Positions 1 through 64,000 of a stretch of 64,000 nucleotides of DNA are shown in pieces. Position numbers and translations under genes: made by a program. This stretch comes from an uncultured bacterium (GTDB taxonomy: Bacteria > Fidelibacterota > Marinisomatia > Marinisomatales > UBA2128): contig CAZHRR010000002.1 in the NCBI GenBank assembly GCA_964534955.1, positions 11,069-75,068 of the forward strand. The letters are read 5' to 3'. The notes below the pieces were generated by a model. The model searched no databases. It was not told the origin of the DNA and saw nothing but the letters and a program-made list of their open reading frames with translations. The stretch's first letter is position 1. Each line of letters opens with the position of its first letter.

Positions 1-611
1 CCAGCGTGAACCACATGGGTTACGTGCTGCTGGGAATGGCCGCTGTTATTGCGGCAGGAGCCAAGAATGGCGGTAACGTTATGGCTGCTGAAGCGGGGAT
101 GAATGGCGCCGTTCTGCAGATGTTCAATCACGGCACGATTACAGCCATGCTCTTTATCCTGGTGGGTGTCATCTATGATAGAGCACACCATAGGAACTTA
201 GACGGCTTTGGAGGTCTTGGTGTCAGGATGCCGGTATACACGGGTGTTGTAGCACTGGCATTCTTTGCCGGTCTTGGACTTCCCGGGCTTTCAGGATTTA
301 TCAGTGAGGCCATGTGCTTTATTGGAGCATTCCCTGTGTTCAAGACTATTGTCATCATTTCAACTCTCGGAATTCTTTTGAATGCATCCTACTTCCTGTG
401 GGCATTTCAGAGGATGTTCCTCGGCAAATTGAACGAGAAGTATGTTGATCTTCCTGAAATCAATAAGCGAGAGCTGTTCACACTGGTACCTCTGGCTGTA
501 TTGGTAATCTTATTAGGAATATATCCTGCCCCTGTGTTGGATGTCATGAAAGTAACGTTAGGACACTTGATTCAAATAGTGCAGCAGAGCCCGCTGATGG
601 CGGCATTTTAA
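1..611 (+). CDS. nuoM: NADH-quinone oxidoreductase subunit M, C-terminal part (5' end outside window)
   Basis: ORF is open to the window start. The polytopic hydrophobic sequence has ND4/NuoM-type C-terminal helices (FNHGTITAMLFILVGVIYDRAHHR, GLPGLSGFISE). A NuoN gene follows directly. Confidence 0.8.
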   Translation, partial: SVNHMGYVLLGMAAVIAAGAKNGGNVMAAEAGMNGAVLQMFNHGTITAMLFILVGVIYDRAHHRNLDGFGGLGVRMPVYTGVVALAFFAGLGLPGLSGFISEAMCFIGAFPVFKTIVIISTLGILLNASYFLWAFQRMFLGKLNEKYVDLPEINKRELFTLVPLAVLVILLGIYPAPVLDVMKVTLGHLIQIVQQSPLMAAF

Positions 612-620
612 TACGAGAAT

Positions 621-2099
621 ATGGATAATTTTCAGAGCATAAAACTCTTCATTCCTGAGCTTGTACTCGTAGGCAGTGTACTGCTGGGGATAATCGCCGA
701 TCTATTCTACCGACGTGAGCATACATTTAAGGTAGGATACTGGATCATCGGGGGACTGACAGTTGCAGCTTTAGCACTTTACTTGACGCCTGCCGGTGAA
801 TCAATTACTATGTTCATGGGAACCATTGTTGTGGATCCTTTTGCCCGGATGTTCAAGTTCATTTTCCTTCTCTCTACGGTTGTAGTTATCCTTATGTCTC
901 AGAAGACAGACGAACTGAAATCAATAAGGACTGGTGAGTATTATCTTCTTATGGTCGTGATAACATTGGGAATGTTCCTCATGGCGTCCAGTGTTGATCT
1001 GATAATGATTTACCTTTCCATAGAAGTGGTTAGTATTGTCTCATTCATCCTTGCCGGATATTTGAAAACTCAGGTTCGCTCTACTGAAGCATCCTTAAAA
1101 TATGTTATCTACGGCGCCTTTTCATCCGGTATCATGCTCTACGGTTTTTCTCTGCTTTTCGGTCTTACCGGAACCACAAAGCTCTTCGAGATTCGAGAAA
1201 GCATAGCTGTTTTGGATGGAGGGACGCTGACTCTAACCGTTTCCATCATCATGATTATGGCGGGTTTCGGTTACAAAATTTCTGCAGTTCCATTCCACTT
1301 CTGGACGCCGGATGTATACGAAGGGGCTCCTACGCCTATTACCGCCTTTCTGTCCGTAGGACCTAAAGCGGCAGGTTTTGCGCTGCTCATTCGTGTTTTT
1401 AATTCGGTCTTCACCGGAGCAGATGCCTTGGCGGCATCCGTCTGGCAGACACTTGAAGGACTTCCGTGGCAGGAAGTGATGGCTGCGCTGGCTGCCATTA
1501 CGATGACATTAGGCAACGTTCTTGCGATTCAGCAGTCCAATGTGAAGCGGCTTCTGGCATACTCCAGCATCGCTCACGCTGGCTACATTCTGATGGGCAT
1601 TCCGGTTCTCTCTCAAGGCGGAATCTATGCTATAATGTTTTATGTGGTAGTTTATTTACTGATGCAATTAGGGGCATTTTTTGTGGTAATTGCCATAAAA
1701 AATAAATTTGGTACCGAAGAGATAGGGGAGTATGGCGGATTAGGTTTTAAGGCTCCTTACCTCGGAGTAACCATGGCCATTTTCCTCTTTTCCCTGACTG
1801 GGCTGCCGCCAACTGCCGGCTTTATTGGAAAGTTCTACCTCTTCTCAGCAGTAATAGATGCAAGGATGTATTGGCTGGCTATCGTGGGGGCACTTAACAG
1901 CGTTATCTCGCTTTACTATTACATGCGCATTGTTAAGATGATGTACCTTCAGGGAGAACGAGAAGCGGAGCTCTATCTTCCTCCGAAATTTCAGACTTCT
2001 CTATTGGCCGTACTTGCTGTTCCTACTGTCATTTTTGGTGTCTACTGGGCACCCATTGCGGATTGGATTCGCAATTCCTTGGTCTTCTTCCTGCCATAG
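621..2099 (+). CDS. nuoN: NADH-quinone oxidoreductase subunit N (first set)
   Basis: 492-aa polytopic protein with the ND2/NuoN core (AVPFHFWTPDVYEGAPTPITAFLSVGPKAAGF, KRLLAYSSIAHAGY). Starts 9 nt after the nuoM' stop. Confidence 0.9.
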   Translation: MDNFQSIKLFIPELVLVGSVLLGIIADLFYRREHTFKVGYWIIGGLTVAALALYLTPAGESITMFMGTIVVDPFARMFKFIFLLSTVVVILMSQKTDELKSIRTGEYYLLMVVITLGMFLMASSVDLIMIYLSIEVVSIVSFILAGYLKTQVRSTEASLKYVIYGAFSSGIMLYGFSLLFGLTGTTKLFEIRESIAVLDGGTLTLTVSIIMIMAGFGYKISAVPFHFWTPDVYEGAPTPITAFLSVGPKAAGFALLIRVFNSVFTGADALAASVWQTLEGLPWQEVMAALAAITMTLGNVLAIQQSNVKRLLAYSSIAHAGYILMGIPVLSQGGIYAIMFYVVVYLLMQLGAFFVVIAIKNKFGTEEIGEYGGLGFKAPYLGVTMAIFLFSLTGLPPTAGFIGKFYLFSAVIDARMYWLAIVGALNSVISLYYYMRIVKMMYLQGEREAELYLPPKFQTSLLAVLAVPTVIFGVYWAPIADWIRNSLVFFLP

Positions 2100-2180
2100 G
2101 CGTAAATTCGTCTGCCCCGACGAGAGAAACACACCGCAAACAGCAGTTTCTGCTGGTTCCTGAAGCGGTAAACAGGGAAG

Positions 2181-2549
2181 ATGATACTGGATAATTACAC
2201 CCCTCTTCTACTAGTCTTTCTATTGGCAGCAGGTTTTGCATCTTTGCTGCTGGTACTTTCACATATTCTCGGCCCCAAGGCCAAGTCAGCCGTGAAACTG
2301 TCTTCTTATGAATCAGGCGTTGATCCCATTGCACCGGCTCATGTCCGCCTTTCTATAAAATATTTTCTGATTGCACTCCTGTTTGTCATCTTTGATATTG
2401 AGATCGTTTTTCTGTTTCCGTGGGCTGTCATATTTAAGGACTTTGTACAATCCGGAGCTTTTATCTTCATCGAGATGCTGGTCTTCATGGTGATTCTCCT
2501 GTTTGGACTGGTTTTCGTATGGAAGAAAGGAGCGTTGGAATGGGAATAA
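2181..2549 (+). CDS. nuoA: NADH-quinone oxidoreductase subunit A
   Basis: 122 aa with 3 TM segments and ND3-type motifs (YESGVDP, FDIEIVFLFPWA). Confidence 0.9.
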   Translation: MILDNYTPLLLVFLLAAGFASLLLVLSHILGPKAKSAVKLSSYESGVDPIAPAHVRLSIKYFLIALLFVIFDIEIVFLFPWAVIFKDFVQSGAFIFIEMLVFMVILLFGLVFVWKKGALEWE

Positions 2550-2554
2550 TTCTT

Positions 2555-2610
2555 CACAGACTCCTTTTGGTGGACACAGAGAACGCCGAGATTCACAGAG
2601 TACCACAGAG
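2555..2610. repeat. Short heptamer repeat cluster: CACAGAC once, then CACAGAG three times
   Basis: Copies start at 2555, 2575, 2594 and 2604, immediately after the nuoA stop codon. Confidence 0.5.
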
Positions 2611-2809
2611 GTTTTTAACGTTGAAACATGTAGTCATGTCACGGACTTCATTTGATAAAACAGCTACAATCCTGTAGGGATTACATGTCTGTAAAAAACG
2701 ATAAGGAACAAACCAAAACCCCTTAGGATGTTTTTTACGAAGTACGTATGAGACACAGGATCTTCATAGCGAATAATGAAGGCTAAATTCCATAGAATAA
2801 ATAAGGTTA

Positions 2810-2881
2810 ATGGTAAAGATTAAGTCAAACATACTGACAACAACAGTCGAAGCAACCTTTGCTTTAACAAAAAAACTATGA
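2810..2881 (+). pseudogene. Relic of a nuoB 5' end (23 codons, then a stop)
   Basis: ATG at 2810 encodes [19 protein letters not shown]..., whereas the true NuoB at 3857 begins [18 protein letters not shown]. Eleven consecutive codons ([11 protein letters not shown]) are identical at the protein level but differ at 9 synonymous third positions. Confidence 0.6.
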
Positions 2882-3053
2882 TAATTGGAATAAGTAGAAA
2901 ATGATAAAACTGATTATGGGAATGATTGGCATATAACTCTTATGAAAAAGTTGGGAATAGCCATCTTTTTTTCATTAAAGCATTGGATTCTGACAAAGCT
3001 ATTGAAAGGGATACAGATAACCAGCCATTCACAGAGTATTATCGAAGCTGAAA

Positions 3054-3109
3054 ACTTGAGGTGCCAAAACGGCACCTTAAATTGAAGGATGCAAATTGCG
3101 ACCTCAAGT
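3054..3109 (+). other. Nested inverted repeats upstream of the ORF6N gene
   Basis: The outer 9-bp pair is ACTTGAGGT (3054-3062) / ACCTCAAGT (3101-3109). The inner 7-bp pair is AGGTGCC (3059-3065) / GGCACCT (3071-3077). Confidence 0.5.
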
Positions 3110-3131
3110 CCTAAAAAAGGAGATTTTGTGA

Positions 3132-3658
3132 ATGGACAGTAAAATAAAAAATGAAATTTTGGCACCAGTTGAAAAGGTTGCCGATAAAATACTGTTGATT
3201 CGAGGACAAAAAGTAATGTTGGATAGGGATTTGGCAGGATTGTATGGTGTAGAAACGAAAATATTAAAAAGAGCCGTGAGAAGAAATCTGGAAAGGTTTC
3301 CGGCTGACTTCATGTTTGAGCTAAATAAAGAAGAACAATCTGCCTTAAGGTACCAATTTGTCTCCTTAAAAAAAGGTGAGCATACAAAGTATTTATCATT
3401 TGCTTTTAATGAGCAAGGTGTAGCTATGCTTTCTTCTGTAAAAGGGCAATTGAAGTCAATATTTTAATCATGAGAGCCTTTGTTCGCATGAAGGAACTTT
3501 TGTATTCAGATAAGAATCTGGCATTGAAAGTAGAAAAATTGGAAAGAGAAATGGAAAAACAGGGAAGATCATTACAGCAAGTTATTCGTATTGTAGATCA
3601 ATTATTGGAGCAGCCCAAACCGAAGCCAATGATAATAGGATTTAAAGTGGATGAATGA
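3132..3658 (+). pseudogene. ORF6N-domain DNA-binding protein gene, frameshifted
   Basis: The N-terminal ORF ([54 protein letters not shown]) stops at 3467. The conserved continuation [13 protein letters not shown] is readable only in another frame from ~3447 and runs on as ORF 3470-3658. A short indel that is not a multiple of 3 must lie between SSV and AIEVN. Confidence 0.75.
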
Positions 3659-3856
3659 CCAAGAAACAACCATAACTATTCCTGTGAAAATAAGATGGAA
3701 AAATAGTCGCAATGGAGGGTAATTAACTTCTCTATTGTCATCAATAAACTCAACACGAAAAGGACAACGAAAGAAGTTGGCTGAAAAAAATGATAAATCC
3801 GTCCCAATGGGACTCCTTACTTCGGAACAATCCGCATTCTTCAATCCGAAATCCTA

Positions 3857-4342
3857 ATGGATAATAAATCCAACATACTCACTACCACTGTAGAGGCTGC
3901 CGTAAACTGGGGACGCAAAAACTCCCTTTGGCCCATGCCGTTTGGAACTGCCTGCTGCGGTATCGAACTGATGGCAGTACTGGCCTCGCGTTCTGACATA
4001 GCCCGGTTCGGGGCAGAAGCGATTCGCTTCTCACCCCGGCAGTCCGACCTCCTTGTTGTTGCCGGCCGAATTACCATTAAGATGATGCCCGTACTGCAGC
4101 GCATCTACGAGCAGATGCCGGAACCTAAGTGGGTCATCTCCATGGGCGCCTGTGCCTCCAGCGGCGGAGTGTTCGATACGTACAGTGTTATCCAGGGTGT
4201 AGACCAATTCATACCGGTGGATGTCTATATCCCGGGCTGCCCGCCAAGACCGGAGGGTTTGCTTGATGGTCTTATGAAGATTCAGAATCTGGTGGAAAAG
4301 GAGAAGTTTTCTGATTATTCCAGTTGGAGTAAAAATAGATGA
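3857..4342 (+). CDS. nuoB: NADH-quinone oxidoreductase subunit B
   Basis: PSST-type motifs: [24 protein letters not shown]. Confidence 0.95.
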
Positions 4343-4848
4343 CTCTCTCTAAAACAACGGCCAAGTTACAGGAACAATATTCAGAATCTGTTCTGGAAAT
4401 GTCGGAGAAAGAGAAGGACATTACTCTCCACGTGAAGGGTAATGCCGTTATTGAGATACTCTCTTTTCTTAGAATGGAAGGGTTCAACTTTCTGGCTGAC
4501 TTGACTGCGGTAGATAATCTGACATTAGGCGGATTTGAGAGGTTTGCCGTAATCTATCATTTGCTGTCACACGAGCGAGTGGAGCGAATTGTTGTCAAGG
4601 CGTATATCCCCGAAGAGAAACCGGTTATACCGTCTGTAGAGTCACTATGGAAGACAGCGGACTGGCAGGAGCGGGAGGTGTACGATTTGTACGGAATCGA
4701 ATTTGAGGGACACCCAAACCTGATCCGCATAATGAATCCTGACGAGTTCAAAGGCTACCCATTGCGTAAAGATTTTCCCCGGCAAGGACGGGGAGAGCGG
4801 AAAGACTTCCCGGTTGTGGATCGGCTGACTGGAGGAAAAAGCAAGTGA
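4339..4848 (+). CDS. nuoC: NADH-quinone oxidoreductase subunit C
   Basis: 30-kDa subunit signature ([20 protein letters not shown]). The ATGA overlap with nuoB indicates coupling. Confidence 0.9.
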
Positions 4849-6050
4849 ATCCTCAAATACCTGCCCGGCCGCTGGAGACTGAGAAAATGGTCCTCAACTT
4901 TGGGCCGTCCCATCCAGCCACTCACGGTACACTGCGGGTGATCATGGAGCTGGATGGTGAGATAGTCTTGAACGCGACACCGGAGATCGGCTTCCTCCAT
5001 TCCGGTTTTGAGAAACTAGGCGAGCATTTGGACTATAATCAGTATGTAACTATCACCGATAGGATGAATTATCTCTCGCCGCTCTGTAATAACGTAGCGT
5101 ATGCCCTTTCTGCCGAGAAGCTGATGGATATCGAGGTACCAAAAAGGGCTCAATACATTCGGGTGCTGATGTGCGAACTGAGCCGAATTGCTGATCATTT
5201 CCTGAGTGTAGGTATGCAGGCAGTGGACATTGGTGCATTTACAGTTTTCCTCTATGGATTTCGCCTGCGAGAAAATATCTATGACCTTTTTGAAGCGGCT
5301 ACTGGTACCCGCCTCACTACCAGCTATACCCGTGTAGGAGGGCTCATGAGGGATCTTCCCGATCGCTTCGAAGATGCCGTAGCAAAAGTTCTGGATGAGG
5401 TAGGTAAAGTTGCTGATGAGATCGAGACGCTTCTGAACCGAAACCGTATCTGGCAGAAGCGGACGAAAGGTGTGGGCGTTATCAGTCTGGAGGATGCTAA
5501 TTCCTACGGCATCACCGGGCCGGCGGCGCGGGCTGCAGGAGTTGATTGGGACCTGCGTGTGAAGGAGCCGTATTCCAGCTACGAGGAGTTTGACTTTGAT
5601 GTAGTGATTGGTATGAACGGAGATGTTTTCGATCGGTACCTTGTACGGATGGAAGAGATTCGACAAAGTGTAAAGATCTGCCGGCAGGTATTGGAGAAAA
5701 TTCCGAAAGGCGAAGTGAACATTGATTCCGAATCAAAGCTCGTTTTACCTCCAAAGGATGATGTTTACAATTCCATCGAGGGTCTGATTCATCACTTCGA
5801 GCAGATCATGCCTAATCGAGGGATGACACCACCCAAGGGAGAGGCCTACGTACCAACTGAATCGCCGAATGGCGAATTGGGCTACTACATCGTCAGTGAC
5901 GGCTCCCGTACTCCATATCGAGTTCGGACGCGGCCACCGTCACTTATCAACTACTCCATTTTTCCTAAGATTATGGCCGGTGGTATGATTTCAGATGCTG
6001 TCGCCATTATCGGAAGCCTCAACATTATTGCGGGAGAGCTTGACAGATAA
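4845..6050 (+). CDS. nuoD: NADH-quinone oxidoreductase subunit D
   Basis: 49-kDa subunit motifs (NFGPSHPATHGTLR, C-terminal LNIIAGELDR). The GTG start overlaps the nuoC stop. Confidence 0.95.
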   Translation: MNPQIPARPLETEKMVLNFGPSHPATHGTLRVIMELDGEIVLNATPEIGFLHSGFEKLGEHLDYNQYVTITDRMNYLSPLCNNVAYALSAEKLMDIEVPKRAQYIRVLMCELSRIADHFLSVGMQAVDIGAFTVFLYGFRLRENIYDLFEAATGTRLTTSYTRVGGLMRDLPDRFEDAVAKVLDEVGKVADEIETLLNRNRIWQKRTKGVGVISLEDANSYGITGPAARAAGVDWDLRVKEPYSSYEEFDFDVVIGMNGDVFDRYLVRMEEIRQSVKICRQVLEKIPKGEVNIDSESKLVLPPKDDVYNSIEGLIHHFEQIMPNRGMTPPKGEAYVPTESPNGELGYYIVSDGSRTPYRVRTRPPSLINYSIFPKIMAGGMISDAVAIIGSLNIIAGELDR

Positions 6051-6213
6051 GTCCTAAAATGAGACGAGAAAAAGTATTAATGAGAGAAATATTTAGTTCT
6101 ATGACCTCCCCTATTTCCCCTCCTTGGCAAGCCTGCCCGACGGTCAGGCGGGGAGGGGAAGAAAAGGGTGGTCCATGTTTTTCTTTTAGTATCGAACGAA
6201 AATATTTTTTAGT

Positions 6214-6693
6214 ATGAGTGACAGTTCCAAATTCGAATTCGCCAAGCCAGAAATGGTAGAAAACATCGTATCTCAGTATCCGGATAAACGATCGGCGGTT
6301 TTGCCTTTGCTGCATCTGGCTCAGAGTCAGGAAGGTTACATCACTGTCGCAGCTATTGAGACGATTGCTCAAATAGTAGGCGTTACTCCGGCAGAGATTG
6401 CTGACACAGTGTCCTTCTATACAATGCTATACACAAAACCACAAGGCAAGCACATCGTACAGGTTTGTCAAACCCTCTCCTGCAGCCTGAATGGAGCTGA
6501 TGACTTGGTGGATCACGTTTGCGACAAGTATAAAATTAATCCGGGAGAAACAACCGAGGACGGTATGTTCTCATTATTGAAAGTGGAGTGCCTAGGCTCC
6601 TGCGGGACAGCTCCGGTAGTTCAGATAAATAACGATTATCACGAAGAACTTTCTATCGAATCTCTGGATGAACTTTTGGATTCTCTGAAATGA
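6214..6693 (+). CDS. nuoE: NADH-quinone oxidoreductase subunit E
   Basis: 24-kDa 2Fe-2S subunit (VCQTLSCSLNGA ... ECLGSCGTAPV). Confidence 0.9.
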   Translation: MSDSSKFEFAKPEMVENIVSQYPDKRSAVLPLLHLAQSQEGYITVAAIETIAQIVGVTPAEIADTVSFYTMLYTKPQGKHIVQVCQTLSCSLNGADDLVDHVCDKYKINPGETTEDGMFSLLKVECLGSCGTAPVVQINNDYHEELSIESLDELLDSLK

Positions 6694-7991
6694 TCGATTT
6701 CAAGCCAATCTTGACGGAACATATCCACGTGGAGAATTCTCATACGCTGGAATTCTACCGATCCGTAGGCGGTTATTCAGCCTTGGAGAGAGTGCTGAAA
6801 TCAATGACTCCCGATGAAGTAATTGAAGAGGTAAAGGCTTCTAACCTGCGCGGCCGCGGCGGTGCTGGATTCTCTGCTGGCGTGAAGTGGGGATTCATTC
6901 CAAAGGGCAGCGATAAGCTGAAGTATCTCGTCTGCAATGCTGACGAGAGCGAGCCCGGAACATTCAAGGATCGGTTGCTCATGACCAAAGTGCCGCATCA
7001 AATGCTGGAGGGAATAATTATCGCCTCGTACGCCATCCAAGCTCACTTGGCGTTTGTTTATATTCGAGGTGAGTTTTACAGCGAGTATCTCATCTTGGAG
7101 AAAATGGTAGCTGAGGCGAAAGAGGCAGGACTGCTCGGTAAAAATATTTTAGACTCCGGCTACGATCTGGACGTTGTGATCCATCGCGGTGCCGGCGCTT
7201 ACATCTGCGGCGAAGAGATGGGTCTGATGGAATCACTGAAAGGCAGACGAGGATGGCCCCGCATCAAGCCGCCATACCCTGCCATCGAAGGGTACCTGAA
7301 GTCTCCCACTATTGTCAATAACGTAGAGACGCTGGCTAACGTGCCGCATATTATCAATCGTGGGGCGGACTGGTTTCGATCCATCGGGCCGGAGAAAGCT
7401 CCGGGTCCCAAGCTGTTTTGTCTTTCCGGTCGAGTAAAGAAGCCGGGAGTGTATGAAGAGCCCATGGGTATTCCATTGAAGGAACTCATCTACGACCGAG
7501 CCGGAGGTATTACCGATGACCGAAAACTCAAGGCTGTCTTTCCAGGCGGATCATCGTCACCTATTCTGTCAGCGGATGAAACTGAAGGTCTGAAGATGGA
7601 TTTTAGTGGATTGGCTTCAGTTAATTCCATGCTCGGTTCTGCTGGAATTATCGTCATGGACGAAACGGTGGATATGGTACGAGCGTGTCTTAACATTGCC
7701 CGTTTTTATGCTCATGAATCGTGCGGTCAGTGTACCCCGTGTCGGGAAGGAACTACTTGGCTGGTGAAGATTCTCACCCGACTTTATCGGGGCGGAGGTA
7801 CCCGCAGGGACATAGACATGATTCTGGAAATTACTGACAACATCGGAGGTCTATCAGACTATTCCTGGGGGAGTTATGGAAAGACCATCTGTCCGTTTGG
7901 CGAGGCAGTATCTTGGCCCGTGAGAAGTTTAGTGGAAAAATTTGAGGATGAGTTTATTGCCTGCGTAGAAAAGGCGGGAGTTGCCATCTAA
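6690..7991 (+). CDS. nuoF: NADH-quinone oxidoreductase subunit F
   Basis: 51-kDa subunit motifs: GRGGAGF, GAGAYICGEE, ESCGQCTPCREG. Confidence 0.95.
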   Translation: MIDFKPILTEHIHVENSHTLEFYRSVGGYSALERVLKSMTPDEVIEEVKASNLRGRGGAGFSAGVKWGFIPKGSDKLKYLVCNADESEPGTFKDRLLMTKVPHQMLEGIIIASYAIQAHLAFVYIRGEFYSEYLILEKMVAEAKEAGLLGKNILDSGYDLDVVIHRGAGAYICGEEMGLMESLKGRRGWPRIKPPYPAIEGYLKSPTIVNNVETLANVPHIINRGADWFRSIGPEKAPGPKLFCLSGRVKKPGVYEEPMGIPLKELIYDRAGGITDDRKLKAVFPGGSSSPILSADETEGLKMDFSGLASVNSMLGSAGIIVMDETVDMVRACLNIARFYAHESCGQCTPCREGTTWLVKILTRLYRGGGTRRDIDMILEITDNIGGLSDYSWGSYGKTICPFGEAVSWPVRSLVEKFEDEFIACVEKAGVAI

Positions 7992-9610
7992 TGCCTCTTC
8001 TCAGAATTGACAATAGAGAAATTGAAGTTGCTGCCGGGACGACTGTCCTGGATGCTGCCCTGGAGAATGGCATAGAGATCCCTCACTACTGCTACCATCC
8101 CGTTCTGGAGATTGTGAGCAGCTGCCGGATGTGTATGGTGGAAGTGGAAGGGATGACGAAACTTCAGGTGGCATGCAACACACGGGTAGGGAATGTGCCT
8201 CCGGATAAGAAAGTAGACGGATTTGATATGGTTGTTCGTACTAAGACCGAGACTGTACAAAAAGCGAGAGAGAACACACTGGAGTTTTTGCTCCTCAATC
8301 ATCCTCTGGATTGTCCAGTCTGTGACCAAGCGGGGGAGTGTTTTCTGCAGGATTACTCGTTCCGCTACGGCCGGGCTCACAGCCGTTTTGAGGATGAGAA
8401 GCGAGTCCGTCCGGCTGAGGACTTGGGCGCTGGAGTGGTCATTAATCAGAACCGCTGTATCATGTGTACTCGCTGTGTTCGTTTCACGAGAGAAATTTCC
8501 GGTACCGGCGAGTTGTTTGTCCAACATCGGGGCAACAATACGAAAATTTCTGCACTAGAAGACAATCCTCTCGACAATCTCCTCGCCGGGAACGTTACGG
8601 ACATATGTCCCGTAGGAGCGCTGCTGAGTAAAGATTACATACACCGCAACCGTATCTGGAATCTCAACCGGCAGCCGTCTGTTTGTCTGGAATGCAGTGT
8701 GGGCTGTAACGCGGATATCTTTCACCAGAACGGAGAGGTTTTCCGTATCTCAGCCCGGGAGAATCTCGAGGTGAACGGATACTTCATCTGCGATTTGGGC
8801 CGCTACAGTTACCACAATTACGAGAATCTCAAGCGAGTGACATCTCCCATGATTCGCAATGGCGAGAAGTGGCAGGAGATAAGCTGGGAAGGAGCTCTCA
8901 AAGAAATTTTTGAGAAGTTGGGCCGGAAGAAAAAGGGCTCAAAAAACTTGATATCCGGCATTGCCTCACCTTTCCACACCAGCGAAACCAATTTCATGTT
9001 TGCCCGGCTTATGAATAACGTTTTTAAAGAACGCGCTGTTATCGGAATGATCCCTTTTGATAAGGAGGATGAGATTCGTTTCCCCGCTGGTTTTCGCATC
9101 AGTGGTGACCGTTCGCCTAATCGACGGGGAGCAGAGCAAGTTTTTCCGGTAATGTCTGGCGACATTTTCAGCGAGATTAGGAAACATAAAATCAAGCTTA
9201 TGTATGCACTGGACGATGGTATTGAGCGTGAGTTGTCGCAAGAGTGGAGGGATCTTATCCGTAATCTCGATTTCCTCGTCGTGCAGACTTACGCCATGAC
9301 GCCTTTGGCGGAGCGAGCTCATCTTCTGCTTCCCGGAGCCGCACCGCTGGAGAGGGAAGGGACAGTCACAAATGATATGGGACAGATTCAATGGCTCCGT
9401 CCGGCACTGCCGCTGCAGGGCTCAAGCCGTCCTGACTGGCAGATTATCATGGAAGTGATAAACACTGTAGGGAAGCGTGAGCTGCACTATGCTCATGTAA
9501 GCGAAGTATTGGCGGAGATGGGTGAGCGGATTCCGGCCTATAAAGGTGTTACATTCTTCAAGCTGGGTGAGTTCGGGATGAGCTCCAACGGACAGATGGA
9601 GAAAAGCTGA
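7991..9610 (+). CDS. nuoG: NADH-quinone oxidoreductase subunit G
   Basis: 75-kDa subunit with an N-terminal 2Fe-2S region (CYHP..SCRMCMVEV), HPLDCPVCDQAGEC and CIMCTRCVRF. Confidence 0.9.
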   Translation: MPLLRIDNREIEVAAGTTVLDAALENGIEIPHYCYHPVLEIVSSCRMCMVEVEGMTKLQVACNTRVGNVPPDKKVDGFDMVVRTKTETVQKARENTLEFLLLNHPLDCPVCDQAGECFLQDYSFRYGRAHSRFEDEKRVRPAEDLGAGVVINQNRCIMCTRCVRFTREISGTGELFVQHRGNNTKISALEDNPLDNLLAGNVTDICPVGALLSKDYIHRNRIWNLNRQPSVCLECSVGCNADIFHQNGEVFRISARENLEVNGYFICDLGRYSYHNYENLKRVTSPMIRNGEKWQEISWEGALKEIFEKLGRKKKGSKNLISGIASPFHTSETNFMFARLMNNVFKERAVIGMIPFDKEDEIRFPAGFRISGDRSPNRRGAEQVFPVMSGDIFSEIRKHKIKLMYALDDGIERELSQEWRDLIRNLDFLVVQTYAMTPLAERAHLLLPGAAPLEREGTVTNDMGQIQWLRPALPLQGSSRPDWQIIMEVINTVGKRELHYAHVSEVLAEMGERIPAYKGVTFFKLGEFGMSSNGQMEKS

Positions 9611-10638
9611 TGGACGGCTTGGCTATTATTGTAATGATTGTAAAAGTGCTGATTGTCTTTGCCGGAGTCATAACGGCTGTCATGGCTATGACCTTGGCGG
9701 AGCGTCGGGTATCGGCGTTTATGCAGGATCGGCTCGGTCCTAATCGTGTGGGTCCTAAAGGGATCCTCCAACCCATCGCTGACGGCATAAAGTTCCTCAT
9801 GAAAGAGGACATCATTCCCTCCGAAGCGGTAAAGCCCATCTACATTCTTGCCCCAGCCATGCTGATTATTCCTGCCTTGATGACCTTTGCCGTCATACCG
9901 TTCGGTCAGACCGTCACTCTGTTCGGAAGGGAGATCGCTCTGCAGGTAGCGAATGTGAACATCGGAATTCTTTACATCTTTGCACTCACAAGCGTAGGAG
10001 TATACGGCTTGGTGCTGGCGGGATGGTCATCCAACAGCAAGTATCCGCTCCTGGGTGGACTCAGATCCTCAGCCCAATTAATCAGCTATGAACTGGCTAT
10101 GGGATTGGCAGCGATAAGCGTCATCATGCTGACCGGTTCACTGGAACTTAACCACATCGTTTCCGATCAGCAGGGGGGACTCTTTTCCTGGTACATCTGC
10201 CGGCAGCCGCTGGCGTTCATCATTTTCTTGGTGGCGGTCTTTGCTGAGACGAACCGGCTCCCGTTTGATATGACAGAAGCGGAGCAGGAGCTGGTGGGGG
10301 GTTACCACACGGAATACAGCAGCATGAAGTTCAGCATGTTCTTCATGGCGGAGTATGCAAACATGGTTACCGCTGCCGCTCTGACGGTGACACTCTTTTT
10401 CGGCGGTTGGGATGTTCCACTGGTGAATGAAGCTGTCCTAGGGATCTGGGGCGGGATTCTATCGGTAGTAGCATTTGTAGTGAAAACTGCACTCTTTCTG
10501 TTTCTGTTTATTTGGGTGCGGTGGACCTTCCCGCGTTTCCGGTATGATCAGCTTATGAGTCTGGGGTGGAAAGTGCTGCTGCCGCTGGCACTTCTGAATA
10601 TAATCATAACAGGCGCAATTATGACACTAACGGCTTAA
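9610..10638 (+). CDS. nuoH: NADH-quinone oxidoreductase subunit H
   Basis: ND1 motifs: ERRVSAFMQDRLGPNRVGP, EAEQELVGGYHTEYS. Confidence 0.95.
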   Translation: MDGLAIIVMIVKVLIVFAGVITAVMAMTLAERRVSAFMQDRLGPNRVGPKGILQPIADGIKFLMKEDIIPSEAVKPIYILAPAMLIIPALMTFAVIPFGQTVTLFGREIALQVANVNIGILYIFALTSVGVYGLVLAGWSSNSKYPLLGGLRSSAQLISYELAMGLAAISVIMLTGSLELNHIVSDQQGGLFSWYICRQPLAFIIFLVAVFAETNRLPFDMTEAEQELVGGYHTEYSSMKFSMFFMAEYANMVTAAALTVTLFFGGWDVPLVNEAVLGIWGGILSVVAFVVKTALFLFLFIWVRWTFPRFRYDQLMSLGWKVLLPLALLNIIITGAIMTLTA

Positions 10639-10674
10639 GATGAAAAATTTGCCACCAAGACACGAAGACAAGAA

Positions 10675-10730
10675 TAATTATGTAAAACGTAATTATGTAA
10701 TGGAGCACTATTTACATATTTACATAATTA
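10675..10730. repeat. AT-rich compound palindrome in the nuoH-nuoI spacer
   Basis: AATTATGTAA occurs twice in direct orientation (10676-10685, 10691-10700). It is followed by the inverted copies TTACATA (10712-10718) and TTACATAATT (10720-10729). Confidence 0.7.
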
Positions 10731-10780
10731 TCCGCAGGATGCCGTGCACATATTTAAGTTTATGGTAAAATAAAGTAAAC

Positions 10781-11275
10781 ATGGCGACGATAATAAAATC
10801 ATACGAACCGACTTTCTGGGACCGCCTCTACATCCCTGCACTCTTGAAAGGGATGATGGTGACTTTCCGCCATCTCTTCAAGAAGAAGGTGACCGTTCAA
10901 TATCCTGACGAAAAGCATATTCCACAAGAAGGTTACCGGGGACTCCATCGCCTGAACAAATATGAGGACGGCCGCATCCGCTGTGTGGCGTGCGAAATGT
11001 GTGCTGCGGCTTGTCCGTCTCAATGTATCCACATTGTCCCTGATGCTTCACCATGGGAGGAAGGGAAAGAACGCTACCCGGTGAGGTTCAACATTGACCT
11101 CCTAAGATGCATCTATTGCGGTTTTTGTGAAATAGCGTGCCCGGAAGAAGCCATTGAACTGACGGAAATCTATGATTTTGCCGATTACACTCGAGAGTCA
11201 TTCTGGATAGATAAGGAAGGTTTGCTGGAAGTTTATGAAATGACGAAGGACCGTAACTACTATGCTGATGAGTAG
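10781..11275 (+). CDS. nuoI: NADH-quinone oxidoreductase subunit I
   Basis: Two 4Fe-4S ferredoxin motifs: CVACEMCAAACP and CIYCGFCEIACP. Confidence 0.95.
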   Translation: MATIIKSYEPTFWDRLYIPALLKGMMVTFRHLFKKKVTVQYPDEKHIPQEGYRGLHRLNKYEDGRIRCVACEMCAAACPSQCIHIVPDASPWEEGKERYPVRFNIDLLRCIYCGFCEIACPEEAIELTEIYDFADYTRESFWIDKEGLLEVYEMTKDRNYYADE

Positions 11276-11342
11276 AGGAGCTTAGGAGCAGAGAAGATGA
11301 GGAGTAGGGGAGAAAGGGATAATTAGATGAAGAGCTACACCG

Positions 11343-11613
11343 CGAGCCCGTAAACGAGCACGCCTGCCTGTTCGTAGTGGAACGTAGACTGGCTAAAATC
11401 GAAGAAAGAACGCTGAAGCGTCCTGTCTGGGAGACAGCCCCATTTATGGGGGTTTATTTGATTATAACGTCGGTATTTTTACCCCGTGGAATGCGACAGA
11501 AGAACATATTCTACAGGGGTACACTGTCGCTTTGAAAGGTTTAAGCAGAAATTAACAGAAGATCATAATATGAAATTGTTACGACAAAATAACCATCACG
11601 AGCCCGTAAACGA
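11343..11613. repeat. Insert bounded by a perfect 15-bp direct repeat (CGAGCCCGTAAACGA)
   Basis: Copies lie at 11343-11357 and 11599-11613. The second copy abuts the nuoJ ATG. The 241-bp interior carries GCCTGCCTGTTCG and several hairpins. Confidence 0.7.
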
Positions 11614-12114
11614 ATGATGCCCAGCATACTATTCTACATCGCCGCTGCCGTCATGCTCGCTTCCGCTTTGGCGGTAGTGCTGAGCCGGAATGCGGTATAC
11701 AGCGCCATTCTGCTGGTGCTGACCTTTTTCTCATTGGCCGTGATGTACCTGCTTCTGGAAGCGTACTTTCTGGCAGTGCTGGAGGTGCTGGTCTATGCCG
11801 GTGCCATCATGGTGCTGTTCCTGTTTGTCATCATGCTGCTGAATACGACACGAGAGGAGGCACTGCCTAAGCTGATGCAGCTTCAAAGGGTGTCATCTCT
11901 TTTCTTGATTGTTCTCTTCATCTTTGGAATTTTACTGCTGATTGTTGGCAGTACCTCCGAACTTCATCAAGCTGATGGAATATCCACATCAGGCTCAGCC
12001 AGAGCACTCGGGACAGCCCTGTTTACTGACTATCTCTTGCCGTTCGAAGCGGCTTCCCTGCTCCTGCTGGTTGCTTTGATTGGAACCGTCTATCTGGCTA
12101 AGAGGAAAGTGTAA
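11614..12114 (+). CDS. nuoJ: NADH-quinone oxidoreductase subunit J
   Basis: 166-aa ND6-type membrane protein ([20 protein letters not shown]) in the syntenic position. Confidence 0.85.
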
Positions 12115-12419
12115 TGGCCGTCCCGCTTGAACATGTGATAGTCCTGAGCGGCGTCCTCTTTGCTGTGGGAGTTCTGGGCGTCCTTTTCCGGCGGAATGCT
12201 CTAGTGATTTTCATGTCCATTGAGCTAATGCTGAATGCCGTCAACCTGGCGCTGGTTGGCTTCTCCCGCTATTACAATAGCGTTGATGGACAAGTCTTTG
12301 TCTTCCTGGTGATGACACTGGCTGCTGCGGAAGTGGCTGTGGGATTGGCCATCATTGTAGCGCTATTTCGTAATAAGCAGACCGTGAATATTGATGAAAT
12401 CAACCTGATGAAAGGGTAG
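12114..12419 (+). CDS. nuoK: NADH-quinone oxidoreductase subunit K
   Basis: 101-aa ND4L-type protein ([24 protein letters not shown]). Confidence 0.9.
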
Positions 12420-12420
12420 G

Positions 12421-14304
12421 ATGGACAACGCACTCTGGCTCATACCGTTTCTCCCCTTCGCCGGCTTCCTGCTGAATGGGCTTCTCGGCAAGAAGCTGAG
12501 CGAATCGCTATCCGGTGTGATTGCGTCCGCAACGGTTGGCGTCAGTTTTGTCATAGGCTTGCTGAGTCTTAACGCCTACATGGAGAAACACGAGCCGCTT
12601 CATCAGGTGATGTTTACATGGCTGCCCCTCGGTTCCTTCGATGTCACCGTCGCCTACACACTGGATGCTCTTTCGCTGGTGATGGTGCTGGTGGTTACGG
12701 GAGTGGGTTTCCTCATTCACGTATATTCCATTGGCTACATGAGAGGTGACCCCGGCATCCAACGCTATTTTGCCTACCTGAACCTGTTTATCTTCATGAT
12801 GCTCAATCTTGTTATGGCAGATAACCTGCTGCTTCTATTCCTGGGCTGGGAAGGAGTGGGACTCTGCTCGTATCTGCTCATCGGTTACTGGTTTGAAGAT
12901 CCAGCCAAGGCGGCGGCGGGGAAGAAGGCATTTGTAGTGAACAGGATTGGCGATTTTGGCTTCCTTCTCGGGATGATTCTAATTTTGGTTAATATAGGTT
13001 CCCTGACTTTTGGTGATGTACTCCTACCCGAGACAATTGGCAGTCTTGATACTGGACTGGTGACAGCGATTACACTTTTGCTTTTTCTCGGTGCTGTAGG
13101 TAAATCTGCACAGATTCCCCTTTTCGTATGGCTGCCGGACGCCATGGCCGGTCCTACGCCGGTGAGCGCTCTCATTCACGCTGCTACAATGGTGACAGCC
13201 GGTGTCTATCTGGTAGCCCGTATGGGAGTCCTGTTTGCTGCTTCGACGATAGCTCTCTCTGTGGTGGCTGTGATTGGTGTACTGACCGCCTTCTTCGCTG
13301 CTACTATGGCCATCTATGAGAACGACATCAAGAAAGTTCTGGCGTATTCTACCATTAGTCAGCTCGGCTACATGTTTCTTGCAGCAGGTGTGGGAGCTTA
13401 CGGCGCTGCCATCTTCCACCTCATGACTCACGCCTTCTTTAAGGGACTTCTATTCCTCGGCGCAGGAAGCGTCATCCACAGCATGAGCGGAGAGCAGGAT
13501 ATGCGGCGCATGGGTGGACTAAAGATCAAGATGCCGCAGACGTACTGGACCATGCTGGCCGGTGTGGCGGCTATTTCGGGACTGCCGCTCCTTTCAGGCT
13601 TTTTCTCGAAAGACGAAATTTTGTGGCACTCCTACAGTTCTCAGAGTGGAGGCGATTTTATCTTCATTGTGGGACTGCTTACCGCAATCCTGACAGCATT
13701 CTACATGTTCCGGCTCTTTTTCCTGACTTTCCACGGTAACAGCCGCTGGCATAAGAATGTAATTCCACACGAGTCTCCGCCAGTAATGACAGTACCGTTG
13801 ATCATTCTGGCTGTTTTTTCTGTGGCAGGCGGCTGGATAGGAATCCCCGAAGTGCTGGGTGGAGAAAACAGTTTCCACCGTTTTCTCTCTGAAACAGTTC
13901 ACGATGCCGTTGGGCACCATCCGCCTAACTTGCTCCTGTCGGAGCTTGCTGCCATAGCTCTTTCCATCGCCAGCGCTCTGGCGGGACTCTATTTTGCATT
14001 CCGTCGATACGGAACCGGGAAGGTGGATGTGGTGCCTAAGGGGTTGCAGCGCCTGATAGCGAAGAAATACTACGTGGACGAGATTTACAATGCAGCCTTA
14101 GTACAGCCCATCCGGCGGGGGAGCGAATCGCTATGGAAAGGAATTGACATCCGCATTATTGACGGTATTGTGAACGGATTGGGATCAACGGCTTTGAGGA
14201 TCAGCGGCATCATTCGCCGAGTGCAGACCGGCGTGATACAGAACTATGCTGCCGTCATATTCCTGGGCGTGATTCTAATCATATTCTACATCTATCTGAA
14301 ATGA
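12421..14304 (+). CDS. nuoL: NADH-quinone oxidoreductase subunit L
   Basis: ND5 motifs: WLPDAMAGPTPVSALIHAATMVTAGVY, KKVLAYSTISQLGYM. Confidence 0.95.
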   Translation: MDNALWLIPFLPFAGFLLNGLLGKKLSESLSGVIASATVGVSFVIGLLSLNAYMEKHEPLHQVMFTWLPLGSFDVTVAYTLDALSLVMVLVVTGVGFLIHVYSIGYMRGDPGIQRYFAYLNLFIFMMLNLVMADNLLLLFLGWEGVGLCSYLLIGYWFEDPAKAAAGKKAFVVNRIGDFGFLLGMILILVNIGSLTFGDVLLPETIGSLDTGLVTAITLLLFLGAVGKSAQIPLFVWLPDAMAGPTPVSALIHAATMVTAGVYLVARMGVLFAASTIALSVVAVIGVLTAFFAATMAIYENDIKKVLAYSTISQLGYMFLAAGVGAYGAAIFHLMTHAFFKGLLFLGAGSVIHSMSGEQDMRRMGGLKIKMPQTYWTMLAGVAAISGLPLLSGFFSKDEILWHSYSSQSGGDFIFIVGLLTAILTAFYMFRLFFLTFHGNSRWHKNVIPHESPPVMTVPLIILAVFSVAGGWIGIPEVLGGENSFHRFLSETVHDAVGHHPPNLLLSELAAIALSIASALAGLYFAFRRYGTGKVDVVPKGLQRLIAKKYYVDEIYNAALVQPIRRGSESLWKGIDIRIIDGIVNGLGSTALRISGIIRRVQTGVIQNYAAVIFLGVILIIFYIYLK

Positions 14305-15851
14305 ACTGGTTGAACGAACATATTCTCACCGTGCTGATTCTACTGCCTCTGGTGGGTGTGGGACTACTCGTTGCGATACAATCTTTCGGTAACGGTTTAG
14401 TCAGGAGAGGAGCGCTATTTATCACATTATTGGAGTTTCTCCTGTCGCTGATTCTATTCACCGGCTTCAAGGCAACTGCTGCCTTTCAGTTCGAAGAACA
14501 GGTTTCGTGGATTCCTGCTTGGGGGGTTAGCTACTTTGTCGGTGTGGATGGTATTTCCCTCTTCCTGATTCTGCTTACCACATTCCTCATGCCCATTTCT
14601 GTCCTTGCATCATGGAAGTCAGTGGAGAAAAGTGTCACCGGTTTCATGGTATCGCTATTGGTTATGGAGAGCGCTATGGTAGGTGTTTTTGCATCTCTCG
14701 ACTTGTTCTTCTTCTACATTTTCTGGGAGGCGATGCTGATTCCCATGTACTTCCTCATCGGTGTCTGGGGTTCCGGCAATCGTATTTATGCTGCCATCAA
14801 GTTTGTTTTGTTTACAATGGTGGGATCCCTCTTGATGCTGGTAGGCATTATCTATCTCTACAGTCAAACTTCGGCGCAGCTGGGGGCGGCTTCCCTGGCC
14901 TACGAAGACATCAGTCGTCTGATTCTCTCGTCGGGAACTCAGTATTGGCTCTTCCTGGCTTTCGCCCTCAGCTTCGCCATCAAGATTCCCCTCTTCCCGT
15001 TCCACACGTGGCTGCCCGACGCTCACACTGAAGCGCCTACAGCCGGCTCCATAATTCTGGCCGGGGTTCTGCTGAAGATGGGCGGGTACGGTTTCCTCCG
15101 CTTCTGTGTACCGCTCTTCCCGCTGGGAATGGAGGAGTTTATCCCGCTGATTATTGCTCTGGCGGTTGTGGGAATTATCTACGGAGCCCTCATGGCGCTG
15201 GTACAGCCCGACGTGAAGCGGCTGGTTGCATTTTCCAGTGTAAGTCATCTGGGCTTCGTGGTGCTGGGCATCTTTGCACTCACATCGCGCAGTGTAACCG
15301 GCAGCGTCATTCAGATGGTAAACCACGGTTTGGCTACGGGAGCTCTCTTTTTGTTGGTGGGAATGCTTTATGAGCGACGACATACACGGATGATTACCGA
15401 TTTCGGCGGACTGGCACGATCACTGCCTCATTATTCTGCATTGTTCATGATTGTAGTACTGGCGTCTGTGGGTCTGCCGGGTCTGAACAGCTTCGTAGGA
15501 GAATTTCTCATATTGTCCGGTTCGTATGAGCCTCATCCGGCTGCAGTAGTTATCTCTGCTTTGGGTGTTATCCTGGCAGCGGTCTATCTGCTCTGGATGG
15601 TGGAGCGCGTTTTCTTCGGACCATTAGAAGAAGAAAACAGTGGGCTAAGTGATCTCATCCGTCGTGAGTGGCTGGCTGTCGTTCCCATGATTGTGATGAT
15701 GGTGTGGCTGGGTGTCTATCCCAAACCGTTCCTCGACAGGATAGAGCCATCCGTAGATAAACTGGTTAATAAGTACAGAGAAGCAATGGTGGAGTCTGAA
15801 ATAACTCCAATGGCCTATTTTGAAGATGACTTCGGGGAGGTACTTGAGTGA
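14301..15851 (+). CDS. nuoM: NADH-quinone oxidoreductase subunit M
   Basis: ND4 motifs: FPFHTWLPDAHTEAPTAGSIILAGVLLKMGGYG, KRLVAFSSVSHLGF. Confidence 0.95.
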   Translation: MNWLNEHILTVLILLPLVGVGLLVAIQSFGNGLVRRGALFITLLEFLLSLILFTGFKATAAFQFEEQVSWIPAWGVSYFVGVDGISLFLILLTTFLMPISVLASWKSVEKSVTGFMVSLLVMESAMVGVFASLDLFFFYIFWEAMLIPMYFLIGVWGSGNRIYAAIKFVLFTMVGSLLMLVGIIYLYSQTSAQLGAASLAYEDISRLILSSGTQYWLFLAFALSFAIKIPLFPFHTWLPDAHTEAPTAGSIILAGVLLKMGGYGFLRFCVPLFPLGMEEFIPLIIALAVVGIIYGALMALVQPDVKRLVAFSSVSHLGFVVLGIFALTSRSVTGSVIQMVNHGLATGALFLLVGMLYERRHTRMITDFGGLARSLPHYSALFMIVVLASVGLPGLNSFVGEFLILSGSYEPHPAAVVISALGVILAAVYLLWMVERVFFGPLEEENSGLSDLIRREWLAVVPMIVMMVWLGVYPKPFLDRIEPSVDKLVNKYREAMVESEITPMAYFEDDFGEVLE

Positions 15852-17347
15852 AGAGACTGATCCTGGTATTACTGATTATATCCATAGTCCCCGCTCTCAG
15901 TTGGGCGGAGGAAGAACATCATGATTCTCAGATCGATCAACATGAGCAGTCTTATGTAGAAGAGAATGTGCACCATTCTCCACTTCCCGGAGAAGAATTA
16001 GGATTGCCCTGGGCTTTTCCCTTTGCTGGGATTCTCCTCTCTATCGCTATTTTCCCTCTGGTAGCACCCCAGTTTTGGCATCACAACTTTGGGAAGGTGT
16101 CGACTTTATGGGCATTGGTATTGATTATTCCCATGCTGATCGAGTTTGGTTTTGGAATCGTTACTTATGAACTGTTCCACACGATGTTCTTGGAATATTT
16201 CCCCTTCATTATTCTGCTGCTGGCTCTCTTTACTATTTCCGGCGGGATCCGTCTCACCGGTACCTTGGTCGGGACTCCCATATTGAATACCGGTATTATC
16301 TTTGTGGGGACAGTCCTGGCAAGCTGGATGGGGACAACAGGCGCTGCCATGCTGATGATTCGGCCGCTGTTGAGGGCCAATGCTCAGCGGAAGCACAAGG
16401 TTCACGTAATAGTCTTTTTCATCTTCCTTGTGGCCAATATTGGCGGTTCCCTTACTCCGTTAGGAGACCCGCCCCTTTTTCTTGGTTTTTTAAAAGGGGT
16501 CGATTTCTTCTGGACAACCGGCGCCATGTTGGTCCCAATGATATTTGTGGTAACGCTGCTGATTTTCATTTTCTATTTTCTCGATTCCTATTTCTTCAAG
16601 AAAGAGGTAGTTCCTGATCAGATAATCACTCCCGACGAGAAGAAACTGGGCATTGAGGGTTCATTCAACTTTCTTCTGCTTCTAGGTGTCATCGGTTCAG
16701 TACTGCTAAGCGGATTCTGGCGGCCGGGGATTACGATACCACTTTATCACCTGATACATAATGGACACACATTCAAACTTGAGATGGAACTGCAAAACCT
16801 GGCCAGGGACTTACTATTGCTAACTCTGGCTTATGCAAGCTGGAAACTGACGTCAATGAAAATCCGGGAAGACAATGATTTCTCCTGGTTCCCAATCCAA
16901 GAAGTGGGCAAGTTGTTTGCCGGTATTTTTGTCACTATTATCCCTGCCATTGCCATCCTCCGGGCAGGTGAGCAGGGAGCCCTGAAGAGTGTCATCGAAT
17001 CGGTCTCATCTGGTGGTAACCCAGTCAATTATATGTATTTCTGGGCTACAGGAATTCTCTCCAGTTTCCTCGACAATGCACCAACTTATCTGGTATTCTT
17101 CAACACGGCAGGCGGTAATGCTGTAGAGCTTATGACAACTCATCACAACACACTGTTGGCCATTTCTGCCGGAGCTGTTTTCATGGGAGCAAATACTTAC
17201 ATCGGCAACGCTCCCAACTTCATGGTGAAGTCTATCGCCGAGCAGAGCGGAATCAAAATGCCCAGCTTCTTCGGTTTCATGCTGCGTTACTCCATCCCTA
17301 TCCTGATTCCTATCTTCATTTTGGTATCACTGATATTCTTTGCGTGA
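15848..17347 (+). CDS. ArsB/NhaD-superfamily ion transporter (NhaD-like Na+/H+ antiporter candidate)
   Basis: 499-aa polytopic protein with a signal-like N-terminus and an acidic/His-rich stretch. It contains LTPLGDPPLFLGFLKG and FLDNAPTYLVFF. The GTG start overlaps the nuoM stop (GTGA), and its own stop lies 4 nt before the nuoN ATG. Confidence 0.6.
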   Translation: MKRLILVLLIISIVPALSWAEEEHHDSQIDQHEQSYVEENVHHSPLPGEELGLPWAFPFAGILLSIAIFPLVAPQFWHHNFGKVSTLWALVLIIPMLIEFGFGIVTYELFHTMFLEYFPFIILLLALFTISGGIRLTGTLVGTPILNTGIIFVGTVLASWMGTTGAAMLMIRPLLRANAQRKHKVHVIVFFIFLVANIGGSLTPLGDPPLFLGFLKGVDFFWTTGAMLVPMIFVVTLLIFIFYFLDSYFFKKEVVPDQIITPDEKKLGIEGSFNFLLLLGVIGSVLLSGFWRPGITIPLYHLIHNGHTFKLEMELQNLARDLLLLTLAYASWKLTSMKIREDNDFSWFPIQEVGKLFAGIFVTIIPAIAILRAGEQGALKSVIESVSSGGNPVNYMYFWATGILSSFLDNAPTYLVFFNTAGGNAVELMTTHHNTLLAISAGAVFMGANTYIGNAPNFMVKSIAEQSGIKMPSFFGFMLRYSIPILIPIFILVSLIFFA

Positions 17348-17351
17348 GATT

Positions 17352-18797
17352 ATGGACTTCAGTCAATACTTCACATCCGCTGATCTCGCCGGTATCGCTC
17401 CGGAAATAATCCTGACGGTAACCGCACTGTTTGTGCTGACGCTGGAAATGGCGAGACTGAGTCGCCCAGGGATAATGTTGCTCGTAGCGGCAATTGGTAT
17501 CGTTCTGGCTGGGGGCGCTCTGGTACAGACTGGAGGTGAAGAACGCGTCCTATTTGGCGGAATGCTGCGGCTTAACCGTTTTTCCGTTTTCCTCGACTTC
17601 CTTTATCTGGCAGTGGGATTAGCGACGCTGATTCTATCACAAGGATATCTGGAGAAGAAGGGGAGTGAGTCCCGTGGGGAATATCCGGCTCTCATACTTT
17701 TCGCCGTTATCGGGATGATGCTCATGACTCAAGCTAACGACTTGGTGATTGTTTTCCTTGGACTGGAGCTTCTTTCCCTGTCGCTCTATGTGCTGGTGGG
17801 CTTCCTGCGGCACAATCTCTACAGCAACGAGTCCGGGTTGAAGTACCTCCTGCTGGGCGCTTTCGCCACCGGATTCTTCCTCTTTGGCGCCGCCTTGACC
17901 TACGGAGCTACGGGGACAACGAACTTTGATGGAATTGCCTCGGCTATCAGTTCGGGAGCTATTCTATCCGATGTATTTCTCTCCCTTGGAATTGGCTTAC
18001 TGCTCATCGGATTTGCCTTTAAGGTAGCTCTAGCGCCGTTCCACATGTGGTCGCCGGATGTATATCAGGGAGCACCCACAACGGTGACAGCATTTCTCTG
18101 CACAGCGCCCAAGGCGGCCGGCTTCGGAGCCCTGCTAAAGGTTTTTATGACGGCTTTCCCTGAGCTTCATGACGAATGGCAGATTCTACTCTGGATCTTG
18201 GCCGCACTGACCATGACTGTAGGTAACATCTCTGCACTGGTTCAGTCCAATGTGAAACGGATGTTAGCCTTTTCCAGTATCTCCCACGCCGGATATTTAG
18301 CAATGGGAGTGCTGGTGCTGGACAGCATCAGCGTGAGAGCAATACTCTTTTATCTGGCGATTTATTCCGCCATGAACCTGGGTGCCTTTGCTATCATTGC
18401 CGTGGCAGAGAGGGAGGAACAGGGTGTAGCATTCGAGGACTACCGGGGACTTGCCTCCAGGCACCCGTGGCTCTCAGCAGCTATGGCTCTCTTCATGATC
18501 TCGCTGGCAGGTTTTCCGCCTACGGCCGGGTTCGCCGCCAAGTACGGACTCTTTTCCGCTGTAGTGGCGAAAGGATACATCTGGCTGGTAATCATTGCTG
18601 TACTTAATACGTTGGTTTCGGTCTATTACTATCTAAGGCTGACGGTGAATATGTACATGCGGGAGGAGGTAGAAGTCTTGCGTCCAGCTACCGGTATTTT
18701 AACTGTGGGACTAATTGTACTTCTGGTTGCGGTGGTACTCCTGTTTGGGATTGTACCTGGATTTCTTCTTGACTTTACTGTGATAGCAGCGATTTAA
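17352..18797 (+). CDS. nuoN: NADH-quinone oxidoreductase subunit N (second set)
   Basis: ND2 core (APFHMWSPDVYQGAPTTVTAF, KRMLAFSSISHAGY). I prefer the ATG at 17352 (MDFSQYF, parallel to MDNFQS of the first NuoN) over the upstream TTG at 17340. Confidence 0.9.
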   Translation: MDFSQYFTSADLAGIAPEIILTVTALFVLTLEMARLSRPGIMLLVAAIGIVLAGGALVQTGGEERVLFGGMLRLNRFSVFLDFLYLAVGLATLILSQGYLEKKGSESRGEYPALILFAVIGMMLMTQANDLVIVFLGLELLSLSLYVLVGFLRHNLYSNESGLKYLLLGAFATGFFLFGAALTYGATGTTNFDGIASAISSGAILSDVFLSLGIGLLLIGFAFKVALAPFHMWSPDVYQGAPTTVTAFLCTAPKAAGFGALLKVFMTAFPELHDEWQILLWILAALTMTVGNISALVQSNVKRMLAFSSISHAGYLAMGVLVLDSISVRAILFYLAIYSAMNLGAFAIIAVAEREEQGVAFEDYRGLASRHPWLSAAMALFMISLAGFPPTAGFAAKYGLFSAVVAKGYIWLVIIAVLNTLVSVYYYLRLTVNMYMREEVEVLRPATGILTVGLIVLLVAVVLLFGIVPGFLLDFTVIAAI

Positions 18798-18949
18798 GCT
18801 GGTGGAAAATTTGTTTGCATCTGAACAATTCTAACATAAAATTGGGACCGAAATGTCAATGATATTCTACACAGCAACCCTGAATAATAACAATAACGCC
18901 AATAATTTTGGCGTGGGGGAACCTGTGTAGAACCATAACACAACCATTA

Positions 18950-18987
18950 AAAAGCCCCCACTGGCGAAAGTCATGGGGGCTTTTTTT
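18950..18987 (+). terminator. Rho-independent terminator after the nuo operon
   Basis: The stem GCCCCCA (18954-18960) / TGGGGGC (18974-18980) is followed by T7 (18981-18987). Confidence 0.7.
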
Positions 18988-19019
18988 GTAGGTAAACATG
19001 AAGAGGAGACAAAAATAAA

Positions 19020-20609
19020 ATGTGCGGAATATTTGCCTATCTCGGAGGAAATCTGTCGTGGAAAGAGCTTAGAGATCATGCCTATAAAATCAAATACAGG
19101 GGGCCTGAAAACACTCACATAGCAGAACTTAATAATAACGCTATTTTTGCATTTCACAGGCTCGCTATCATGGGAGTTTCCGAAACAGGAGACCAGCCCA
19201 TGCAGCATCCTCAAGATCCATCATTGACACTGATTTGTAACGGTGAGATCTACAATTATTTGGAACTGGCTGATAAATTTGGCTTCATACTGGAGACAGG
19301 TTCTGATTGTGAGATCATTCTCTTTCTCTATAAAAAATTCGGAATTGAACAAACGGTGAGAGAGTTGGATGGTGTATTCATGTTTGTCCTCTATGATGAT
19401 ATTTCGAAAACCTTTTATGCTGGCCGCGATCCCATGGGTGTTCGCCCAGGGTTCATAGGTAATAAGGGAGAGGAATTATTTATTACCTCAGAAGCTAAGC
19501 CTATGGTTGGGGTTTGTGATTCAATACAACCTTTTCCTCCTGGATGCTGGTGGAGCTCCCAAGAGCGGGATTCTTTCCATCGTTATTTTCATTACAGTAA
19601 TGATGGAACTGCTATTGGAACAGAAGATGAAATTTGCGATCGTATTTGTGAGTTATTATCAAGTGCGGTAGAAAAACGAATGATGGCAGAACGGGAGATT
19701 AGCTGTCTTTTATCCGGTGGACTGGACTCCAGCCTGATTACAGCGCTGGTTGCTCGGCATAGTAATGGTAATACCCTTAAAACCTATTCTATTGGAATGC
19801 CCGGTAGCATTGATCTGGAATATGCCCAGAGGGCTGCAGATTATATTGGGACAATTCATCATCATATCGAGGTGACAGAGGAGGATTTCCTAGAGGCAAT
19901 TGAAACGGTGATTTACAATATTGAGTCCTACGATACAACAACTGTTCGAGCCAGTGTGGGGAACTATCTTGTCTCCAGGTTCATCCGTGAAAATTCCGAC
20001 TGTAAGGTGGTTTTCAACGGTGACGGCAGTGATGAGGTCTGTTGTGGGTATGTGTATCTGAAGAATGCCCCGTCGGCAGATGCATTGCAGCAGGAGAGTG
20101 AACGGCTGGTGAAGGAATTATATCTGTTTGACGTTCTTCGTTCTGATCGCAGTATCAGCTCCAACGGACTGGAGGCCCGCACGCCGTTCCTGGACAAAGC
20201 ATTCGTTAAATACTATCTCTCCATCCCTGCGAAATTGAAAATGTTCGACGGAGAAAAACGACTAGAGAAGCATCTCTTGCGTAAGGCCTTTGATAGGCAG
20301 GATTTACTTCCACATGATATACTCTGGCGGCGTAAATGTGCCTTTTCTGATGGGGTCAGCAGTGCAAGTAAATCGTGGCACAGGATAATCCAGAATTATG
20401 TGGACACTATTATTTCCGATGAGGAATTCATCAGGGAATCGGTAAAGATCAACCATTGTAGGCCTGTTCTGAAGGAGAGTTATTTTTACCGTAAAGTCTA
20501 TCAGCAGTTTTTCGGTGAGCATGATGAGCTTATTCCGCATTATTGGCTTCCGAAATGGACCGATACAGTTGATCCGTCTGCCCGGGAGCTGGCGGGTTAT
20601 AAGGAATAA
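19020..20609 (+). CDS. asnB: Asparagine synthase (glutamine-hydrolysing)
   Basis: N-terminal MCGI Ntn nucleophile, SGGLDSS PP-loop, 529 aa. Confidence 0.9.
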   Translation: MCGIFAYLGGNLSWKELRDHAYKIKYRGPENTHIAELNNNAIFAFHRLAIMGVSETGDQPMQHPQDPSLTLICNGEIYNYLELADKFGFILETGSDCEIILFLYKKFGIEQTVRELDGVFMFVLYDDISKTFYAGRDPMGVRPGFIGNKGEELFITSEAKPMVGVCDSIQPFPPGCWWSSQERDSFHRYFHYSNDGTAIGTEDEICDRICELLSSAVEKRMMAEREISCLLSGGLDSSLITALVARHSNGNTLKTYSIGMPGSIDLEYAQRAADYIGTIHHHIEVTEEDFLEAIETVIYNIESYDTTTVRASVGNYLVSRFIRENSDCKVVFNGDGSDEVCCGYVYLKNAPSADALQQESERLVKELYLFDVLRSDRSISSNGLEARTPFLDKAFVKYYLSIPAKLKMFDGEKRLEKHLLRKAFDRQDLLPHDILWRRKCAFSDGVSSASKSWHRIIQNYVDTIISDEEFIRESVKINHCRPVLKESYFYRKVYQQFFGEHDELIPHYWLPKWTDTVDPSARELAGYKE

Positions 20610-20710
20610 ATTGCCCTACTCGATATTATTAGAGGATAAAACTGTATTCACCTTTATTGTACCTTCACTTTTCCATGGCACATAATCTCCCATCTGACTA
20701 AACTTAGCGC

Positions 20711-21253
20711 ATGCGAATTACGAAGGTATATACAAAGACTGGCGACGATGGTACCACCTCTCTGGCTAACGGAGAGCGCTTGCCGAAAGACCATCCCCGG
20801 ATGGCTGTTCTCGGTTCCCTGGATGAGACCAATTCTGCTCTTGGAGTGGTTTTGGCAGAGGGAATTTGTGCAGAAATCGAATCTACTCTGCATAAAGTAC
20901 AGCATACCCTTTTTAACATAGGCGCCGAGTTGGCCACTCCTGACAGAAAGCTGGGGTTGGTCTCAGAAGACGATGTAATGTTTCTGGAGTCCGCTATTGA
21001 TGAGTTGAATGAGTCCCTGCCACCGCTGGAGGAGTTCATCCTTCCTGGTGGTTCGAAAGCAGCAGATCTTTTGAATCATGCCCGGACCGTTTGCCGGCGG
21101 GCGGAGCGGGATCTGGTTACCCTCAATAGGACAGAAAATGTGTCTGAACTTCATCTGAAACTCATTAACCGACTCTCTGATTTTCTTTTCGTCGCGACTC
21201 GCTTCCAGAATCAGAAGGACGGCGGCGAAGAAAAACAGTGGAAGAATTCTTAA
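20711..21253 (+). CDS. PduO-type ATP:cob(I)alamin adenosyltransferase
   Basis: N-terminal KVYTKTGDDGTTSL motif and the typical ~180-aa helical-bundle length. Confidence 0.85.
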   Translation: MRITKVYTKTGDDGTTSLANGERLPKDHPRMAVLGSLDETNSALGVVLAEGICAEIESTLHKVQHTLFNIGAELATPDRKLGLVSEDDVMFLESAIDELNESLPPLEEFILPGGSKAADLLNHARTVCRRAERDLVTLNRTENVSELHLKLINRLSDFLFVATRFQNQKDGGEEKQWKNS

Positions 21254-21509
21254 TGCGGAATGCACCTTGCCTGCCACTATCGTGACGGTCAGGCAGGGAT
21301 TTCGAATTTCCCTCCAGAGACCCTTTGGATCACAGGGTGCTGTTAGCAGGACGCTGTGCGCTCACGAAACCCATTAACCAACCTGTCCTTCGTAATACAA
21401 TGTAGAAGGACCACCGCTCCACCAGTTATTTATCCATCGTAATGACGGCAGGAATGTAGATGGACCGTTCTTCTGCTCACCAATCTACCAATAAACACTC
21501 ACCAAATTA

Positions 21510-22343
21510 ATGACTCCCAAATCTTACTTCGGACCCTTCCCTGCACCTCAGCAGCACGGTGCATGGGCTATGTTCCTGATACCAGCAGCAATGGCGGCCT
21601 GGGTTGTGGGGGAGTGGCGATGGTCATCCCTGTTCCTCATACTCTCTTTCATACTCATATTCCTGTCGCACCGGCCGGCAGTCCGCTTCATGCGACGGAA
21701 GAAGTTCCGCCAAGTCATAGAGTGGCAGAGTCTGAACTGGGCGCTGCTTTTAGCGGGATCGGGTGCCACTATCGCCGGTTATCTCTTTCTTTCTGCCCAT
21801 CAATGGAGCGCAATGATCCTTGGCGGGATTGCGGCTGTGACTATGCTGTTTCATCTGCGGCTGACGCTCAACCGAGAGCATATGTCAGTTCCGGGGGAGA
21901 TCATAGGTGTGGCCGGACTGACAGCATCAGCTCCCGTGCTCTATCTCTTTCAGCATGGCTCTCTGGATGCTCAGGGATGGGTGCTATGGATGGTGAATTT
22001 TCTCTACTTCACAGGTTCCATATTCTACATCAAACTGAAGGTTCGCCATCAACCCAGGTATGAAGAGCCCGATGTCGTTGGTAAGTTGCAGGCAGGTCTT
22101 CCGGCCCTGACTTATTCCATCCTTGTAGTAATATACCTGCTGGTGATTACCGCCATTCGCGGCTATTCTTGGTATTTCCTTATGGCTTATTTACCATCGG
22201 TAGCGAAAGTATTGACTGGAATTTTCCGGTGGCAGTCGAAGGCAAAACTGAAGGTATCTCGATATGGATTTGTGGAACTTGCCCATGCTATCATCTTTGG
22301 AATTTTCACAATTCTAGGGTTTGAAAATACAATACGTAGATGA
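21510..22343 (+). CDS. YwiC-like membrane protein
   Basis: 277 aa with ~8 TM segments. The N-terminal P..QHGAWAMFLIP motif is as I remember for the YwiC-like family. Confidence 0.5.
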   Translation: MTPKSYFGPFPAPQQHGAWAMFLIPAAMAAWVVGEWRWSSLFLILSFILIFLSHRPAVRFMRRKKFRQVIEWQSLNWALLLAGSGATIAGYLFLSAHQWSAMILGGIAAVTMLFHLRLTLNREHMSVPGEIIGVAGLTASAPVLYLFQHGSLDAQGWVLWMVNFLYFTGSIFYIKLKVRHQPRYEEPDVVGKLQAGLPALTYSILVVIYLLVITAIRGYSWYFLMAYLPSVAKVLTGIFRWQSKAKLKVSRYGFVELAHAIIFGIFTILGFENTIRR

Positions 22344-22347
22344 ATTG

Positions 22348-22824
22348 CACGAAAACCTTGGAACTTTGTATGAAAAACCTGACAGGTGGACTTGCTCCTG
22401 TCAGATTGAAAGAACTTCTTTCGCCATTTTCTTTGGCGCAAAGAAAACGGCTGCTCCAAAGGAGCTCCTACGGAGCAAAAGAAACAGCCGCCCGCCTGTC
22501 CGCCCGTCCAAGCCGTTCGGACGGGAATGACGTAGTCGGGCAGGCTGTGAGAAAATTCAACGGTTTTTCGACATCTTTCGGGAATAAATTAAACTCACCT
22601 CCTATCGTCGGTTCAGACAGTAATTTATTCTGATCCTCAAGATACCATAAACCTAGTGTCGAATTTTCTCAAGGCGGCGAAATACAAAAAACAATATATC
22701 AAAACCGTCTACCCGTCCGTAATGAATTTATCACTCATCTATCTGTCGTAGCGACAGCGCAGACAGATAGTGTGCTTGATAATCGTAGAGTAAAAGAAGA
22801 TTACACGAAAACCTTGGAACTTTG
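22348..22824. repeat. Insert bounded by a perfect 21-bp direct repeat (CACGAAAACCTTGGAACTTTG)
   Basis: Copies lie at 22348-22368 and 22804-22824. Looser similarity extends leftward (AATACGTAGATGA vs AATCGTAGAGTAA). The interior is packed with hairpins and GC-rich motifs. Confidence 0.7.
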
Positions 22825-22855
22825 GCGATTCCGGGCGTAAGATGGATTAATTAAA

Positions 22856-23203
22856 ATGAAACAGGTACTGACACTTACTATTCTAATTTGCACCGCAGCT
22901 GTGAATGTTTTTCCATTCATTCCTGCCGTGGAGTGTGACATGCCGTGCTGCCAGCCGGTAATTTCCTGCTGCGATATGGACGAGAAAGAATCTCCTGTTT
23001 CCATGACTCAGTGCGAGACAGTAGTGTTCGTACCGATGATTGCGGCACCACTTTCTAAACATCAACTGCTGAAAGAACTGCCTCTGGATGGGACGCCTGT
23101 GGTGCACCGGGTACCTGTCGCTGCAGCGGTGTATGGGAATTACCCAGCGCAAGAACCAGAGGCAGAACCACCTCCCTCCTTCCTCTTCCCACTTATAATT
23201 TAG
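22856..23203 (+). CDS. Secreted Cys-rich protein, first gene of the cus-like operon
   Basis: Signal peptide followed by VECDMPCCQPVISCCDMDE. Assigned from position and strand context only; I recognise no family. Confidence 0.45.
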   Translation: MKQVLTLTILICTAAVNVFPFIPAVECDMPCCQPVISCCDMDEKESPVSMTQCETVVFVPMIAAPLSKHQLLKELPLDGTPVVHRVPVAAAVYGNYPAQEPEAEPPPSFLFPLII

Positions 23204-23311
23204 ACCTTTCCTCACACTCAATTCCTGGTGTAATCCGGGAACTGCGTGGATTCCATAGTTGACTCTGGGCACTGCAGCCTGGAGTGAAACCGATAACTAA
23301 AAGGAAAGGTC

Positions 23312-24562
23312 ATGAAATCACTCTCGAAATCGCTATTAGTAGTCATAATTAGTACTTCAGCTGTATTACCCCAGCAAATGGGGAATCAGATTAAGGTATT
23401 GTTCGAAAACAACCGCGAAATTCGGGCGGCCGAAGAAACCTACAAGTCTGCCCTCGAAGCCATTAAGGCAGCGGGTGTGCTCCCTGATCCTATGATTGAT
23501 GGATCACTGTTCTTAGAAAAAATCGAAACAAAGAACGGTCCTATGGAAGCTCAAATGATGCTGGGACAGAAGTTCCCCCTGTGGGGTAAACTGAATCGAA
23601 AGAGAAAAATAGCAGTGCTGAAGGCTGACATAGCAGGATACAACCTGAATGATATAAAGGTAACAACCGCATTTAAAATGAGGAAAGCGTGGGCAACATA
23701 CTTGAAGCTTATTAACTCCCTGAGAATCCTGAACGAATACAGTACGGAACTTGAATCCTTCCGTTCTGTTGCTCTGACCCAGTATGCTACAGGCACAGGT
23801 GTTACACAACATCCTATTTTGAAACTGCAGATTGAGTCTTCTCTTGTTGAGAGTCAGATCAATGATCTGGAAAGTGAGCTTGAATCTGCTGTGAACGAAC
23901 TTAAAGCCCTTTTTGACGGGGAGTTTTCACCGAGCCTTTTTCCGGAATCCTGGGAAGTGGTTGTACCGGATCGACCCTCAGAGGAATGGTCAAGGATCAC
24001 CAAGAGTGCAAATCCTATCTACCTTAAAGTGCTGATGGAGAGGGAAATAGCTGTCTTGCAGAATGAGCTTACCGTTCGGCAGAACTACCCTGACCTTTTG
24101 GTCGGTCTTACCTATACAGCTATCGGTAGCGCTGAGATGTCATCAGCTAATACAGGAAAGGACGCATTTGGGTTTAGAGTAGGTCTCAATCTTCCCCTGT
24201 GGTTTAACCGTAACAAAGCCAGGGTTCGGTCCACAGAGTTAATGGTAAAAGCGAGAGATGAGGCAATTGAGGCAACTTGGAATAGGGTTGAAGACGACAT
24301 CCTCTCCACAAAGAAGGAACTTGAAGAAATTGAACAGACCTACCAACTTTACGATTCTAAGTTAATTCGGGAATCTGAACAGATGTTGTCATCCGCCTTT
24401 GCTGCCTACGAAACGGGAAAGATCAGTTTTCTTGATGTGCTTGACAGTGAACGTATGGCCGTTAGGGTCAAGCTCGGTTTTGAGAAAACCAAGGCGAAGA
24501 GTACTATTGTAAGCGCTGCCCTGCTGCGGGCAGCAGGTTTGATTCAGATAGATAAGGAGTAG
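23312..24562 (+). CDS. TolC/CusC-family outer-membrane efflux protein
   Basis: 416 aa with a signal peptide and two-repeat coiled-coil/beta architecture. It lies immediately upstream of the adaptor and RND genes. Confidence 0.8.
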   Translation: MKSLSKSLLVVIISTSAVLPQQMGNQIKVLFENNREIRAAEETYKSALEAIKAAGVLPDPMIDGSLFLEKIETKNGPMEAQMMLGQKFPLWGKLNRKRKIAVLKADIAGYNLNDIKVTTAFKMRKAWATYLKLINSLRILNEYSTELESFRSVALTQYATGTGVTQHPILKLQIESSLVESQINDLESELESAVNELKALFDGEFSPSLFPESWEVVVPDRPSEEWSRITKSANPIYLKVLMEREIAVLQNELTVRQNYPDLLVGLTYTAIGSAEMSSANTGKDAFGFRVGLNLPLWFNRNKARVRSTELMVKARDEAIEATWNRVEDDILSTKKELEEIEQTYQLYDSKLIRESEQMLSSAFAAYETGKISFLDVLDSERMAVRVKLGFEKTKAKSTIVSAALLRAAGLIQIDKE

Positions 24563-24566
24563 AAAA

Positions 24567-26387
24567 ATGAGGTTTATGAAACTATTCATATTCAGAACTG
24601 TTCCCGTGATTGCTCTCGGTGTGATTCTCCTGACAGGGTGCAGTCAGGACAAGGAAACAGAGGCTGGATTACAGGTTCAAGAGGAAGAGAGACAGCTGTA
24701 CAGTTGTGGTATGCACCCGAATGTCATACAGGAAGGTCCGGGGAACTGTCCCATATGCGGGATGAAGCTTACGCCTCTTGGCGGCAGTCCCTCAGCGGTC
24801 ACGACATCGGCTTCGGCAGCTGATGAGCAGGGAGAAAGGAGGATTCTATACTGGCGAGCCCCAATGGATCCGACTTACATTTCACCCAAACCCGGTAAGT
24901 CTCCAATGGGAATGGATCTGATTCCTGTCTTCGAGGGAGAGGAAGCATTTGGTGCCACTGTAAAGATCAACCCGACTGTCCAGCAAAATATGGGGATAAG
25001 GGCGGCAACTGTAGAAAGGAGAGACCTTCAGCAGAAGATCCGGACAGTTGGTCATCTTGATTATGATGAATCAACAGTCGGCCATGTTCACACGAAATTC
25101 TCCGGCTGGATTGAAAAAACACATGTGAATATAACAGGCCAAACTGTTAGGAAAGGCCAGTCTCTTCTGGATATCTACAGTCCTCAATTGGTCTCTGCCC
25201 AGGAAGAGTATCTTGATGCTTTAAAGAACCTTGTGGGTACATCTGATTCCTTCTCAGGAAAGACCAACAAGAATGTGAGAAGCATTCTTTCCTCAACAAA
25301 AAGGCGATTGGAGTACTTCGACATATCAGATGAGCAGATCCAGAGCCTGGGGAATACGGGGCAGGTAAAGAAGACGATGTCACTGATATCACCTTTTGAC
25401 GGAGTTGTCGTGGAAAAACATGCTCTAGACGGTATGGAAGTGAAACCGGCAATGATGCTTTACACCATTGCTGACCTGTCGGAGATATGGGTGTATGCCG
25501 ATATCTATGAATATGAGACCCCATGGGTCAGGGTTGGTCAAGAAGCCAGAATGACACTTTCTTATGACCCGGGGAAGGAGTACACGGGCAAAGTCCAATA
25601 CGTTTATCCATACCTTGAGGAAAAATCACGAACGATCAAGGTCAGGTTGGCCTTCCCTAACCCAAACTTGGATCTCAAACCCGGGATGTACGCTAATGTA
25701 GAAATCAAGACGTCTCCTCTTCAGGATGTGGTATCCGTGCCTATGGAGGCTGTGCTCTTTACAGGCGAGCGACATCTTGTGTTCGTAGAACTGGAGGAAG
25801 GGCGTTTTGCCCCCAGAGATGTTACGATCGGAATTGAGAGTGGAGACGGATACTATCATGTGAAAGACGGTCTGTCCGAAGGAGAATCTGTTGTTACGTC
25901 AGGTCAGTTCCTGCTTGATTCGGAAAGCAGGCTCCAGGAAAGTATTGCGAAAATGCTTCAAATAAAAGGGTCAGAAGCAGAACAACTAAGTATAGAGGAA
26001 AAACAAAATGAGGAAACCCCTACTGAAGAACACCAGCATAGTCATGAACTGGAAGAGATGAAAGAACACGAAACCGAGGAAACAGATAATCATGAAAAGG
26101 AACATAAAATGATGAAGACTAAGAAAACGGAAGCTTCACTGTCCTTTGGGAATCTGGAAGAAAGCATGCTTGCCTATTATACCTGCCCGATGGAATCTCA
26201 TTCCTACGTACGAATGAGCGAACCGGGCAAGTGTCCGGACTGCGGAATGCAGTTGGTGCAGAAGAGAGAGCACTTTGATCAGGACGAGACTTTCTACACT
26301 TGTCCCATGCCGGCACACAGCTATGTCATAGAAGAAGTGCCCGGAGACTGCCCTGTCTGCGGAATGGAACTGGTCGAAGCCAAATGA
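24567..26387 (+). CDS. cusB: CusB-like RND periplasmic adaptor with three HMBD modules
   Basis: Lipoprotein signal (LLTGC). One N-terminal HMBD (YSCGMHPNVIQEGPGNCPICGMKL), an MFP core, a His/Glu-rich linker, and two C-terminal HMBDs (YYTCPMESHSYVRMSEPGKCPDCGMQL, FYTCPMPAHSYVIEEVPGDCPVCGMEL). Confidence 0.85.
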   Translation: MRFMKLFIFRTVPVIALGVILLTGCSQDKETEAGLQVQEEERQLYSCGMHPNVIQEGPGNCPICGMKLTPLGGSPSAVTTSASAADEQGERRILYWRAPMDPTYISPKPGKSPMGMDLIPVFEGEEAFGATVKINPTVQQNMGIRAATVERRDLQQKIRTVGHLDYDESTVGHVHTKFSGWIEKTHVNITGQTVRKGQSLLDIYSPQLVSAQEEYLDALKNLVGTSDSFSGKTNKNVRSILSSTKRRLEYFDISDEQIQSLGNTGQVKKTMSLISPFDGVVVEKHALDGMEVKPAMMLYTIADLSEIWVYADIYEYETPWVRVGQEARMTLSYDPGKEYTGKVQYVYPYLEEKSRTIKVRLAFPNPNLDLKPGMYANVEIKTSPLQDVVSVPMEAVLFTGERHLVFVELEEGRFAPRDVTIGIESGDGYYHVKDGLSEGESVVTSGQFLLDSESRLQESIAKMLQIKGSEAEQLSIEEKQNEETPTEEHQHSHELEEMKEHETEETDNHEKEHKMMKTKKTEASLSFGNLEESMLAYYTCPMESHSYVRMSEPGKCPDCGMQLVQKREHFDQDETFYTCPMPAHSYVIEEVPGDCPVCGMELVEAK

Positions 26388-26482
26388 CAATGCGACTGCT
26401 ATCCTACGATTCTAGCGAAGAGGTTAGCAGCAATTAGGACAGGAAACATTAGAGAAAAGAATATTTGCAGCAGGAGTGTCTG

Positions 26483-29400
26483 ATGATTGAGAAAATAATA
26501 GAATGGTCCATAAACAATCGATTTATAGTTATTCTAGCCGTAGTATTTGTGATTCTTGGCGGTTTTATGGCCATGACTACTACCCCTCTGGATGCCATTC
26601 CAGATTTGAGTGATGTACAGGTTATCATCCTTACCAAGTATCCAGGGCAGGCGCCTCAGGTAGTGGAAGACCAGGTGACGTATCCTCTCACTACCGCCAT
26701 GCTCTCAGTCCCATATGCCAAAGTAGTTCGAGGTTATTCATTTTTTGGCTTGTCTTTTGTATACATCATTTTCGAGGACGGTACGGATATGTATTGGGCT
26801 CGAAGCCGGGTGTTGGAGTATCTCAATTTCGTCTCCGGCCGGCTGCCTCAAGGAGTCACACCGCAACTAGGTCCTGACGCCACCGGGGTCGGCTGGGTCT
26901 ATGAGTACACTGTGGAGAGCGACCAGCATGACCTGCAGCAATTACGTTCTATTCAGGATTGGTATTTAAGGTATCAATTGATGAGTGTGCCTGGAGTATC
27001 AGAAGTTGCGAGCATCGGTGGTTATGTCAAACAGTACCAGGTAGAAGTGGATCCCAACAAGCTATTGGCATATAACCTTTCCTTAAACAAAGTCAAAATG
27101 GCTATCAAACGAAGCAACAATGATGTGGGTGGAAAGCTGATTGAGATGGCTGAAACGGAATTTATGGTGAGAGGACTTGGCTATATCAAATCTATAGATG
27201 ACCTGAAAAAAGTCCCACTTGGCGTTGACAAGAATGGCACTCCAATTCTGTTAAGAAGCGTTGCCAACATCCATCTGGGACCTGAGTTACGCCGAGGTCT
27301 TGCTGAGCGCGATGGTCTCGGTGAAGTTGTGGGTGGTGTGATCGTGATGCGTTATGGTGAGAATGCACTGGAAGTCATAAAAAATGTTCGGGAAAAAATT
27401 GATGATCTGAAGACAGGTTTGCCGGAAGGGGTTAAAATCTTATCTGCTTATGACCGTTCTCTTCTTATTGAGCGGGCAATTGATAACCTGAAAGAAAAAC
27501 TTCTTGAGGAAAGTGTTGTTGTAGCGTTGGTCTGCATCATTTTTCTTCTTCACTTTCGCAGCGCATTTGTGGCGATCTTTACTTTACCTGTTGGAATACT
27601 GATGTCTTTTCTCGTTATGCGGTATCAGGGAATTAATGCCAACATTATGTCTTTAGGGGGCATAGCTATTGCAATTGGGGCTATGGTGGATGCGGCAATC
27701 GTCATGATAGAGAATGCTCATAAACATATTGAACGTCGCAGGGGAGAAGAAGATCATTGGCAATTGATTCTTGATGCATCAAAAGAAGTGGGGCCTGCAC
27801 TGTTTTATTCTTTGCTGATTATCACTTTTTCATTCCTTCCTGTCTTTTCGCTGCAAGCTCAAGAAGGCCGCCTTTTCAGTCCATTGGCATTTACAAAAAC
27901 TTATGCTATGGGTGCATCAGCTCTATTGGCTATCACTATTGTTCCCGTTTTAATGGGTTACCTTATCAAGGGAAAGATACTTCCCGAACAGAGAAACCCC
28001 ATCAATCGTTTTCTTATATATGTTTACCGACCAATGATCCGGTTTGTTCTTCGGTTCAGGAAAACCACTTTATCGATGGCGTTATTAGCCCTTGTGGTTA
28101 CCATCATTCCGCTAAAAAATATTGGGTCTGAGTTTATGCCTCCCTTAAACGAAGGCGACCTGCTGTATATGCCCACAACTGATCCGGGTATTTCCATCAC
28201 GAAGGCAAGGGAACTTCTGCAGCAAACGGATAAGATCATCAAGACTTTTCCAGAGGTGGAACGTGTATTCGGGAAAATTGGACGGGCTGAGACAGCCACG
28301 GATCCTGCTCCTCTGAGCATGATCGAAACCACCATCACTCTGAAACAGATTGACAAGTGGCCAAAACGCAAGACGGCATCACGCTGGTATTCTGGTTGGA
28401 TGCCTGACTGGCTGGCAGCCCCATTCAGATGGATATGGCCAGAGCAGCGCCCTGTGACTATGGAGGAACTGGTGAATGAACTGAACGCTGCCATCCAGTT
28501 CCCGGGTCTGACCAACGCATGGACTATGCCTATAAAGACAAGAATTGATATGTTGAGTACAGGCATTAAAACACCTGTGGGTATAAAATTAATGGGCTCT
28601 AATCTTGATACCTTAAATGTTCTGGGAGCAAGGGTTCAGGCGATTGTTCAAAAATTGCCGGGAACATTGAGCGCCTTTGCTGACAAAGTTACGGGTGGAA
28701 ATTTTCTTGATTTCGAAATCAACAGGGAAGAGGCTGCCCGGTACGGTCTTACTATCGGCGATGTGCAGGATATTATTCAATCGGCAGTGGGAGGTATGAA
28801 TATCAGTTATACTGTTGAAGGTCTTGAAAGATACCCTATTAATCTTCGCTATAGCAGGGAACTGCGGGACAGTATCAGCAAGCTGAAGAGGGTTATTATT
28901 CCCACTCCTACAGGAGCGCAGATTCCCATCAGCCAGGTGGCAGATATATTTGTTCGAAAAGGCGCACCGGTTATCAAAAGCGAAAATGCCAGAAATACAG
29001 GATGGATCTATGTCGACATTACCGGGATTGATGTAGGAACCTACGTCAAAAGAGCTCAAAAAGTGTTAAAAGAGGAATTAAAGTTGCCCGAAGGATATTC
29101 AATCGTCTGGAGTGGTCAATACGAGTATATGGAGCGTGCTGCGAAAAGACTCAGGATAGTAGTGCCAGTTACTTTGGTGATCATCTTCTTATTGTTATTC
29201 TTCAATTTCAAGAACGTAACGGAAAGTGTGATTGTAATGTTGTCCCTCCCCTTTTCTCTTGTTGGCGGATTGTGGTTCATGTATTTGTTGGGCTATAATA
29301 TGAGTGTGGCGGTTGGTGTGGGATTTATTGCACTGGCTGGAGTGGCTGCTGAAACAGGTGTAGTTATGCTAATTTATTTAGATCACGCTTTCGCGGCGAG

Positions 29401-29689
29401 AAAAAATCGAGGAACGATGAACACGCTGAAGGATCTTTATGATGCAGTTATGGAAGGGGCAGTAGACAGGGTGAGACCCAAGATGATGACAGTGACGGCA
29501 ATAATGGCAGGACTTTTGCCTATCCTCTGGGGACATGGTACCGGTTCTCAAGTGATGAAACGTATCGCAGCGCCAATGGTGGGAGGGATGGTGACATCTA
29601 CGCTCCTTACCTTGCTGGTCATCCCTACCATCTATTTCCTGTGGAAATCTGTGGAGGTAAAAAAGCGATTAGAAGGAGGAGAAGAATGA
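26483..29689 (+). CDS. cusA: CusA/CzcA-family heavy-metal efflux RND pump
   Basis: About 1068 aa from the ATG at 26483 (MIEKIIEWSINNRF, typical HME-RND N-terminus), with a 12-TM RND architecture. The RBS caggag lies upstream. Confidence 0.95.
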   Translation: MIEKIIEWSINNRFIVILAVVFVILGGFMAMTTTPLDAIPDLSDVQVIILTKYPGQAPQVVEDQVTYPLTTAMLSVPYAKVVRGYSFFGLSFVYIIFEDGTDMYWARSRVLEYLNFVSGRLPQGVTPQLGPDATGVGWVYEYTVESDQHDLQQLRSIQDWYLRYQLMSVPGVSEVASIGGYVKQYQVEVDPNKLLAYNLSLNKVKMAIKRSNNDVGGKLIEMAETEFMVRGLGYIKSIDDLKKVPLGVDKNGTPILLRSVANIHLGPELRRGLAERDGLGEVVGGVIVMRYGENALEVIKNVREKIDDLKTGLPEGVKILSAYDRSLLIERAIDNLKEKLLEESVVVALVCIIFLLHFRSAFVAIFTLPVGILMSFLVMRYQGINANIMSLGGIAIAIGAMVDAAIVMIENAHKHIERRRGEEDHWQLILDASKEVGPALFYSLLIITFSFLPVFSLQAQEGRLFSPLAFTKTYAMGASALLAITIVPVLMGYLIKGKILPEQRNPINRFLIYVYRPMIRFVLRFRKTTLSMALLALVVTIIPLKNIGSEFMPPLNEGDLLYMPTTDPGISITKARELLQQTDKIIKTFPEVERVFGKIGRAETATDPAPLSMIETTITLKQIDKWPKRKTASRWYSGWMPDWLAAPFRWIWPEQRPVTMEELVNELNAAIQFPGLTNAWTMPIKTRIDMLSTGIKTPVGIKLMGSNLDTLNVLGARVQAIVQKLPGTLSAFADKVTGGNFLDFEINREEAARYGLTIGDVQDIIQSAVGGMNISYTVEGLERYPINLRYSRELRDSISKLKRVIIPTPTGAQIPISQVADIFVRKGAPVIKSENARNTGWIYVDITGIDVGTYVKRAQKVLKEELKLPEGYSIVWSGQYEYMERAAKRLRIVVPVTLVIIFLLLFFNFKNVTESVIVMLSLPFSLVGGLWFMYLLGYNMSVAVGVGFIALAGVAAETGVVMLIYLDHAFAARKNRGTMNTLKDLYDAVMEGAVDRVRPKMMTVTAIMAGLLPILWGHGTGSQVMKRIAAPMVGGMVTSTLLTLLVIPTIYFLWKSVEVKKRLEGGEE

Positions 29690-30048
29690 AAGAGATTAAG
29701 GCCTACATCCGATGCTCAGCCGTTGAGAGAGTTATCCAAGCTCTTCATAAAATCGGTGCTGAGAATCTGACGGTTATTGATGTCATGGCTTTAGGTAAAA
29801 CGATGATAGATCCGGATCACTACAAATACTCAATTGAGTGTGTTGAGAAGTACTCTGATGTAGCCAAGATCGAAATCATTTGTGCTGACGAAGATGCCGA
29901 TAGAATTGTAGAGGTTATGCGATCTGAAGCGTACTCCGGAGAGAGAGGAGATGGTGTTATTTTCATATCGGAGGTAAGCCGTGCTGTAAAGATACGGACA
30001 GGTGAATCGGGAGAGCAGATTCTACAACCTGAAATGGCACGAAGTTAG
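29686..30048 (+). CDS. PII (GlnB)-like signalling protein
   Basis: MKEIKAYIR...GDGVIFISEVSRAVKIRTGESGEQIL aligns with the PII core. The T-loop region is divergent. The ATG overlaps the cusA stop (ATGA). Confidence 0.75.
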   Translation: MKEIKAYIRCSAVERVIQALHKIGAENLTVIDVMALGKTMIDPDHYKYSIECVEKYSDVAKIEIICADEDADRIVEVMRSEAYSGERGDGVIFISEVSRAVKIRTGESGEQILQPEMARS

Positions 30049-30162
30049 TCATTCTATGAAGAAGGTGACACTTTGCTTTCAAGAACATAAGCATGGCATC
30101 AGTGATGCCGGGCGAAGCCTAATAAGAATCGTCGTGACTGGTCGATAGAAAAGGAGTTGAAA

Positions 30163-32163
30163 ATGGTACAGATTTCGGATAGCCTTATACTTTTCTCATT
30201 CATTCTTGCTGGTTATGCGACTTGGGCCGCCTTCATGAGCGGCCAGTGGCGCAGAGAGAAATTGCTGGCCAGTGCTGAGCGCAGTGCTCTTGCCTTGTTT
30301 GCGCTGTCAACTTTGTTGATTGTGGTGCTATTGTCTGCTTTTGTGACTCGTGATTTCTCACTGAAATACGTTGCATCTTATTCCAGCCGAACTCTGCCAA
30401 TGTTTTACACCATCTCCGCCCTATGGGCTGGGCAGGCAGGATCGCTCTTGCTGTGGACTTGGCTTCTCTGTCTGTTTTCGGCGATAATTGTCTGGCAGAA
30501 TCGTCAGAAAAACCGGGACCTGATGCCGTATGTTCTCGGTACCCTCCTTTTCACTGCTTTCTTTTTCTTTGGACTGATGGTGTACGCTACAAGTCCGTTT
30601 GAGCTCCTGCCGCAGTCAGTGGCCGATGGGAACGGTCTCAATCCCATGCTGCAAAACTCTGGTATGGTCATTCATCCGCCAACACTTTTTCTGGGTTACG
30701 TCGGTTTTACCGTCCCCTTCGCCTTCGCAATTGCTGCATTGATCAGCAAAAGGCTTGACGCACAATGGATTCGCACAACCCGTCGGTGGACACTGTTTTC
30801 TTGGCTCTTTCTTACAATAGGTATCTTGTTTGGTGCAAAGTGGGCTTATGTTGAATTGGGGTGGGGCGGTTATTGGGCATGGGATCCAGTAGAGAACGCT
30901 TCGCTGATGCCGTGGTTAACTGGTACGGCGTTCCTGCATTCGGTGATAATTCAAGAAAAGCGTGGCATGCTGAAAGTATGGAATCTTGTGCTCATTGTTA
31001 TCACATTTAGCCTTACCATATTCGGAACATTTATCACCCGCAGCGGGATCATCGGTTCGGTTCATTCATTCGGAGTTTCAAATCTCGGCCCTCTGTTTTT
31101 GATTTTCCTCAGTGTGATCCTGGTTATCTCGCTGGGTCTTTTGTGGCTGCGTCGGCCAAATCTACAAAGCGACAATCATCTGGATGCATTCCTTTCCCGC
31201 GAGTCCAGCTTTCTCTTCAATAATCTGATCCTTGTAGGCATTGCCTTCGCTGTTTTCTGGGGCACGATCTTTCCGTTCATTTCCGAAGCTGTACGCAGTA
31301 CAAAAATTACTGTTGGTCCGCCATACTACAATCAGGTGAACTTGCCGTTAGGTCTGGCGCTCTTGGCACTCACCGGTATTTGTCCCCTGATAGCTTGGCG
31401 AAAAGTGTCGAAACGTAACCTGCGCCGCAGCTTTGTGATTCCTTTGTCTGGCTTTCTACTTACTGGGGTTGTCCTTCTCCTGTTTGGTCTGCGTTCCTTC
31501 TATTCAATTATGTCATTTGCGCTTTCGGTATTCGTACTGACAACAATTGGTTTGGAATTCTATCGTGGAGGTAAGGCTCGTGCCCGAATAAAAGATGTGA
31601 ACTTAGTTCAGGGCATGTGGGATTTGACTGTACGGAACAAACAGCGATATGGCGGCTATATCGTCCACCTTGGTGTGGTCATGATTTTTGTCGGCATCAC
31701 TGGCTCCAGTGCTTTTCAGCAGGAACAGACAGCTGTACTGGATCAGGGAGAGTCGATAAAAATTGCCGATTTTTCCCTGCAATATCAAGGTCTTGTGGAC
31801 CAATCCACAGAACACGCGCAAATCGTTGCCGCTAAGCTGCATGTAGATAAAGCCGGAGAGACGGTAGACACTATGTTTCCAGCAAAACAAATACATCGCA
31901 ACCAAGAGCCGGTCTCAGAAGTGGATATCCGGCAGACATTGAAAGAGGACCTTTACCTTATTCTCGCCGGATGGGATGACCAACAACGGGCTACGGTAAA
32001 GGCTCTTGTTGTTCCTCTTGTTGCATGGATTTGGATAGGTGGAACCGTCATGATTGTCGGTACACTCATAGCTGTCGGACCTGACAGGGTGAACCGTAAG
32101 AGAAGATCTTTCCACGCTCGAAGTGTAAGACGCCAAGAAGTGGAGGAGATACAATATGCTTAA
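30163..32163 (+). CDS. ccmF: Cytochrome c maturation heme lyase subunit CcmF
   Basis: WGGYWAWDPVENASLMPWL (WWD motif) in a polytopic protein of ~666 aa. The ATG at 30163 lies 6 nt after aaggag. Confidence 0.9.
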   Translation: MVQISDSLILFSFILAGYATWAAFMSGQWRREKLLASAERSALALFALSTLLIVVLLSAFVTRDFSLKYVASYSSRTLPMFYTISALWAGQAGSLLLWTWLLCLFSAIIVWQNRQKNRDLMPYVLGTLLFTAFFFFGLMVYATSPFELLPQSVADGNGLNPMLQNSGMVIHPPTLFLGYVGFTVPFAFAIAALISKRLDAQWIRTTRRWTLFSWLFLTIGILFGAKWAYVELGWGGYWAWDPVENASLMPWLTGTAFLHSVIIQEKRGMLKVWNLVLIVITFSLTIFGTFITRSGIIGSVHSFGVSNLGPLFLIFLSVILVISLGLLWLRRPNLQSDNHLDAFLSRESSFLFNNLILVGIAFAVFWGTIFPFISEAVRSTKITVGPPYYNQVNLPLGLALLALTGICPLIAWRKVSKRNLRRSFVIPLSGFLLTGVVLLLFGLRSFYSIMSFALSVFVLTTIGLEFYRGGKARARIKDVNLVQGMWDLTVRNKQRYGGYIVHLGVVMIFVGITGSSAFQQEQTAVLDQGESIKIADFSLQYQGLVDQSTEHAQIVAAKLHVDKAGETVDTMFPAKQIHRNQEPVSEVDIRQTLKEDLYLILAGWDDQQRATVKALVVPLVAWIWIGGTVMIVGTLIAVGPDRVNRKRRSFHARSVRRQEVEEIQYA

Positions 32164-32644
32164 TCGAAATTTGCTGCTGAACAAGACCATGATAATACTT
32201 TTGTTGTTTATGACCCCTTTGTTAACAGAGTCAGAAGTTACTCTGGGAGAGATCAAGAAAAGTCTTACCTGTCTGTGCGAATGCAACATGACCGTTGAAG
32301 CCTGTCAAGGGGCGATGGCCTGTGACTCTGCGGAAAATCTAACCCAAGAGGCAAAACGATTGATTGACAGAAATATGGGTCAGAAGGAAGTCTTGGCCAG
32401 TTTTGTCACACGTTATGGTGAGCGCATTCTTGCCGCACCATCGAAAAGAGGATTTAACCTCACAGCATGGATTTTGCCTTTTGCCGCCATTACTGTTACA
32501 GGTTTTGGCATTATCAGCGCCTTGCGAAAGTGGGTACGTTCTCCAGAGGAGGAGAGTGAAAGATCAGGGATAAATGCTGTTGATGCCGCCGACCTTGAGT
32601 ACGAGGAAGAGCTGGAGGAGGTTCTGCGTGATTTTTCCGGTTGA
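32156..32644 (+). CDS. ccmH: CcmH/NrfF-like protein
   Basis: Signal sequence, a Cys motif (LTCLCECNMTVEAC), ...VTRYGERILAAP, a TM segment and an acidic tail. Overlaps the ccmF end by 8 nt. Confidence 0.7.
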   Translation: MLNRNLLLNKTMIILLLFMTPLLTESEVTLGEIKKSLTCLCECNMTVEACQGAMACDSAENLTQEAKRLIDRNMGQKEVLASFVTRYGERILAAPSKRGFNLTAWILPFAAITVTGFGIISALRKWVRSPEEESERSGINAVDAADLEYEEELEEVLRDFSG

Positions 32645-32741
32645 AATTTGTGGTGAGAATCGAGAAGAGAAATGGAACAAACTCTGAGACGCTTTCTACA
32701 AAGGAATTTTTCATTAATCAGCAATTGATGGAGTAAAGCTT

Positions 32742-33182
32742 ATGAACACGGTTGTATTGTTGTCAATCATCCTGGGTAGTGCCTTGTATGTGGCATTGCC
32801 ATTTCTTAGAAAGAAGACTGTTTCGTTAAGTGTCACTGGATCTAAGAATGTTCGCCTTGATGATCTTTACACGTACCGAGACAATCTTGTGTCCTCAATC
32901 AAAGAGCTTGAATTCGACTGCGAAACGGGGAAAATAGGAGGCGAAGATTTTGCAGAAATAAACGCCCGGTATCGTCGTCAAGCCATAGGTGTGCTCAAGG
33001 ACATCCACTCATTAGAGAAGGGCGATGGTTCACCACAGAAGTTTGAGAAGGAATTGTCTGATCTCCGCCTGAAGGGAAAAAGCGGGGGGACGCTTGACTG
33101 TCCTCACTGTGAAGCTCCGGTCATGTCAGAGGACAGCTTTTGCAGTCAGTGTGGTCACCGTCTGCATAATGATGGTTCGTAA
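32742..33182 (+). CDS. CcmI-N-terminal-like protein with a C-terminal zinc ribbon
   Basis: An N-terminal TM segment plus LRKK is followed by LYTYRDNLVSSIKELEFDCETGKIGGEDFAEINARYRRQ, which resembles the CcmI leucine-zipper module. The C-terminus is CPHC..(13)..CSQC. Confidence 0.45.
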   Translation: MNTVVLLSIILGSALYVALPFLRKKTVSLSVTGSKNVRLDDLYTYRDNLVSSIKELEFDCETGKIGGEDFAEINARYRRQAIGVLKDIHSLEKGDGSPQKFEKELSDLRLKGKSGGTLDCPHCEAPVMSEDSFCSQCGHRLHNDGS

Positions 33183-33254
33183 GGTTGGGAAATGTTACGT
33201 GAGGAAAGAGAGTGAAGTTGGAATGGATGGGTTTTTTTCCCATAGATTCTACAC

Positions 33255-33737
33255 ATGAAAAAAACCGGAACTGAAATGAAGGAAAGCAACTCAGTTGAAT
33301 CTCATGACGGTTATCGCCGTCGGTTGTTCCTTAACTATCTTCTCACTGGGGGTATCTTAAGTTTTACTGCGTCAATTATCTACCCAATTTTTCGTTTTTT
33401 AATTCCGCCTGAAAATGCAGAACCAGTTCCCACAAGCGTTGTTGCTGGAACTGCCAACGAATTAAAACCAAATAGTAGTAAAATTATCCGGTTCGGAAGA
33501 AAACCGGCTATCTTGATTCGTACAAAGAAAGGGGAATACAGAGCGTTTACTGCTGTCTGTACGCACCTTGATTGTACCGTACAATATCGTGAGGATTTTC
33601 TGCATATTTGGTGTGCCTGTCATAACGGACATTATGATTTGAAAGGCATAAACATTGCTGGACCACCTCCTCGTCCATTAGAATGGTTCAAGGTAGACAT
33701 TAATGAGGGTAAAGTCTTTGTATCAAAGATAACCTGA
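33255..33737 (+). CDS. Rieske 2Fe-2S protein (membrane-anchored, RR-containing N-terminus)
   Basis: CTHLDC and CACHNGH cluster boxes, a YRRRLF twin-arginine-like motif and a TM anchor. Confidence 0.85.
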   Translation: MKKTGTEMKESNSVESHDGYRRRLFLNYLLTGGILSFTASIIYPIFRFLIPPENAEPVPTSVVAGTANELKPNSSKIIRFGRKPAILIRTKKGEYRAFTAVCTHLDCTVQYREDFLHIWCACHNGHYDLKGINIAGPPPRPLEWFKVDINEGKVFVSKIT

Positions 33738-33811
33738 AAACTTTCACGGGATTATTAGAGAACATGAGAAAGTCGAAATCAAAATAGTGAATAAATAATG
33801 AGAAAGATTAA

Positions 33812-33898
33812 CTAAAAGATCCAGTGTGTGGAATGACAGTATCTGTGGGTTCTGCGGCGGGATTTGAGACATCAGTTATTGATAAATGGAGGAAATGA
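33812..33898 (+). pseudogene. Start-less relic of a TRASH/YHS-domain coding sequence (copA 5'-like)
   Basis: Reads [19 protein letters not shown]... directly after a TAA. It closely matches copA codons at 37707-37721 (AAAGATCCAGTGTGT is identical) and at 37923-37967 ([15 protein letters not shown]). Confidence 0.5.
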
Positions 33899-34314
33899 TG
33901 AATAATAAAAAACCGAATACAGCAATTACAATTACATTGGGTCTGTTCATCCTTGGAGTTGTTTTACATGCTCAAGGAACAGCGGAGAATCCACAGCCCA
34001 AGAATCTTGGCCAGCAGCCAATTGTACGTGTGGCAGCTGATCATGTCTGTATGGGTATGGGCGTCAATCGCGTTTTTGACAAAGAACTCTTACCCGCAGT
34101 TGTTGAGGGCAAGACCTATTACGGATGTTGTGAGGGATGTCAGGCTACACTCCAGAAGGATCCCAAAAGCAGGATTGCAGTCGATCCCGTTACCGGAAAT
34201 GTTGTGGACAAAGCGACGGCTGTCATTGGTGCGCTCCCCAATGGAGTGGTGCACTATTTCGAGAATGAACAAACGATGAAACAATTTGCTCAACATATAC
34301 AATTGCAGGAATGA
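33886..34314 (+). CDS. Secreted YHS/TRASH-like protein
   Basis: Signal/TM segment, then DHVCMGMGV...GKTYYGCCEGCQATLQKDP and a degenerate second repeat (VDPVTGNVV...VVHYFENEQTMKQF). Confidence 0.45.
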   Translation: MEEMMNNKKPNTAITITLGLFILGVVLHAQGTAENPQPKNLGQQPIVRVAADHVCMGMGVNRVFDKELLPAVVEGKTYYGCCEGCQATLQKDPKSRIAVDPVTGNVVDKATAVIGALPNGVVHYFENEQTMKQFAQHIQLQE

Positions 34315-34524
34315 AATGATGAGGTCATTAAATCTTGTTGCTTCAGAGCTGTCTGAAAGGGATTTAGACTTATTCTCTCGACTGAAATTTGGTATGATAG
34401 TTCCGGATTTAGGCGAAGTTGATTATGAAGAATAAAGGATCGATTCCATGAGAAGAAGAGGTGAAACCTGGCAAACTGTTAGTCCACGGAGCAACTTGCG
34501 CCGCTTTAAAGAGGAGGGGAAAAC

Positions 34525-35061
34525 ATGTTTGAAGGATTGAATGCATTAGAAGGAATACATCCGCTTGTTGTGCATTTTCCCATCGTGTTGACCTTGTTGG
34601 CTCTGTTGAGCCAGGTATGGGAGCAACTGAGAGGTCTCCCTGACGGCTTGAAAAAAGCCCCAGTGCTGCTGCTATACCTGTCGGCTGTAAGCGCTCTTGT
34701 CAGTGTGGCAACTGGATACTGGACGACTGAGTTACTTGGGCATGAAACGCCGGGTCATGAGTTTGTCCATACTCACAGGGATGTGATGGTCTGGTACACA
34801 TCAATCCTTGTCCTCGGGACATTGGTACATCTTATCGTCAAGAAGTGTCAGACTGGGATATACCGGCTATTCTTGCTGATTGTCACAACTGGAATCATGG
34901 TCGTGGGGACAGACCTGGGCGGTCAATTGGTCTATCGGTATGGAGTAGGCGTGAAAAGTGGGATTTCATCAAGTGAGAATAGTGAAGACCAGGGGGAAGC
35001 CGAGGGGCAGGAAAAGCAGGAAACTCACATACACCCCAACGGTTCCGAGCACGTCCATTGA
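34525..35061 (+). CDS. DUF2231-like membrane protein with a His/Glu-rich tail
   Basis: HPLVVHFPIVL motif, 4-5 TM segments and a C-terminal tail (SSENSEDQGEAEGQEKQETHIHPNGSEHVH). Confidence 0.6.
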   Translation: MFEGLNALEGIHPLVVHFPIVLTLLALLSQVWEQLRGLPDGLKKAPVLLLYLSAVSALVSVATGYWTTELLGHETPGHEFVHTHRDVMVWYTSILVLGTLVHLIVKKCQTGIYRLFLLIVTTGIMVVGTDLGGQLVYRYGVGVKSGISSSENSEDQGEAEGQEKQETHIHPNGSEHVH

Positions 35062-35074
35062 TGATGGGCAGGAA

Positions 35075-37321
35075 ATGAAGAGGATAGACAATAAGAGGTC
35101 ACACAGGTTCTTCTACAGGACAGTTCACCCGTTTGCTCCCCGGTCATTTCAGATCATCACTGTCTTGTCTCTTATTGTAAGCCTCGGATTTGGACAGGAG
35201 GGCTTCCCATCAGGATCTATCGTGGGCACTGTTAATAGCAGCGAAGGCCCATTGACTGGAGTGCAAGTCTGGCTGGAAGGCACCGAGGAGGGTGATATCA
35301 CCGATTCACTGGGAATGTATCGGTTGGAGGTTCTATCTCCCGGAGACTATCAAATTGTCTTCCGACATATCGGATACAAAGAGGTAACAAGAAAAATCAT
35401 AGTAGTAGAAGCGAGGGAAGAGCAGATTATTAATATCGAGTTGAACCAAGTAGCGGTTGAAATGGATGCGATCTTAGTGACGCCCAAAGAGGAGGGGTTC
35501 GACCCTTCTGGTATCACGGCTCGATTGACAACCCGTATGATTCAGGAAGCTCCAGGGGCCGCGCAGGACATCTTTCTGGTGCTGCAGACGCTTCCCGGGG
35601 TCTCTTCGGGTGGGGACGATTCGAAGCTATTTGTAAGAGGCGGGAGGCCTGAAGAGAACCTCATAGTCTACGATGGCGCCACAATTCCAAACCCGTTCCA
35701 TTTTGATTTTATCGGTGGCGGGTTTTACTCAATTTTCAATTCTGCTCTTGTTGAGAATGTAGAGTTCTATTCAGGATGGTTTCCTGCTCGATACGGAGAT
35801 CGTCTTTCGTCAGTAATGATAATCGAGAACCGGGAGGCAAATCGTGAAAGAACAAGAGCCGAGATTTCCTTGAGCATGTCTGATTTGTCTGGAATGGTCG
35901 AAGCGCCCATTTCAAGCACAGCTGCTACTATCCTGAGCGTTCGCCGCAGCTATTTTGATCTTCTTCTCAATGAATCAGGATTTGGTGGTAAATACGATCT
36001 CCTGCCCTTTTTCTATGATGTGAATTCCCGGACTGATGTTTTTCTCGCGGATAGACATCGACTGTCAATAAATCTTCTATACTCGCGTGAAGAGATGTCT
36101 GGCGAGTTTGACGAGCCTCACTGGGAAGGAATGCATAACTGGTCAAGTGAAAGCTGGACTGCGGCGATGAGACTGCGATCACTTTTTTCAGAGAACTTTG
36201 CATCTGATCTAAACATCTATTGGAGCGAAGGAAGCAACAGAGCCAGCCACGCTGATGACATAGGTACTGAGAATACCAGGAAAGGGGAGGTGGCGATTAA
36301 AGAGGATATCGCTATTCGTAGAGGTGTTCACGAGTTTCATCTCGGTATGTGGCTGGTGCAGGATCGAGGTGAAATGAGAATCAACTTGCCTTTGGATCTG
36401 GCCTACAATTTTGAGCCGCTTGCCTTTGAATCAAACGGCAATACCACTAAACTTGCACTCTATACGGACGATACATGGAGAGTTAACGACAAGATTTCAT
36501 TGAACCTGGGCGTTAGGGGAGACCATATTATTATCAGTTCAGAAACCACCCTGTCACCTAGGCTGAATCTGGTTGTCACTCCGACAGAGACTGTCCAGCT
36601 TTCAGCCAACTATGGTTTGTATACACAGAGCCCTCCAGCATATGAACTAAAGAAAAACATCCAGCTTCGATCAAGGCAATCGCGTGCATGGGGAATAGGT
36701 ATTTCTGGGACTTTCTCATCAGGCGATTTCTGGAGTCTTGAAGGCTATCGGAAACAGCTTTCCAACTTGATGACAATCGATTCCGTGGGGAACTTCGCCA
36801 GTGAAGGAGAAGGTAGTGCAACCGGTTATGAACTTTACGTTCAGAGAAAGAGCGGAGATAGTTTCATCGGCTGGGGCTCCGTGACCTACTCTATTGCCAA
36901 AAGAAAGGAGCAGACGGCCGAGGAGGTGACACTATTTGACTATGATCAAACCTATATGGTTACAGCTGTAGGACAGTATCGCCCGTCAAAGAAGTGGAAA
37001 CTGAGTCTGCGGTTCCGCTACGCAACCGGAAGACCCTACACTCCCGCAGAAGGGAGCTGGTACAACACTGAAGCTCAAAGATTTTTTCCAGTTGTTGGAG
37101 AAAGAAACTCTTCACGATATCCCCCCTATCATCGGCTTGACATCCGTGTGGCACGATACTTTCCGCAGATACTCGGGGGACTAACTGTCTATTTGGAGAC
37201 AATCAATACGTATGATCGGGACAACGTTGCCTACTATGTCTGGAGTGAGGATTTCTCCAGCAAGAGGAACTTCACTGTGTTTCCTTTCATTCCCGTGATA
37301 GGCATAGATTTGATGTTATAG
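35075..37321 (+). CDS. TonB-dependent receptor with an N-terminal CarboxypepD_reg-like domain
   Basis: GSIVGTVNS..GVQVWLEG...GMYRLEVLSPGDYQIVFRHIGY, then a plug and a long beta-barrel. I chose the ATG at 35075 so the gene does not overlap the previous one. Confidence 0.75.
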   Translation: MKRIDNKRSHRFFYRTVHPFAPRSFQIITVLSLIVSLGFGQEGFPSGSIVGTVNSSEGPLTGVQVWLEGTEEGDITDSLGMYRLEVLSPGDYQIVFRHIGYKEVTRKIIVVEAREEQIINIELNQVAVEMDAILVTPKEEGFDPSGITARLTTRMIQEAPGAAQDIFLVLQTLPGVSSGGDDSKLFVRGGRPEENLIVYDGATIPNPFHFDFIGGGFYSIFNSALVENVEFYSGWFPARYGDRLSSVMIIENREANRERTRAEISLSMSDLSGMVEAPISSTAATILSVRRSYFDLLLNESGFGGKYDLLPFFYDVNSRTDVFLADRHRLSINLLYSREEMSGEFDEPHWEGMHNWSSESWTAAMRLRSLFSENFASDLNIYWSEGSNRASHADDIGTENTRKGEVAIKEDIAIRRGVHEFHLGMWLVQDRGEMRINLPLDLAYNFEPLAFESNGNTTKLALYTDDTWRVNDKISLNLGVRGDHIIISSETTLSPRLNLVVTPTETVQLSANYGLYTQSPPAYELKKNIQLRSRQSRAWGIGISGTFSSGDFWSLEGYRKQLSNLMTIDSVGNFASEGEGSATGYELYVQRKSGDSFIGWGSVTYSIAKRKEQTAEEVTLFDYDQTYMVTAVGQYRPSKKWKLSLRFRYATGRPYTPAEGSWYNTEAQRFFPVVGERNSSRYPPYHRLDIRVARYFPQILGGLTVYLETINTYDRDNVAYYVWSEDFSSKRNFTVFPFIPVIGIDLML

Positions 37322-37626
37322 AAGGCTTTGAAAAACCTACTGCACAAATTAAAAAAGAGTAAAATTCGCCTGTCCACAGGGCACACACAGTGTCCTCCGT
37401 ACAGCCTCCTTCGTAGATCCTGCGGACTTTTCGTTGGAAAACTCGTCCATAGCGTTGCTATTGACTGCATTTTCCCGCCTGAATGGCCCGTCCGAACGGC
37501 AGGGCCGGGCGGGCATTGTCGGGCAGGCCGTCTTAATCAGACCTGTCTGCGTTCCACTCCGAACAGGCAGGCAAATTTTTCTTCTTTTTTCTTCACACAT
37601 AAGATTTTGCAAAGCCTTCTTATAGA
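37316..37626. mobile_element. MITE-like element bounded by inverted repeats
   Basis: AGAAGGCTTTG (37320-37330) pairs perfectly with CAAAGCCTTCT (37610-37620), and flanking TTAT/TATA bases pair partially. The interior carries CCCGTCCGAACGGC, GTCGGGCAGGC and CGAACAGGCAGGC. The left end overlaps the receptor stop codon. Confidence 0.4.
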
Positions 37627-37700
37627 AATGGAAATACATATTTGAATCGGTAGTCACAATGTCATGAACGAATCAAACTAACGAACAGTAGGAGCTAATC

Positions 37701-40211
37701 ATGAAAGATCCAGTGTGTAGTATGTCCGTGGAGGAAGAAACGGCCGCAGGTGTTGTAGAATGGCAAGGAGTCCGATACGGTTTCTGCTCCCAGCACTGTC
37801 TTGAACTTTTCGAGAAGGAACCAGAAAAGTTTGTAAAGGAGAGTACCGAATCGTCAGACTCCGATCTGCTGGAACAGGCAACAGACATTCCTCCCAGTGA
37901 AGATGATAGGAAATCTAATGTAGATCCAGTGTGTGGTATGACGGTGGCTCTGGAGTCTGCTGCCGGTTCTTACACTTATGAGGCGGAAACGTACTACTTC
38001 TGTTCGGCCCACTGTTTGGAGAAGTTCAAATCGAATCCAGAGCTATTTGTTGGTATTGACGAAGAGAAACCGCATGAGATGGTTGGTGAAATGGTGGAGG
38101 GCGCCGGTCAATATACCTGCCCCATGCATCCGGAAATGGTTCAGGATGGACCGGGAGATTGTCCCATTTGTGGAATGGCACTGGAGCCGATGACGGCTAC
38201 CCTGAAAGAAGAAGTTAATCCCGAGCTGGTGGACATGAACCGCCGGTTCTGGACCAGTTTAATCCTTACTTTTCCTCTTCTGATTTTTGTGATGACCGAG
38301 ATGTTCTTCGGAAGAGCTCTTCTGCCTCCCTCATTAGGGAAATGGGTTCAATTGCTTCTCGCTACGCCCGTTGTCCTATGGGGAGGGAAGCTGTTCTTTG
38401 TACGCGGTTGGAACTCAATAGTCAATCGAAGTCTGAATATGTTTACCCTTATCGCCACTGGCACAGGTGTGGCCTATATTTTCAGTGTCGTGGCCACATT
38501 TTTCCCGAGGATATTTCCTGCTGCCTTCAGAAGAGTTGAAGGAGAAGTGGCTGTCTACTTTGAAGCTGCAGCAGTAATCATAACTCTGGTGCTGCTGGGT
38601 CAGGTTCTGGAGTTGAGGGCCCGGGATAAGACGAGCAGCGCCATCAAGGCTTTACTGGGACTTGCTCCCAAAACAGCGCGTATAGTCCGGGATGATGACA
38701 CAGAAGAGGACATCCCTCTTGAGCACGTAAAACCCGGTGACCGGCTACGAGTACGTCCGGGTGAGAAAGTACCCGTTGACGGGATTGTGGTCGAGGGTAC
38801 CAGTTCTGTTGATGAATCCATGGTAACAGGGGAAGCCATACCGGTAATGAAAGCTGCTGGTGACAATGTGACGGGGGCTACCGTGAATGAGACAGGTTCC
38901 TTCCTTATGAAGGCGGAACGGGTTGGCAGCGATACATTGCTTGCTCAAATCGTCAAGATGGTGAGTGAGGCTCAGCGCAGCCGTGCTCCCATTCAGAGTC
39001 TTGCTGACAGGGTAGCATCCTATTTTGTCCCCGCAGTGGTCATTATCAGCATCCTTACTTTCATCGTGTGGAGCCTGGCGGGACCAGAACCGCGCATGGC
39101 CTTTGCTTTGCTCAATGCCGTTGCTGTTCTTATTATTGCTTGTCCTTGCGCGCTTGGATTGGCAACACCCATGTCCATCATGGTAGGAACTGGACGTGGT
39201 GCCATGACCGGTGTCTTGATTAAGAATGCTGAAGCTCTGGAAACCATGGAAAAGGTGGATACTCTCGTGGTTGATAAAACAGGCACGCTGACAGAGGGGA
39301 AGCCGCGTTTGGTAACAATTGAAGGGGAAGGTCAGCATACGCAAGACGGGTTACTCCGGACTGTTGCCAGTCTTGAGCAGGCCAGTGAACATCCTCTGGG
39401 AGCAGCTATCGTTAAGGCCGCTAAAGAAGAGAATCTGAAATTGGAGCGAGTTAAAAGTTTTGAATCTATCACTGGGAAAGGGGTAAAGGGAACCATCAAC
39501 GGAATAGTAGTGGCTGTGGGTAACCGGAAGCTGCTGGAAGAGCTGCGAGTGAATCCTGGCGGTTTTCCTGAGAAAGCCGAGGAGTTAAGAAAGAACGGCG
39601 AAACAGTGATGTTTGTGTTGATAGATGGGCATGTGGCCGGCTTGCTTGGCGTGGCTGATCCCATTAAGGATACAACCCCTGACGCCATCAAATCCCTTCA
39701 GAAAGAGAACGTCCACGTTGTTATGCTCACAGGGGATAACCGGACGACGGCTGAAGCGGTGGCGAGAAAATTGGGTATTGAAGAGATAGAGGCTGAGGTA
39801 ATGCCTGACAGAAAGAACGAAGTAGTCAAGCGATTCCAGGAAAATGGACGGTTCGTGGCTATGGCTGGTGATGGTATCAATGATGCTCCTGCTTTAGCCC
39901 AAGCTCATGTCGGTATTGCTATGGGCAGCGGAACGGATGTAGCAATAGAAAGTGCGGGGGTAACGCTTGTTCGAGGTGATTTACAGGGTATAGTACGAGC
40001 AAGAAAGCTGAGTGTAGCAACAATGCGTAACATTAAACAGAATCTCTTCTGGGCATTTATCTATAATGCCCTTGGAGTACCAGTTGCCGCAGGAGTTCTA
40101 TATCCATTTTTTGGAGTTTTGCTTAGTCCCATTCTTGCAGCTGCAGCGATGAGTTTCAGTTCTGTCTCGGTAATTGGAAATGCCCTGCGATTGAGAAGTC
40201 TGAGACTATGA
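37701..40211 (+). CDS. copA: Copper-translocating P1B-type ATPase
   Basis: Two N-terminal TRASH/YHS domains (DPVCSM..FCSQHC, DPVCGM..FCSAHC) and one HMBD ([24 protein letters not shown]). Catalytic motifs: [23 protein letters not shown]. Confidence 0.95.
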
Positions 40212-40259
40212 GAACAGTCTCGTGGAACTTAAAACAGTAACTAATTGGAGGATTGAATT

Positions 40260-40631
40260 GTGAATCGGCGTTTACAGAAGAAACAAACTGGAATGGGTAA
40301 TCAACAACCACTTATCTACAAGTGGTCAGTTTGGGCACTTGTCTGCACGGTCCTTGTCCTGGGGATATGGATTGGTGTTCTTCTTGAAGATAAGGAGAAG
40401 ACCCCACAGGTTAATGAGAATACTTACAGCTCGTTCTCTGCAGCTACAACGCAGATTGCCGGACTGTTTAGCTGCTCTTGCGGCTCATGTGGCGAAAAGA
40501 ACTTAGCGATTTGCGAGTGTCCGACAGCCCTTTCTACAAAGAGATTCATCACTGATAAGTTGAAATCAGGTTCACCTCAAGACCATATTATTGACTTGGT
40601 CAAAACTACCTACGGTCACTATACGGGATAG
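40260..40631 (+). CDS. Membrane-anchored Cys-rich protein (CcmH-like / PCYCGC-like motif)
   Basis: GTG start 8 nt after ggagg, one TM segment, then FSCSCGSCGEKNLAICECPTA...IIDLVKTTYGHY. Confidence 0.45.
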   Translation: MNRRLQKKQTGMGNQQPLIYKWSVWALVCTVLVLGIWIGVLLEDKEKTPQVNENTYSSFSAATTQIAGLFSCSCGSCGEKNLAICECPTALSTKRFITDKLKSGSPQDHIIDLVKTTYGHYTG

Positions 40632-40668
40632 TTAGGGTGGCTATTTCAATTAAACACGAGGAGAGTAT

Positions 40669-41199
40669 ATGATGACCAAATATCTGATGGTTTCTGTAGT
40701 ACTGCTTACACAAATGGGATGCATGCACATGGGCATGAGCATGGGCGGGACGATGATGGATCGGGTCGTATCTGCGCGGACGAAGACAGTACAGGAGGTG
40801 AACTCAGGTCAGGTAATTGACCAAATGATAACAAAGGCTCTGCAGGATTTGTCTTCCGAAAACATGAATGTAACCTCCGTCGCAGTGTGGCAGATCAAGT
40901 CCAGAACCCCGGGTATAGATGTAGTAATGGTTCGACAGAGACTCATTGAACAGCTTGTCAGTCAGAACCGCTATAAAGTTGTATCGAGGAAGAGACTGGA
41001 AGAACTACTGGAGGAGCAAAGTCTATCCTTATCGGGAGGGATTGATAAAAAAAGTGCTGTTGAAATTGGTCAACTTGTGGGAGTAGAAGGTTTCATTGAT
41101 GGTTACATATACATTGAAAGTGACCGTATTGTGTTGAGTCTCAGTCTTATCGAGACGAGAACGGGAGTTATCGTCTGGTCGAAAACGATAGAAGAATAA
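40669..41199 (+). CDS. Lipoprotein of the LpoB/FlgO/CsgG-like type
   Basis: Lipobox (LTQMGC). The C-terminal half (RKRLEELLEEQSLSLSGGIDKKSAVEIGQLVGVEGFIDGYI) resembles that fold family. Confidence 0.4.
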   Translation: MMTKYLMVSVVLLTQMGCMHMGMSMGGTMMDRVVSARTKTVQEVNSGQVIDQMITKALQDLSSENMNVTSVAVWQIKSRTPGIDVVMVRQRLIEQLVSQNRYKVVSRKRLEELLEEQSLSLSGGIDKKSAVEIGQLVGVEGFIDGYIYIESDRIVLSLSLIETRTGVIVWSKTIEE

Positions 41200-41242
41200 G
41201 GGTTCAAACAGGTTCAATAACAAACAACAGAAAGGAAATACC

Positions 41243-41677
41243 ATGAAAATAAACTACATAAGTACAATGTTGACATCAATCATCCTGCTGACGGGTTGCG
41301 GAGGAGGAGAAGGAGAGGATGTTCAGGAAACTGCTTCAACGAACCAGTCGTCAGAGATGGTAATGGAAGCTCATAATCATAACGACGAAAATGATGGAAT
41401 GAGCCATGCGTCACTGGATTTGATGGAAGGTGAAGAGGTTCTGTATTACACCTGCCCCATGGAATCTCATAAGCATATTCAAAGTCACGAACAGGGGAAG
41501 TGCCCAGAGTGCGGGATGGAATTGGTCGCCGCTATTGCCACCGACAGTGAGCACAAGGCTTTCTACGGGTGCCCAATGCCTGAGCACAGCCATGTACGCA
41601 GTGACACTCCGGGCAGATGTCCCGAATGCAAGATGGAACTGAAACCAATCCGCCTCGAAAGCAATAGTGACATATAG
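41243..41677 (+). CDS. Lipoprotein with a His-rich linker and two HMBD modules
   Basis: Lipobox (LLTGC), then YYTCPMESHKHIQSHEQGKCPECGMEL and FYGCPMPEHSHVRSDTPGRCPECKMEL. Confidence 0.75.
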   Translation: MKINYISTMLTSIILLTGCGGGEGEDVQETASTNQSSEMVMEAHNHNDENDGMSHASLDLMEGEEVLYYTCPMESHKHIQSHEQGKCPECGMELVAAIATDSEHKAFYGCPMPEHSHVRSDTPGRCPECKMELKPIRLESNSDI

Positions 41678-41682
41678 GGGGT

Positions 41683-41934
41683 ATGAAGAGCTGGTACGAC
41701 CTTATAGCACCTCTATATGATATCTCCTGTGAGTGGACTTATAGAATCAGGCAAGATGGAGGCATATCATGTAGTATCCATCGATGTGAATGAAGAGGAG
41801 AAGAAGCCGTTGTAGTTTTCAAAACTGGCTTTATTGAATTGACGGGAATTGAAAAAGCTATTGCTGGACTGGGCTTTCAGGTTATGGAGTCATTTGCTGA
41901 TTCTAAGGCGTGTGCTGACATGAATAAGTGCTGA
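41683..41934 (+). pseudogene. Decayed HMA (CopZ-like) domain gene
   Basis: Three frames together give MKSWYDL..DISCE / KMEAYHVVSIDVNEEEKK / EAVVVFKTGFIELTGIEKAIAGLGFQVME. Restoring one missing G near 41806 would join the last two pieces. Confidence 0.4.
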
Positions 41935-42089
41935 TAGCTGAAAAGCCGGTAGAAGATCAACAGACGACAGGAGTCACATGTTATTCTGTACACGGGGTAA
42001 ATATGTGAGCCAGTTCATTGGAAAGAGTATTCCGAGTGTGTAACTTTCGTTCTGATTTTGGGGGTGAGAAAATAATACAGGAGTACATA

Positions 42090-44894
42090 ATGGCACACAT
42101 GCAGAAGATAGCGGTAGTTATGGTTTTAATTTCCATTCTATCAGCAAAGGAAGGAAACAGTCCCATAGCGGAATTTGGACTGGAAGAGTTTCGGGAAACT
42201 ATCTCTCTAAATGGCAAGACTACTGACGCAGAGAGTAGTATTGTTCGGACATGGTCTCAAATTCCAGAGTACAATATCCGTGGTGATGCTCGATTAGCAG
42301 CCGAGAGCTTTCTGAAGGCCAACAGCAAGCAGATGGGTTTCGATAACCGTCTGAGTGAACCCAGCTTCTGGTACGAGAAGAAAAGCAGAGGTATCACGTT
42401 CGAGACCTATCAACAGACAATTGAGGGGATTCCGGTTTTTCGTGGTGATATAACAGTTACCGTAAATCGCCAGAACCGGGTGAGCTTCCTTCGAAACAAC
42501 ACTCGTTTAGTAGATAATGTTTCTTCTCGATCGGCAGTATTTACCTCCGAGGCTGCCAGGCAGATTGCAGTGGAGTACATCAATCCTGCGGAAGAAATTC
42601 GCTGGGAAGCAGAGCCAGTCCAGAACTATCTGGTGCAGGACAAAACCGCTTACCTCACATGGGTCATCGAATTTGAAACACCGGATCCCCTGGGCGACTG
42701 GCGGCTGTTTGTGGATGCTGTGACTGGGGAAGTCAGGGCCCTGGAAAACCGCATTGTTTTCGACAACGGTTCCGGCATGATTTGGGATCCTGATCCACTC
42801 AGTTCCGCCTATGCAGAGTATGGTGATGACGGTTTCAGTGACAACAATGATGCTGACACGGATCAGCTCAACGGAGAGCGGTTTACGGCAGATTTGCTGG
42901 ACATAACTTACTCCGGAGGTGTTTATCAGCTGCAAGGACCTCATGTCTCAGTAGTAGATTGGGATTCTCCAACGGTTCCGGTCGTCACTAGTACTACGCC
43001 AGACGGTTTTGTTTTCACTCGCACAGAAAGCGGGTTCGAAGATGTGCTGGTTTATTACTTTGTGGATATGACTCAGCGTTACATCCAGTCCCTCGGTTTT
43101 GATAATGTGAACAATGAGTCACAAACCTCTGATCCTCACGGTGCAAACGGTGCGGACAATTCCTACTATTTCCCCGGATCCGATGCCATCGCATGGGGAG
43201 AAGGTGGTGTAGATGATGCAGAGGATGCCGATGTAATCCTGCATGAATACGGTCACGCCATTCAGCACGATCAGGTGCCAGGCTGGGGCGGAGGTGACGA
43301 AGGAGCCATGGGTGAGGGTTTCGGTGACTATTGGGCAGGTTCACACAGTCTAACCATCTCTGATCATCACTCCAACTGGGTGTTCAACTGGGATGGACAT
43401 AATCCTTTCTGGTCAGGCAGGATTCTTGATGCTAACTACCATTATCCTGAAGATAACGGCGGCGGTGTTCATAACGCTGGTCAACTCTGGTCAGCTGGAT
43501 TGTGGGACTGCCACACCGATCCTGGTATATCTCGGGAAAATATGGATGCTCTGGTGTTGCAGAACCATTTCATGATCGGTTCAAGCGCCACCATGGCAGA
43601 TGCTGCAGCGGCTATCATTCAGGCAGATATTGATATGTTTGGTGCTGAGCATTACAACCTGCTGGTACAACATTTCAGTGACAGGGGATTCATTGATCCG
43701 GATGACTATCCGCCAATGAGCGATGACCTCGACCCCAACCCACCCACTAATCTTGCCGCCTACAGTGATGATACAATGCCTACTAGTATCCAGCTGATCT
43801 GGGAAGATCCCACTGAACTGTTCGGTGGTGGAGAGATTGGTACATTCCAGATTAACATCTCCCGGGATGGCGAACCTATCGCCGAAGTGTGGGAAGGAGT
43901 GGAAAGTTACCTTGATGAGGATCTCGGCGAAGGACAGTCTTACTATTATACTTTTGTGACACAGCTTGTGGCGAACGACAGCACCAGTTATCCAGTACAT
44001 GTAGCTGGATTTGCCGGTGGAGCACCTTCGATTCTTATTTGGGATATGGGAAATTCCAGTTCTAACTCGGAGGCGATTCTAGGAGCCATCAGTGAAGCTA
44101 CAGGTCGGTCTGCTTACATTACGGATGACCTGTTCATGTTTGGAGATGATCTTAGTGCAGTCGGATTCGATGCCATCTTTGTGCTCCTGGGTATTTACTC
44201 GAATAACCATGTACTGGGTGAAGGTGCGCAAGTCACTGCTCTTGTCAATTATCTGGAGAACGGCGGCAGTCTCTACATGGAAGGGGGTGACACCTGGGCA
44301 TACGATACCCAAACTTCGCTCCATGCTTACTTTGGCATAGATGGTTTAGATGATGGTTCGGACGACCTTTCGACTGTGTCAGGTATCGCCGGGACGTTTA
44401 CAGAAGGGATGGACTTTTCTTACAGCGGAGAGAACGCTTGGATTGATCATTTGTCACCTGATGGAGAGACTGCCTTTGCGATTCTAGAGAATCTTGATGC
44501 TGCATATATCTGCGGTGTAGCAAATGCTGCTGACAGCTATAGTACAATCGGCACATCTTTTCAGCTTGGCGGTTTAGATGGAAGCGATGAACTGACGACT
44601 CTGGTGGCTGCAATGATGGAATTCTTCGATGTGGGCGGTGTGGCGCCATGTGAAAAAGGAGATCTCAATTCTGATGGTGTAATTGATGTTTTTGATGTGA
44701 TCAGAATTGTAAACATCATCCTGGGGATTGAGACCAATCCGACAGAAGGAGAGTTATGTGCCGCTGATTATGATGACAGTGGAGAAATTGATGTGTTCGA
44801 TATTATTAAGGTAGTGAATTACATCCTCGGTATCGGGGCTGGTCAGTCTGTTGACTGGTTTGATGCAAACGTGCTGAACCAGAGAGTGAAATGA
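42090..44894 (+). CDS. Secreted zinc metalloprotease with an FTP/PepSY-type propeptide and a C-terminal dockerin
   Basis: Signal peptide from the ATG at 42090. HEYGHAIQH and GEGFGDYWAG are catalytic-type motifs. Two dockerin EF-hand repeats are present (DLNSDGVIDVFDVIRIVNIILG, DYDDSGEIDVFDIIKVVNYILG). Confidence 0.7.
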   Translation: MAHMQKIAVVMVLISILSAKEGNSPIAEFGLEEFRETISLNGKTTDAESSIVRTWSQIPEYNIRGDARLAAESFLKANSKQMGFDNRLSEPSFWYEKKSRGITFETYQQTIEGIPVFRGDITVTVNRQNRVSFLRNNTRLVDNVSSRSAVFTSEAARQIAVEYINPAEEIRWEAEPVQNYLVQDKTAYLTWVIEFETPDPLGDWRLFVDAVTGEVRALENRIVFDNGSGMIWDPDPLSSAYAEYGDDGFSDNNDADTDQLNGERFTADLLDITYSGGVYQLQGPHVSVVDWDSPTVPVVTSTTPDGFVFTRTESGFEDVLVYYFVDMTQRYIQSLGFDNVNNESQTSDPHGANGADNSYYFPGSDAIAWGEGGVDDAEDADVILHEYGHAIQHDQVPGWGGGDEGAMGEGFGDYWAGSHSLTISDHHSNWVFNWDGHNPFWSGRILDANYHYPEDNGGGVHNAGQLWSAGLWDCHTDPGISRENMDALVLQNHFMIGSSATMADAAAAIIQADIDMFGAEHYNLLVQHFSDRGFIDPDDYPPMSDDLDPNPPTNLAAYSDDTMPTSIQLIWEDPTELFGGGEIGTFQINISRDGEPIAEVWEGVESYLDEDLGEGQSYYYTFVTQLVANDSTSYPVHVAGFAGGAPSILIWDMGNSSSNSEAILGAISEATGRSAYITDDLFMFGDDLSAVGFDAIFVLLGIYSNNHVLGEGAQVTALVNYLENGGSLYMEGGDTWAYDTQTSLHAYFGIDGLDDGSDDLSTVSGIAGTFTEGMDFSYSGENAWIDHLSPDGETAFAILENLDAAYICGVANAADSYSTIGTSFQLGGLDGSDELTTLVAAMMEFFDVGGVAPCEKGDLNSDGVIDVFDVIRIVNIILGIETNPTEGELCAADYDDSGEIDVFDIIKVVNYILGIGAGQSVDWFDANVLNQRVK

Positions 44895-44924
44895 CCGACA
44901 GGTAATAACAGGAGGAGGGGGGAG

Positions 44925-46433
44925 ATGAAGACAGTGCTAATGAGCATGCTCATTCCGCTGATGGTTTGGGCGGTTGAGTTTAATCCAAATGTACCGGTAG
45001 TGATTGCTGAATCGACACAAAAACTACCTGACATTGCTGTGGGAGATGATGGAACGATTTATGCTATCTGGGTGGATACACGGTTCGGTACCAACGTCTA
45101 TTTCGCTAAGTCAACTGATCACGGCGAGACGTTTACAGAAGGAGTACAGGTGAATGACGAGACAGGTCAGGTAGTATCATTGACGTCAAATCACCCGAAG
45201 ATCGCAGAATATGAAGGTATACTCTACGTCTTCTGGGCAGATCAGCGTAGCGGTTATTACAATACTAACATTTACATGTCAAAATCCATAGATGGAGGAG
45301 AAACGTGGAGTGCAGGAACTTCTGTCGGAAACGGAGTTAAGTTTAATCTCTATCCGGAAGTCGAAATAGATAATAGTGGTACCATTCATCTGATTTACTA
45401 TGTATACAGTAGAATAACATTGGAATTCGAGACGGTGGGGTACCGGACATCGACAAACAACGGCAGTACTTTTTCCTTTCAGACAACAGTAAGTGACTAT
45501 TCCGGAAGTGAACCGTGCGAATGTTGTCCTGCCGATATCGTCATTCTTCCTGATGGGAACAAGATAGTAACCTTTCGTGACAACGATGAAAATATCCGAG
45601 ATATCTTTGGCATACGTTCGCAAGCCGGCTCAAGCAGCTGGGATGATCTCTTCCAGATCTCGTTCGAGGATTTCTTCATAACGTATTGTCCTTCCTCCGG
45701 TCCCAGCCTGGACAACCTGGAATCCACAGTAGCTGTAGGCTACATGGTAGGAGTCGAAAGTGTACCGCGAACTTTCCTGAAGATCTCTACAGATGGTGGA
45801 GAGACGTTTGGTGACTCCATTGCTGTGGATCCTTCTGTGGCCTCTGACGTGATCCAGGACTATCCCTCGGTCGCTATGACCTCAGATGGCATGATTCACA
45901 TCGCTTGGGAGGATCGTAGAGACGGATCTGATATCTACTACGGCAGTATGATGGCTGGTGACTCCGAATTGAGCACCCTTCAGATTTTGAATGACGACGG
46001 TTCAGGTGAGTCACAGGGAGAAGTGCGAATGGTAAATGGAAACGATGGGTTTGTTTATGCCGTTTGGACTGATAAACGCAACGGTGACTACGATATCTAC
46101 TTTACCACAAACTATGGCCAAGCTGAGGTGGAAGAGATGAAACCATCGGTGCCGACTGCTCAAGTTCTCCATCAGAATTATCCCAATCCCTTCAATCCGG
46201 GAACAGTAATCCGTTTTGAACTTACTAACAGGGAGGTGATCACTTTAATGATTCATGACATTCTGGGGAGAGAAATCAAAAGACTGGAGAGTGGTAAACT
46301 GGTGAGTGGTACCTATGAAGCGGTGTGGGATGGAACCGACGCTGGAGGAAGTCCGGTCAGCCCAGGAGTTTATTTCTATAGACTTTCCAGTGGTGCCGGT
46401 GATGAGACAAGGAAAATGGTATTGATTAAATAA
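44925..46433 (+). CDS. BNR/Asp-box repeat protein with a T9SS C-terminal sorting domain
   Basis: Asp-boxes: STDHGETF, SIDGGETW, STNNGSTF, STDGGETF. The C-terminus is NYPNPFNPGTVIRF...GVYFYRL...KMVLIK. Confidence 0.7.
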   Translation: MKTVLMSMLIPLMVWAVEFNPNVPVVIAESTQKLPDIAVGDDGTIYAIWVDTRFGTNVYFAKSTDHGETFTEGVQVNDETGQVVSLTSNHPKIAEYEGILYVFWADQRSGYYNTNIYMSKSIDGGETWSAGTSVGNGVKFNLYPEVEIDNSGTIHLIYYVYSRITLEFETVGYRTSTNNGSTFSFQTTVSDYSGSEPCECCPADIVILPDGNKIVTFRDNDENIRDIFGIRSQAGSSSWDDLFQISFEDFFITYCPSSGPSLDNLESTVAVGYMVGVESVPRTFLKISTDGGETFGDSIAVDPSVASDVIQDYPSVAMTSDGMIHIAWEDRRDGSDIYYGSMMAGDSELSTLQILNDDGSGESQGEVRMVNGNDGFVYAVWTDKRNGDYDIYFTTNYGQAEVEEMKPSVPTAQVLHQNYPNPFNPGTVIRFELTNREVITLMIHDILGREIKRLESGKLVSGTYEAVWDGTDAGGSPVSPGVYFYRLSSGAGDETRKMVLIK

Positions 46434-46746
46434 GTCCGTGAATGTGTTTTCAGCCCGGGATAGGAGTATCATAGGATGGGTTTTTTCTGTGAATAAAAAA
46501 CATGTGAGGGATATGCAGTGAAAATCGGAAACGCTCTGGAAAATCTCCCAACGGTAGGAAAAACCGAAATTGATTTGAGCAACAAACTAATCCGTGTATA
46601 AGATTTGGTTATCAACCTTTCAGCGGAGGATTTGATTAAAAATAGTGTGTATATACCATTCAGCGGTTTGTGGCGGGAATGACACTTATGTGAGGATGTG
46701 ATGTTACAGTTATCAATTTGTATTGTAACAGTAATCAAGTGAGATT

Positions 46747-47508
46747 TTGATGGGTGAACTGCTTCAAGTTACCAGCTCTTGGCGCTCCCAGATGGGAGTC
46801 ATGAGAGCAAAGAACGAAGACAGCTGTTTTGCGAACGATAGTAATGGCTTATATTGTGTCGCCGATGGCATAGGTGGCGCCCCTGCCGGAGAGGTGGCCA
46901 GCAGTGTGGCTGTAGATCTTTTTGTATCAGAGTCTTCCAGGATTAGTGACCATTCAGAACCGTGGCAAGTTTCTGATTTGGAAGAGATGCTTTCCCGCTT
47001 AAACAGTGGAATTATAGAGTACAGTCAGCGGGATAGCAGTCTGATGGGAATGGGTACGACTTTCTCTGGAGTGATCTCTGAGAGTTCATCCCGATGGTGG
47101 ATTATGCATGCTGGTGACAGCAGGATTTACGCTGTTTCAAAAGATGATCAACTCGTTCAGCTCACCAAAGATCAGACACTGGCTGAGGAGAGAATCAAAA
47201 TGGGCCTGACACCTAAAGGAGGGATTTATGGACACCGGACAGAAGATATCCTGACAAATTATCTCGGATCTGATATGTTCTCTCCAGTTGTTAATGCTAT
47301 TGTTCCCCGGGAATATGAGTTGCTCCTCTTGTGTACTGACGGTATTACTAAAATGCTGAACTTAGAAGACATCTCTTCTATTGTACAGTCGAGTATTAAT
47401 GATATTGATGAACTTTGTGGACGTCTTGTTAAAGCTGCTGGAGAAGCCGGGAGTGGAGACGATATGACTCTTGTAGCAGTCTCTATTAATACAGATGAAG
47501 ATCGGTAG
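46747..47508 (+). CDS. PP2C-family Ser/Thr phosphatase
   Basis: RAKNEDS, VADGIGGAPAGEVAS, TDGI and GSGDDMT motifs. Confidence 0.85.
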   Translation: MMGELLQVTSSWRSQMGVMRAKNEDSCFANDSNGLYCVADGIGGAPAGEVASSVAVDLFVSESSRISDHSEPWQVSDLEEMLSRLNSGIIEYSQRDSSLMGMGTTFSGVISESSSRWWIMHAGDSRIYAVSKDDQLVQLTKDQTLAEERIKMGLTPKGGIYGHRTEDILTNYLGSDMFSPVVNAIVPREYELLLLCTDGITKMLNLEDISSIVQSSINDIDELCGRLVKAAGEAGSGDDMTLVAVSINTDEDR

Positions 47509-48499
47509 AATGAACAGAGAAATTGTATTTGTGACGATTCTGATCCTTGTCATGATTGCAGCGTGTACACAGGACGCTCCCCGGGACAATATCTTTGATC
47601 CCAATAGTTCCCTTTTTGAAAACTCCGGAACCATTGAAGGAACAATAACAGGACAGTATCCTCCCTATGATCCTGTGGAATCTGTCCAGGTAGAGTTGTC
47701 TCCGGAAAACACGATCGTATTTAGTGATCAGGAAGGGATATTCATGTTAGATAGATTAAAGCCCGGCGATTATACCCTACTTTTAAGTAAGGACCAGTAC
47801 GTGCCGATTGTTGATACTGTTACAGTAATTGCAGGAGAGACTTCTAATGTGCTGGTACGAATGAATGGTAAACCCACAATAGACTCGGTTGATCTGGTAA
47901 CTAAACACATATCCCACTGGTGGCCCATCGCAGATGAGTATATCCTGTCGGTGACTGTTACGGTCTCAGATATTGACAACGCTTTGGATGTTGATTCCGT
48001 CATTATGAATGTTGATGCTCTGGGATTCGATACACTTCTAACTGAAGGTTCTTCGGGCGAGTTCACAGCGACCTATTTTGATAGTGATTTTCTTCCCGAG
48101 CCGTTCTCCGAGTTGCAGGGAAGGGATATCTCATTCCACTGTATTGATAAGCCCGGGTCAATAAGTGATACCCTCGACTTTCAGGTTTCCCGGATCATCT
48201 CTTCAACACCAACCATCGTTTCTCCAAGCAGCGGAGTCTCAGTAGATTCTCTGCCGGTCTTTCGCTGGAGCAGTTTCGAGGTAGGGTACAGCTTCACTTA
48301 TTCAGTGGATGTTTTCAGGCTCGATGAGTCTGGTATCCCGCAGTTTGTGCAAGGAAGTGATGAACTTGATATCTCAACATTTCAGTGGCAAGCTGAGACT
48401 CCGCTCCCCTCAGCACCGCTATATTATTGGACACTCTCGGTTACTGATGGATTTGGGAATATCAGCGTCTCCAGAGAAGCAACATTTGAGGTACAATGA
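47495..48499 (+). CDS. Lipoprotein with a CarboxypepD_reg-like domain
   Basis: Lipobox (MIAACT), then GTIEGTITG...EGIFMLDRLKPGDYTLLLSKDQYVP. Overlaps both neighbouring genes. Confidence 0.55.
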   Translation: MKIGRMNREIVFVTILILVMIAACTQDAPRDNIFDPNSSLFENSGTIEGTITGQYPPYDPVESVQVELSPENTIVFSDQEGIFMLDRLKPGDYTLLLSKDQYVPIVDTVTVIAGETSNVLVRMNGKPTIDSVDLVTKHISHWWPIADEYILSVTVTVSDIDNALDVDSVIMNVDALGFDTLLTEGSSGEFTATYFDSDFLPEPFSELQGRDISFHCIDKPGSISDTLDFQVSRIISSTPTIVSPSSGVSVDSLPVFRWSSFEVGYSFTYSVDVFRLDESGIPQFVQGSDELDISTFQWQAETPLPSAPLYYWTLSVTDGFGNISVSREATFEVQ

Positions 48500-49977
48500 C
48501 AACGAATAGACAGAAAGAGTTTTTCGATGCGCTCATCCGTGTGAGCGAAGCCATGCTTGAGAAGGATGACACACATCTGCTCTTGGAACGAATTCTTGAT
48601 ATAGCCATGGAAGTAGTGGAAGCAGAGAGAGGATTTGTACTGGTATCAAGCCTTCAGGAGAAAGGGGAGATTATTCCGGCGATTTACAGGAATATCGATC
48701 CTGAGAACTTCCTTGAGAAGGAACGCTATTCGCGCGGGGTTGTGGAACAGGTGATGGAAACCGGTGAACCGGTCGTCACAATCAATGCTGTTGAAGACGA
48801 ACGATTTAAGGGACGGGAAAGTGTGGTCATTAACAAGCTGACCTCTATTATATGTGTACCTATCCAATACGGAAAAGACCGGGTTGGCTACATCTATCTG
48901 GACAGTCAGGACCGGCGTTCCCGATTCAACATGGAGTCGCTTGACTTTATGAAAGTCTTCTCGACTCAGGCAGGTCTGGCCTTGGCCAACACTGATTTTG
49001 TCAGTCGTCTCTCCCTGGAAATTGAAGCGCTTCGTTCCCAAACGGAAACTGAGTATCCCTTCAGTGAGATTATCGGCCGAAGTCCCGGCATTAAAGAAGT
49101 ATTCAAGATAACTGAAAAGGTGATGGCTACAGACGTACCTGTTATAATTCTGGGCGATAGCGGAACAGGTAAGGAGCTAATCGCCAGAGCCATCCATTTC
49201 AAGGGTCTCCGCTCTGATAAGCCGTTTATAGCACAGTTCTGCGGGGCTCTTTCTGACAACCTGCTGGAGAGCGAGCTTTTTGGATACAAAAAGGGTGCAT
49301 TCACTGGTGCCGCGAAGGATAAGCCGGGCCTGATCGAAGCGGCGAATGGCGGGACGTTCTTCCTCGATGAAATTGCCGATGTTTCGCTGGAGATTCAAAC
49401 CAAGTTATTGCGCTTTATCCAGGAAGGTGAATTCCGGCGAGTGGGTGACACTCAAATCCGAAAAGCTGATGTGCGAATCATCTCTGCCACGAATAAAGAT
49501 TTAGAGGCAGTGGTTAAAGAAGGCAAGTTCCGTGAAGATCTCTATTATCGACTAAATGTGGTTTCCATCCACATGCCGTCCCTTTCCGAGCGGCGTGATG
49601 ATATTCCACTTCTTGCTGACTATTTCCTTGAAAAGTACTGCCAGCGGCACCACAAAAAGATCGATGGATTTACGCAGTCTGCAATGGAAGCAATGTTAAG
49701 GCACGACTGGCCAGGTAATGTTCGAGAACTTCAAAATGCCATTCAGAGGGGTGTGACACTGTGTACGGAAGATAAAATCACTCCTGAGCAACTTGGTCTC
49801 TTCGGAAGCTACGATGCAGACGAAGCTGAGCCTCAGACATTGGAAGAGATGGAGCGTGCCTTTGTGCTCCAGATATTGCGGGATATGGACGGTAACAGGA
49901 CCAAAACTGCTCAGAAATTAGGGAAGTCTCTGCGGTGGCTTCAATACCGTCTGAAGGAATGGCAGATTGAAGATTAA
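48496..49977 (+). CDS. Sigma-54-dependent transcriptional activator (GAF-AAA+-HTH, no receiver domain)
   Basis: N-terminal GAF-like domain, Walker A GDSGTGKE, GAFTGA, ESELFG and a C-terminal Fis-type HTH (RTKTAQKLGKS). Confidence 0.9.
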   Translation: MTTNRQKEFFDALIRVSEAMLEKDDTHLLLERILDIAMEVVEAERGFVLVSSLQEKGEIIPAIYRNIDPENFLEKERYSRGVVEQVMETGEPVVTINAVEDERFKGRESVVINKLTSIICVPIQYGKDRVGYIYLDSQDRRSRFNMESLDFMKVFSTQAGLALANTDFVSRLSLEIEALRSQTETEYPFSEIIGRSPGIKEVFKITEKVMATDVPVIILGDSGTGKELIARAIHFKGLRSDKPFIAQFCGALSDNLLESELFGYKKGAFTGAAKDKPGLIEAANGGTFFLDEIADVSLEIQTKLLRFIQEGEFRRVGDTQIRKADVRIISATNKDLEAVVKEGKFREDLYYRLNVVSIHMPSLSERRDDIPLLADYFLEKYCQRHHKKIDGFTQSAMEAMLRHDWPGNVRELQNAIQRGVTLCTEDKITPEQLGLFGSYDADEAEPQTLEEMERAFVLQILRDMDGNRTKTAQKLGKSLRWLQYRLKEWQIED

Positions 49978-51547
49978 CGGATACACAATTTTACAAGTTA
50001 TCACTGAAACTCAAGGTATGAAAACTGCCGTAGCAATACAGGAGTCTCTTGATCGTAAAGTCTTTTTGAAAATACTCACCAAGGATTTTTCTTCTCACGA
50101 AGATATACTGGTGCAGTTCGAGAGTGAAGCAAAGGCACTGGCGAAGCTGGATGATCCGAACATCGTAACCGTTTACGAGTTTGTGCGAACCGGAGAAACC
50201 CCGTTCATTGTGCTGGAGTACTATCTGGGGGACGACCTTCATTCGATTCTGCAGGAGCGAGGGCCATTCAGCGAAGACGAATTGTTCAGCGTCATGGAAC
50301 AGTGTTTAAAGGCTGTTTCCGGAGCGCATACCGCCGGAATACTGCATCGCGATATTAAGCCCGAGAACGTGCTCATGAATGATGGCGGCCTGGTTAAAAT
50401 TACAGATTTTGGTATGGCAAGCCTGAAAGGTTCTTCTGATGCTGAACTGTTTTCTGGGGGAACGCCAGGTTATCTGGCGCCGGAACTGGCGTTGGGAGAA
50501 GCTCCTTCGGAACAAACTGATATATTTGCTCTTGGCATGACGTTATATGAACTGGCGTCGGGAGTAAATCCTTTGCGTGAGGATGATCTGAACAAAGCTC
50601 TCAATCTGGCAGTTTCTCATATTCCTGATAAGCTGAGTGCACAACGTGAAGAACTTTCTCAACCTCTAATAAGAATCATAGAGCGGATGATCGTGAAATC
50701 ACCTGATGAGCGTTATAAGAATTGTGAAAGAGCTTTATCAGATCTCAAGGAAATTGGAATAGGAACAGCCAAGGAGCCAGAAGCACCCGTGGTTAGGCAG
50801 AAAACGACGACACCTAAAAGCAATTTGAAGCAGAAAAGATGGTTGCGCGCTGTCCCATTTGCTGTTTTGATCGCGGTTATCATCGGTTACTGGTGGTTGT
50901 CGTCATATCAGGATGAAGGCGTGGTGCCCACTACTGAATCGCAGCAGTTAGATGAAGACATTCCTCCCTCGGAAGTCGTAGCTGAGGATAAGTATACCAA
51001 GGAAGTTCAGCCACCAACTTTTGAGGCTGAACAGCAAGATGCGGTTCAAGTAGCGGCTGTGAAAGAGACACAAGCATCAGAGGTGCCTCAATCACTAGGG
51101 GGGGTGACAGCGAATATCAATGTTGGTAAGTCAAAGTCAGGTATTCTAATTATGGCGAACCCGTGGGCAGAAATCTCCATTGACAACAAAACCATTGGAA
51201 CCACACCATTTAAAACTCCTGTGACTCTTGCCGCCGGAGATCACGAAGTTCTCTTCCGGAATCCGGATTATCCAGAATACTCCCGGTCATTTACTTTACA
51301 AGATTCAAGTATTGATACACTTTATTTTCGTTGGGAAGATGTTTTTGGATACGTGGAGTTATCGGCTCATCCCTGGGCTAAAGTATGGATTGATGGTAGG
51401 TACATTGACGTTACACCTTTGGAAGGTAATCTGGCACTGTCGGTCGGTGAACATCATCTACTGCTGAAGAATCCTGATTTTCCGGTTTGGCAAAAGTACT
51501 TCAATGTAACAGCAGGCGATACAGTTCATTTTAAAGTGCAGTTGTGA
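49967..51547 (+). CDS. Hanks-type Ser/Thr protein kinase with a TM segment and two PEGA-like domains
   Basis: HRDIKPENVLM, DFGMA and GTPGYLAPE motifs. A TM segment (AVPFAVLIAVIIGYWWL). C-terminal ANPWAEISIDNKTIGTTPF and AHPWAKVWIDGRYIDVTPL. The TTG start overlaps the activator gene. Confidence 0.9.
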   Translation: MKINGYTILQVITETQGMKTAVAIQESLDRKVFLKILTKDFSSHEDILVQFESEAKALAKLDDPNIVTVYEFVRTGETPFIVLEYYLGDDLHSILQERGPFSEDELFSVMEQCLKAVSGAHTAGILHRDIKPENVLMNDGGLVKITDFGMASLKGSSDAELFSGGTPGYLAPELALGEAPSEQTDIFALGMTLYELASGVNPLREDDLNKALNLAVSHIPDKLSAQREELSQPLIRIIERMIVKSPDERYKNCERALSDLKEIGIGTAKEPEAPVVRQKTTTPKSNLKQKRWLRAVPFAVLIAVIIGYWWLSSYQDEGVVPTTESQQLDEDIPPSEVVAEDKYTKEVQPPTFEAEQQDAVQVAAVKETQASEVPQSLGGVTANINVGKSKSGILIMANPWAEISIDNKTIGTTPFKTPVTLAAGDHEVLFRNPDYPEYSRSFTLQDSSIDTLYFRWEDVFGYVELSAHPWAKVWIDGRYIDVTPLEGNLALSVGEHHLLLKNPDFPVWQKYFNVTAGDTVHFKVQL

Positions 51548-51569
51548 TGGAAACACAAAAACAGAGTTT

Positions 51570-51585
51570 TGGCACGGGGTTTGCA
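51570..51585 (+). promoter_or_regulatory. Sigma-54 (-24/-12) promoter
   Basis: TGGCACGGGGTTTGCA matches TGGCAC-N5-TTGCW exactly. It lies 22 nt after the kinase stop and 14 nt before the next ATG. Confidence 0.7.
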
Positions 51586-51599
51586 CTATTATAACTGAG

Positions 51600-52844
51600 A
51601 TGAAAATCAACCTCAGAATAATCACTGTCACACTGCTTTTTTTCGGCAACATTCTGGCACAGGGTGAATGGTCTGAACGGGCTGCACTACCGGAACATAG
51701 AGTGGGACACGCAGCGGTTGTTGTAGATTCAATAATCTACCTCATTGGAGGAAAGGGCGGGCAGCAGCACCACTCCTCGGATGAGTTCTGGTCATACAAT
51801 CCTGAAACAGATACATGGAACACAGATCTTCCGTCTCTGAACAACCCCCGGTCTTCACTGACGGCAGCGGCGATGGGCGATACTATCCTTGTTTTTGGCG
51901 GGAGGCATATGTCCAATATTGAGGAGGACGTTGAGCAGTATATAATTGGCTCAGAATCCTGGGAGGTAGTAGGGACCATGCCCGAACCGCGTATGGGATT
52001 GGGCAGTGCAGTCATTGACGGAAAAGTTTATCTCTTCGGCGGCAAGACCTCGGCAGGGATGTTTGCGTTACCTACAGATCAAGTAGATGTTTTTGATCCC
52101 TTCATGGATGAATGGACTGAAGGTCCATCTCTAAATCAGGCAAGGACGGATTTTGGAAGTTCTTCAATGGAGAACACGATTATATGTGCAGGGGGGAGCT
52201 CTGTAGATCCGTTGTCTGATGTTGAGATACTTGAGGACCAAACAGCATGGACAGAAATCGCACCCCTCGACGAGCCGAGAAGCAATACGTCCGCTGTCTT
52301 TCTTGATGGACAGTTTGTACTCCTCGGTGGCTATACATCAGAAGGACTCAGTCAGTCTAATCTTATTCTCGTGGGTGACCTGTGGGAAGAGTTTCCTGAG
52401 ATGCTGCTGCCGAGATACGATCATACTTCAGTAGAATTGGATGGAAAGATCTACGTGATGGGCGGCCGCAGCGGCCAGCAGCCTATGGATTCTCACGAAC
52501 GTTACATGCCGACGGCTTCCGTAAACGAAGAGTTCGATTCAATGCCAAAGTCATTTGAAGTTACTGGTCCGTATCCCAACCCGTTCAACAGTACATTCGC
52601 CTTTGCAATTCATCTACCTTCGGATGCACTTGGTAACCTCAGCATGAAACTCATCGATGTTAGAGGTTTGCTGGTCTATGAGGGAAATCTTTACGGGACA
52701 GGAAATGGAGATATTATCCGAATAGACATGGAACAACTGCAGTTGGGATTTTTGTCAAGTGGCATCTACATCCTGCAGCTTCAGTGGTCAGATACAAAAA
52801 CAACTATATTATCAACAGCTCGCAGGATTGTCTATCTAAAATGA
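51600..52844 (+). CDS. Kelch-repeat protein with a T9SS C-terminal sorting domain
   Basis: Signal peptide, ~6 Kelch-like blades (repeated ..Y.IGG / VFGG / LFGG / VMGG) and a C-terminal PYPNPFNSTFAF...GIYILQL...IVYLK. Confidence 0.8.
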   Translation: MKINLRIITVTLLFFGNILAQGEWSERAALPEHRVGHAAVVVDSIIYLIGGKGGQQHHSSDEFWSYNPETDTWNTDLPSLNNPRSSLTAAAMGDTILVFGGRHMSNIEEDVEQYIIGSESWEVVGTMPEPRMGLGSAVIDGKVYLFGGKTSAGMFALPTDQVDVFDPFMDEWTEGPSLNQARTDFGSSSMENTIICAGGSSVDPLSDVEILEDQTAWTEIAPLDEPRSNTSAVFLDGQFVLLGGYTSEGLSQSNLILVGDLWEEFPEMLLPRYDHTSVELDGKIYVMGGRSGQQPMDSHERYMPTASVNEEFDSMPKSFEVTGPYPNPFNSTFAFAIHLPSDALGNLSMKLIDVRGLLVYEGNLYGTGNGDIIRIDMEQLQLGFLSSGIYILQLQWSDTKTTILSTARRIVYLK

Positions 52845-53551
52845 ATCGTCTATTTCTCATAATATCTTTACTGTCTGGGGGCTGTTTTGCATTACCTCAA
52901 AGTGAGAGTGATGAGGATATATCCTCTAAAGCTGTACGGGAAGCATATAATTCAATGCAGTACAAAGATGTTATCAGGATGGTGAAAGCAGAACTGGAGA
53001 CTCATCCCAGCCAGAACCGGGAAGATCTGAGATTGTATTTGAAGTACCTGGCATTAGCACTCTTCGTGGAGGAAGGCGAGGAAGCTGCTACTGGTGCTCT
53101 TACCTCACTGCTGTTGGTAGATCCTGCATTCGAATTTTCTGAGAGTGAAGCTTCACCGAAAATATTGGCTCTGTTTGAAAGCATCAGGCAGAACGGGCAG
53201 TACTCAAATGAAGCTGAGCATGAAGTTGATAAATACATTGTGGTAGAGGATACCCGAAATTCTGAGATTCTGGCATCCGCACTTTTTCCAGGGCAGGGAC
53301 AGCTAATGCGAAATCAGTCCAGGGGGTATATTTACCGGGCAGTTTTTGGATTTTCTCTCGGTGGAGGTTTGTACTATGCATATCTGACCAGCAAGAACCA
53401 TGAAGAGTATTTGCAGTCATATAACCAGACAGCTATAGATTTGGCGTATGATGAATATAATTTTAGCTACAAGGCGAGGAATAATCTTTTTCTTCTATCA
53501 CTGATAACCTACATAGTAAGTCTCGCGGACGTAGCTCTTACCTCTAAATAG
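52841..53551 (+). CDS. Lipoprotein-like protein with a DUF5683-like C-terminal membrane region
   Basis: ATGA overlap with the Kelch gene. Signal (LLSGGCFA), a helical repeat region, then ALFPGQGQLMRNQSRGYIYRAVFGF. Confidence 0.45.
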   Translation: MNRLFLIISLLSGGCFALPQSESDEDISSKAVREAYNSMQYKDVIRMVKAELETHPSQNREDLRLYLKYLALALFVEEGEEAATGALTSLLLVDPAFEFSESEASPKILALFESIRQNGQYSNEAEHEVDKYIVVEDTRNSEILASALFPGQGQLMRNQSRGYIYRAVFGFSLGGGLYYAYLTSKNHEEYLQSYNQTAIDLAYDEYNFSYKARNNLFLLSLITYIVSLADVALTSK

Positions 53552-53739
53552 CTACCTATTTCACTCTAAACGATACGCAGAATTTGCGCACCCCTATGCA
53601 GACTATTCGCAGCTGCCTTCCCGTTTCTAATGGATTGAAAGATTGTAACGAAGAGAAAATCGTTTGGCATGGTATTTGTCTCCGTATAGGCAGAATGATG
53701 AATAAAACAACTAACTTAGCAACAGATAAGGAGAACAAA

Positions 53740-54681
53740 ATGAAAACTACAAGTGTAATAAGGCTTCTTGCTATTGCCATCACGTCTTTTGCGGTGATGT
53801 TCTTGGTTCCTGATCTTGCAGCTCAAGGTCATGGCGGAGGCATGGGCGGAGGCGGTAACGGCGGTGGCATGGGTGGAGGCGACTGCGGAGGCGATTCCAC
53901 GGGTCACGGCGGCGGTATGCACGACTCACTGGAAGTAATAACAGCGAGTGGTATTGTACTTATTGATTCAACCGAGATGGGTTGGAATCACGATTCTACA
54001 GGTCATGGGGGAGGTTGCAACGATGATTCTTCTGGTCATGGCCACGGGAACCACGGTTTCTACGGACATAACGGTTCCGGTAATAGCGAGATGGACATGA
54101 CAAGTTATATGGATGAAAGAGACTTTGGCGACTCGCTCATGCTCGTTTACTTTCTAGATGAAGATGAAGACGGTGAAGCCGATTATGTTTTGAACTTTGG
54201 TCCACCATGGTATACTCCGGAAGATTCAACACTGACCCGTCCGGAAGCGGGCGAGTATATCACCGTGAGTGGTTATCTCATGACTGAGTCACCGATGTGG
54301 GATTTCAGTGTAATCATTGTGACGGAGCTGAATGGCCAACCCTGGCGAGATTTTGATGGTTTTGGACACGGAGGCAGGATATCCGGGCTTGACAGGAAGA
54401 TCTCCTATATCGGCAGTCACGGAAACTTCCCGAATCCATTCAACCCGTCCACAACCGTCACTTTCGAGATTCTCGAAGCCTCTAAAGTCAAAGTGACAAT
54501 CTATGATATTCTCGGTCGCGAAGTGAATACGCTGATGAACAGGTATGCTGTACCAGGAACATACAATGTTGTATGGGACGGCAGTGGAATTGGCGGCAGT
54601 CAAGTAGCTGCTGGACTCTACCTGTATCGAATCAGTACAAATACGAGTTCCGTGACCAAACTGATTAATTATCTCAAGTAA
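53740..54681 (+). CDS. Gly/His-rich secreted protein with a T9SS C-terminal sorting domain
   Basis: The ATG at 53740 follows aaggaga. Signal peptide, then GHGGGMGGGGNGGGMGGGDCGGDSTGHGGGMH and STGHGGGCNDDSSGHGHGNHGFYGHNG. The C-terminus is FPNPFNPSTTVTF...GLYLYRI...LINYLK. Confidence 0.6.
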   Translation: MKTTSVIRLLAIAITSFAVMFLVPDLAAQGHGGGMGGGGNGGGMGGGDCGGDSTGHGGGMHDSLEVITASGIVLIDSTEMGWNHDSTGHGGGCNDDSSGHGHGNHGFYGHNGSGNSEMDMTSYMDERDFGDSLMLVYFLDEDEDGEADYVLNFGPPWYTPEDSTLTRPEAGEYITVSGYLMTESPMWDFSVIIVTELNGQPWRDFDGFGHGGRISGLDRKISYIGSHGNFPNPFNPSTTVTFEILEASKVKVTIYDILGREVNTLMNRYAVPGTYNVVWDGSGIGGSQVAAGLYLYRISTNTSSVTKLINYLK

Positions 54682-54712
54682 GACGCACGGAAATATAGAT
54701 TCAAACAAACGA

Positions 54713-54744
54713 AGAGGCGCTCTGTTGGGCGCCTCTCTTTTTTT
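54713..54744 (+). terminator. Rho-independent terminator
   Basis: The stem AGAGGCGC (54713-54720) / GCGCCTCT (54729-54736) is followed by CTTTTTTT. Confidence 0.75.
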
Positions 54745-55338
54745 CTTAGTCATAATAGTCAGGTAATTGGTTTTTGTGTTAAACAAAAGAGGCGGTAAAT
54801 AATCTTGATTAATTCGGCGTTTTTGAAAGCGATAAAGAAGACGAGAAAAAACAGTTAATCGGGGGAACTCTGAATCTAATTCGCAGAAATCGCTTGATGT
54901 TTCCGTGGTAACAGTTGGCCATCAAAGGGATGCATTGTGCTGGATATGCTGCCTCTACAGTAATGGCTGTAAGTTAGCTATCAGTGGAAATAAATTCTCT
55001 CAGACTCGGAAAAATAGAATCTGAACCAACTTTTTTTTCTATGTAATAGAGTCCATTTCTCGTCGAGAAAAGGGTAGTTACTAGATAATTTTAAAAAGAG
55101 TGCTTATTCAATTTTTTCTTGACATTTATTCAAGAAGTCCTTAGCATTGGGCAATTCAGTATGGTTATGATCTCGGAGCGATCAAACTACTTATCTCATC
55201 CACACAAGATTTATCTTCGTGTCTTGACCTGTGACTCAAATGGAAAAACCAGGGTTATCGGATTCCTTTGAGGTTCTGGCTTAGGCTGATAACAGGTAAA
55301 GACAGCAGTTAGTCACTAACCAAGTAGGAGGGTTCATA

Positions 55339-55557
55339 ATGGCTACATTAAAGGATACATTCTCAACCATATCAGGATGGGCTGGTGATATCGTAAATCT
55401 GGGTCTATCCCTGGCATTGGTATTCCTGATCGTAGATATCCTGTTTCCAGGAACGACCGGTATTGTAGGCAACGTGGCTGACCTTGTGTCAGAGTTCACG
55501 AGTGAAGGTCTTGTTGGTCTCATTACCTTCATCGTCTTCCTGGCTATTTACAGGTAG
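55339..55557 (+). CDS. Small two-TM membrane protein, paralog A (72 aa)
   Basis: RBS aggaggg lies upstream, and the gene ends in a TAG TAG double stop. Many differences from paralog B are synonymous in this frame (for example D I L F P G T T G is conserved through gat/gac, atc/att, ctg/tta, cca/ccg, acg/act, acc/aca). Confidence 0.6.
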   Translation: MATLKDTFSTISGWAGDIVNLGLSLALVFLIVDILFPGTTGIVGNVADLVSEFTSEGLVGLITFIVFLAIYR

Positions 55558-55581
55558 TAGGCAGTACTTATAAGGGAAATT

Positions 55582-55606
55582 CGTCCCCTCTTTCGTGGAG
55601 GGGACG
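55582..55606 (+). terminator. GC-rich hairpin between the two small genes (weak T-tract)
   Basis: The 9-bp stem is CGTCCCCTC (55582-55590) / GAGGGGACG (55598-55606). Confidence 0.45.
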
Positions 55607-55703
55607 GACTTTCCCCTGTACACGCTTTCCCTGTTCGAATTCACTTTCTTGAACGGGGGCTGAGGGATACTCACCTACCAATTGAATCAGGAGAACTAAG
55701 CCA

Positions 55704-55925
55704 ATGGCTACATTGAGAGATACATTAAGGACGACGAGCGGCTGGATGAAGGAAATTTTCGAATTCGGCGTCGCTCTAATCCTGCTATTCGTTGTGATCG
55801 ACATTTTATTTCCGGGAACTACAGGTGTCGTGAACAACATTGGGGAGATAGTGAGCAACTTTGCCTCTGAAGGTATTGTGGGGCTGATTGCATTGCTCAT
55901 CTTCCTGCTAATCTACAAGCGATAG
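55704..55925 (+). CDS. Small two-TM membrane protein, paralog B (73 aa)
   Basis: RBS caggaga lies upstream, and the gene ends in a TAG TAG double stop. By my manual count, 40 of 72 aligned residues are identical to paralog A. Two hairpins follow (55946-55979, 55986-56025). Confidence 0.6.
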   Translation: MATLRDTLRTTSGWMKEIFEFGVALILLFVVIDILFPGTTGVVNNIGEIVSNFASEGIVGLIALLIFLLIYKR

Positions 55926-56348
55926 TAGAATAGTTAAGTCTTAAAATACATTACCCCTAGTACAATTGGGGGGATGTATCTTTGGACCCGGTTTCTTTTT
56001 GGCGCAATGCCAAAAGGAATCGGGTTCGGTTATTTTAGAAGTTCAGAGTATAATATATTGGGAAGGATAGGTTATCCTGGATTTCTTAAATCTCACCGGC
56101 TCCGATACGTCCGTGCCGATCGTATATCCATTCACCAATGAATTCCCGGGCAAGGCGGTGTTCAATTTGTAAAGCTGACTCGTTGGTATTTAACTTATGT
56201 TTGACTTGATGGATGATAGTACCGTATTCCTTGGCTTCCAGTTTTGTTTTTTTAATGTTCACTTCAATCTCCAATATTTATGTCCTGTCCTTTACTAATT
56301 ATAAACTGGAGCATTTACTTAAGTCAATGATAGAGTTCTTATAGGAAC

Positions 56349-56377
56349 TTGACATTGTAAAATTTACATATTATGTT
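56349..56377 (+). promoter_or_regulatory. Sigma-70-like promoter with an embedded palindrome, upstream of the XRE regulator
   Basis: TTGACA (56349-56354), a 17-nt spacer, then TATGTT (56372-56377). The spacer contains the palindrome TGTAAA-A-TTTACA (56356-56368). Confidence 0.4.
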
Positions 56378-56403
56378 GATCATTATTTTAATAGGATAAT
56401 AGA

Positions 56404-57975
56404 ATGAAGTCTGCCGGGAATAAACTGAAATCACATTTTTTTGGTATTAAACTGCGAAAAAGGCGGAAGGATTTTGGTCTTACTCTGGAAGATCTCATGA
56501 ATCGGTGCATTGCATTAGATGCTTCAAATGCCCCATCAATTTCATATCTCAGTCTCCTTGAGACCGGTCGACGAGCCCCGACGGAGAAACTAATCGACAT
56601 TTTCAGCGAACTGTTTAATGAATCTCCCGAGTGGTTTCTCGATGATTCTACCGGGATAGATGATAACAATGATACTCATCCCACCAATGAGTTTATGTTA
56701 GAACCCCGAGTTCTTTTCGATCAGTCAATTCTTAGACGTGCTGTTCCGGACGTGTTAACTCAAACCGGAACTTCAGGTCGTAGATTTGCCTATGCTTTAA
56801 TAAGTGCACTTCGTGAACGACAGAAAAATCACTTTCCTGATTTGGAAAGGGAGGCGGAGTCTTTGGGGAATAAGAAGTTGCCTATGGATCTTGACACCAT
56901 CTTTAAAATATGTGCCAAGGTAGGCTTGGAAGTGAAATGGTTCGATAATCCGCCTGTAAAAGTAGCTGTAGAGGAAGCAGGAGAGGAAATTCGCTCTCTT
57001 GCCCGCTCATTTTTTCAGTCACCGAATACAATTTGGATTAATAGACGATTAGAGAAACAGCAGGATCGTTTGATGTTTGAAATATCGCTTAGGCTGGCCC
57101 ATATGGTACTTCATGGTGGTGACGGAGTCATTTCGGATCACGCTACAGGAGGAGAACTGGGTGCAGCGCCGGAGGGAGAAATACCGCCTACTTTTGTACA
57201 ACACCAGAGGGATGTACTGGTAGCTTGGCGTGATTATGAATGCAGCTATTATGCCTCTGCTTTACTGCTGCCACGACAACCATTTAAGCGTTTCTTGATC
57301 CGTACTCAATACGACGTTCAACAGGCGGAAAAACTGGGATATACACCTTCCATGGTTATGAGAAGGATGACATCGGTCTCTCCATACCGGTACTGGCACT
57401 ATTTCGATGTGTATCCGCCTCACTTCATCCGGGTATACTACCGGGGGAATGACATACCATTACCACATCATCATGATGCCCTTCATCCCGACAGTATCTG
57501 TGGTAAATGGGGTATATATCAAGTGACAAAAAATCCCGCTCTTAAGCATATTACCCAGCTCTCCTTAATGAGACAAGACGAAAGACGGAACCTATATGCC
57601 TGTCACAGTGTTCGGGCCAGGGATGCAGCCGGAAATAGACATGTTTTGGCTATCGGGATTGACTTGGAGCCTGCTCTGGAGTCCACAGGCAAGTCCTTCT
57701 CCACAATAGTCAATGCTGTGGAAGATCATGTGTCAAATCATCCTGGCAAACCACTAAGTGATGAGGTTCAGAGAGAGTTTCAGCCTGCCCTTGGTCTGCT
57801 GAATATGGGGTTCGCTGCTGATGCGGTAAAACTTCCACCTGAAATAGTATGTACTTGGGCAAGATTTTGTCCCCGGACTAATAAGTGTACCGGAGCTCCC
57901 AAATCAATACCGACCAAGTCTCCTATAGTAAAATTGAGGCATGAGATACTTTCTGGAAATTCTGATCAAGAATAG
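56404..57975 (+). CDS. XRE-family HTH regulator with an ImmA/IrrE-like and a DUF2083-like region (ScfR/PrpR-like architecture)
   Basis: N-terminal HTH (LRKRRKDFGLTLEDL...ISYLSLLETGRR). The central FEISLRLAHMVLH replaces HExxH. YYASALLLPRQPF, YDVQQAEKLGYTPSMVMRRMTSV and ICGKWGIYQV resemble the ScfR family. The C-terminus is Cys-rich (CTWARFCPRTNKC). Confidence 0.55.
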   Translation: MKSAGNKLKSHFFGIKLRKRRKDFGLTLEDLMNRCIALDASNAPSISYLSLLETGRRAPTEKLIDIFSELFNESPEWFLDDSTGIDDNNDTHPTNEFMLEPRVLFDQSILRRAVPDVLTQTGTSGRRFAYALISALRERQKNHFPDLEREAESLGNKKLPMDLDTIFKICAKVGLEVKWFDNPPVKVAVEEAGEEIRSLARSFFQSPNTIWINRRLEKQQDRLMFEISLRLAHMVLHGGDGVISDHATGGELGAAPEGEIPPTFVQHQRDVLVAWRDYECSYYASALLLPRQPFKRFLIRTQYDVQQAEKLGYTPSMVMRRMTSVSPYRYWHYFDVYPPHFIRVYYRGNDIPLPHHHDALHPDSICGKWGIYQVTKNPALKHITQLSLMRQDERRNLYACHSVRARDAAGNRHVLAIGIDLEPALESTGKSFSTIVNAVEDHVSNHPGKPLSDEVQREFQPALGLLNMGFAADAVKLPPEIVCTWARFCPRTNKCTGAPKSIPTKSPIVKLRHEILSGNSDQE

Positions 57976-58063
57976 AACTGCGTACCTAATGACTCATGCC
58001 CTTTGACTTGTTTTTCCTCGAAGAGAGGGGTAATTTTTCATTCAATTAATTGGAGGAATAACG

Positions 58064-58384
58064 TTGGATATTCTACTTGCACAGGGAAGCGGAGGAGCAG
58101 GTTCAACTATTGGTGGATTTCTGCCCTTCATCCTGATCATGGTGGTCATCTATTTTTTCATGATGCGCCCACAAATGAAGCAGCAGAAACAAAAAAAATT
58201 AATGATAGAGGCTCTGAAGAAAGGAGACCGAGTTATTACCGTAGGTGGTATACGAGGAACTATCGCAGGGTTTAAGGAAAAAGATTCCATAATTCTTTTG
58301 AACGTGGGAAAAGGGACAACACTGGAAGTTACCAGATCATCTGTCTCAGGACTGGCTAAGAAAGAGAAAAATGAGAGTAAATGA
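58064..58384 (+). CDS. yajC: Preprotein translocase subunit YajC
   Basis: One TM segment, then FFMMRPQMKQQKQ...KKGDRVITVGGIRGTI. The TTG start lies 7 nt after ggagg. Confidence 0.85.
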   Translation: MDILLAQGSGGAGSTIGGFLPFILIMVVIYFFMMRPQMKQQKQKKLMIEALKKGDRVITVGGIRGTIAGFKEKDSIILLNVGKGTTLEVTRSSVSGLAKKEKNESK

Positions 58385-58917
58385 TAAGACCAATTGTAAT
58401 ATATGGAGATCCTATCCTTAGAAAGAAGACTGAACCGGTAACGGATTTCTCTGGTCTGGAGGATCTTATTCAGGATATGTACGATACTATGTACGAAGAA
58501 GAGGGGATAGGTCTTTCTGCGAATCAGATCGGTGTCGAGTTAAACCTCATGGTAGTAGATGTAACCCATACTGATGAATGGGATGAACCTATGGCAATTG
58601 CTAATGCTCACATCACAGATTCCTGGGGGGAAAATGTAATAGAAGAGGGGTGCCTGAGTCTGCCTGAAATCCGGTTTGATGTTACCCGTCCCGAAGAAAT
58701 TCTGTTGAAGTATCAGGACCAGACAGGTAAACAGTTTGAATCCCAATTTGATGGTCTAATGTCTCGCGTTCTCCAGCACGAATTTGATCACTTGAATGGC
58801 GTTATGATCATTGACTATCAAACTCCAATACAGCTTCAACAGTATAAGAGCCGTCTTCGGGAATTATCTGAACATCCCAAAGAAAAATCACAGATTTCCA
58901 AAGGGATAGTACTATAA
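58381..58917 (+). CDS. def: Peptide deformylase
   Basis: GIGLSANQIG, EGCLSLP and HEFDHLNG motifs. Confidence 0.95.
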   Translation: MIRPIVIYGDPILRKKTEPVTDFSGLEDLIQDMYDTMYEEEGIGLSANQIGVELNLMVVDVTHTDEWDEPMAIANAHITDSWGENVIEEGCLSLPEIRFDVTRPEEILLKYQDQTGKQFESQFDGLMSRVLQHEFDHLNGVMIIDYQTPIQLQQYKSRLRELSEHPKEKSQISKGIVL

Positions 58918-58928
58918 ACCGACGCGCC

Positions 58929-59861
58929 ATGCGCATAGTATTTATGGGGAATCCGGAGTTTGCGATTCCCTCCCTTAGTGCAATCTATTCTTCAACTCAC
59001 GAGATTGCAGCGGTTGTGACAAATCCGGACAAGCCCCAAGGCCGCGGAAGGAATCCTCTCCCTACACCCGTAGCCATATGTGCAGAAGATTTGGACATTC
59101 CGGTTGTCCGCGCAGAAAAGCTCAAGGATGAGAATCTTGCCGCCCTGTTATCAGACCTCTCAGCAGATCTTTTTGTTATTGTGGCTTATAGAATTTTACC
59201 CGCAAGCCTTCTGGAGATCCCCAGGATTGGCTGTATTAATCTGCACGGTTCGATCCTGCCAAAATATCGCGGTGCAGCACCGATCCAGTGGGCTTTACTC
59301 AATGGGGATTCGTTAACAGGACTGACAACTTTCTTGCTCAAGCCGTCTGTTGATACTGGAGATATTCTGATGAAGAGGGAAGTAGTGATCTTCCCAAGCG
59401 ATAACTGTGGTGATTTATCCCGGCGAATGTCTCTTGTGGGTGCTCAACTATTGAAGAATACTGTGGATCGGTTGGCAAGTGATGATCTTGTACCCCTTCG
59501 ACAGGATGATTCACTTGCTACAAAAGCTCCAAAGATAAAACCCGAAATGAGAGAAATTGACTGGAGTAAGTCGGCATTTAGAGTTTACAACTTGATCAGG
59601 GCTCTTACTCCTATACCTGGAGCACATTCGTTTTTAGATGGCAAAAGGTTGAAGATATGCGACAGCCGACCGGGATTAATGAGTGGAGAGACTCCGGGGA
59701 CGATAATTTCAGCAGATAAAAAATCTTTCAGGGTGGCGTGCGGGACAGGTTCACTCCAAGTGCTCGAAGTTCAGGCAGAGGGGAAGAAAAAGATGTCTGC
59801 CCGGGAGTATCTGACTGGTTCCAAGTTAACAGTTGGTGATTGTTTTGACTCAGCAGGATGA
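58929..59861 (+). CDS. fmt: Methionyl-tRNA formyltransferase
   Basis: MRIVFMGNPEFA and NLHGSILPKYRGAAPIQWA motifs, 310 aa. Confidence 0.95.
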   Translation: MRIVFMGNPEFAIPSLSAIYSSTHEIAAVVTNPDKPQGRGRNPLPTPVAICAEDLDIPVVRAEKLKDENLAALLSDLSADLFVIVAYRILPASLLEIPRIGCINLHGSILPKYRGAAPIQWALLNGDSLTGLTTFLLKPSVDTGDILMKREVVIFPSDNCGDLSRRMSLVGAQLLKNTVDRLASDDLVPLRQDDSLATKAPKIKPEMREIDWSKSAFRVYNLIRALTPIPGAHSFLDGKRLKICDSRPGLMSGETPGTIISADKKSFRVACGTGSLQVLEVQAEGKKKMSAREYLTGSKLTVGDCFDSAG

Positions 59862-61179
59862 TGCTCGGTTTCATGCTGTCAGAATGTTGACGGATTTCGA
59901 TCGAACAGGCGAAAGATTATCCTCTGTCTCTGCTCGCTATCTCAGAGGAAGAGAACGTATTTCACACTTAGAAGAAATCACCTTCCTAGTGCAGGAAACT
60001 ATGCGGTGGCGGGGATACCTTGACTCAGTCATCTGTCGCTTCTACCGAGGGAAGTACACGAAAGTCGAGCACGTGCTGAAGAATATATTACGTCTGGGTG
60101 CTTATGAACTGATCTTCCGGAACCAGGTGCCTTCTTATGCAGTAGTAAACGAGGCGGTGGAACTGACCCGTCGGCTGGCGAGCGAAAAATCTGCAGGACT
60201 AACAAATGCAATACTGCGAAAAATGTCAGAGACAGACTATCCAAAGCCGGGAATTGTATCGCAAAGCGATAGTCTGGCGAAGATATCTGAGCTCACATCC
60301 CATCCTCAATGGATGATTGAACGCTGGCTGAAGCGGTATGGATTCGAGGAAACAGTTGAACTATGTAATTGGAATAATCAGGTACCTTCTTTCACCGTCT
60401 GGAGGAATCCGGCACAGGTGGAAGCGTCTCAGTGGGAAGAGGAATTGGAAGGTTTGGGCATCAATTGGGCAATGAGCACATCTATTAAGAATTATTATCA
60501 TGTGGACTCACTTTCGCGACTGTTACAGAGCGAAGCCTATGGAAAAGGATGGTTCGCAGTACAGGATACATCATCAGCTTTGATTGTGATGTTGGCGGTA
60601 GAAAACACCAAAGGACAGGTACTTGATGTCTGTTGTGCCCCTGGCGGGAAGACTGCTGCTCTATCAAGCAGGCTTGGAACTGATGTTCCTGTTATTGCCT
60701 CAGATGTTAACGAAGAAAGGCTACAAAAAGTACGGGAAACTTTGAAGCGACTAAAAATATCAAATGTAACCGTTGAGAAAAAAGATGCCGCCAAAGATAA
60801 TTTTCAGGAGAGTAATGTCATTCTCATTGATGCACCATGCACAGGCACCGGCGTTATGTCCAAACGTGCTGATCTACGGTGGAGACGGACAGAGGAAAAT
60901 CTGGGAGAAATACAGTCGTTGCAATTGGAAATCCTTCGGCATATGGCGAACTTTGTGTCATCTAATGGAAGCATTATCTACTCTACCTGTTCACTGGAAC
61001 CGGAAGAGAATTGGGATGTGATTGATATGCTGTTGGAGGAACGTGACGACTTTGATGCAGTTAGGATTGAAAGAGAAGAGATTATTCCTTTCACGGATGA
61101 ACGTGGAGCAGTCTCCACTTTTCCACCTCGTGATGGCATGGATGGTGTATTTGGAGTAATATTGAAGAAATGTTCATAA
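59833..61179 (+). CDS. rsmB: 16S rRNA (cytosine-C5)-methyltransferase RsmB
   Basis: NusB-like N-terminal region, DVCCAPGGKT, DAPCTGTGV and YSTCS motifs. The exact start is uncertain (TTG/GTG cluster at 59833-59845). Confidence 0.85.
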   Translation: MVIVLTQQDDARFHAVRMLTDFDRTGERLSSVSARYLRGRERISHLEEITFLVQETMRWRGYLDSVICRFYRGKYTKVEHVLKNILRLGAYELIFRNQVPSYAVVNEAVELTRRLASEKSAGLTNAILRKMSETDYPKPGIVSQSDSLAKISELTSHPQWMIERWLKRYGFEETVELCNWNNQVPSFTVWRNPAQVEASQWEEELEGLGINWAMSTSIKNYYHVDSLSRLLQSEAYGKGWFAVQDTSSALIVMLAVENTKGQVLDVCCAPGGKTAALSSRLGTDVPVIASDVNEERLQKVRETLKRLKISNVTVEKKDAAKDNFQESNVILIDAPCTGTGVMSKRADLRWRRTEENLGEIQSLQLEILRHMANFVSSNGSIIYSTCSLEPEENWDVIDMLLEERDDFDAVRIEREEIIPFTDERGAVSTFPPRDGMDGVFGVILKKCS

Positions 61180-61958
61180 GAACGATTGTCAGGATTATAG
61201 TAGTTTTTACAATTGTGGGAGGCACGGCATTTATTGTGGTTGACAAGATTGCCATGCCCATTTACGTAGCGAGTGGACGGGAAATTTCACTGCCAGATGT
61301 TAGTGGACAGACGACTCAATCAGGACCAGTGATGACATTTGACGAAGCCCAGACAGAGTTAAAGAAATACGATCTCGTAGCTGTGGAAGAATTTGTGAAA
61401 TACACTGGAAAGTATCCTCCCGGAACGGTTTTGGATCAATACCCACAGGCTGGGCGAAAAGTGAAGCCCGGACGTAAAGTACGATTAACTGTGGCAAAAG
61501 AGGAGAAAATGGTTAAAGTGCCAAATCTGGTAGGACAGTCACTACGCCACGCTCAGTTAAAGATAGAAGAAATCGGACTTCATTTGGATACTTTACTGAA
61601 GGATTATGATACTCGTGTACCGCTTGATGTGGTTCGCTGGCAGAACCCCATTCAAGGGAATCTCCTTCGCAAGGGGAGTGGCGTGAAACTGGGTGTGAGT
61701 TTGGGACGACCACCTGATTTCTTTGAGGTTCCTAATCTGGTGGGAATCACTCTGGCTGAGGCCAAAGTAGAGTTGGTAAAAGAAGGCCTCAGAATCGGTA
61801 AAATCACCCGCATGCAGGATGAGGATAAGATTCCCGATACAGTTCTTAGGCAAAGTATCGTACCGGGCACTGTTCTGAGAAAACCTATACCCATTGATCT
61901 GACTTTAAGTTTTATAGATATTACAGACCTTCGGAACCGGTTGAATGATCAGGACTGA
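61170..61958 (+). CDS. PASTA-domain membrane protein
   Basis: N-terminal TM segment followed by three PASTA-like repeats (LPDVSGQ, VPNLVGQSL, VPNLVGITL). Confidence 0.7.
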   Translation: MFIRTIVRIIVVFTIVGGTAFIVVDKIAMPIYVASGREISLPDVSGQTTQSGPVMTFDEAQTELKKYDLVAVEEFVKYTGKYPPGTVLDQYPQAGRKVKPGRKVRLTVAKEEKMVKVPNLVGQSLRHAQLKIEEIGLHLDTLLKDYDTRVPLDVVRWQNPIQGNLLRKGSGVKLGVSLGRPPDFFEVPNLVGITLAEAKVELVKEGLRIGKITRMQDEDKIPDTVLRQSIVPGTVLRKPIPIDLTLSFIDITDLRNRLNDQD

Positions 61959-61963
61959 TTAAG

Positions 61964-62542
61964 ATGGAATACAGACATGAAATCGTCAGGAAGCTGATCC
62001 ACTATGGATCTGCTATTTTCCCTATAGGCTACCTCTTCTTTTTCGAGAGGAAAGAAATGCTCATTATGCTGGGTTCGGCCGTAATAATCATCATCATTCT
62101 GGAAATTCTCCGTATGACCGTTCCTTTATTTAACCGCATTTACAAAGTGGTATTTGGGAAGATAGTTCGCAAAGAAGAATCTGTGAGGTTTACGGGTGCA
62201 ACTTACTCTTTTTTAGGTGCTTTTGCTGCTATTCTAATCTTCGAAAAGGAAGTCGCAATCTTTGCAATGCTTGTACTTTCCCTGGCTGATTCTACCGCCG
62301 CTCTCGTAGGGAGAAGGTGGGGGACGATACCTCTTCTGGAAAAGTCAGTTCAGGGAACAGTAACTTTTCTGATAATGGCAATAGCTGTAGCATTATTTGT
62401 CCCCGGAATCCCTCGAACTGAAGCAGTTACAGCTGCCGTATTTACTGCTTTGATAGAACTGCTGCCTTCTCCTGTGAATGACAATCTTCTTATACCCATG
62501 TCAGCCGGAATTATTTTATCTCTTATGAGGCTCTTTACTTGA
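61964..62542 (+). CDS. Polyprenol/phytol/dolichol kinase-family membrane protein (CTP-dependent kinase type)
   Basis: EIVRKLIHYGS and SLADSTAALVGRRWG motifs with ~6 TM segments. Confidence 0.6.
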   Translation: MEYRHEIVRKLIHYGSAIFPIGYLFFFERKEMLIMLGSAVIIIIILEILRMTVPLFNRIYKVVFGKIVRKEESVRFTGATYSFLGAFAAILIFEKEVAIFAMLVLSLADSTAALVGRRWGTIPLLEKSVQGTVTFLIMAIAVALFVPGIPRTEAVTAAVFTALIELLPSPVNDNLLIPMSAGIILSLMRLFT

Positions 62543-64000
62543 GTTTTTTAGCACCTTCCGTTCTTTGGGGACTGATTGCATCCACTATTCCCCTTCTCAT
62601 CCATCTCTTCAGCATCAGACGTACACAGACGGTGGAATTCAGCTCCATTAGGTTCATAAAGGAGCTGGAGCACGAGACCATCCGCAGGTTGAAAATTCGA
62701 CAACTTATTCTGCTTATTCTTCGGACACTGGCTATTGTCTTAATTGTCCTGGCGTTTGCTCGACCTGTGAAGCTGGGATATTTCCCCGCCGGCAGCAGTC
62801 AGACTACCTTGATGATTTTTCTTGTGGACAATTCAGCTTCTATGAGTGCATCTAATGTAGAGGAGGATTTGTTCCTGACTTTGGCAAAGGATAAAGTAAG
62901 GAATATACTGGAAGGGGCAGAAGGTGAGATTTCTCTCCAGCTCTGGCAGACGACACCGCTTAAGAGAGTCTATTCCGGTGAATTCAGTTCTGTGGATGAA
63001 GTGGCCGGTTACCTGGAGTCTATCCAAGAATCTGCCGGTGGCGATGATCTCTGGGGTGCAATCGACTCGAATCTGGAGAGGTCAGCCTGGGAAGCAGAAG
63101 GAGGGGAGGTTACTGCCAATCGTGAGTTCTACATATTCAGTGATTTCCCCGCTACTGTGCCGGAAGATTGGTTGTTCCGGAAAGTGGACAGCAGTACTTT
63201 GCTGGAATGGCATGTGTTTCTTTTCCCATCTGACATTCCCGGTGGAAACCTGAGTATCAGGGAGAGCGAAGTTCTTACTGAGCTGCGGGTAACGGGACAG
63301 CTCGTAGAAATTCAAACTGCTATTGAGAATCAGGGTAACGAAGATTTAAGCGACATACCTGTGCAGCTTCTCTTCGGTGACACACCTGTTGGGCAGGCTG
63401 TCTCTGATATTCCGGCAGGGAAAATGAAAGAGTTTATATTTCAGGCCTATCCCTCCCGCAGTGTGACAGTAGAAGGAACTGTCGTTATTCCTTCTGATCA
63501 TTTCAGCTACGATAATCGAAGGTATTTCAGATTTTCTGTGCCAGATAAAATTAACTGCATAATTGCTGGCAATGCGGAAGACCAGGTTAAAATTGTAGAA
63601 CTTGCGCTGGAAGCAATGAACAGCGATTCGGTTTTTGTTAAGTACCGCTTGGAGAAACTGACATCCGGAACGATGCTGCAGTTGTCAGATACCGATATCC
63701 TGCTGCTTGTGGATCCCGGACCGATCAGTTCCTATGTTGCAGAGCAAATCGCAGAGTTTCAGACGATGGGCGGAGGAGTTCTTGCCTTTTTAGGTGGACG
63801 TAGTCAAACCGCTGGAGATCATCTGCTGAATCAGCTTGGACTCGAGGAAGTGACAGGTGTCGATTCAGTTGCTGAGGGGAGTTTTCTTTCAGTTGAAGCA
63901 ATCAGAGATCTTCAGCCAGTTATTGAGGGACTCTCTATCTGGGATTTAGAGCGTGCCATGCCGGAAGTTTATTCTTCACTGAAGCTGGTCCCCGGAAAAA
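62539..64000 (+). CDS. BatA-like aerotolerance-family protein with a vWA-like region (3' end outside window)
   Basis: This frame is absent from the ORF track because it has no stop. I translated it by hand and it stays open from the TTG at 62539 to 64000. The N-terminus LSFLAPSVLWGLIASTIPLLIHLFSIRR...RTLAIVLIVLAFARP is the double-TM BatA-type motif. A DNSASM MIDAS-like motif follows. Confidence 0.65.
   Translation, partial: MSFLAPSVLWGLIASTIPLLIHLFSIRRTQTVEFSSIRFIKELEHETIRRLKIRQLILLILRTLAIVLIVLAFARPVKLGYFPAGSSQTTLMIFLVDNSASMSASNVEEDLFLTLAKDKVRNILEGAEGEISLQLWQTTPLKRVYSGEFSSVDEVAGYLESIQESAGGDDLWGAIDSNLERSAWEAEGGEVTANREFYIFSDFPATVPEDWLFRKVDSSTLLEWHVFLFPSDIPGGNLSIRESEVLTELRVTGQLVEIQTAIENQGNEDLSDIPVQLLFGDTPVGQAVSDIPAGKMKEFIFQAYPSRSVTVEGTVVIPSDHFSYDNRRYFRFSVPDKINCIIAGNAEDQVKIVELALEAMNSDSVFVKYRLEKLTSGTMLQLSDTDILLLVDPGPISSYVAEQIAEFQTMGGGVLAFLGGRSQTAGDHLLNQLGLEEVTGVDSVAEGSFLSVEAIRDLQPVIEGLSIWDLERAMPEVYSSLKLVPGK

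Follow-up and report, generated by a model that had tools for sequence, protein, structure and literature searches.

Sigma-54 activators are, by textbook accounts, controlled by a histidine-kinase phosphorelay or by small ligands, and bacterial Hanks-type kinases mostly have no defined transcriptional outputs. In the stretch of DNA analysed here (the window, 64 kb) a gene for a membrane Hanks-type kinase overlaps a gene for a sigma-54 activator, and a -24/-12 promoter follows. This raises the question of whether the two proteins belong to one signalling pathway and, if so, which genes it serves. An earlier note on this DNA had described an 'eight-gene block'; open reading frames and profile domain calls over the 64-kb window correct the count to seven genes, all on the + strand, from 46747/46750 to 54681. 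The parts of the block and its surroundings are these:

46702-46708/46724-46730, no strand: inverted repeat TGTTACA-N15-TGTAACA with 7-nt arms, ahead of the regulatory operon; a doubtful part
46750-47508, +: PP2C (PPM) Ser/Thr phosphatase, cytoplasmic, PP2C_2 profile; alternative TTG start at 46747
47495-48499, +: CarboxypepD_reg lipoprotein (Pfam) with lipobox IAAC, N-terminal C-x-DAPRDNxFDP and three Ig/FN3-like domains
48496-49977, +: sigma-54 enhancer-binding protein (the activator); GAF 25-165, AAA+ 192-359, Fis-type HTH 448-489
49967-51547, +: membrane Hanks-type Ser/Thr kinase; Pkinase E 2.4e-45, transmembrane helix at ~292-311, PEGA in two stretches
51570-51585, +: P1, predicted sigma-54 -24/-12 promoter TGGCACGGGGTTTGCA, exact consensus; predicted start near 51596
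51600-52844, +: Kelch beta-propeller protein with signal peptide and T9SS type-A C-terminal domain; Kelch_1 E 1e-49
52841-53551, +: DUF5683-like membrane protein, 236 aa, with signal peptide, TPR-like domain and two C-terminal transmembrane helices
53575-53589, no strand: upstream activator site (predicted enhancer) ACGCAGAATTTGCGC, 90 bp before P2; 19.9 bits
53596-53610, no strand: possible degenerate second site ATGCAGACTATTCGC, 21 bp past the first, positioned as in relatives
53665-53680, +: P2, predicted sigma-54-type promoter TGGCATGGTATTTGTC, in which the -12 element reads GT; predicted start ~53691, 49-nt leader
53740-54681, +: gene 7, Gly/Met/His-rich T9SS protein; central domain conserved, T9SS domain at the C-terminus
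54713-54746, +: intrinsic terminator (hairpin 54713-54736, then a T-run) with a 10-bp stem of which 7 pairs are G-C; closes the block

The gene coordinates, the overlaps (47495 vs 47508, 48496 vs 48499, 49967 vs 49977), the domain calls, the promoter motif and the terminator given in the earlier note were all re-found at the same positions, and the gene functions that it proposed are borne out by profile matches and intact motifs. The phosphatase scores 60.8 bits with PP2C_2 (cutoff 24) and 43.4 bits with PP2C (cutoff 20.3) in Pfam, and it aligns end-to-end with the Stp1/IreP profile at 162 bits, under the equivalog cutoff of 230. The motifs NED, DGIGG, GDSR, TDG and DDMT are present in its translation and the metal-binding motifs are intact. 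In the lipoprotein, Cys24 and the adjoining motif are invariant across the family. Its AlphaFold model (pLDDT 85) has three beta-sandwiches with only generic Ig-like matches, and a search of 1.84 billion proteins gave ~90 full-length representatives among the best 150 matches. The lipoprotein is a family-specific envelope partner.

The activator matches Sigma54_activat (PF00158) at 230 bits and HTH_8 at 28.9 bits. Walker A and B are intact, GAFTGA/GSFTGA is intact in all orthologues, and an alignment of 13 family members shows the motifs conserved. Its scores against NCBIfam equivalogs are all below cutoff (NifA 375/529, NorR 303/476, FhlA 269/830 bits), the best full-length profile being NifA. 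With Pfam and NCBIfam profiles, no REC or FHA match was found in any block protein, and GAF is the only N-terminal domain of the activator; it is intact and well conserved, and could take small-molecule input by itself. The kinase consists of a cytoplasmic kinase domain, one transmembrane helix and two PEGA domains outside the membrane. Sixteen family members keep the catalytic Lys, the alphaC Glu, HRDIKPEN, DFG and GTPGYLAPE. The Gly-rich loop departs from GxGxxG, reading ITETQGMKTAV, and the Pfam match begins after it; throughout the Marinimicrobia branch this loop is degenerate, with no Gly in several orthologues. The activator stop overlaps the kinase start here and wherever else among the loci this gene order is kept.

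P1 lies 22 nt past the kinase stop and 14 nt ahead of the Kelch ATG. The exact motif TGGCAC-N5-TTGCW is expected 0.04 times per window. The relaxed motif TGGCAY-N5-TTG has 2 matches in the 64 kb, counting both strands, and both are on the + strand in the two intergenic gaps of the block. A P1-type element stands directly after the kinase stop in L002-L005, L011, L013-L015, L018, L102 and L104, among divergent flanks; relatives keep TGGCAY-N5-TTG, with a -12 base that is variable and not C. No canonical P1 was found in Rhodothermus marinus. At P2, which precedes the gene after the DUF5683-like gene, the window keeps TGGCAT-N5-TTG, and TGGCAC-N5-TTG(G/A) occupies this position in L002-L004, L011, L014 and L015, and also in L104. 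The claim that P1 and a weaker P2 are real promoters is thus upheld by positions kept in every relative with the region present, amid divergent flanks. Non-conservation in relatives had been named in advance as a ground against the reading; both the motif and the gene linkage proved to be conserved. No ORF with an RpoN box, as expected of rpoN, was found within the 64-kb window or any fetched locus.

In the family, P2 is preceded by tandem palindromes with the consensus ATGCAAAATTTGCAT, 21-22 bp apart and about 90-110 bp upstream. The family palindrome matrix has a single strong match in the 64 kb, the site at 53575-53589. It falls inside the block, which agrees with the earlier description of the block as self-contained. 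The site at 53596-53610 has one mutated half-site and a matrix score below 11. Equivalent tandem sites with the same 21-22 bp spacing are present in L002-L004, L011, L014-L016 and L104. In control loci totalling 725 kb the matrix reached 15 bits or more 3 times, and L102, L103 and L104, which were left out of matrix building, carry matches in their module spacers. The tandem palindromes have the form of a classic enhancer that is family-specific and rare in controls. The recognition-helix region of the activator, SLRWLQYRLKEW, co-varies with the palindrome across the family, and we infer that the palindromes are bound by the block's own activator. Near P1 in the window the family matrix found no enhancer site. 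Some relatives have a palindrome 325 bp upstream of P1 whose letters encode V(H/Q)F(M/L)H; the window lacks it. Some distant relatives have a palindrome just downstream of P1. Because P1 and P2 are conserved and the enhancer is family-specific, the predicted wiring from activator to enhancer to sigma-54 promoters is well supported.

Comparison with about 17 related loci brings out a conserved core, which consists of the lipoprotein, the GAF-type sigma-54 activator, the PEGA-domain Hanks kinase, the Kelch T9SS protein and the TPR/DUF5683-like membrane protein. Besides Marinimicrobia, the core is found in Rhodothermus marinus DSM 4252, in Edwardsbacteria and in further lineages. About 10 Marinimicrobia lineages, with kinase identities of 36-93% and differing flanks, have all seven genes in the same order. 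The five-gene core is present in Rhodothermus sp., R. marinus DSM 4252 (CP001807.1, about 562-580 kb), L102 and L104, and parts of it in L016, L018 and L019. Wherever a Marinimicrobia contig spans the position a PP2C gene is present, and none was found beside the module in L016, L019 or L101-L104. The PP2C and the Gly/Met/His-rich T9SS protein are Marinimicrobia additions. Copper/silver genes neighbour the module in Marinimicrobia copies. The GAF activator adjoins every kinase relative whose context was looked up; of 80 loci that hold unrelated activators, only one has a Hanks kinase anywhere in its flanks. No ligand-making enzyme or ligand-importing transporter is conserved in the module, and we found no description of the module in the literature. 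We lean, by a little, towards the view that the block is a copy of an envelope-signalling and transcription module conserved among FCB-group bacteria, taken jointly with the circuit proposed below.

The genes behind the two promoters differ in how widely they are shared. Nearly every family locus has the Kelch gene next after that of the kinase, and the position after Kelch holds a gene in every locus. In the window the ATG of the DUF5683-like gene overlaps the Kelch stop (ATGA), an arrangement of translational coupling. The 'DUF5683-like' label, also from the earlier note, suits proteins at the same position elsewhere (25.5 bits in L018 and 21.8 in L016, against a PF18935 cutoff of 26.7) better than it does the window protein, which reaches only 11.8 bits (E 0.25) and would be a distant DUF5683 relative at best. 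Its TPR part has a weak match to TssQ (24.7 bits vs a cutoff of 65), which we take to be an unrelated T6SS-associated lipoprotein family. The view of these genes as a T9SS cargo regulon holds in so far as both the Kelch protein (TIGR04183 24.6 bits, cutoff 23; Por_Secre_tail 23.6 bits, below the cutoff of 27) and gene 7 (Por_Secre_tail 30.6 bits, cutoff 27; TIGR04183 35.8 bits, cutoff 23) have a T9SS C-terminal domain and a visible signal peptide. However, the Kelch and DUF5683-like genes are part of the invariant core and the PP2C gene is not. This suggests that their products may be sensor or signalling parts under feedback control, and not mere cargo.

In our proposal the four regulatory genes, for PP2C, lipoprotein, activator and kinase, share one transcript and are tightly coupled. 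The GAF-type activator would bind the tandem palindromes and spend ATP to open the sigma-54 promoters, with P1 driving the Kelch and DUF5683-like genes and P2, 90 bp beyond the enhancer, driving the gene for the Gly/Met/His-rich T9SS protein. The membrane Hanks kinase would set the output of the activator. An envelope or surface cue would be read by the two PEGA domains and the Ig-like lipoprotein, perhaps together with the surface Kelch and TPR/DUF5683-like proteins. The kinase would then phosphorylate the activator, most plausibly in the GAF domain or the N-terminal tail, and in Marinimicrobia the PP2C would reverse this. That the kinase and phosphatase control the activator is what we infer from their invariant, translationally coupled linkage, and solely from it. 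For Marinimicrobia, metal or envelope stress is a candidate signal, given the copper/silver neighbours and a product rich in Met and His.

The circuit can be drawn more boldly, as an undescribed class of trans-envelope signalling in the FCB group. In it, the Ig-like lipoprotein, the TPR/DUF5683-like membrane protein and the Kelch protein, exported to the surface by T9SS, would feed a PEGA Hanks kinase, which would directly phosphorylate the GAF domain of the co-translated activator; in Marinimicrobia this would yield a near-leaderless sigma-54 transcript and a copper/silver or envelope stress response. All of this together is a tentative picture that we think possible but would not bet on. If true, Ser/Thr phosphorylation would here play the part that NtrB-NtrC signalling plays elsewhere, and would do so with no need of a receiver or FHA domain.

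The intact, well conserved GAF domain and the NifA profile as best full-length match also suit a different arrangement, in which a small ligand or metal at this domain switches the activator, as in NifA, NorR and FhlA, and the kinase and PP2C act on other substrates, such as envelope or secretion proteins, being co-encoded because they serve the same process. Neither FHA nor any other phospho-recognition domain occurs in the block, most lineages can dispense with the PP2C, and Hanks kinases usually have several substrates, all of which would be expected on this account. It has more difficulty with kinase and activator genes that adjoin without exception from phylum to phylum, the stop of one overlapping the start of the other, where the background is 1 in 80 loci, and with a module that conserves no enzyme or transporter for a ligand; we consider it doubtful. 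Control by the kinase might instead be non-catalytic, the kinase holding the co-translated activator inactive at the membrane and freeing it upon a signal (cf. PspA-PspF, NifL-NifA), with phosphotransfer secondary or absent. Translational coupling of the two genes suggests a stoichiometric complex, and a Gly-rich loop without glycines in Marinimicrobia points the same way, but conservation of the catalytic Lys, HRD, DFG and APE alike speaks for selection on catalysis, and a dedicated PP2C in Marinimicrobia is sensible only if phosphorylation matters. We regard non-catalytic control as improbable, and prefer phosphorylation of the activator by the kinase.

A further alternative concerns P1 in the source organism. 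There is no terminator between the kinase gene and P1, so read-through from the regulatory operon is possible and might by itself express the Kelch and DUF5683-like genes, leaving P2 as the only promoter that depends on the activator. The predicted P1 leader is unusual, at 0-5 nt (4 nt for a start at ~51596), compared with the normal AAGGAG leader of gene 7, and the window has no enhancer near P1. Against this, all Marinimicrobia lineages, and also L018, L102 and L104, have TGGCAY-N5-TTG exactly here although the flanks are unalignable, and a chance match in a spacer of ~50 nt would be of the order of 1e-4 per lineage. A non-working P1 is accordingly given little credence here, and a circuit with two activator-dependent promoters is retained as the preferred reading.

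Parts of this circuit resemble known systems. NifA, FhlA and NorR share with the block's activator the order GAF, AAA+ with GAFTGA and Fis-type HTH, and presumed binding, some 100 bp away from a -24/-12 promoter, to inverted repeats. The block palindrome is unlike the NifA site TGT-N10-ACA. The gene of the block activator always comes with a Hanks kinase gene, to which it is translationally coupled; to our knowledge this is so for none of the three. Tandem palindromes that are spaced by two helical turns and precede a -24/-12 promoter by about 100 bp recall NtrB-NtrC, and the site style (TGCA...TGCA) resembles NtrC sites, but the block has neither a receiver domain nor a histidine kinase. Jelsbak, Givskov and Kaiser reportedly proposed in 2005 that FHA-domain enhancer-binding proteins of Myxococcus xanthus take Ser/Thr-kinase input. 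The likeness lies in Hanks-type phosphorylation, and not a histidine kinase, acting on a sigma-54 activator, as proposed here; the differences are an activator without FHA, a kinase in the same operon, an FCB-group host, and a local regulon and enhancer readable from sequence.

The TagQRST-PpkA-PppA-Fha1 system of Pseudomonas aeruginosa is a threonine phosphorylation pathway that activates T6SS post-translationally via an FHA protein. It also combines a membrane Hanks kinase with a periplasmic domain, a PP2C, lipoprotein/TPR accessories, an envelope cue and a secretion-related output, but the output proposed for the block is transcription through a sigma-54 activator, and no T6SS structural genes or FHA substrate were found in the block or the 64-kb window. 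A Hanks kinase co-encoded with a PP2C is likewise known from Stk1/PknB-Stp1, and the best NCBIfam profiles are the Stk1-PASTA kinase and Stp1/IreP; both block proteins are nevertheless far under the equivalog cutoffs, the ectodomains are PEGA and not PASTA, and the pair is coupled to an activator. In Porphyromonas, the PorXY two-component system and the ECF sigma factor SigP regulate T9SS genes of the secretion machinery. This too is dedicated signalling over T9SS-related genes in the FCB group, whereas the block has a Hanks kinase with a sigma-54 activator and genes of cargo type, not of the secretion machinery.

Sequence alone here yields a complete candidate circuit, with sensor parts, kinase/phosphatase, activator, DNA site, two promoters and a small local regulon, and one that is conserved over hundreds of lineages (the loci compared here number about 17). 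Rhodothermus marinus is culturable and genetically manipulable, and the presence of the module in strain DSM 4252 makes it testable whether eukaryote-like Ser/Thr phosphorylation can gate an AAA+ sigma-54 activator that has no FHA or receiver domain. For uncultured Marinimicrobia, the circuit would offer a first handle on how surface proteins and secreted ones are regulated, metals being a possible signal.

Two details at the edges of the block remain. The inverted repeat ahead of the regulatory operon is present at 46702-46730, as the earlier note had it, but relatives do not keep it: in L002-L004 and L011-L014 the DNA ahead of the PP2C gene has a terminator hairpin of the preceding gene in its place. 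A second 7-nt inverted repeat lies within the same 327-nt spacer, so a repeat of this length is not unusual there. For gene 7, a start at TTG 53584 was displaced by ATG 53740, which has AAGGAG (53728-53733) 7 nt before it and agrees with the starts of the orthologues, which begin with the motif AQGMGG...GGMHD; the most likely start of gene 7, as read from the sequence, is ATG 53740.

Every gene that the earlier note had named in the block was recovered in an ORF list and in Pfam and NCBIfam scans, and the terminator is present where the block was said to end, but the genes number seven rather than eight. All are on the forward strand, between 46750 and 54681:

46750-47508, + strand: PP2C phosphatase
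47495-48499, + strand: CarboxypepD_reg lipoprotein with a lipobox
48496-49977, + strand: sigma-54 activator with GAF, AAA+ and HTH_8 domains, without a REC or FHA domain
49967-51547, + strand: Hanks kinase with one TM helix and two PEGA stretches
51600-52844, + strand: Kelch protein with a T9SS C-terminal domain
52841-53551, + strand: 236-aa protein (gene 6), coupled to the Kelch gene by ATGA
53740-54681, + strand: Gly/Met/His-rich protein with a T9SS tail (gene 7)

The activator has the Walker A and B motifs and GAFTGA. In a predicted structure model the lipoprotein consists of three Ig/FN3-like domains; structure comparison found these tandem folds generic and gave no clue to a ligand. Gene 6 encodes a protein with a signal peptide and two C-terminal TM helices, whose TPR-like part gives a weak TssQ-like match; the match behind the protein's label ‘DUF5683-like’ exists, but its score is sub-threshold. 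Gene 7 orthologues share an N-terminal AQGMGG...GGMHD and a high content of Gly, Met and His. Sequence searches of the PDB with genes 6 and 7 gave no informative match.

The sigma-54-type element proposed between the kinase and Kelch genes, here called P1, is confirmed at 51570-51585 (TGGCACGGGGTTTGCA); 0.04 chance occurrences of the exact consensus are expected per window. The relaxed pattern TGGCAY-N5-TTG has just two matches in the 64 kb (both strands), both on the + strand and in the block's two intergenic gaps. The weaker second element, P2, between genes 6 and 7, was also borne out, being conserved in place as well as P1; it reads TGGCATGGTATTTGTC in the window and TGGCAC-N5-TTGG/A in relatives. 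In every Marinimicrobia lineage P1 (TGGCAY-N5-TTG) lies immediately 3’ of the kinase stop, and the bases around it cannot be aligned between lineages. The distance from P1 to the Kelch ATG is 10-15 nt (51586-51602 in the window; related loci L002-L004, L011 and L013-L015). If the transcript start is taken to be 12 nt past the -12 position, it falls 0-5 nt before this ATG, and P1 transcripts in Marinimicrobia are therefore predicted to be leaderless or nearly so, unlike that of gene 7 behind P2, which starts at ATG 53740 after an ordinary leader carrying AAGGAG.

What is new relative to the earlier note is a putative palindromic enhancer of P2. In relatives two nnGCA-N5-TGCnn palindromes, spaced 21-22 bp, lie directly 3’ of the stop of the DUF5683-like gene, 111 and 89 bp upstream of P2. 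The window has one strong palindrome (53575-53589), 90 bp upstream of P2, and a degenerate second one 21 bp 3’ of it. A matrix built from 15 sites (consensus ATGCAAAATTTGCAT) finds a single strong match over the 64 kb, of 19.9 bits at 53575; in a control set of unrelated activator loci, 725 kb in all, three matches reach 15 bits or more. It also matches in the module spacers of L102, L103 and L104, loci outside the training set. Palindromes and P2 together have the layout of a classic activator-enhancer arrangement. Further strong palindrome or promoter matches, which might indicate a wider regulon, were absent from the window, where the other promoter-like matches are one-mismatch noise at chance level, the one at 19138 lying inside a gene. 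As an enhancer of P1 we discounted GTGCAnTTTnTGCAy, found 325 bp ahead of P1 within the kinase coding sequence of L002-L004 and L013-L015: the encoded V(H/Q)F(M/L)H accounts for it, and the window and L011 lack it. The inverted repeat reported before the regulatory operon does exist, but its role as an operator is rejected, conservation being absent and such repeats common. An Rfam scan of the window and the Rhodothermus loci gave zero matches.

The kinase search returned orthologues at 93% and at 36-44% identity. The contigs of these orthologues gave loci L002-L010, and a lipoprotein profile search of a genome collection gave L011-L015, all five of which are from Marinimicrobia MAGs. The seven-gene order is kept in L002-L015 as far as each contig extends. 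Distant kinase relatives (26-31% identity) are again adjoined by a GAF activator, lipoprotein, Kelch and TPR/DUF5683-like protein, in L016 (Edwardsbacteria), L018, L019, L101 (Rhodothermus sp.), L102, L103 (R. marinus DSM 4252, CP001807.1 562033-579742) and L104 (from a 5.3-Mb genome); the PP2C adjoins the module in Marinimicrobia only. Gene order is permuted in L016, which has three perfect-type palindromes and TGGCATATAAATTGCA 3’ of the activator gene. In L104 a promoter is accompanied by two palindromes ahead of the activator gene and by one behind the kinase gene, and 3’ of the last core gene a pair of palindromes precedes a further promoter. The three sigma-54-type promoters of L102 are directed at the Kelch gene and two flanking T9SS-type genes. 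The kinase family comprises more than 100 full-length clusters, and the lipoprotein profile gave about 90 full-length representatives among its best 150 matches. The activator C-terminus failed as a family probe in a metagenome scan, swamped by the generic WPGNVREL pattern (80 of 80 loci unrelated). These 80 loci served as a negative control only; a Hanks kinase occurs in the flanks of one.

The best-supported part of the circuit, and one we hold to be quite probable, is that P2, and probably P1 too, is driven through sigma-54 by the activator, with the palindromes as its binding sites. A regular-expression search for an RpoN-box ORF found none in the window or any fetched locus, and we found no literature on Marinimicrobia with sigma-54 or rpoN. 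Next to lptE, L002 also encodes another sigma-54 activator (19934-21169), which is short (411 aa), has GSFTGA and lacks an N-terminal sensor domain; it points indirectly to sigma-54 use in these Marinimicrobia genomes. A less likely rival is a silent P1: conserved as it is, it has no enhancer palindrome near it in the window. Because the Kelch and DUF5683-like genes behind P1 belong to the core of the module, the circuit probably feeds back positively on its own envelope parts.

We would give even chances to control of the activator by the kinase, for which invariant linkage and translational coupling argue. The kinase might instead sequester the activator non-catalytically. Its catalytic Lys, Glu, HRD, DFG and APE are all retained; the N-terminal Gly-rich ATP-binding loop (49967-50060 in the window) is degenerate in the Marinimicrobia branch, several orthologues having zero glycines there with the remaining catalytic motifs intact. 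Control of the GAF domain by ligand alone is a further rival; S79, S109, S117 and S137 of this domain, invariant in the family alignment, are at most candidate phospho-acceptors. The parts are of known kinds (NifA-like activator, Hanks kinase, PP2C, T9SS cargo). The closest ideas are the Myxococcus FHA-type activators and the T6SS PpkA/PppA pathway, but the FHA domain that defines both is absent from the module. The open literature on Hanks-kinase/GAF-activator modules, PEGA kinases, DUF5683, T9SS with sigma-54 and Rhodothermus yielded no description of the module. Practical interest comes from R. marinus, a practical test bed for it.

We speculate that the signal of the Marinimicrobia module is envelope or metal stress. 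A possible link to copper is suggested only by neighbourhood and gene 7 composition, Gly/Met/His-rich composition of this sort being found in Cu(I)/Ag(I)-binding proteins. In most Marinimicrobia loci copper-type genes (HMBD proteins, YHS P-type ATPase, RND pump) precede the block. In the window a copper/silver-type island (23312-29689 and 37701-40211; 23-40 kb overall) encodes an outer-membrane factor, a CusB-like fusion protein with four HMBD repeats, an RND pump and a YHS+HMBD P-type ATPase. Two secreted-protein genes intervene between it and the module, and no promoter or enhancer was found ahead of the copper genes. In L002-L004 and L012-L014 the module comes immediately 3’ of genes of the same kinds, and Rhodothermus has a CzcB/RND pair with a two-component system 3-8 kb from it. 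Nearly all window ORFs of at least 150 aa are on the + strand, the complex I operon (1-18.8 kb) included, so orientation shared with neighbours weighs little.

Other genes near the block include an FTP/PepSY/M36-type metallopeptidase (42018-44894) with a C-terminal dockerin type I repeat, not a T9SS tail; such a tail is present on the BNR protein encoded next (44925-46433). Shortly downstream of the block are paralogous 72-73-aa membrane proteins (55339-55557 and 55704-55925; MATL[KR]DT...FPGTTG), each followed by a hairpin and matching no Pfam family, and an HTH_3, Peptidase_M78 (IrrE-like) and DUF3612 protein (56404-57975). Directly 3’ of def-fmt-rsmB, a neighbourhood that in Firmicutes encodes PrpC and the PASTA kinase PrkC, is a 262-aa protein with three PASTA repeats and no kinase domain (61170-61958). 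In Rhodothermus (L103 ~11928-12320, L101 ~11925-12240) the element CGGCA(T/C)GTTCTTTGT(A/T) lies ~290 nt past the module's last palindrome, before a conserved stretch of ~90 nt that ends in a terminator hairpin; the stretch has no ORF or Rfam match and could possibly be a sigma-54-dependent small RNA. In L018 (4734-5260, minus strand) and L102 (11044-11472) the DUF5683-like gene has a divergently oriented neighbour that encodes a single-domain response regulator, and the regulator gene of L018 has its own sigma-54-like promoter (TGGCATATTATTTGTA) with a palindrome-like site 40 bp upstream.
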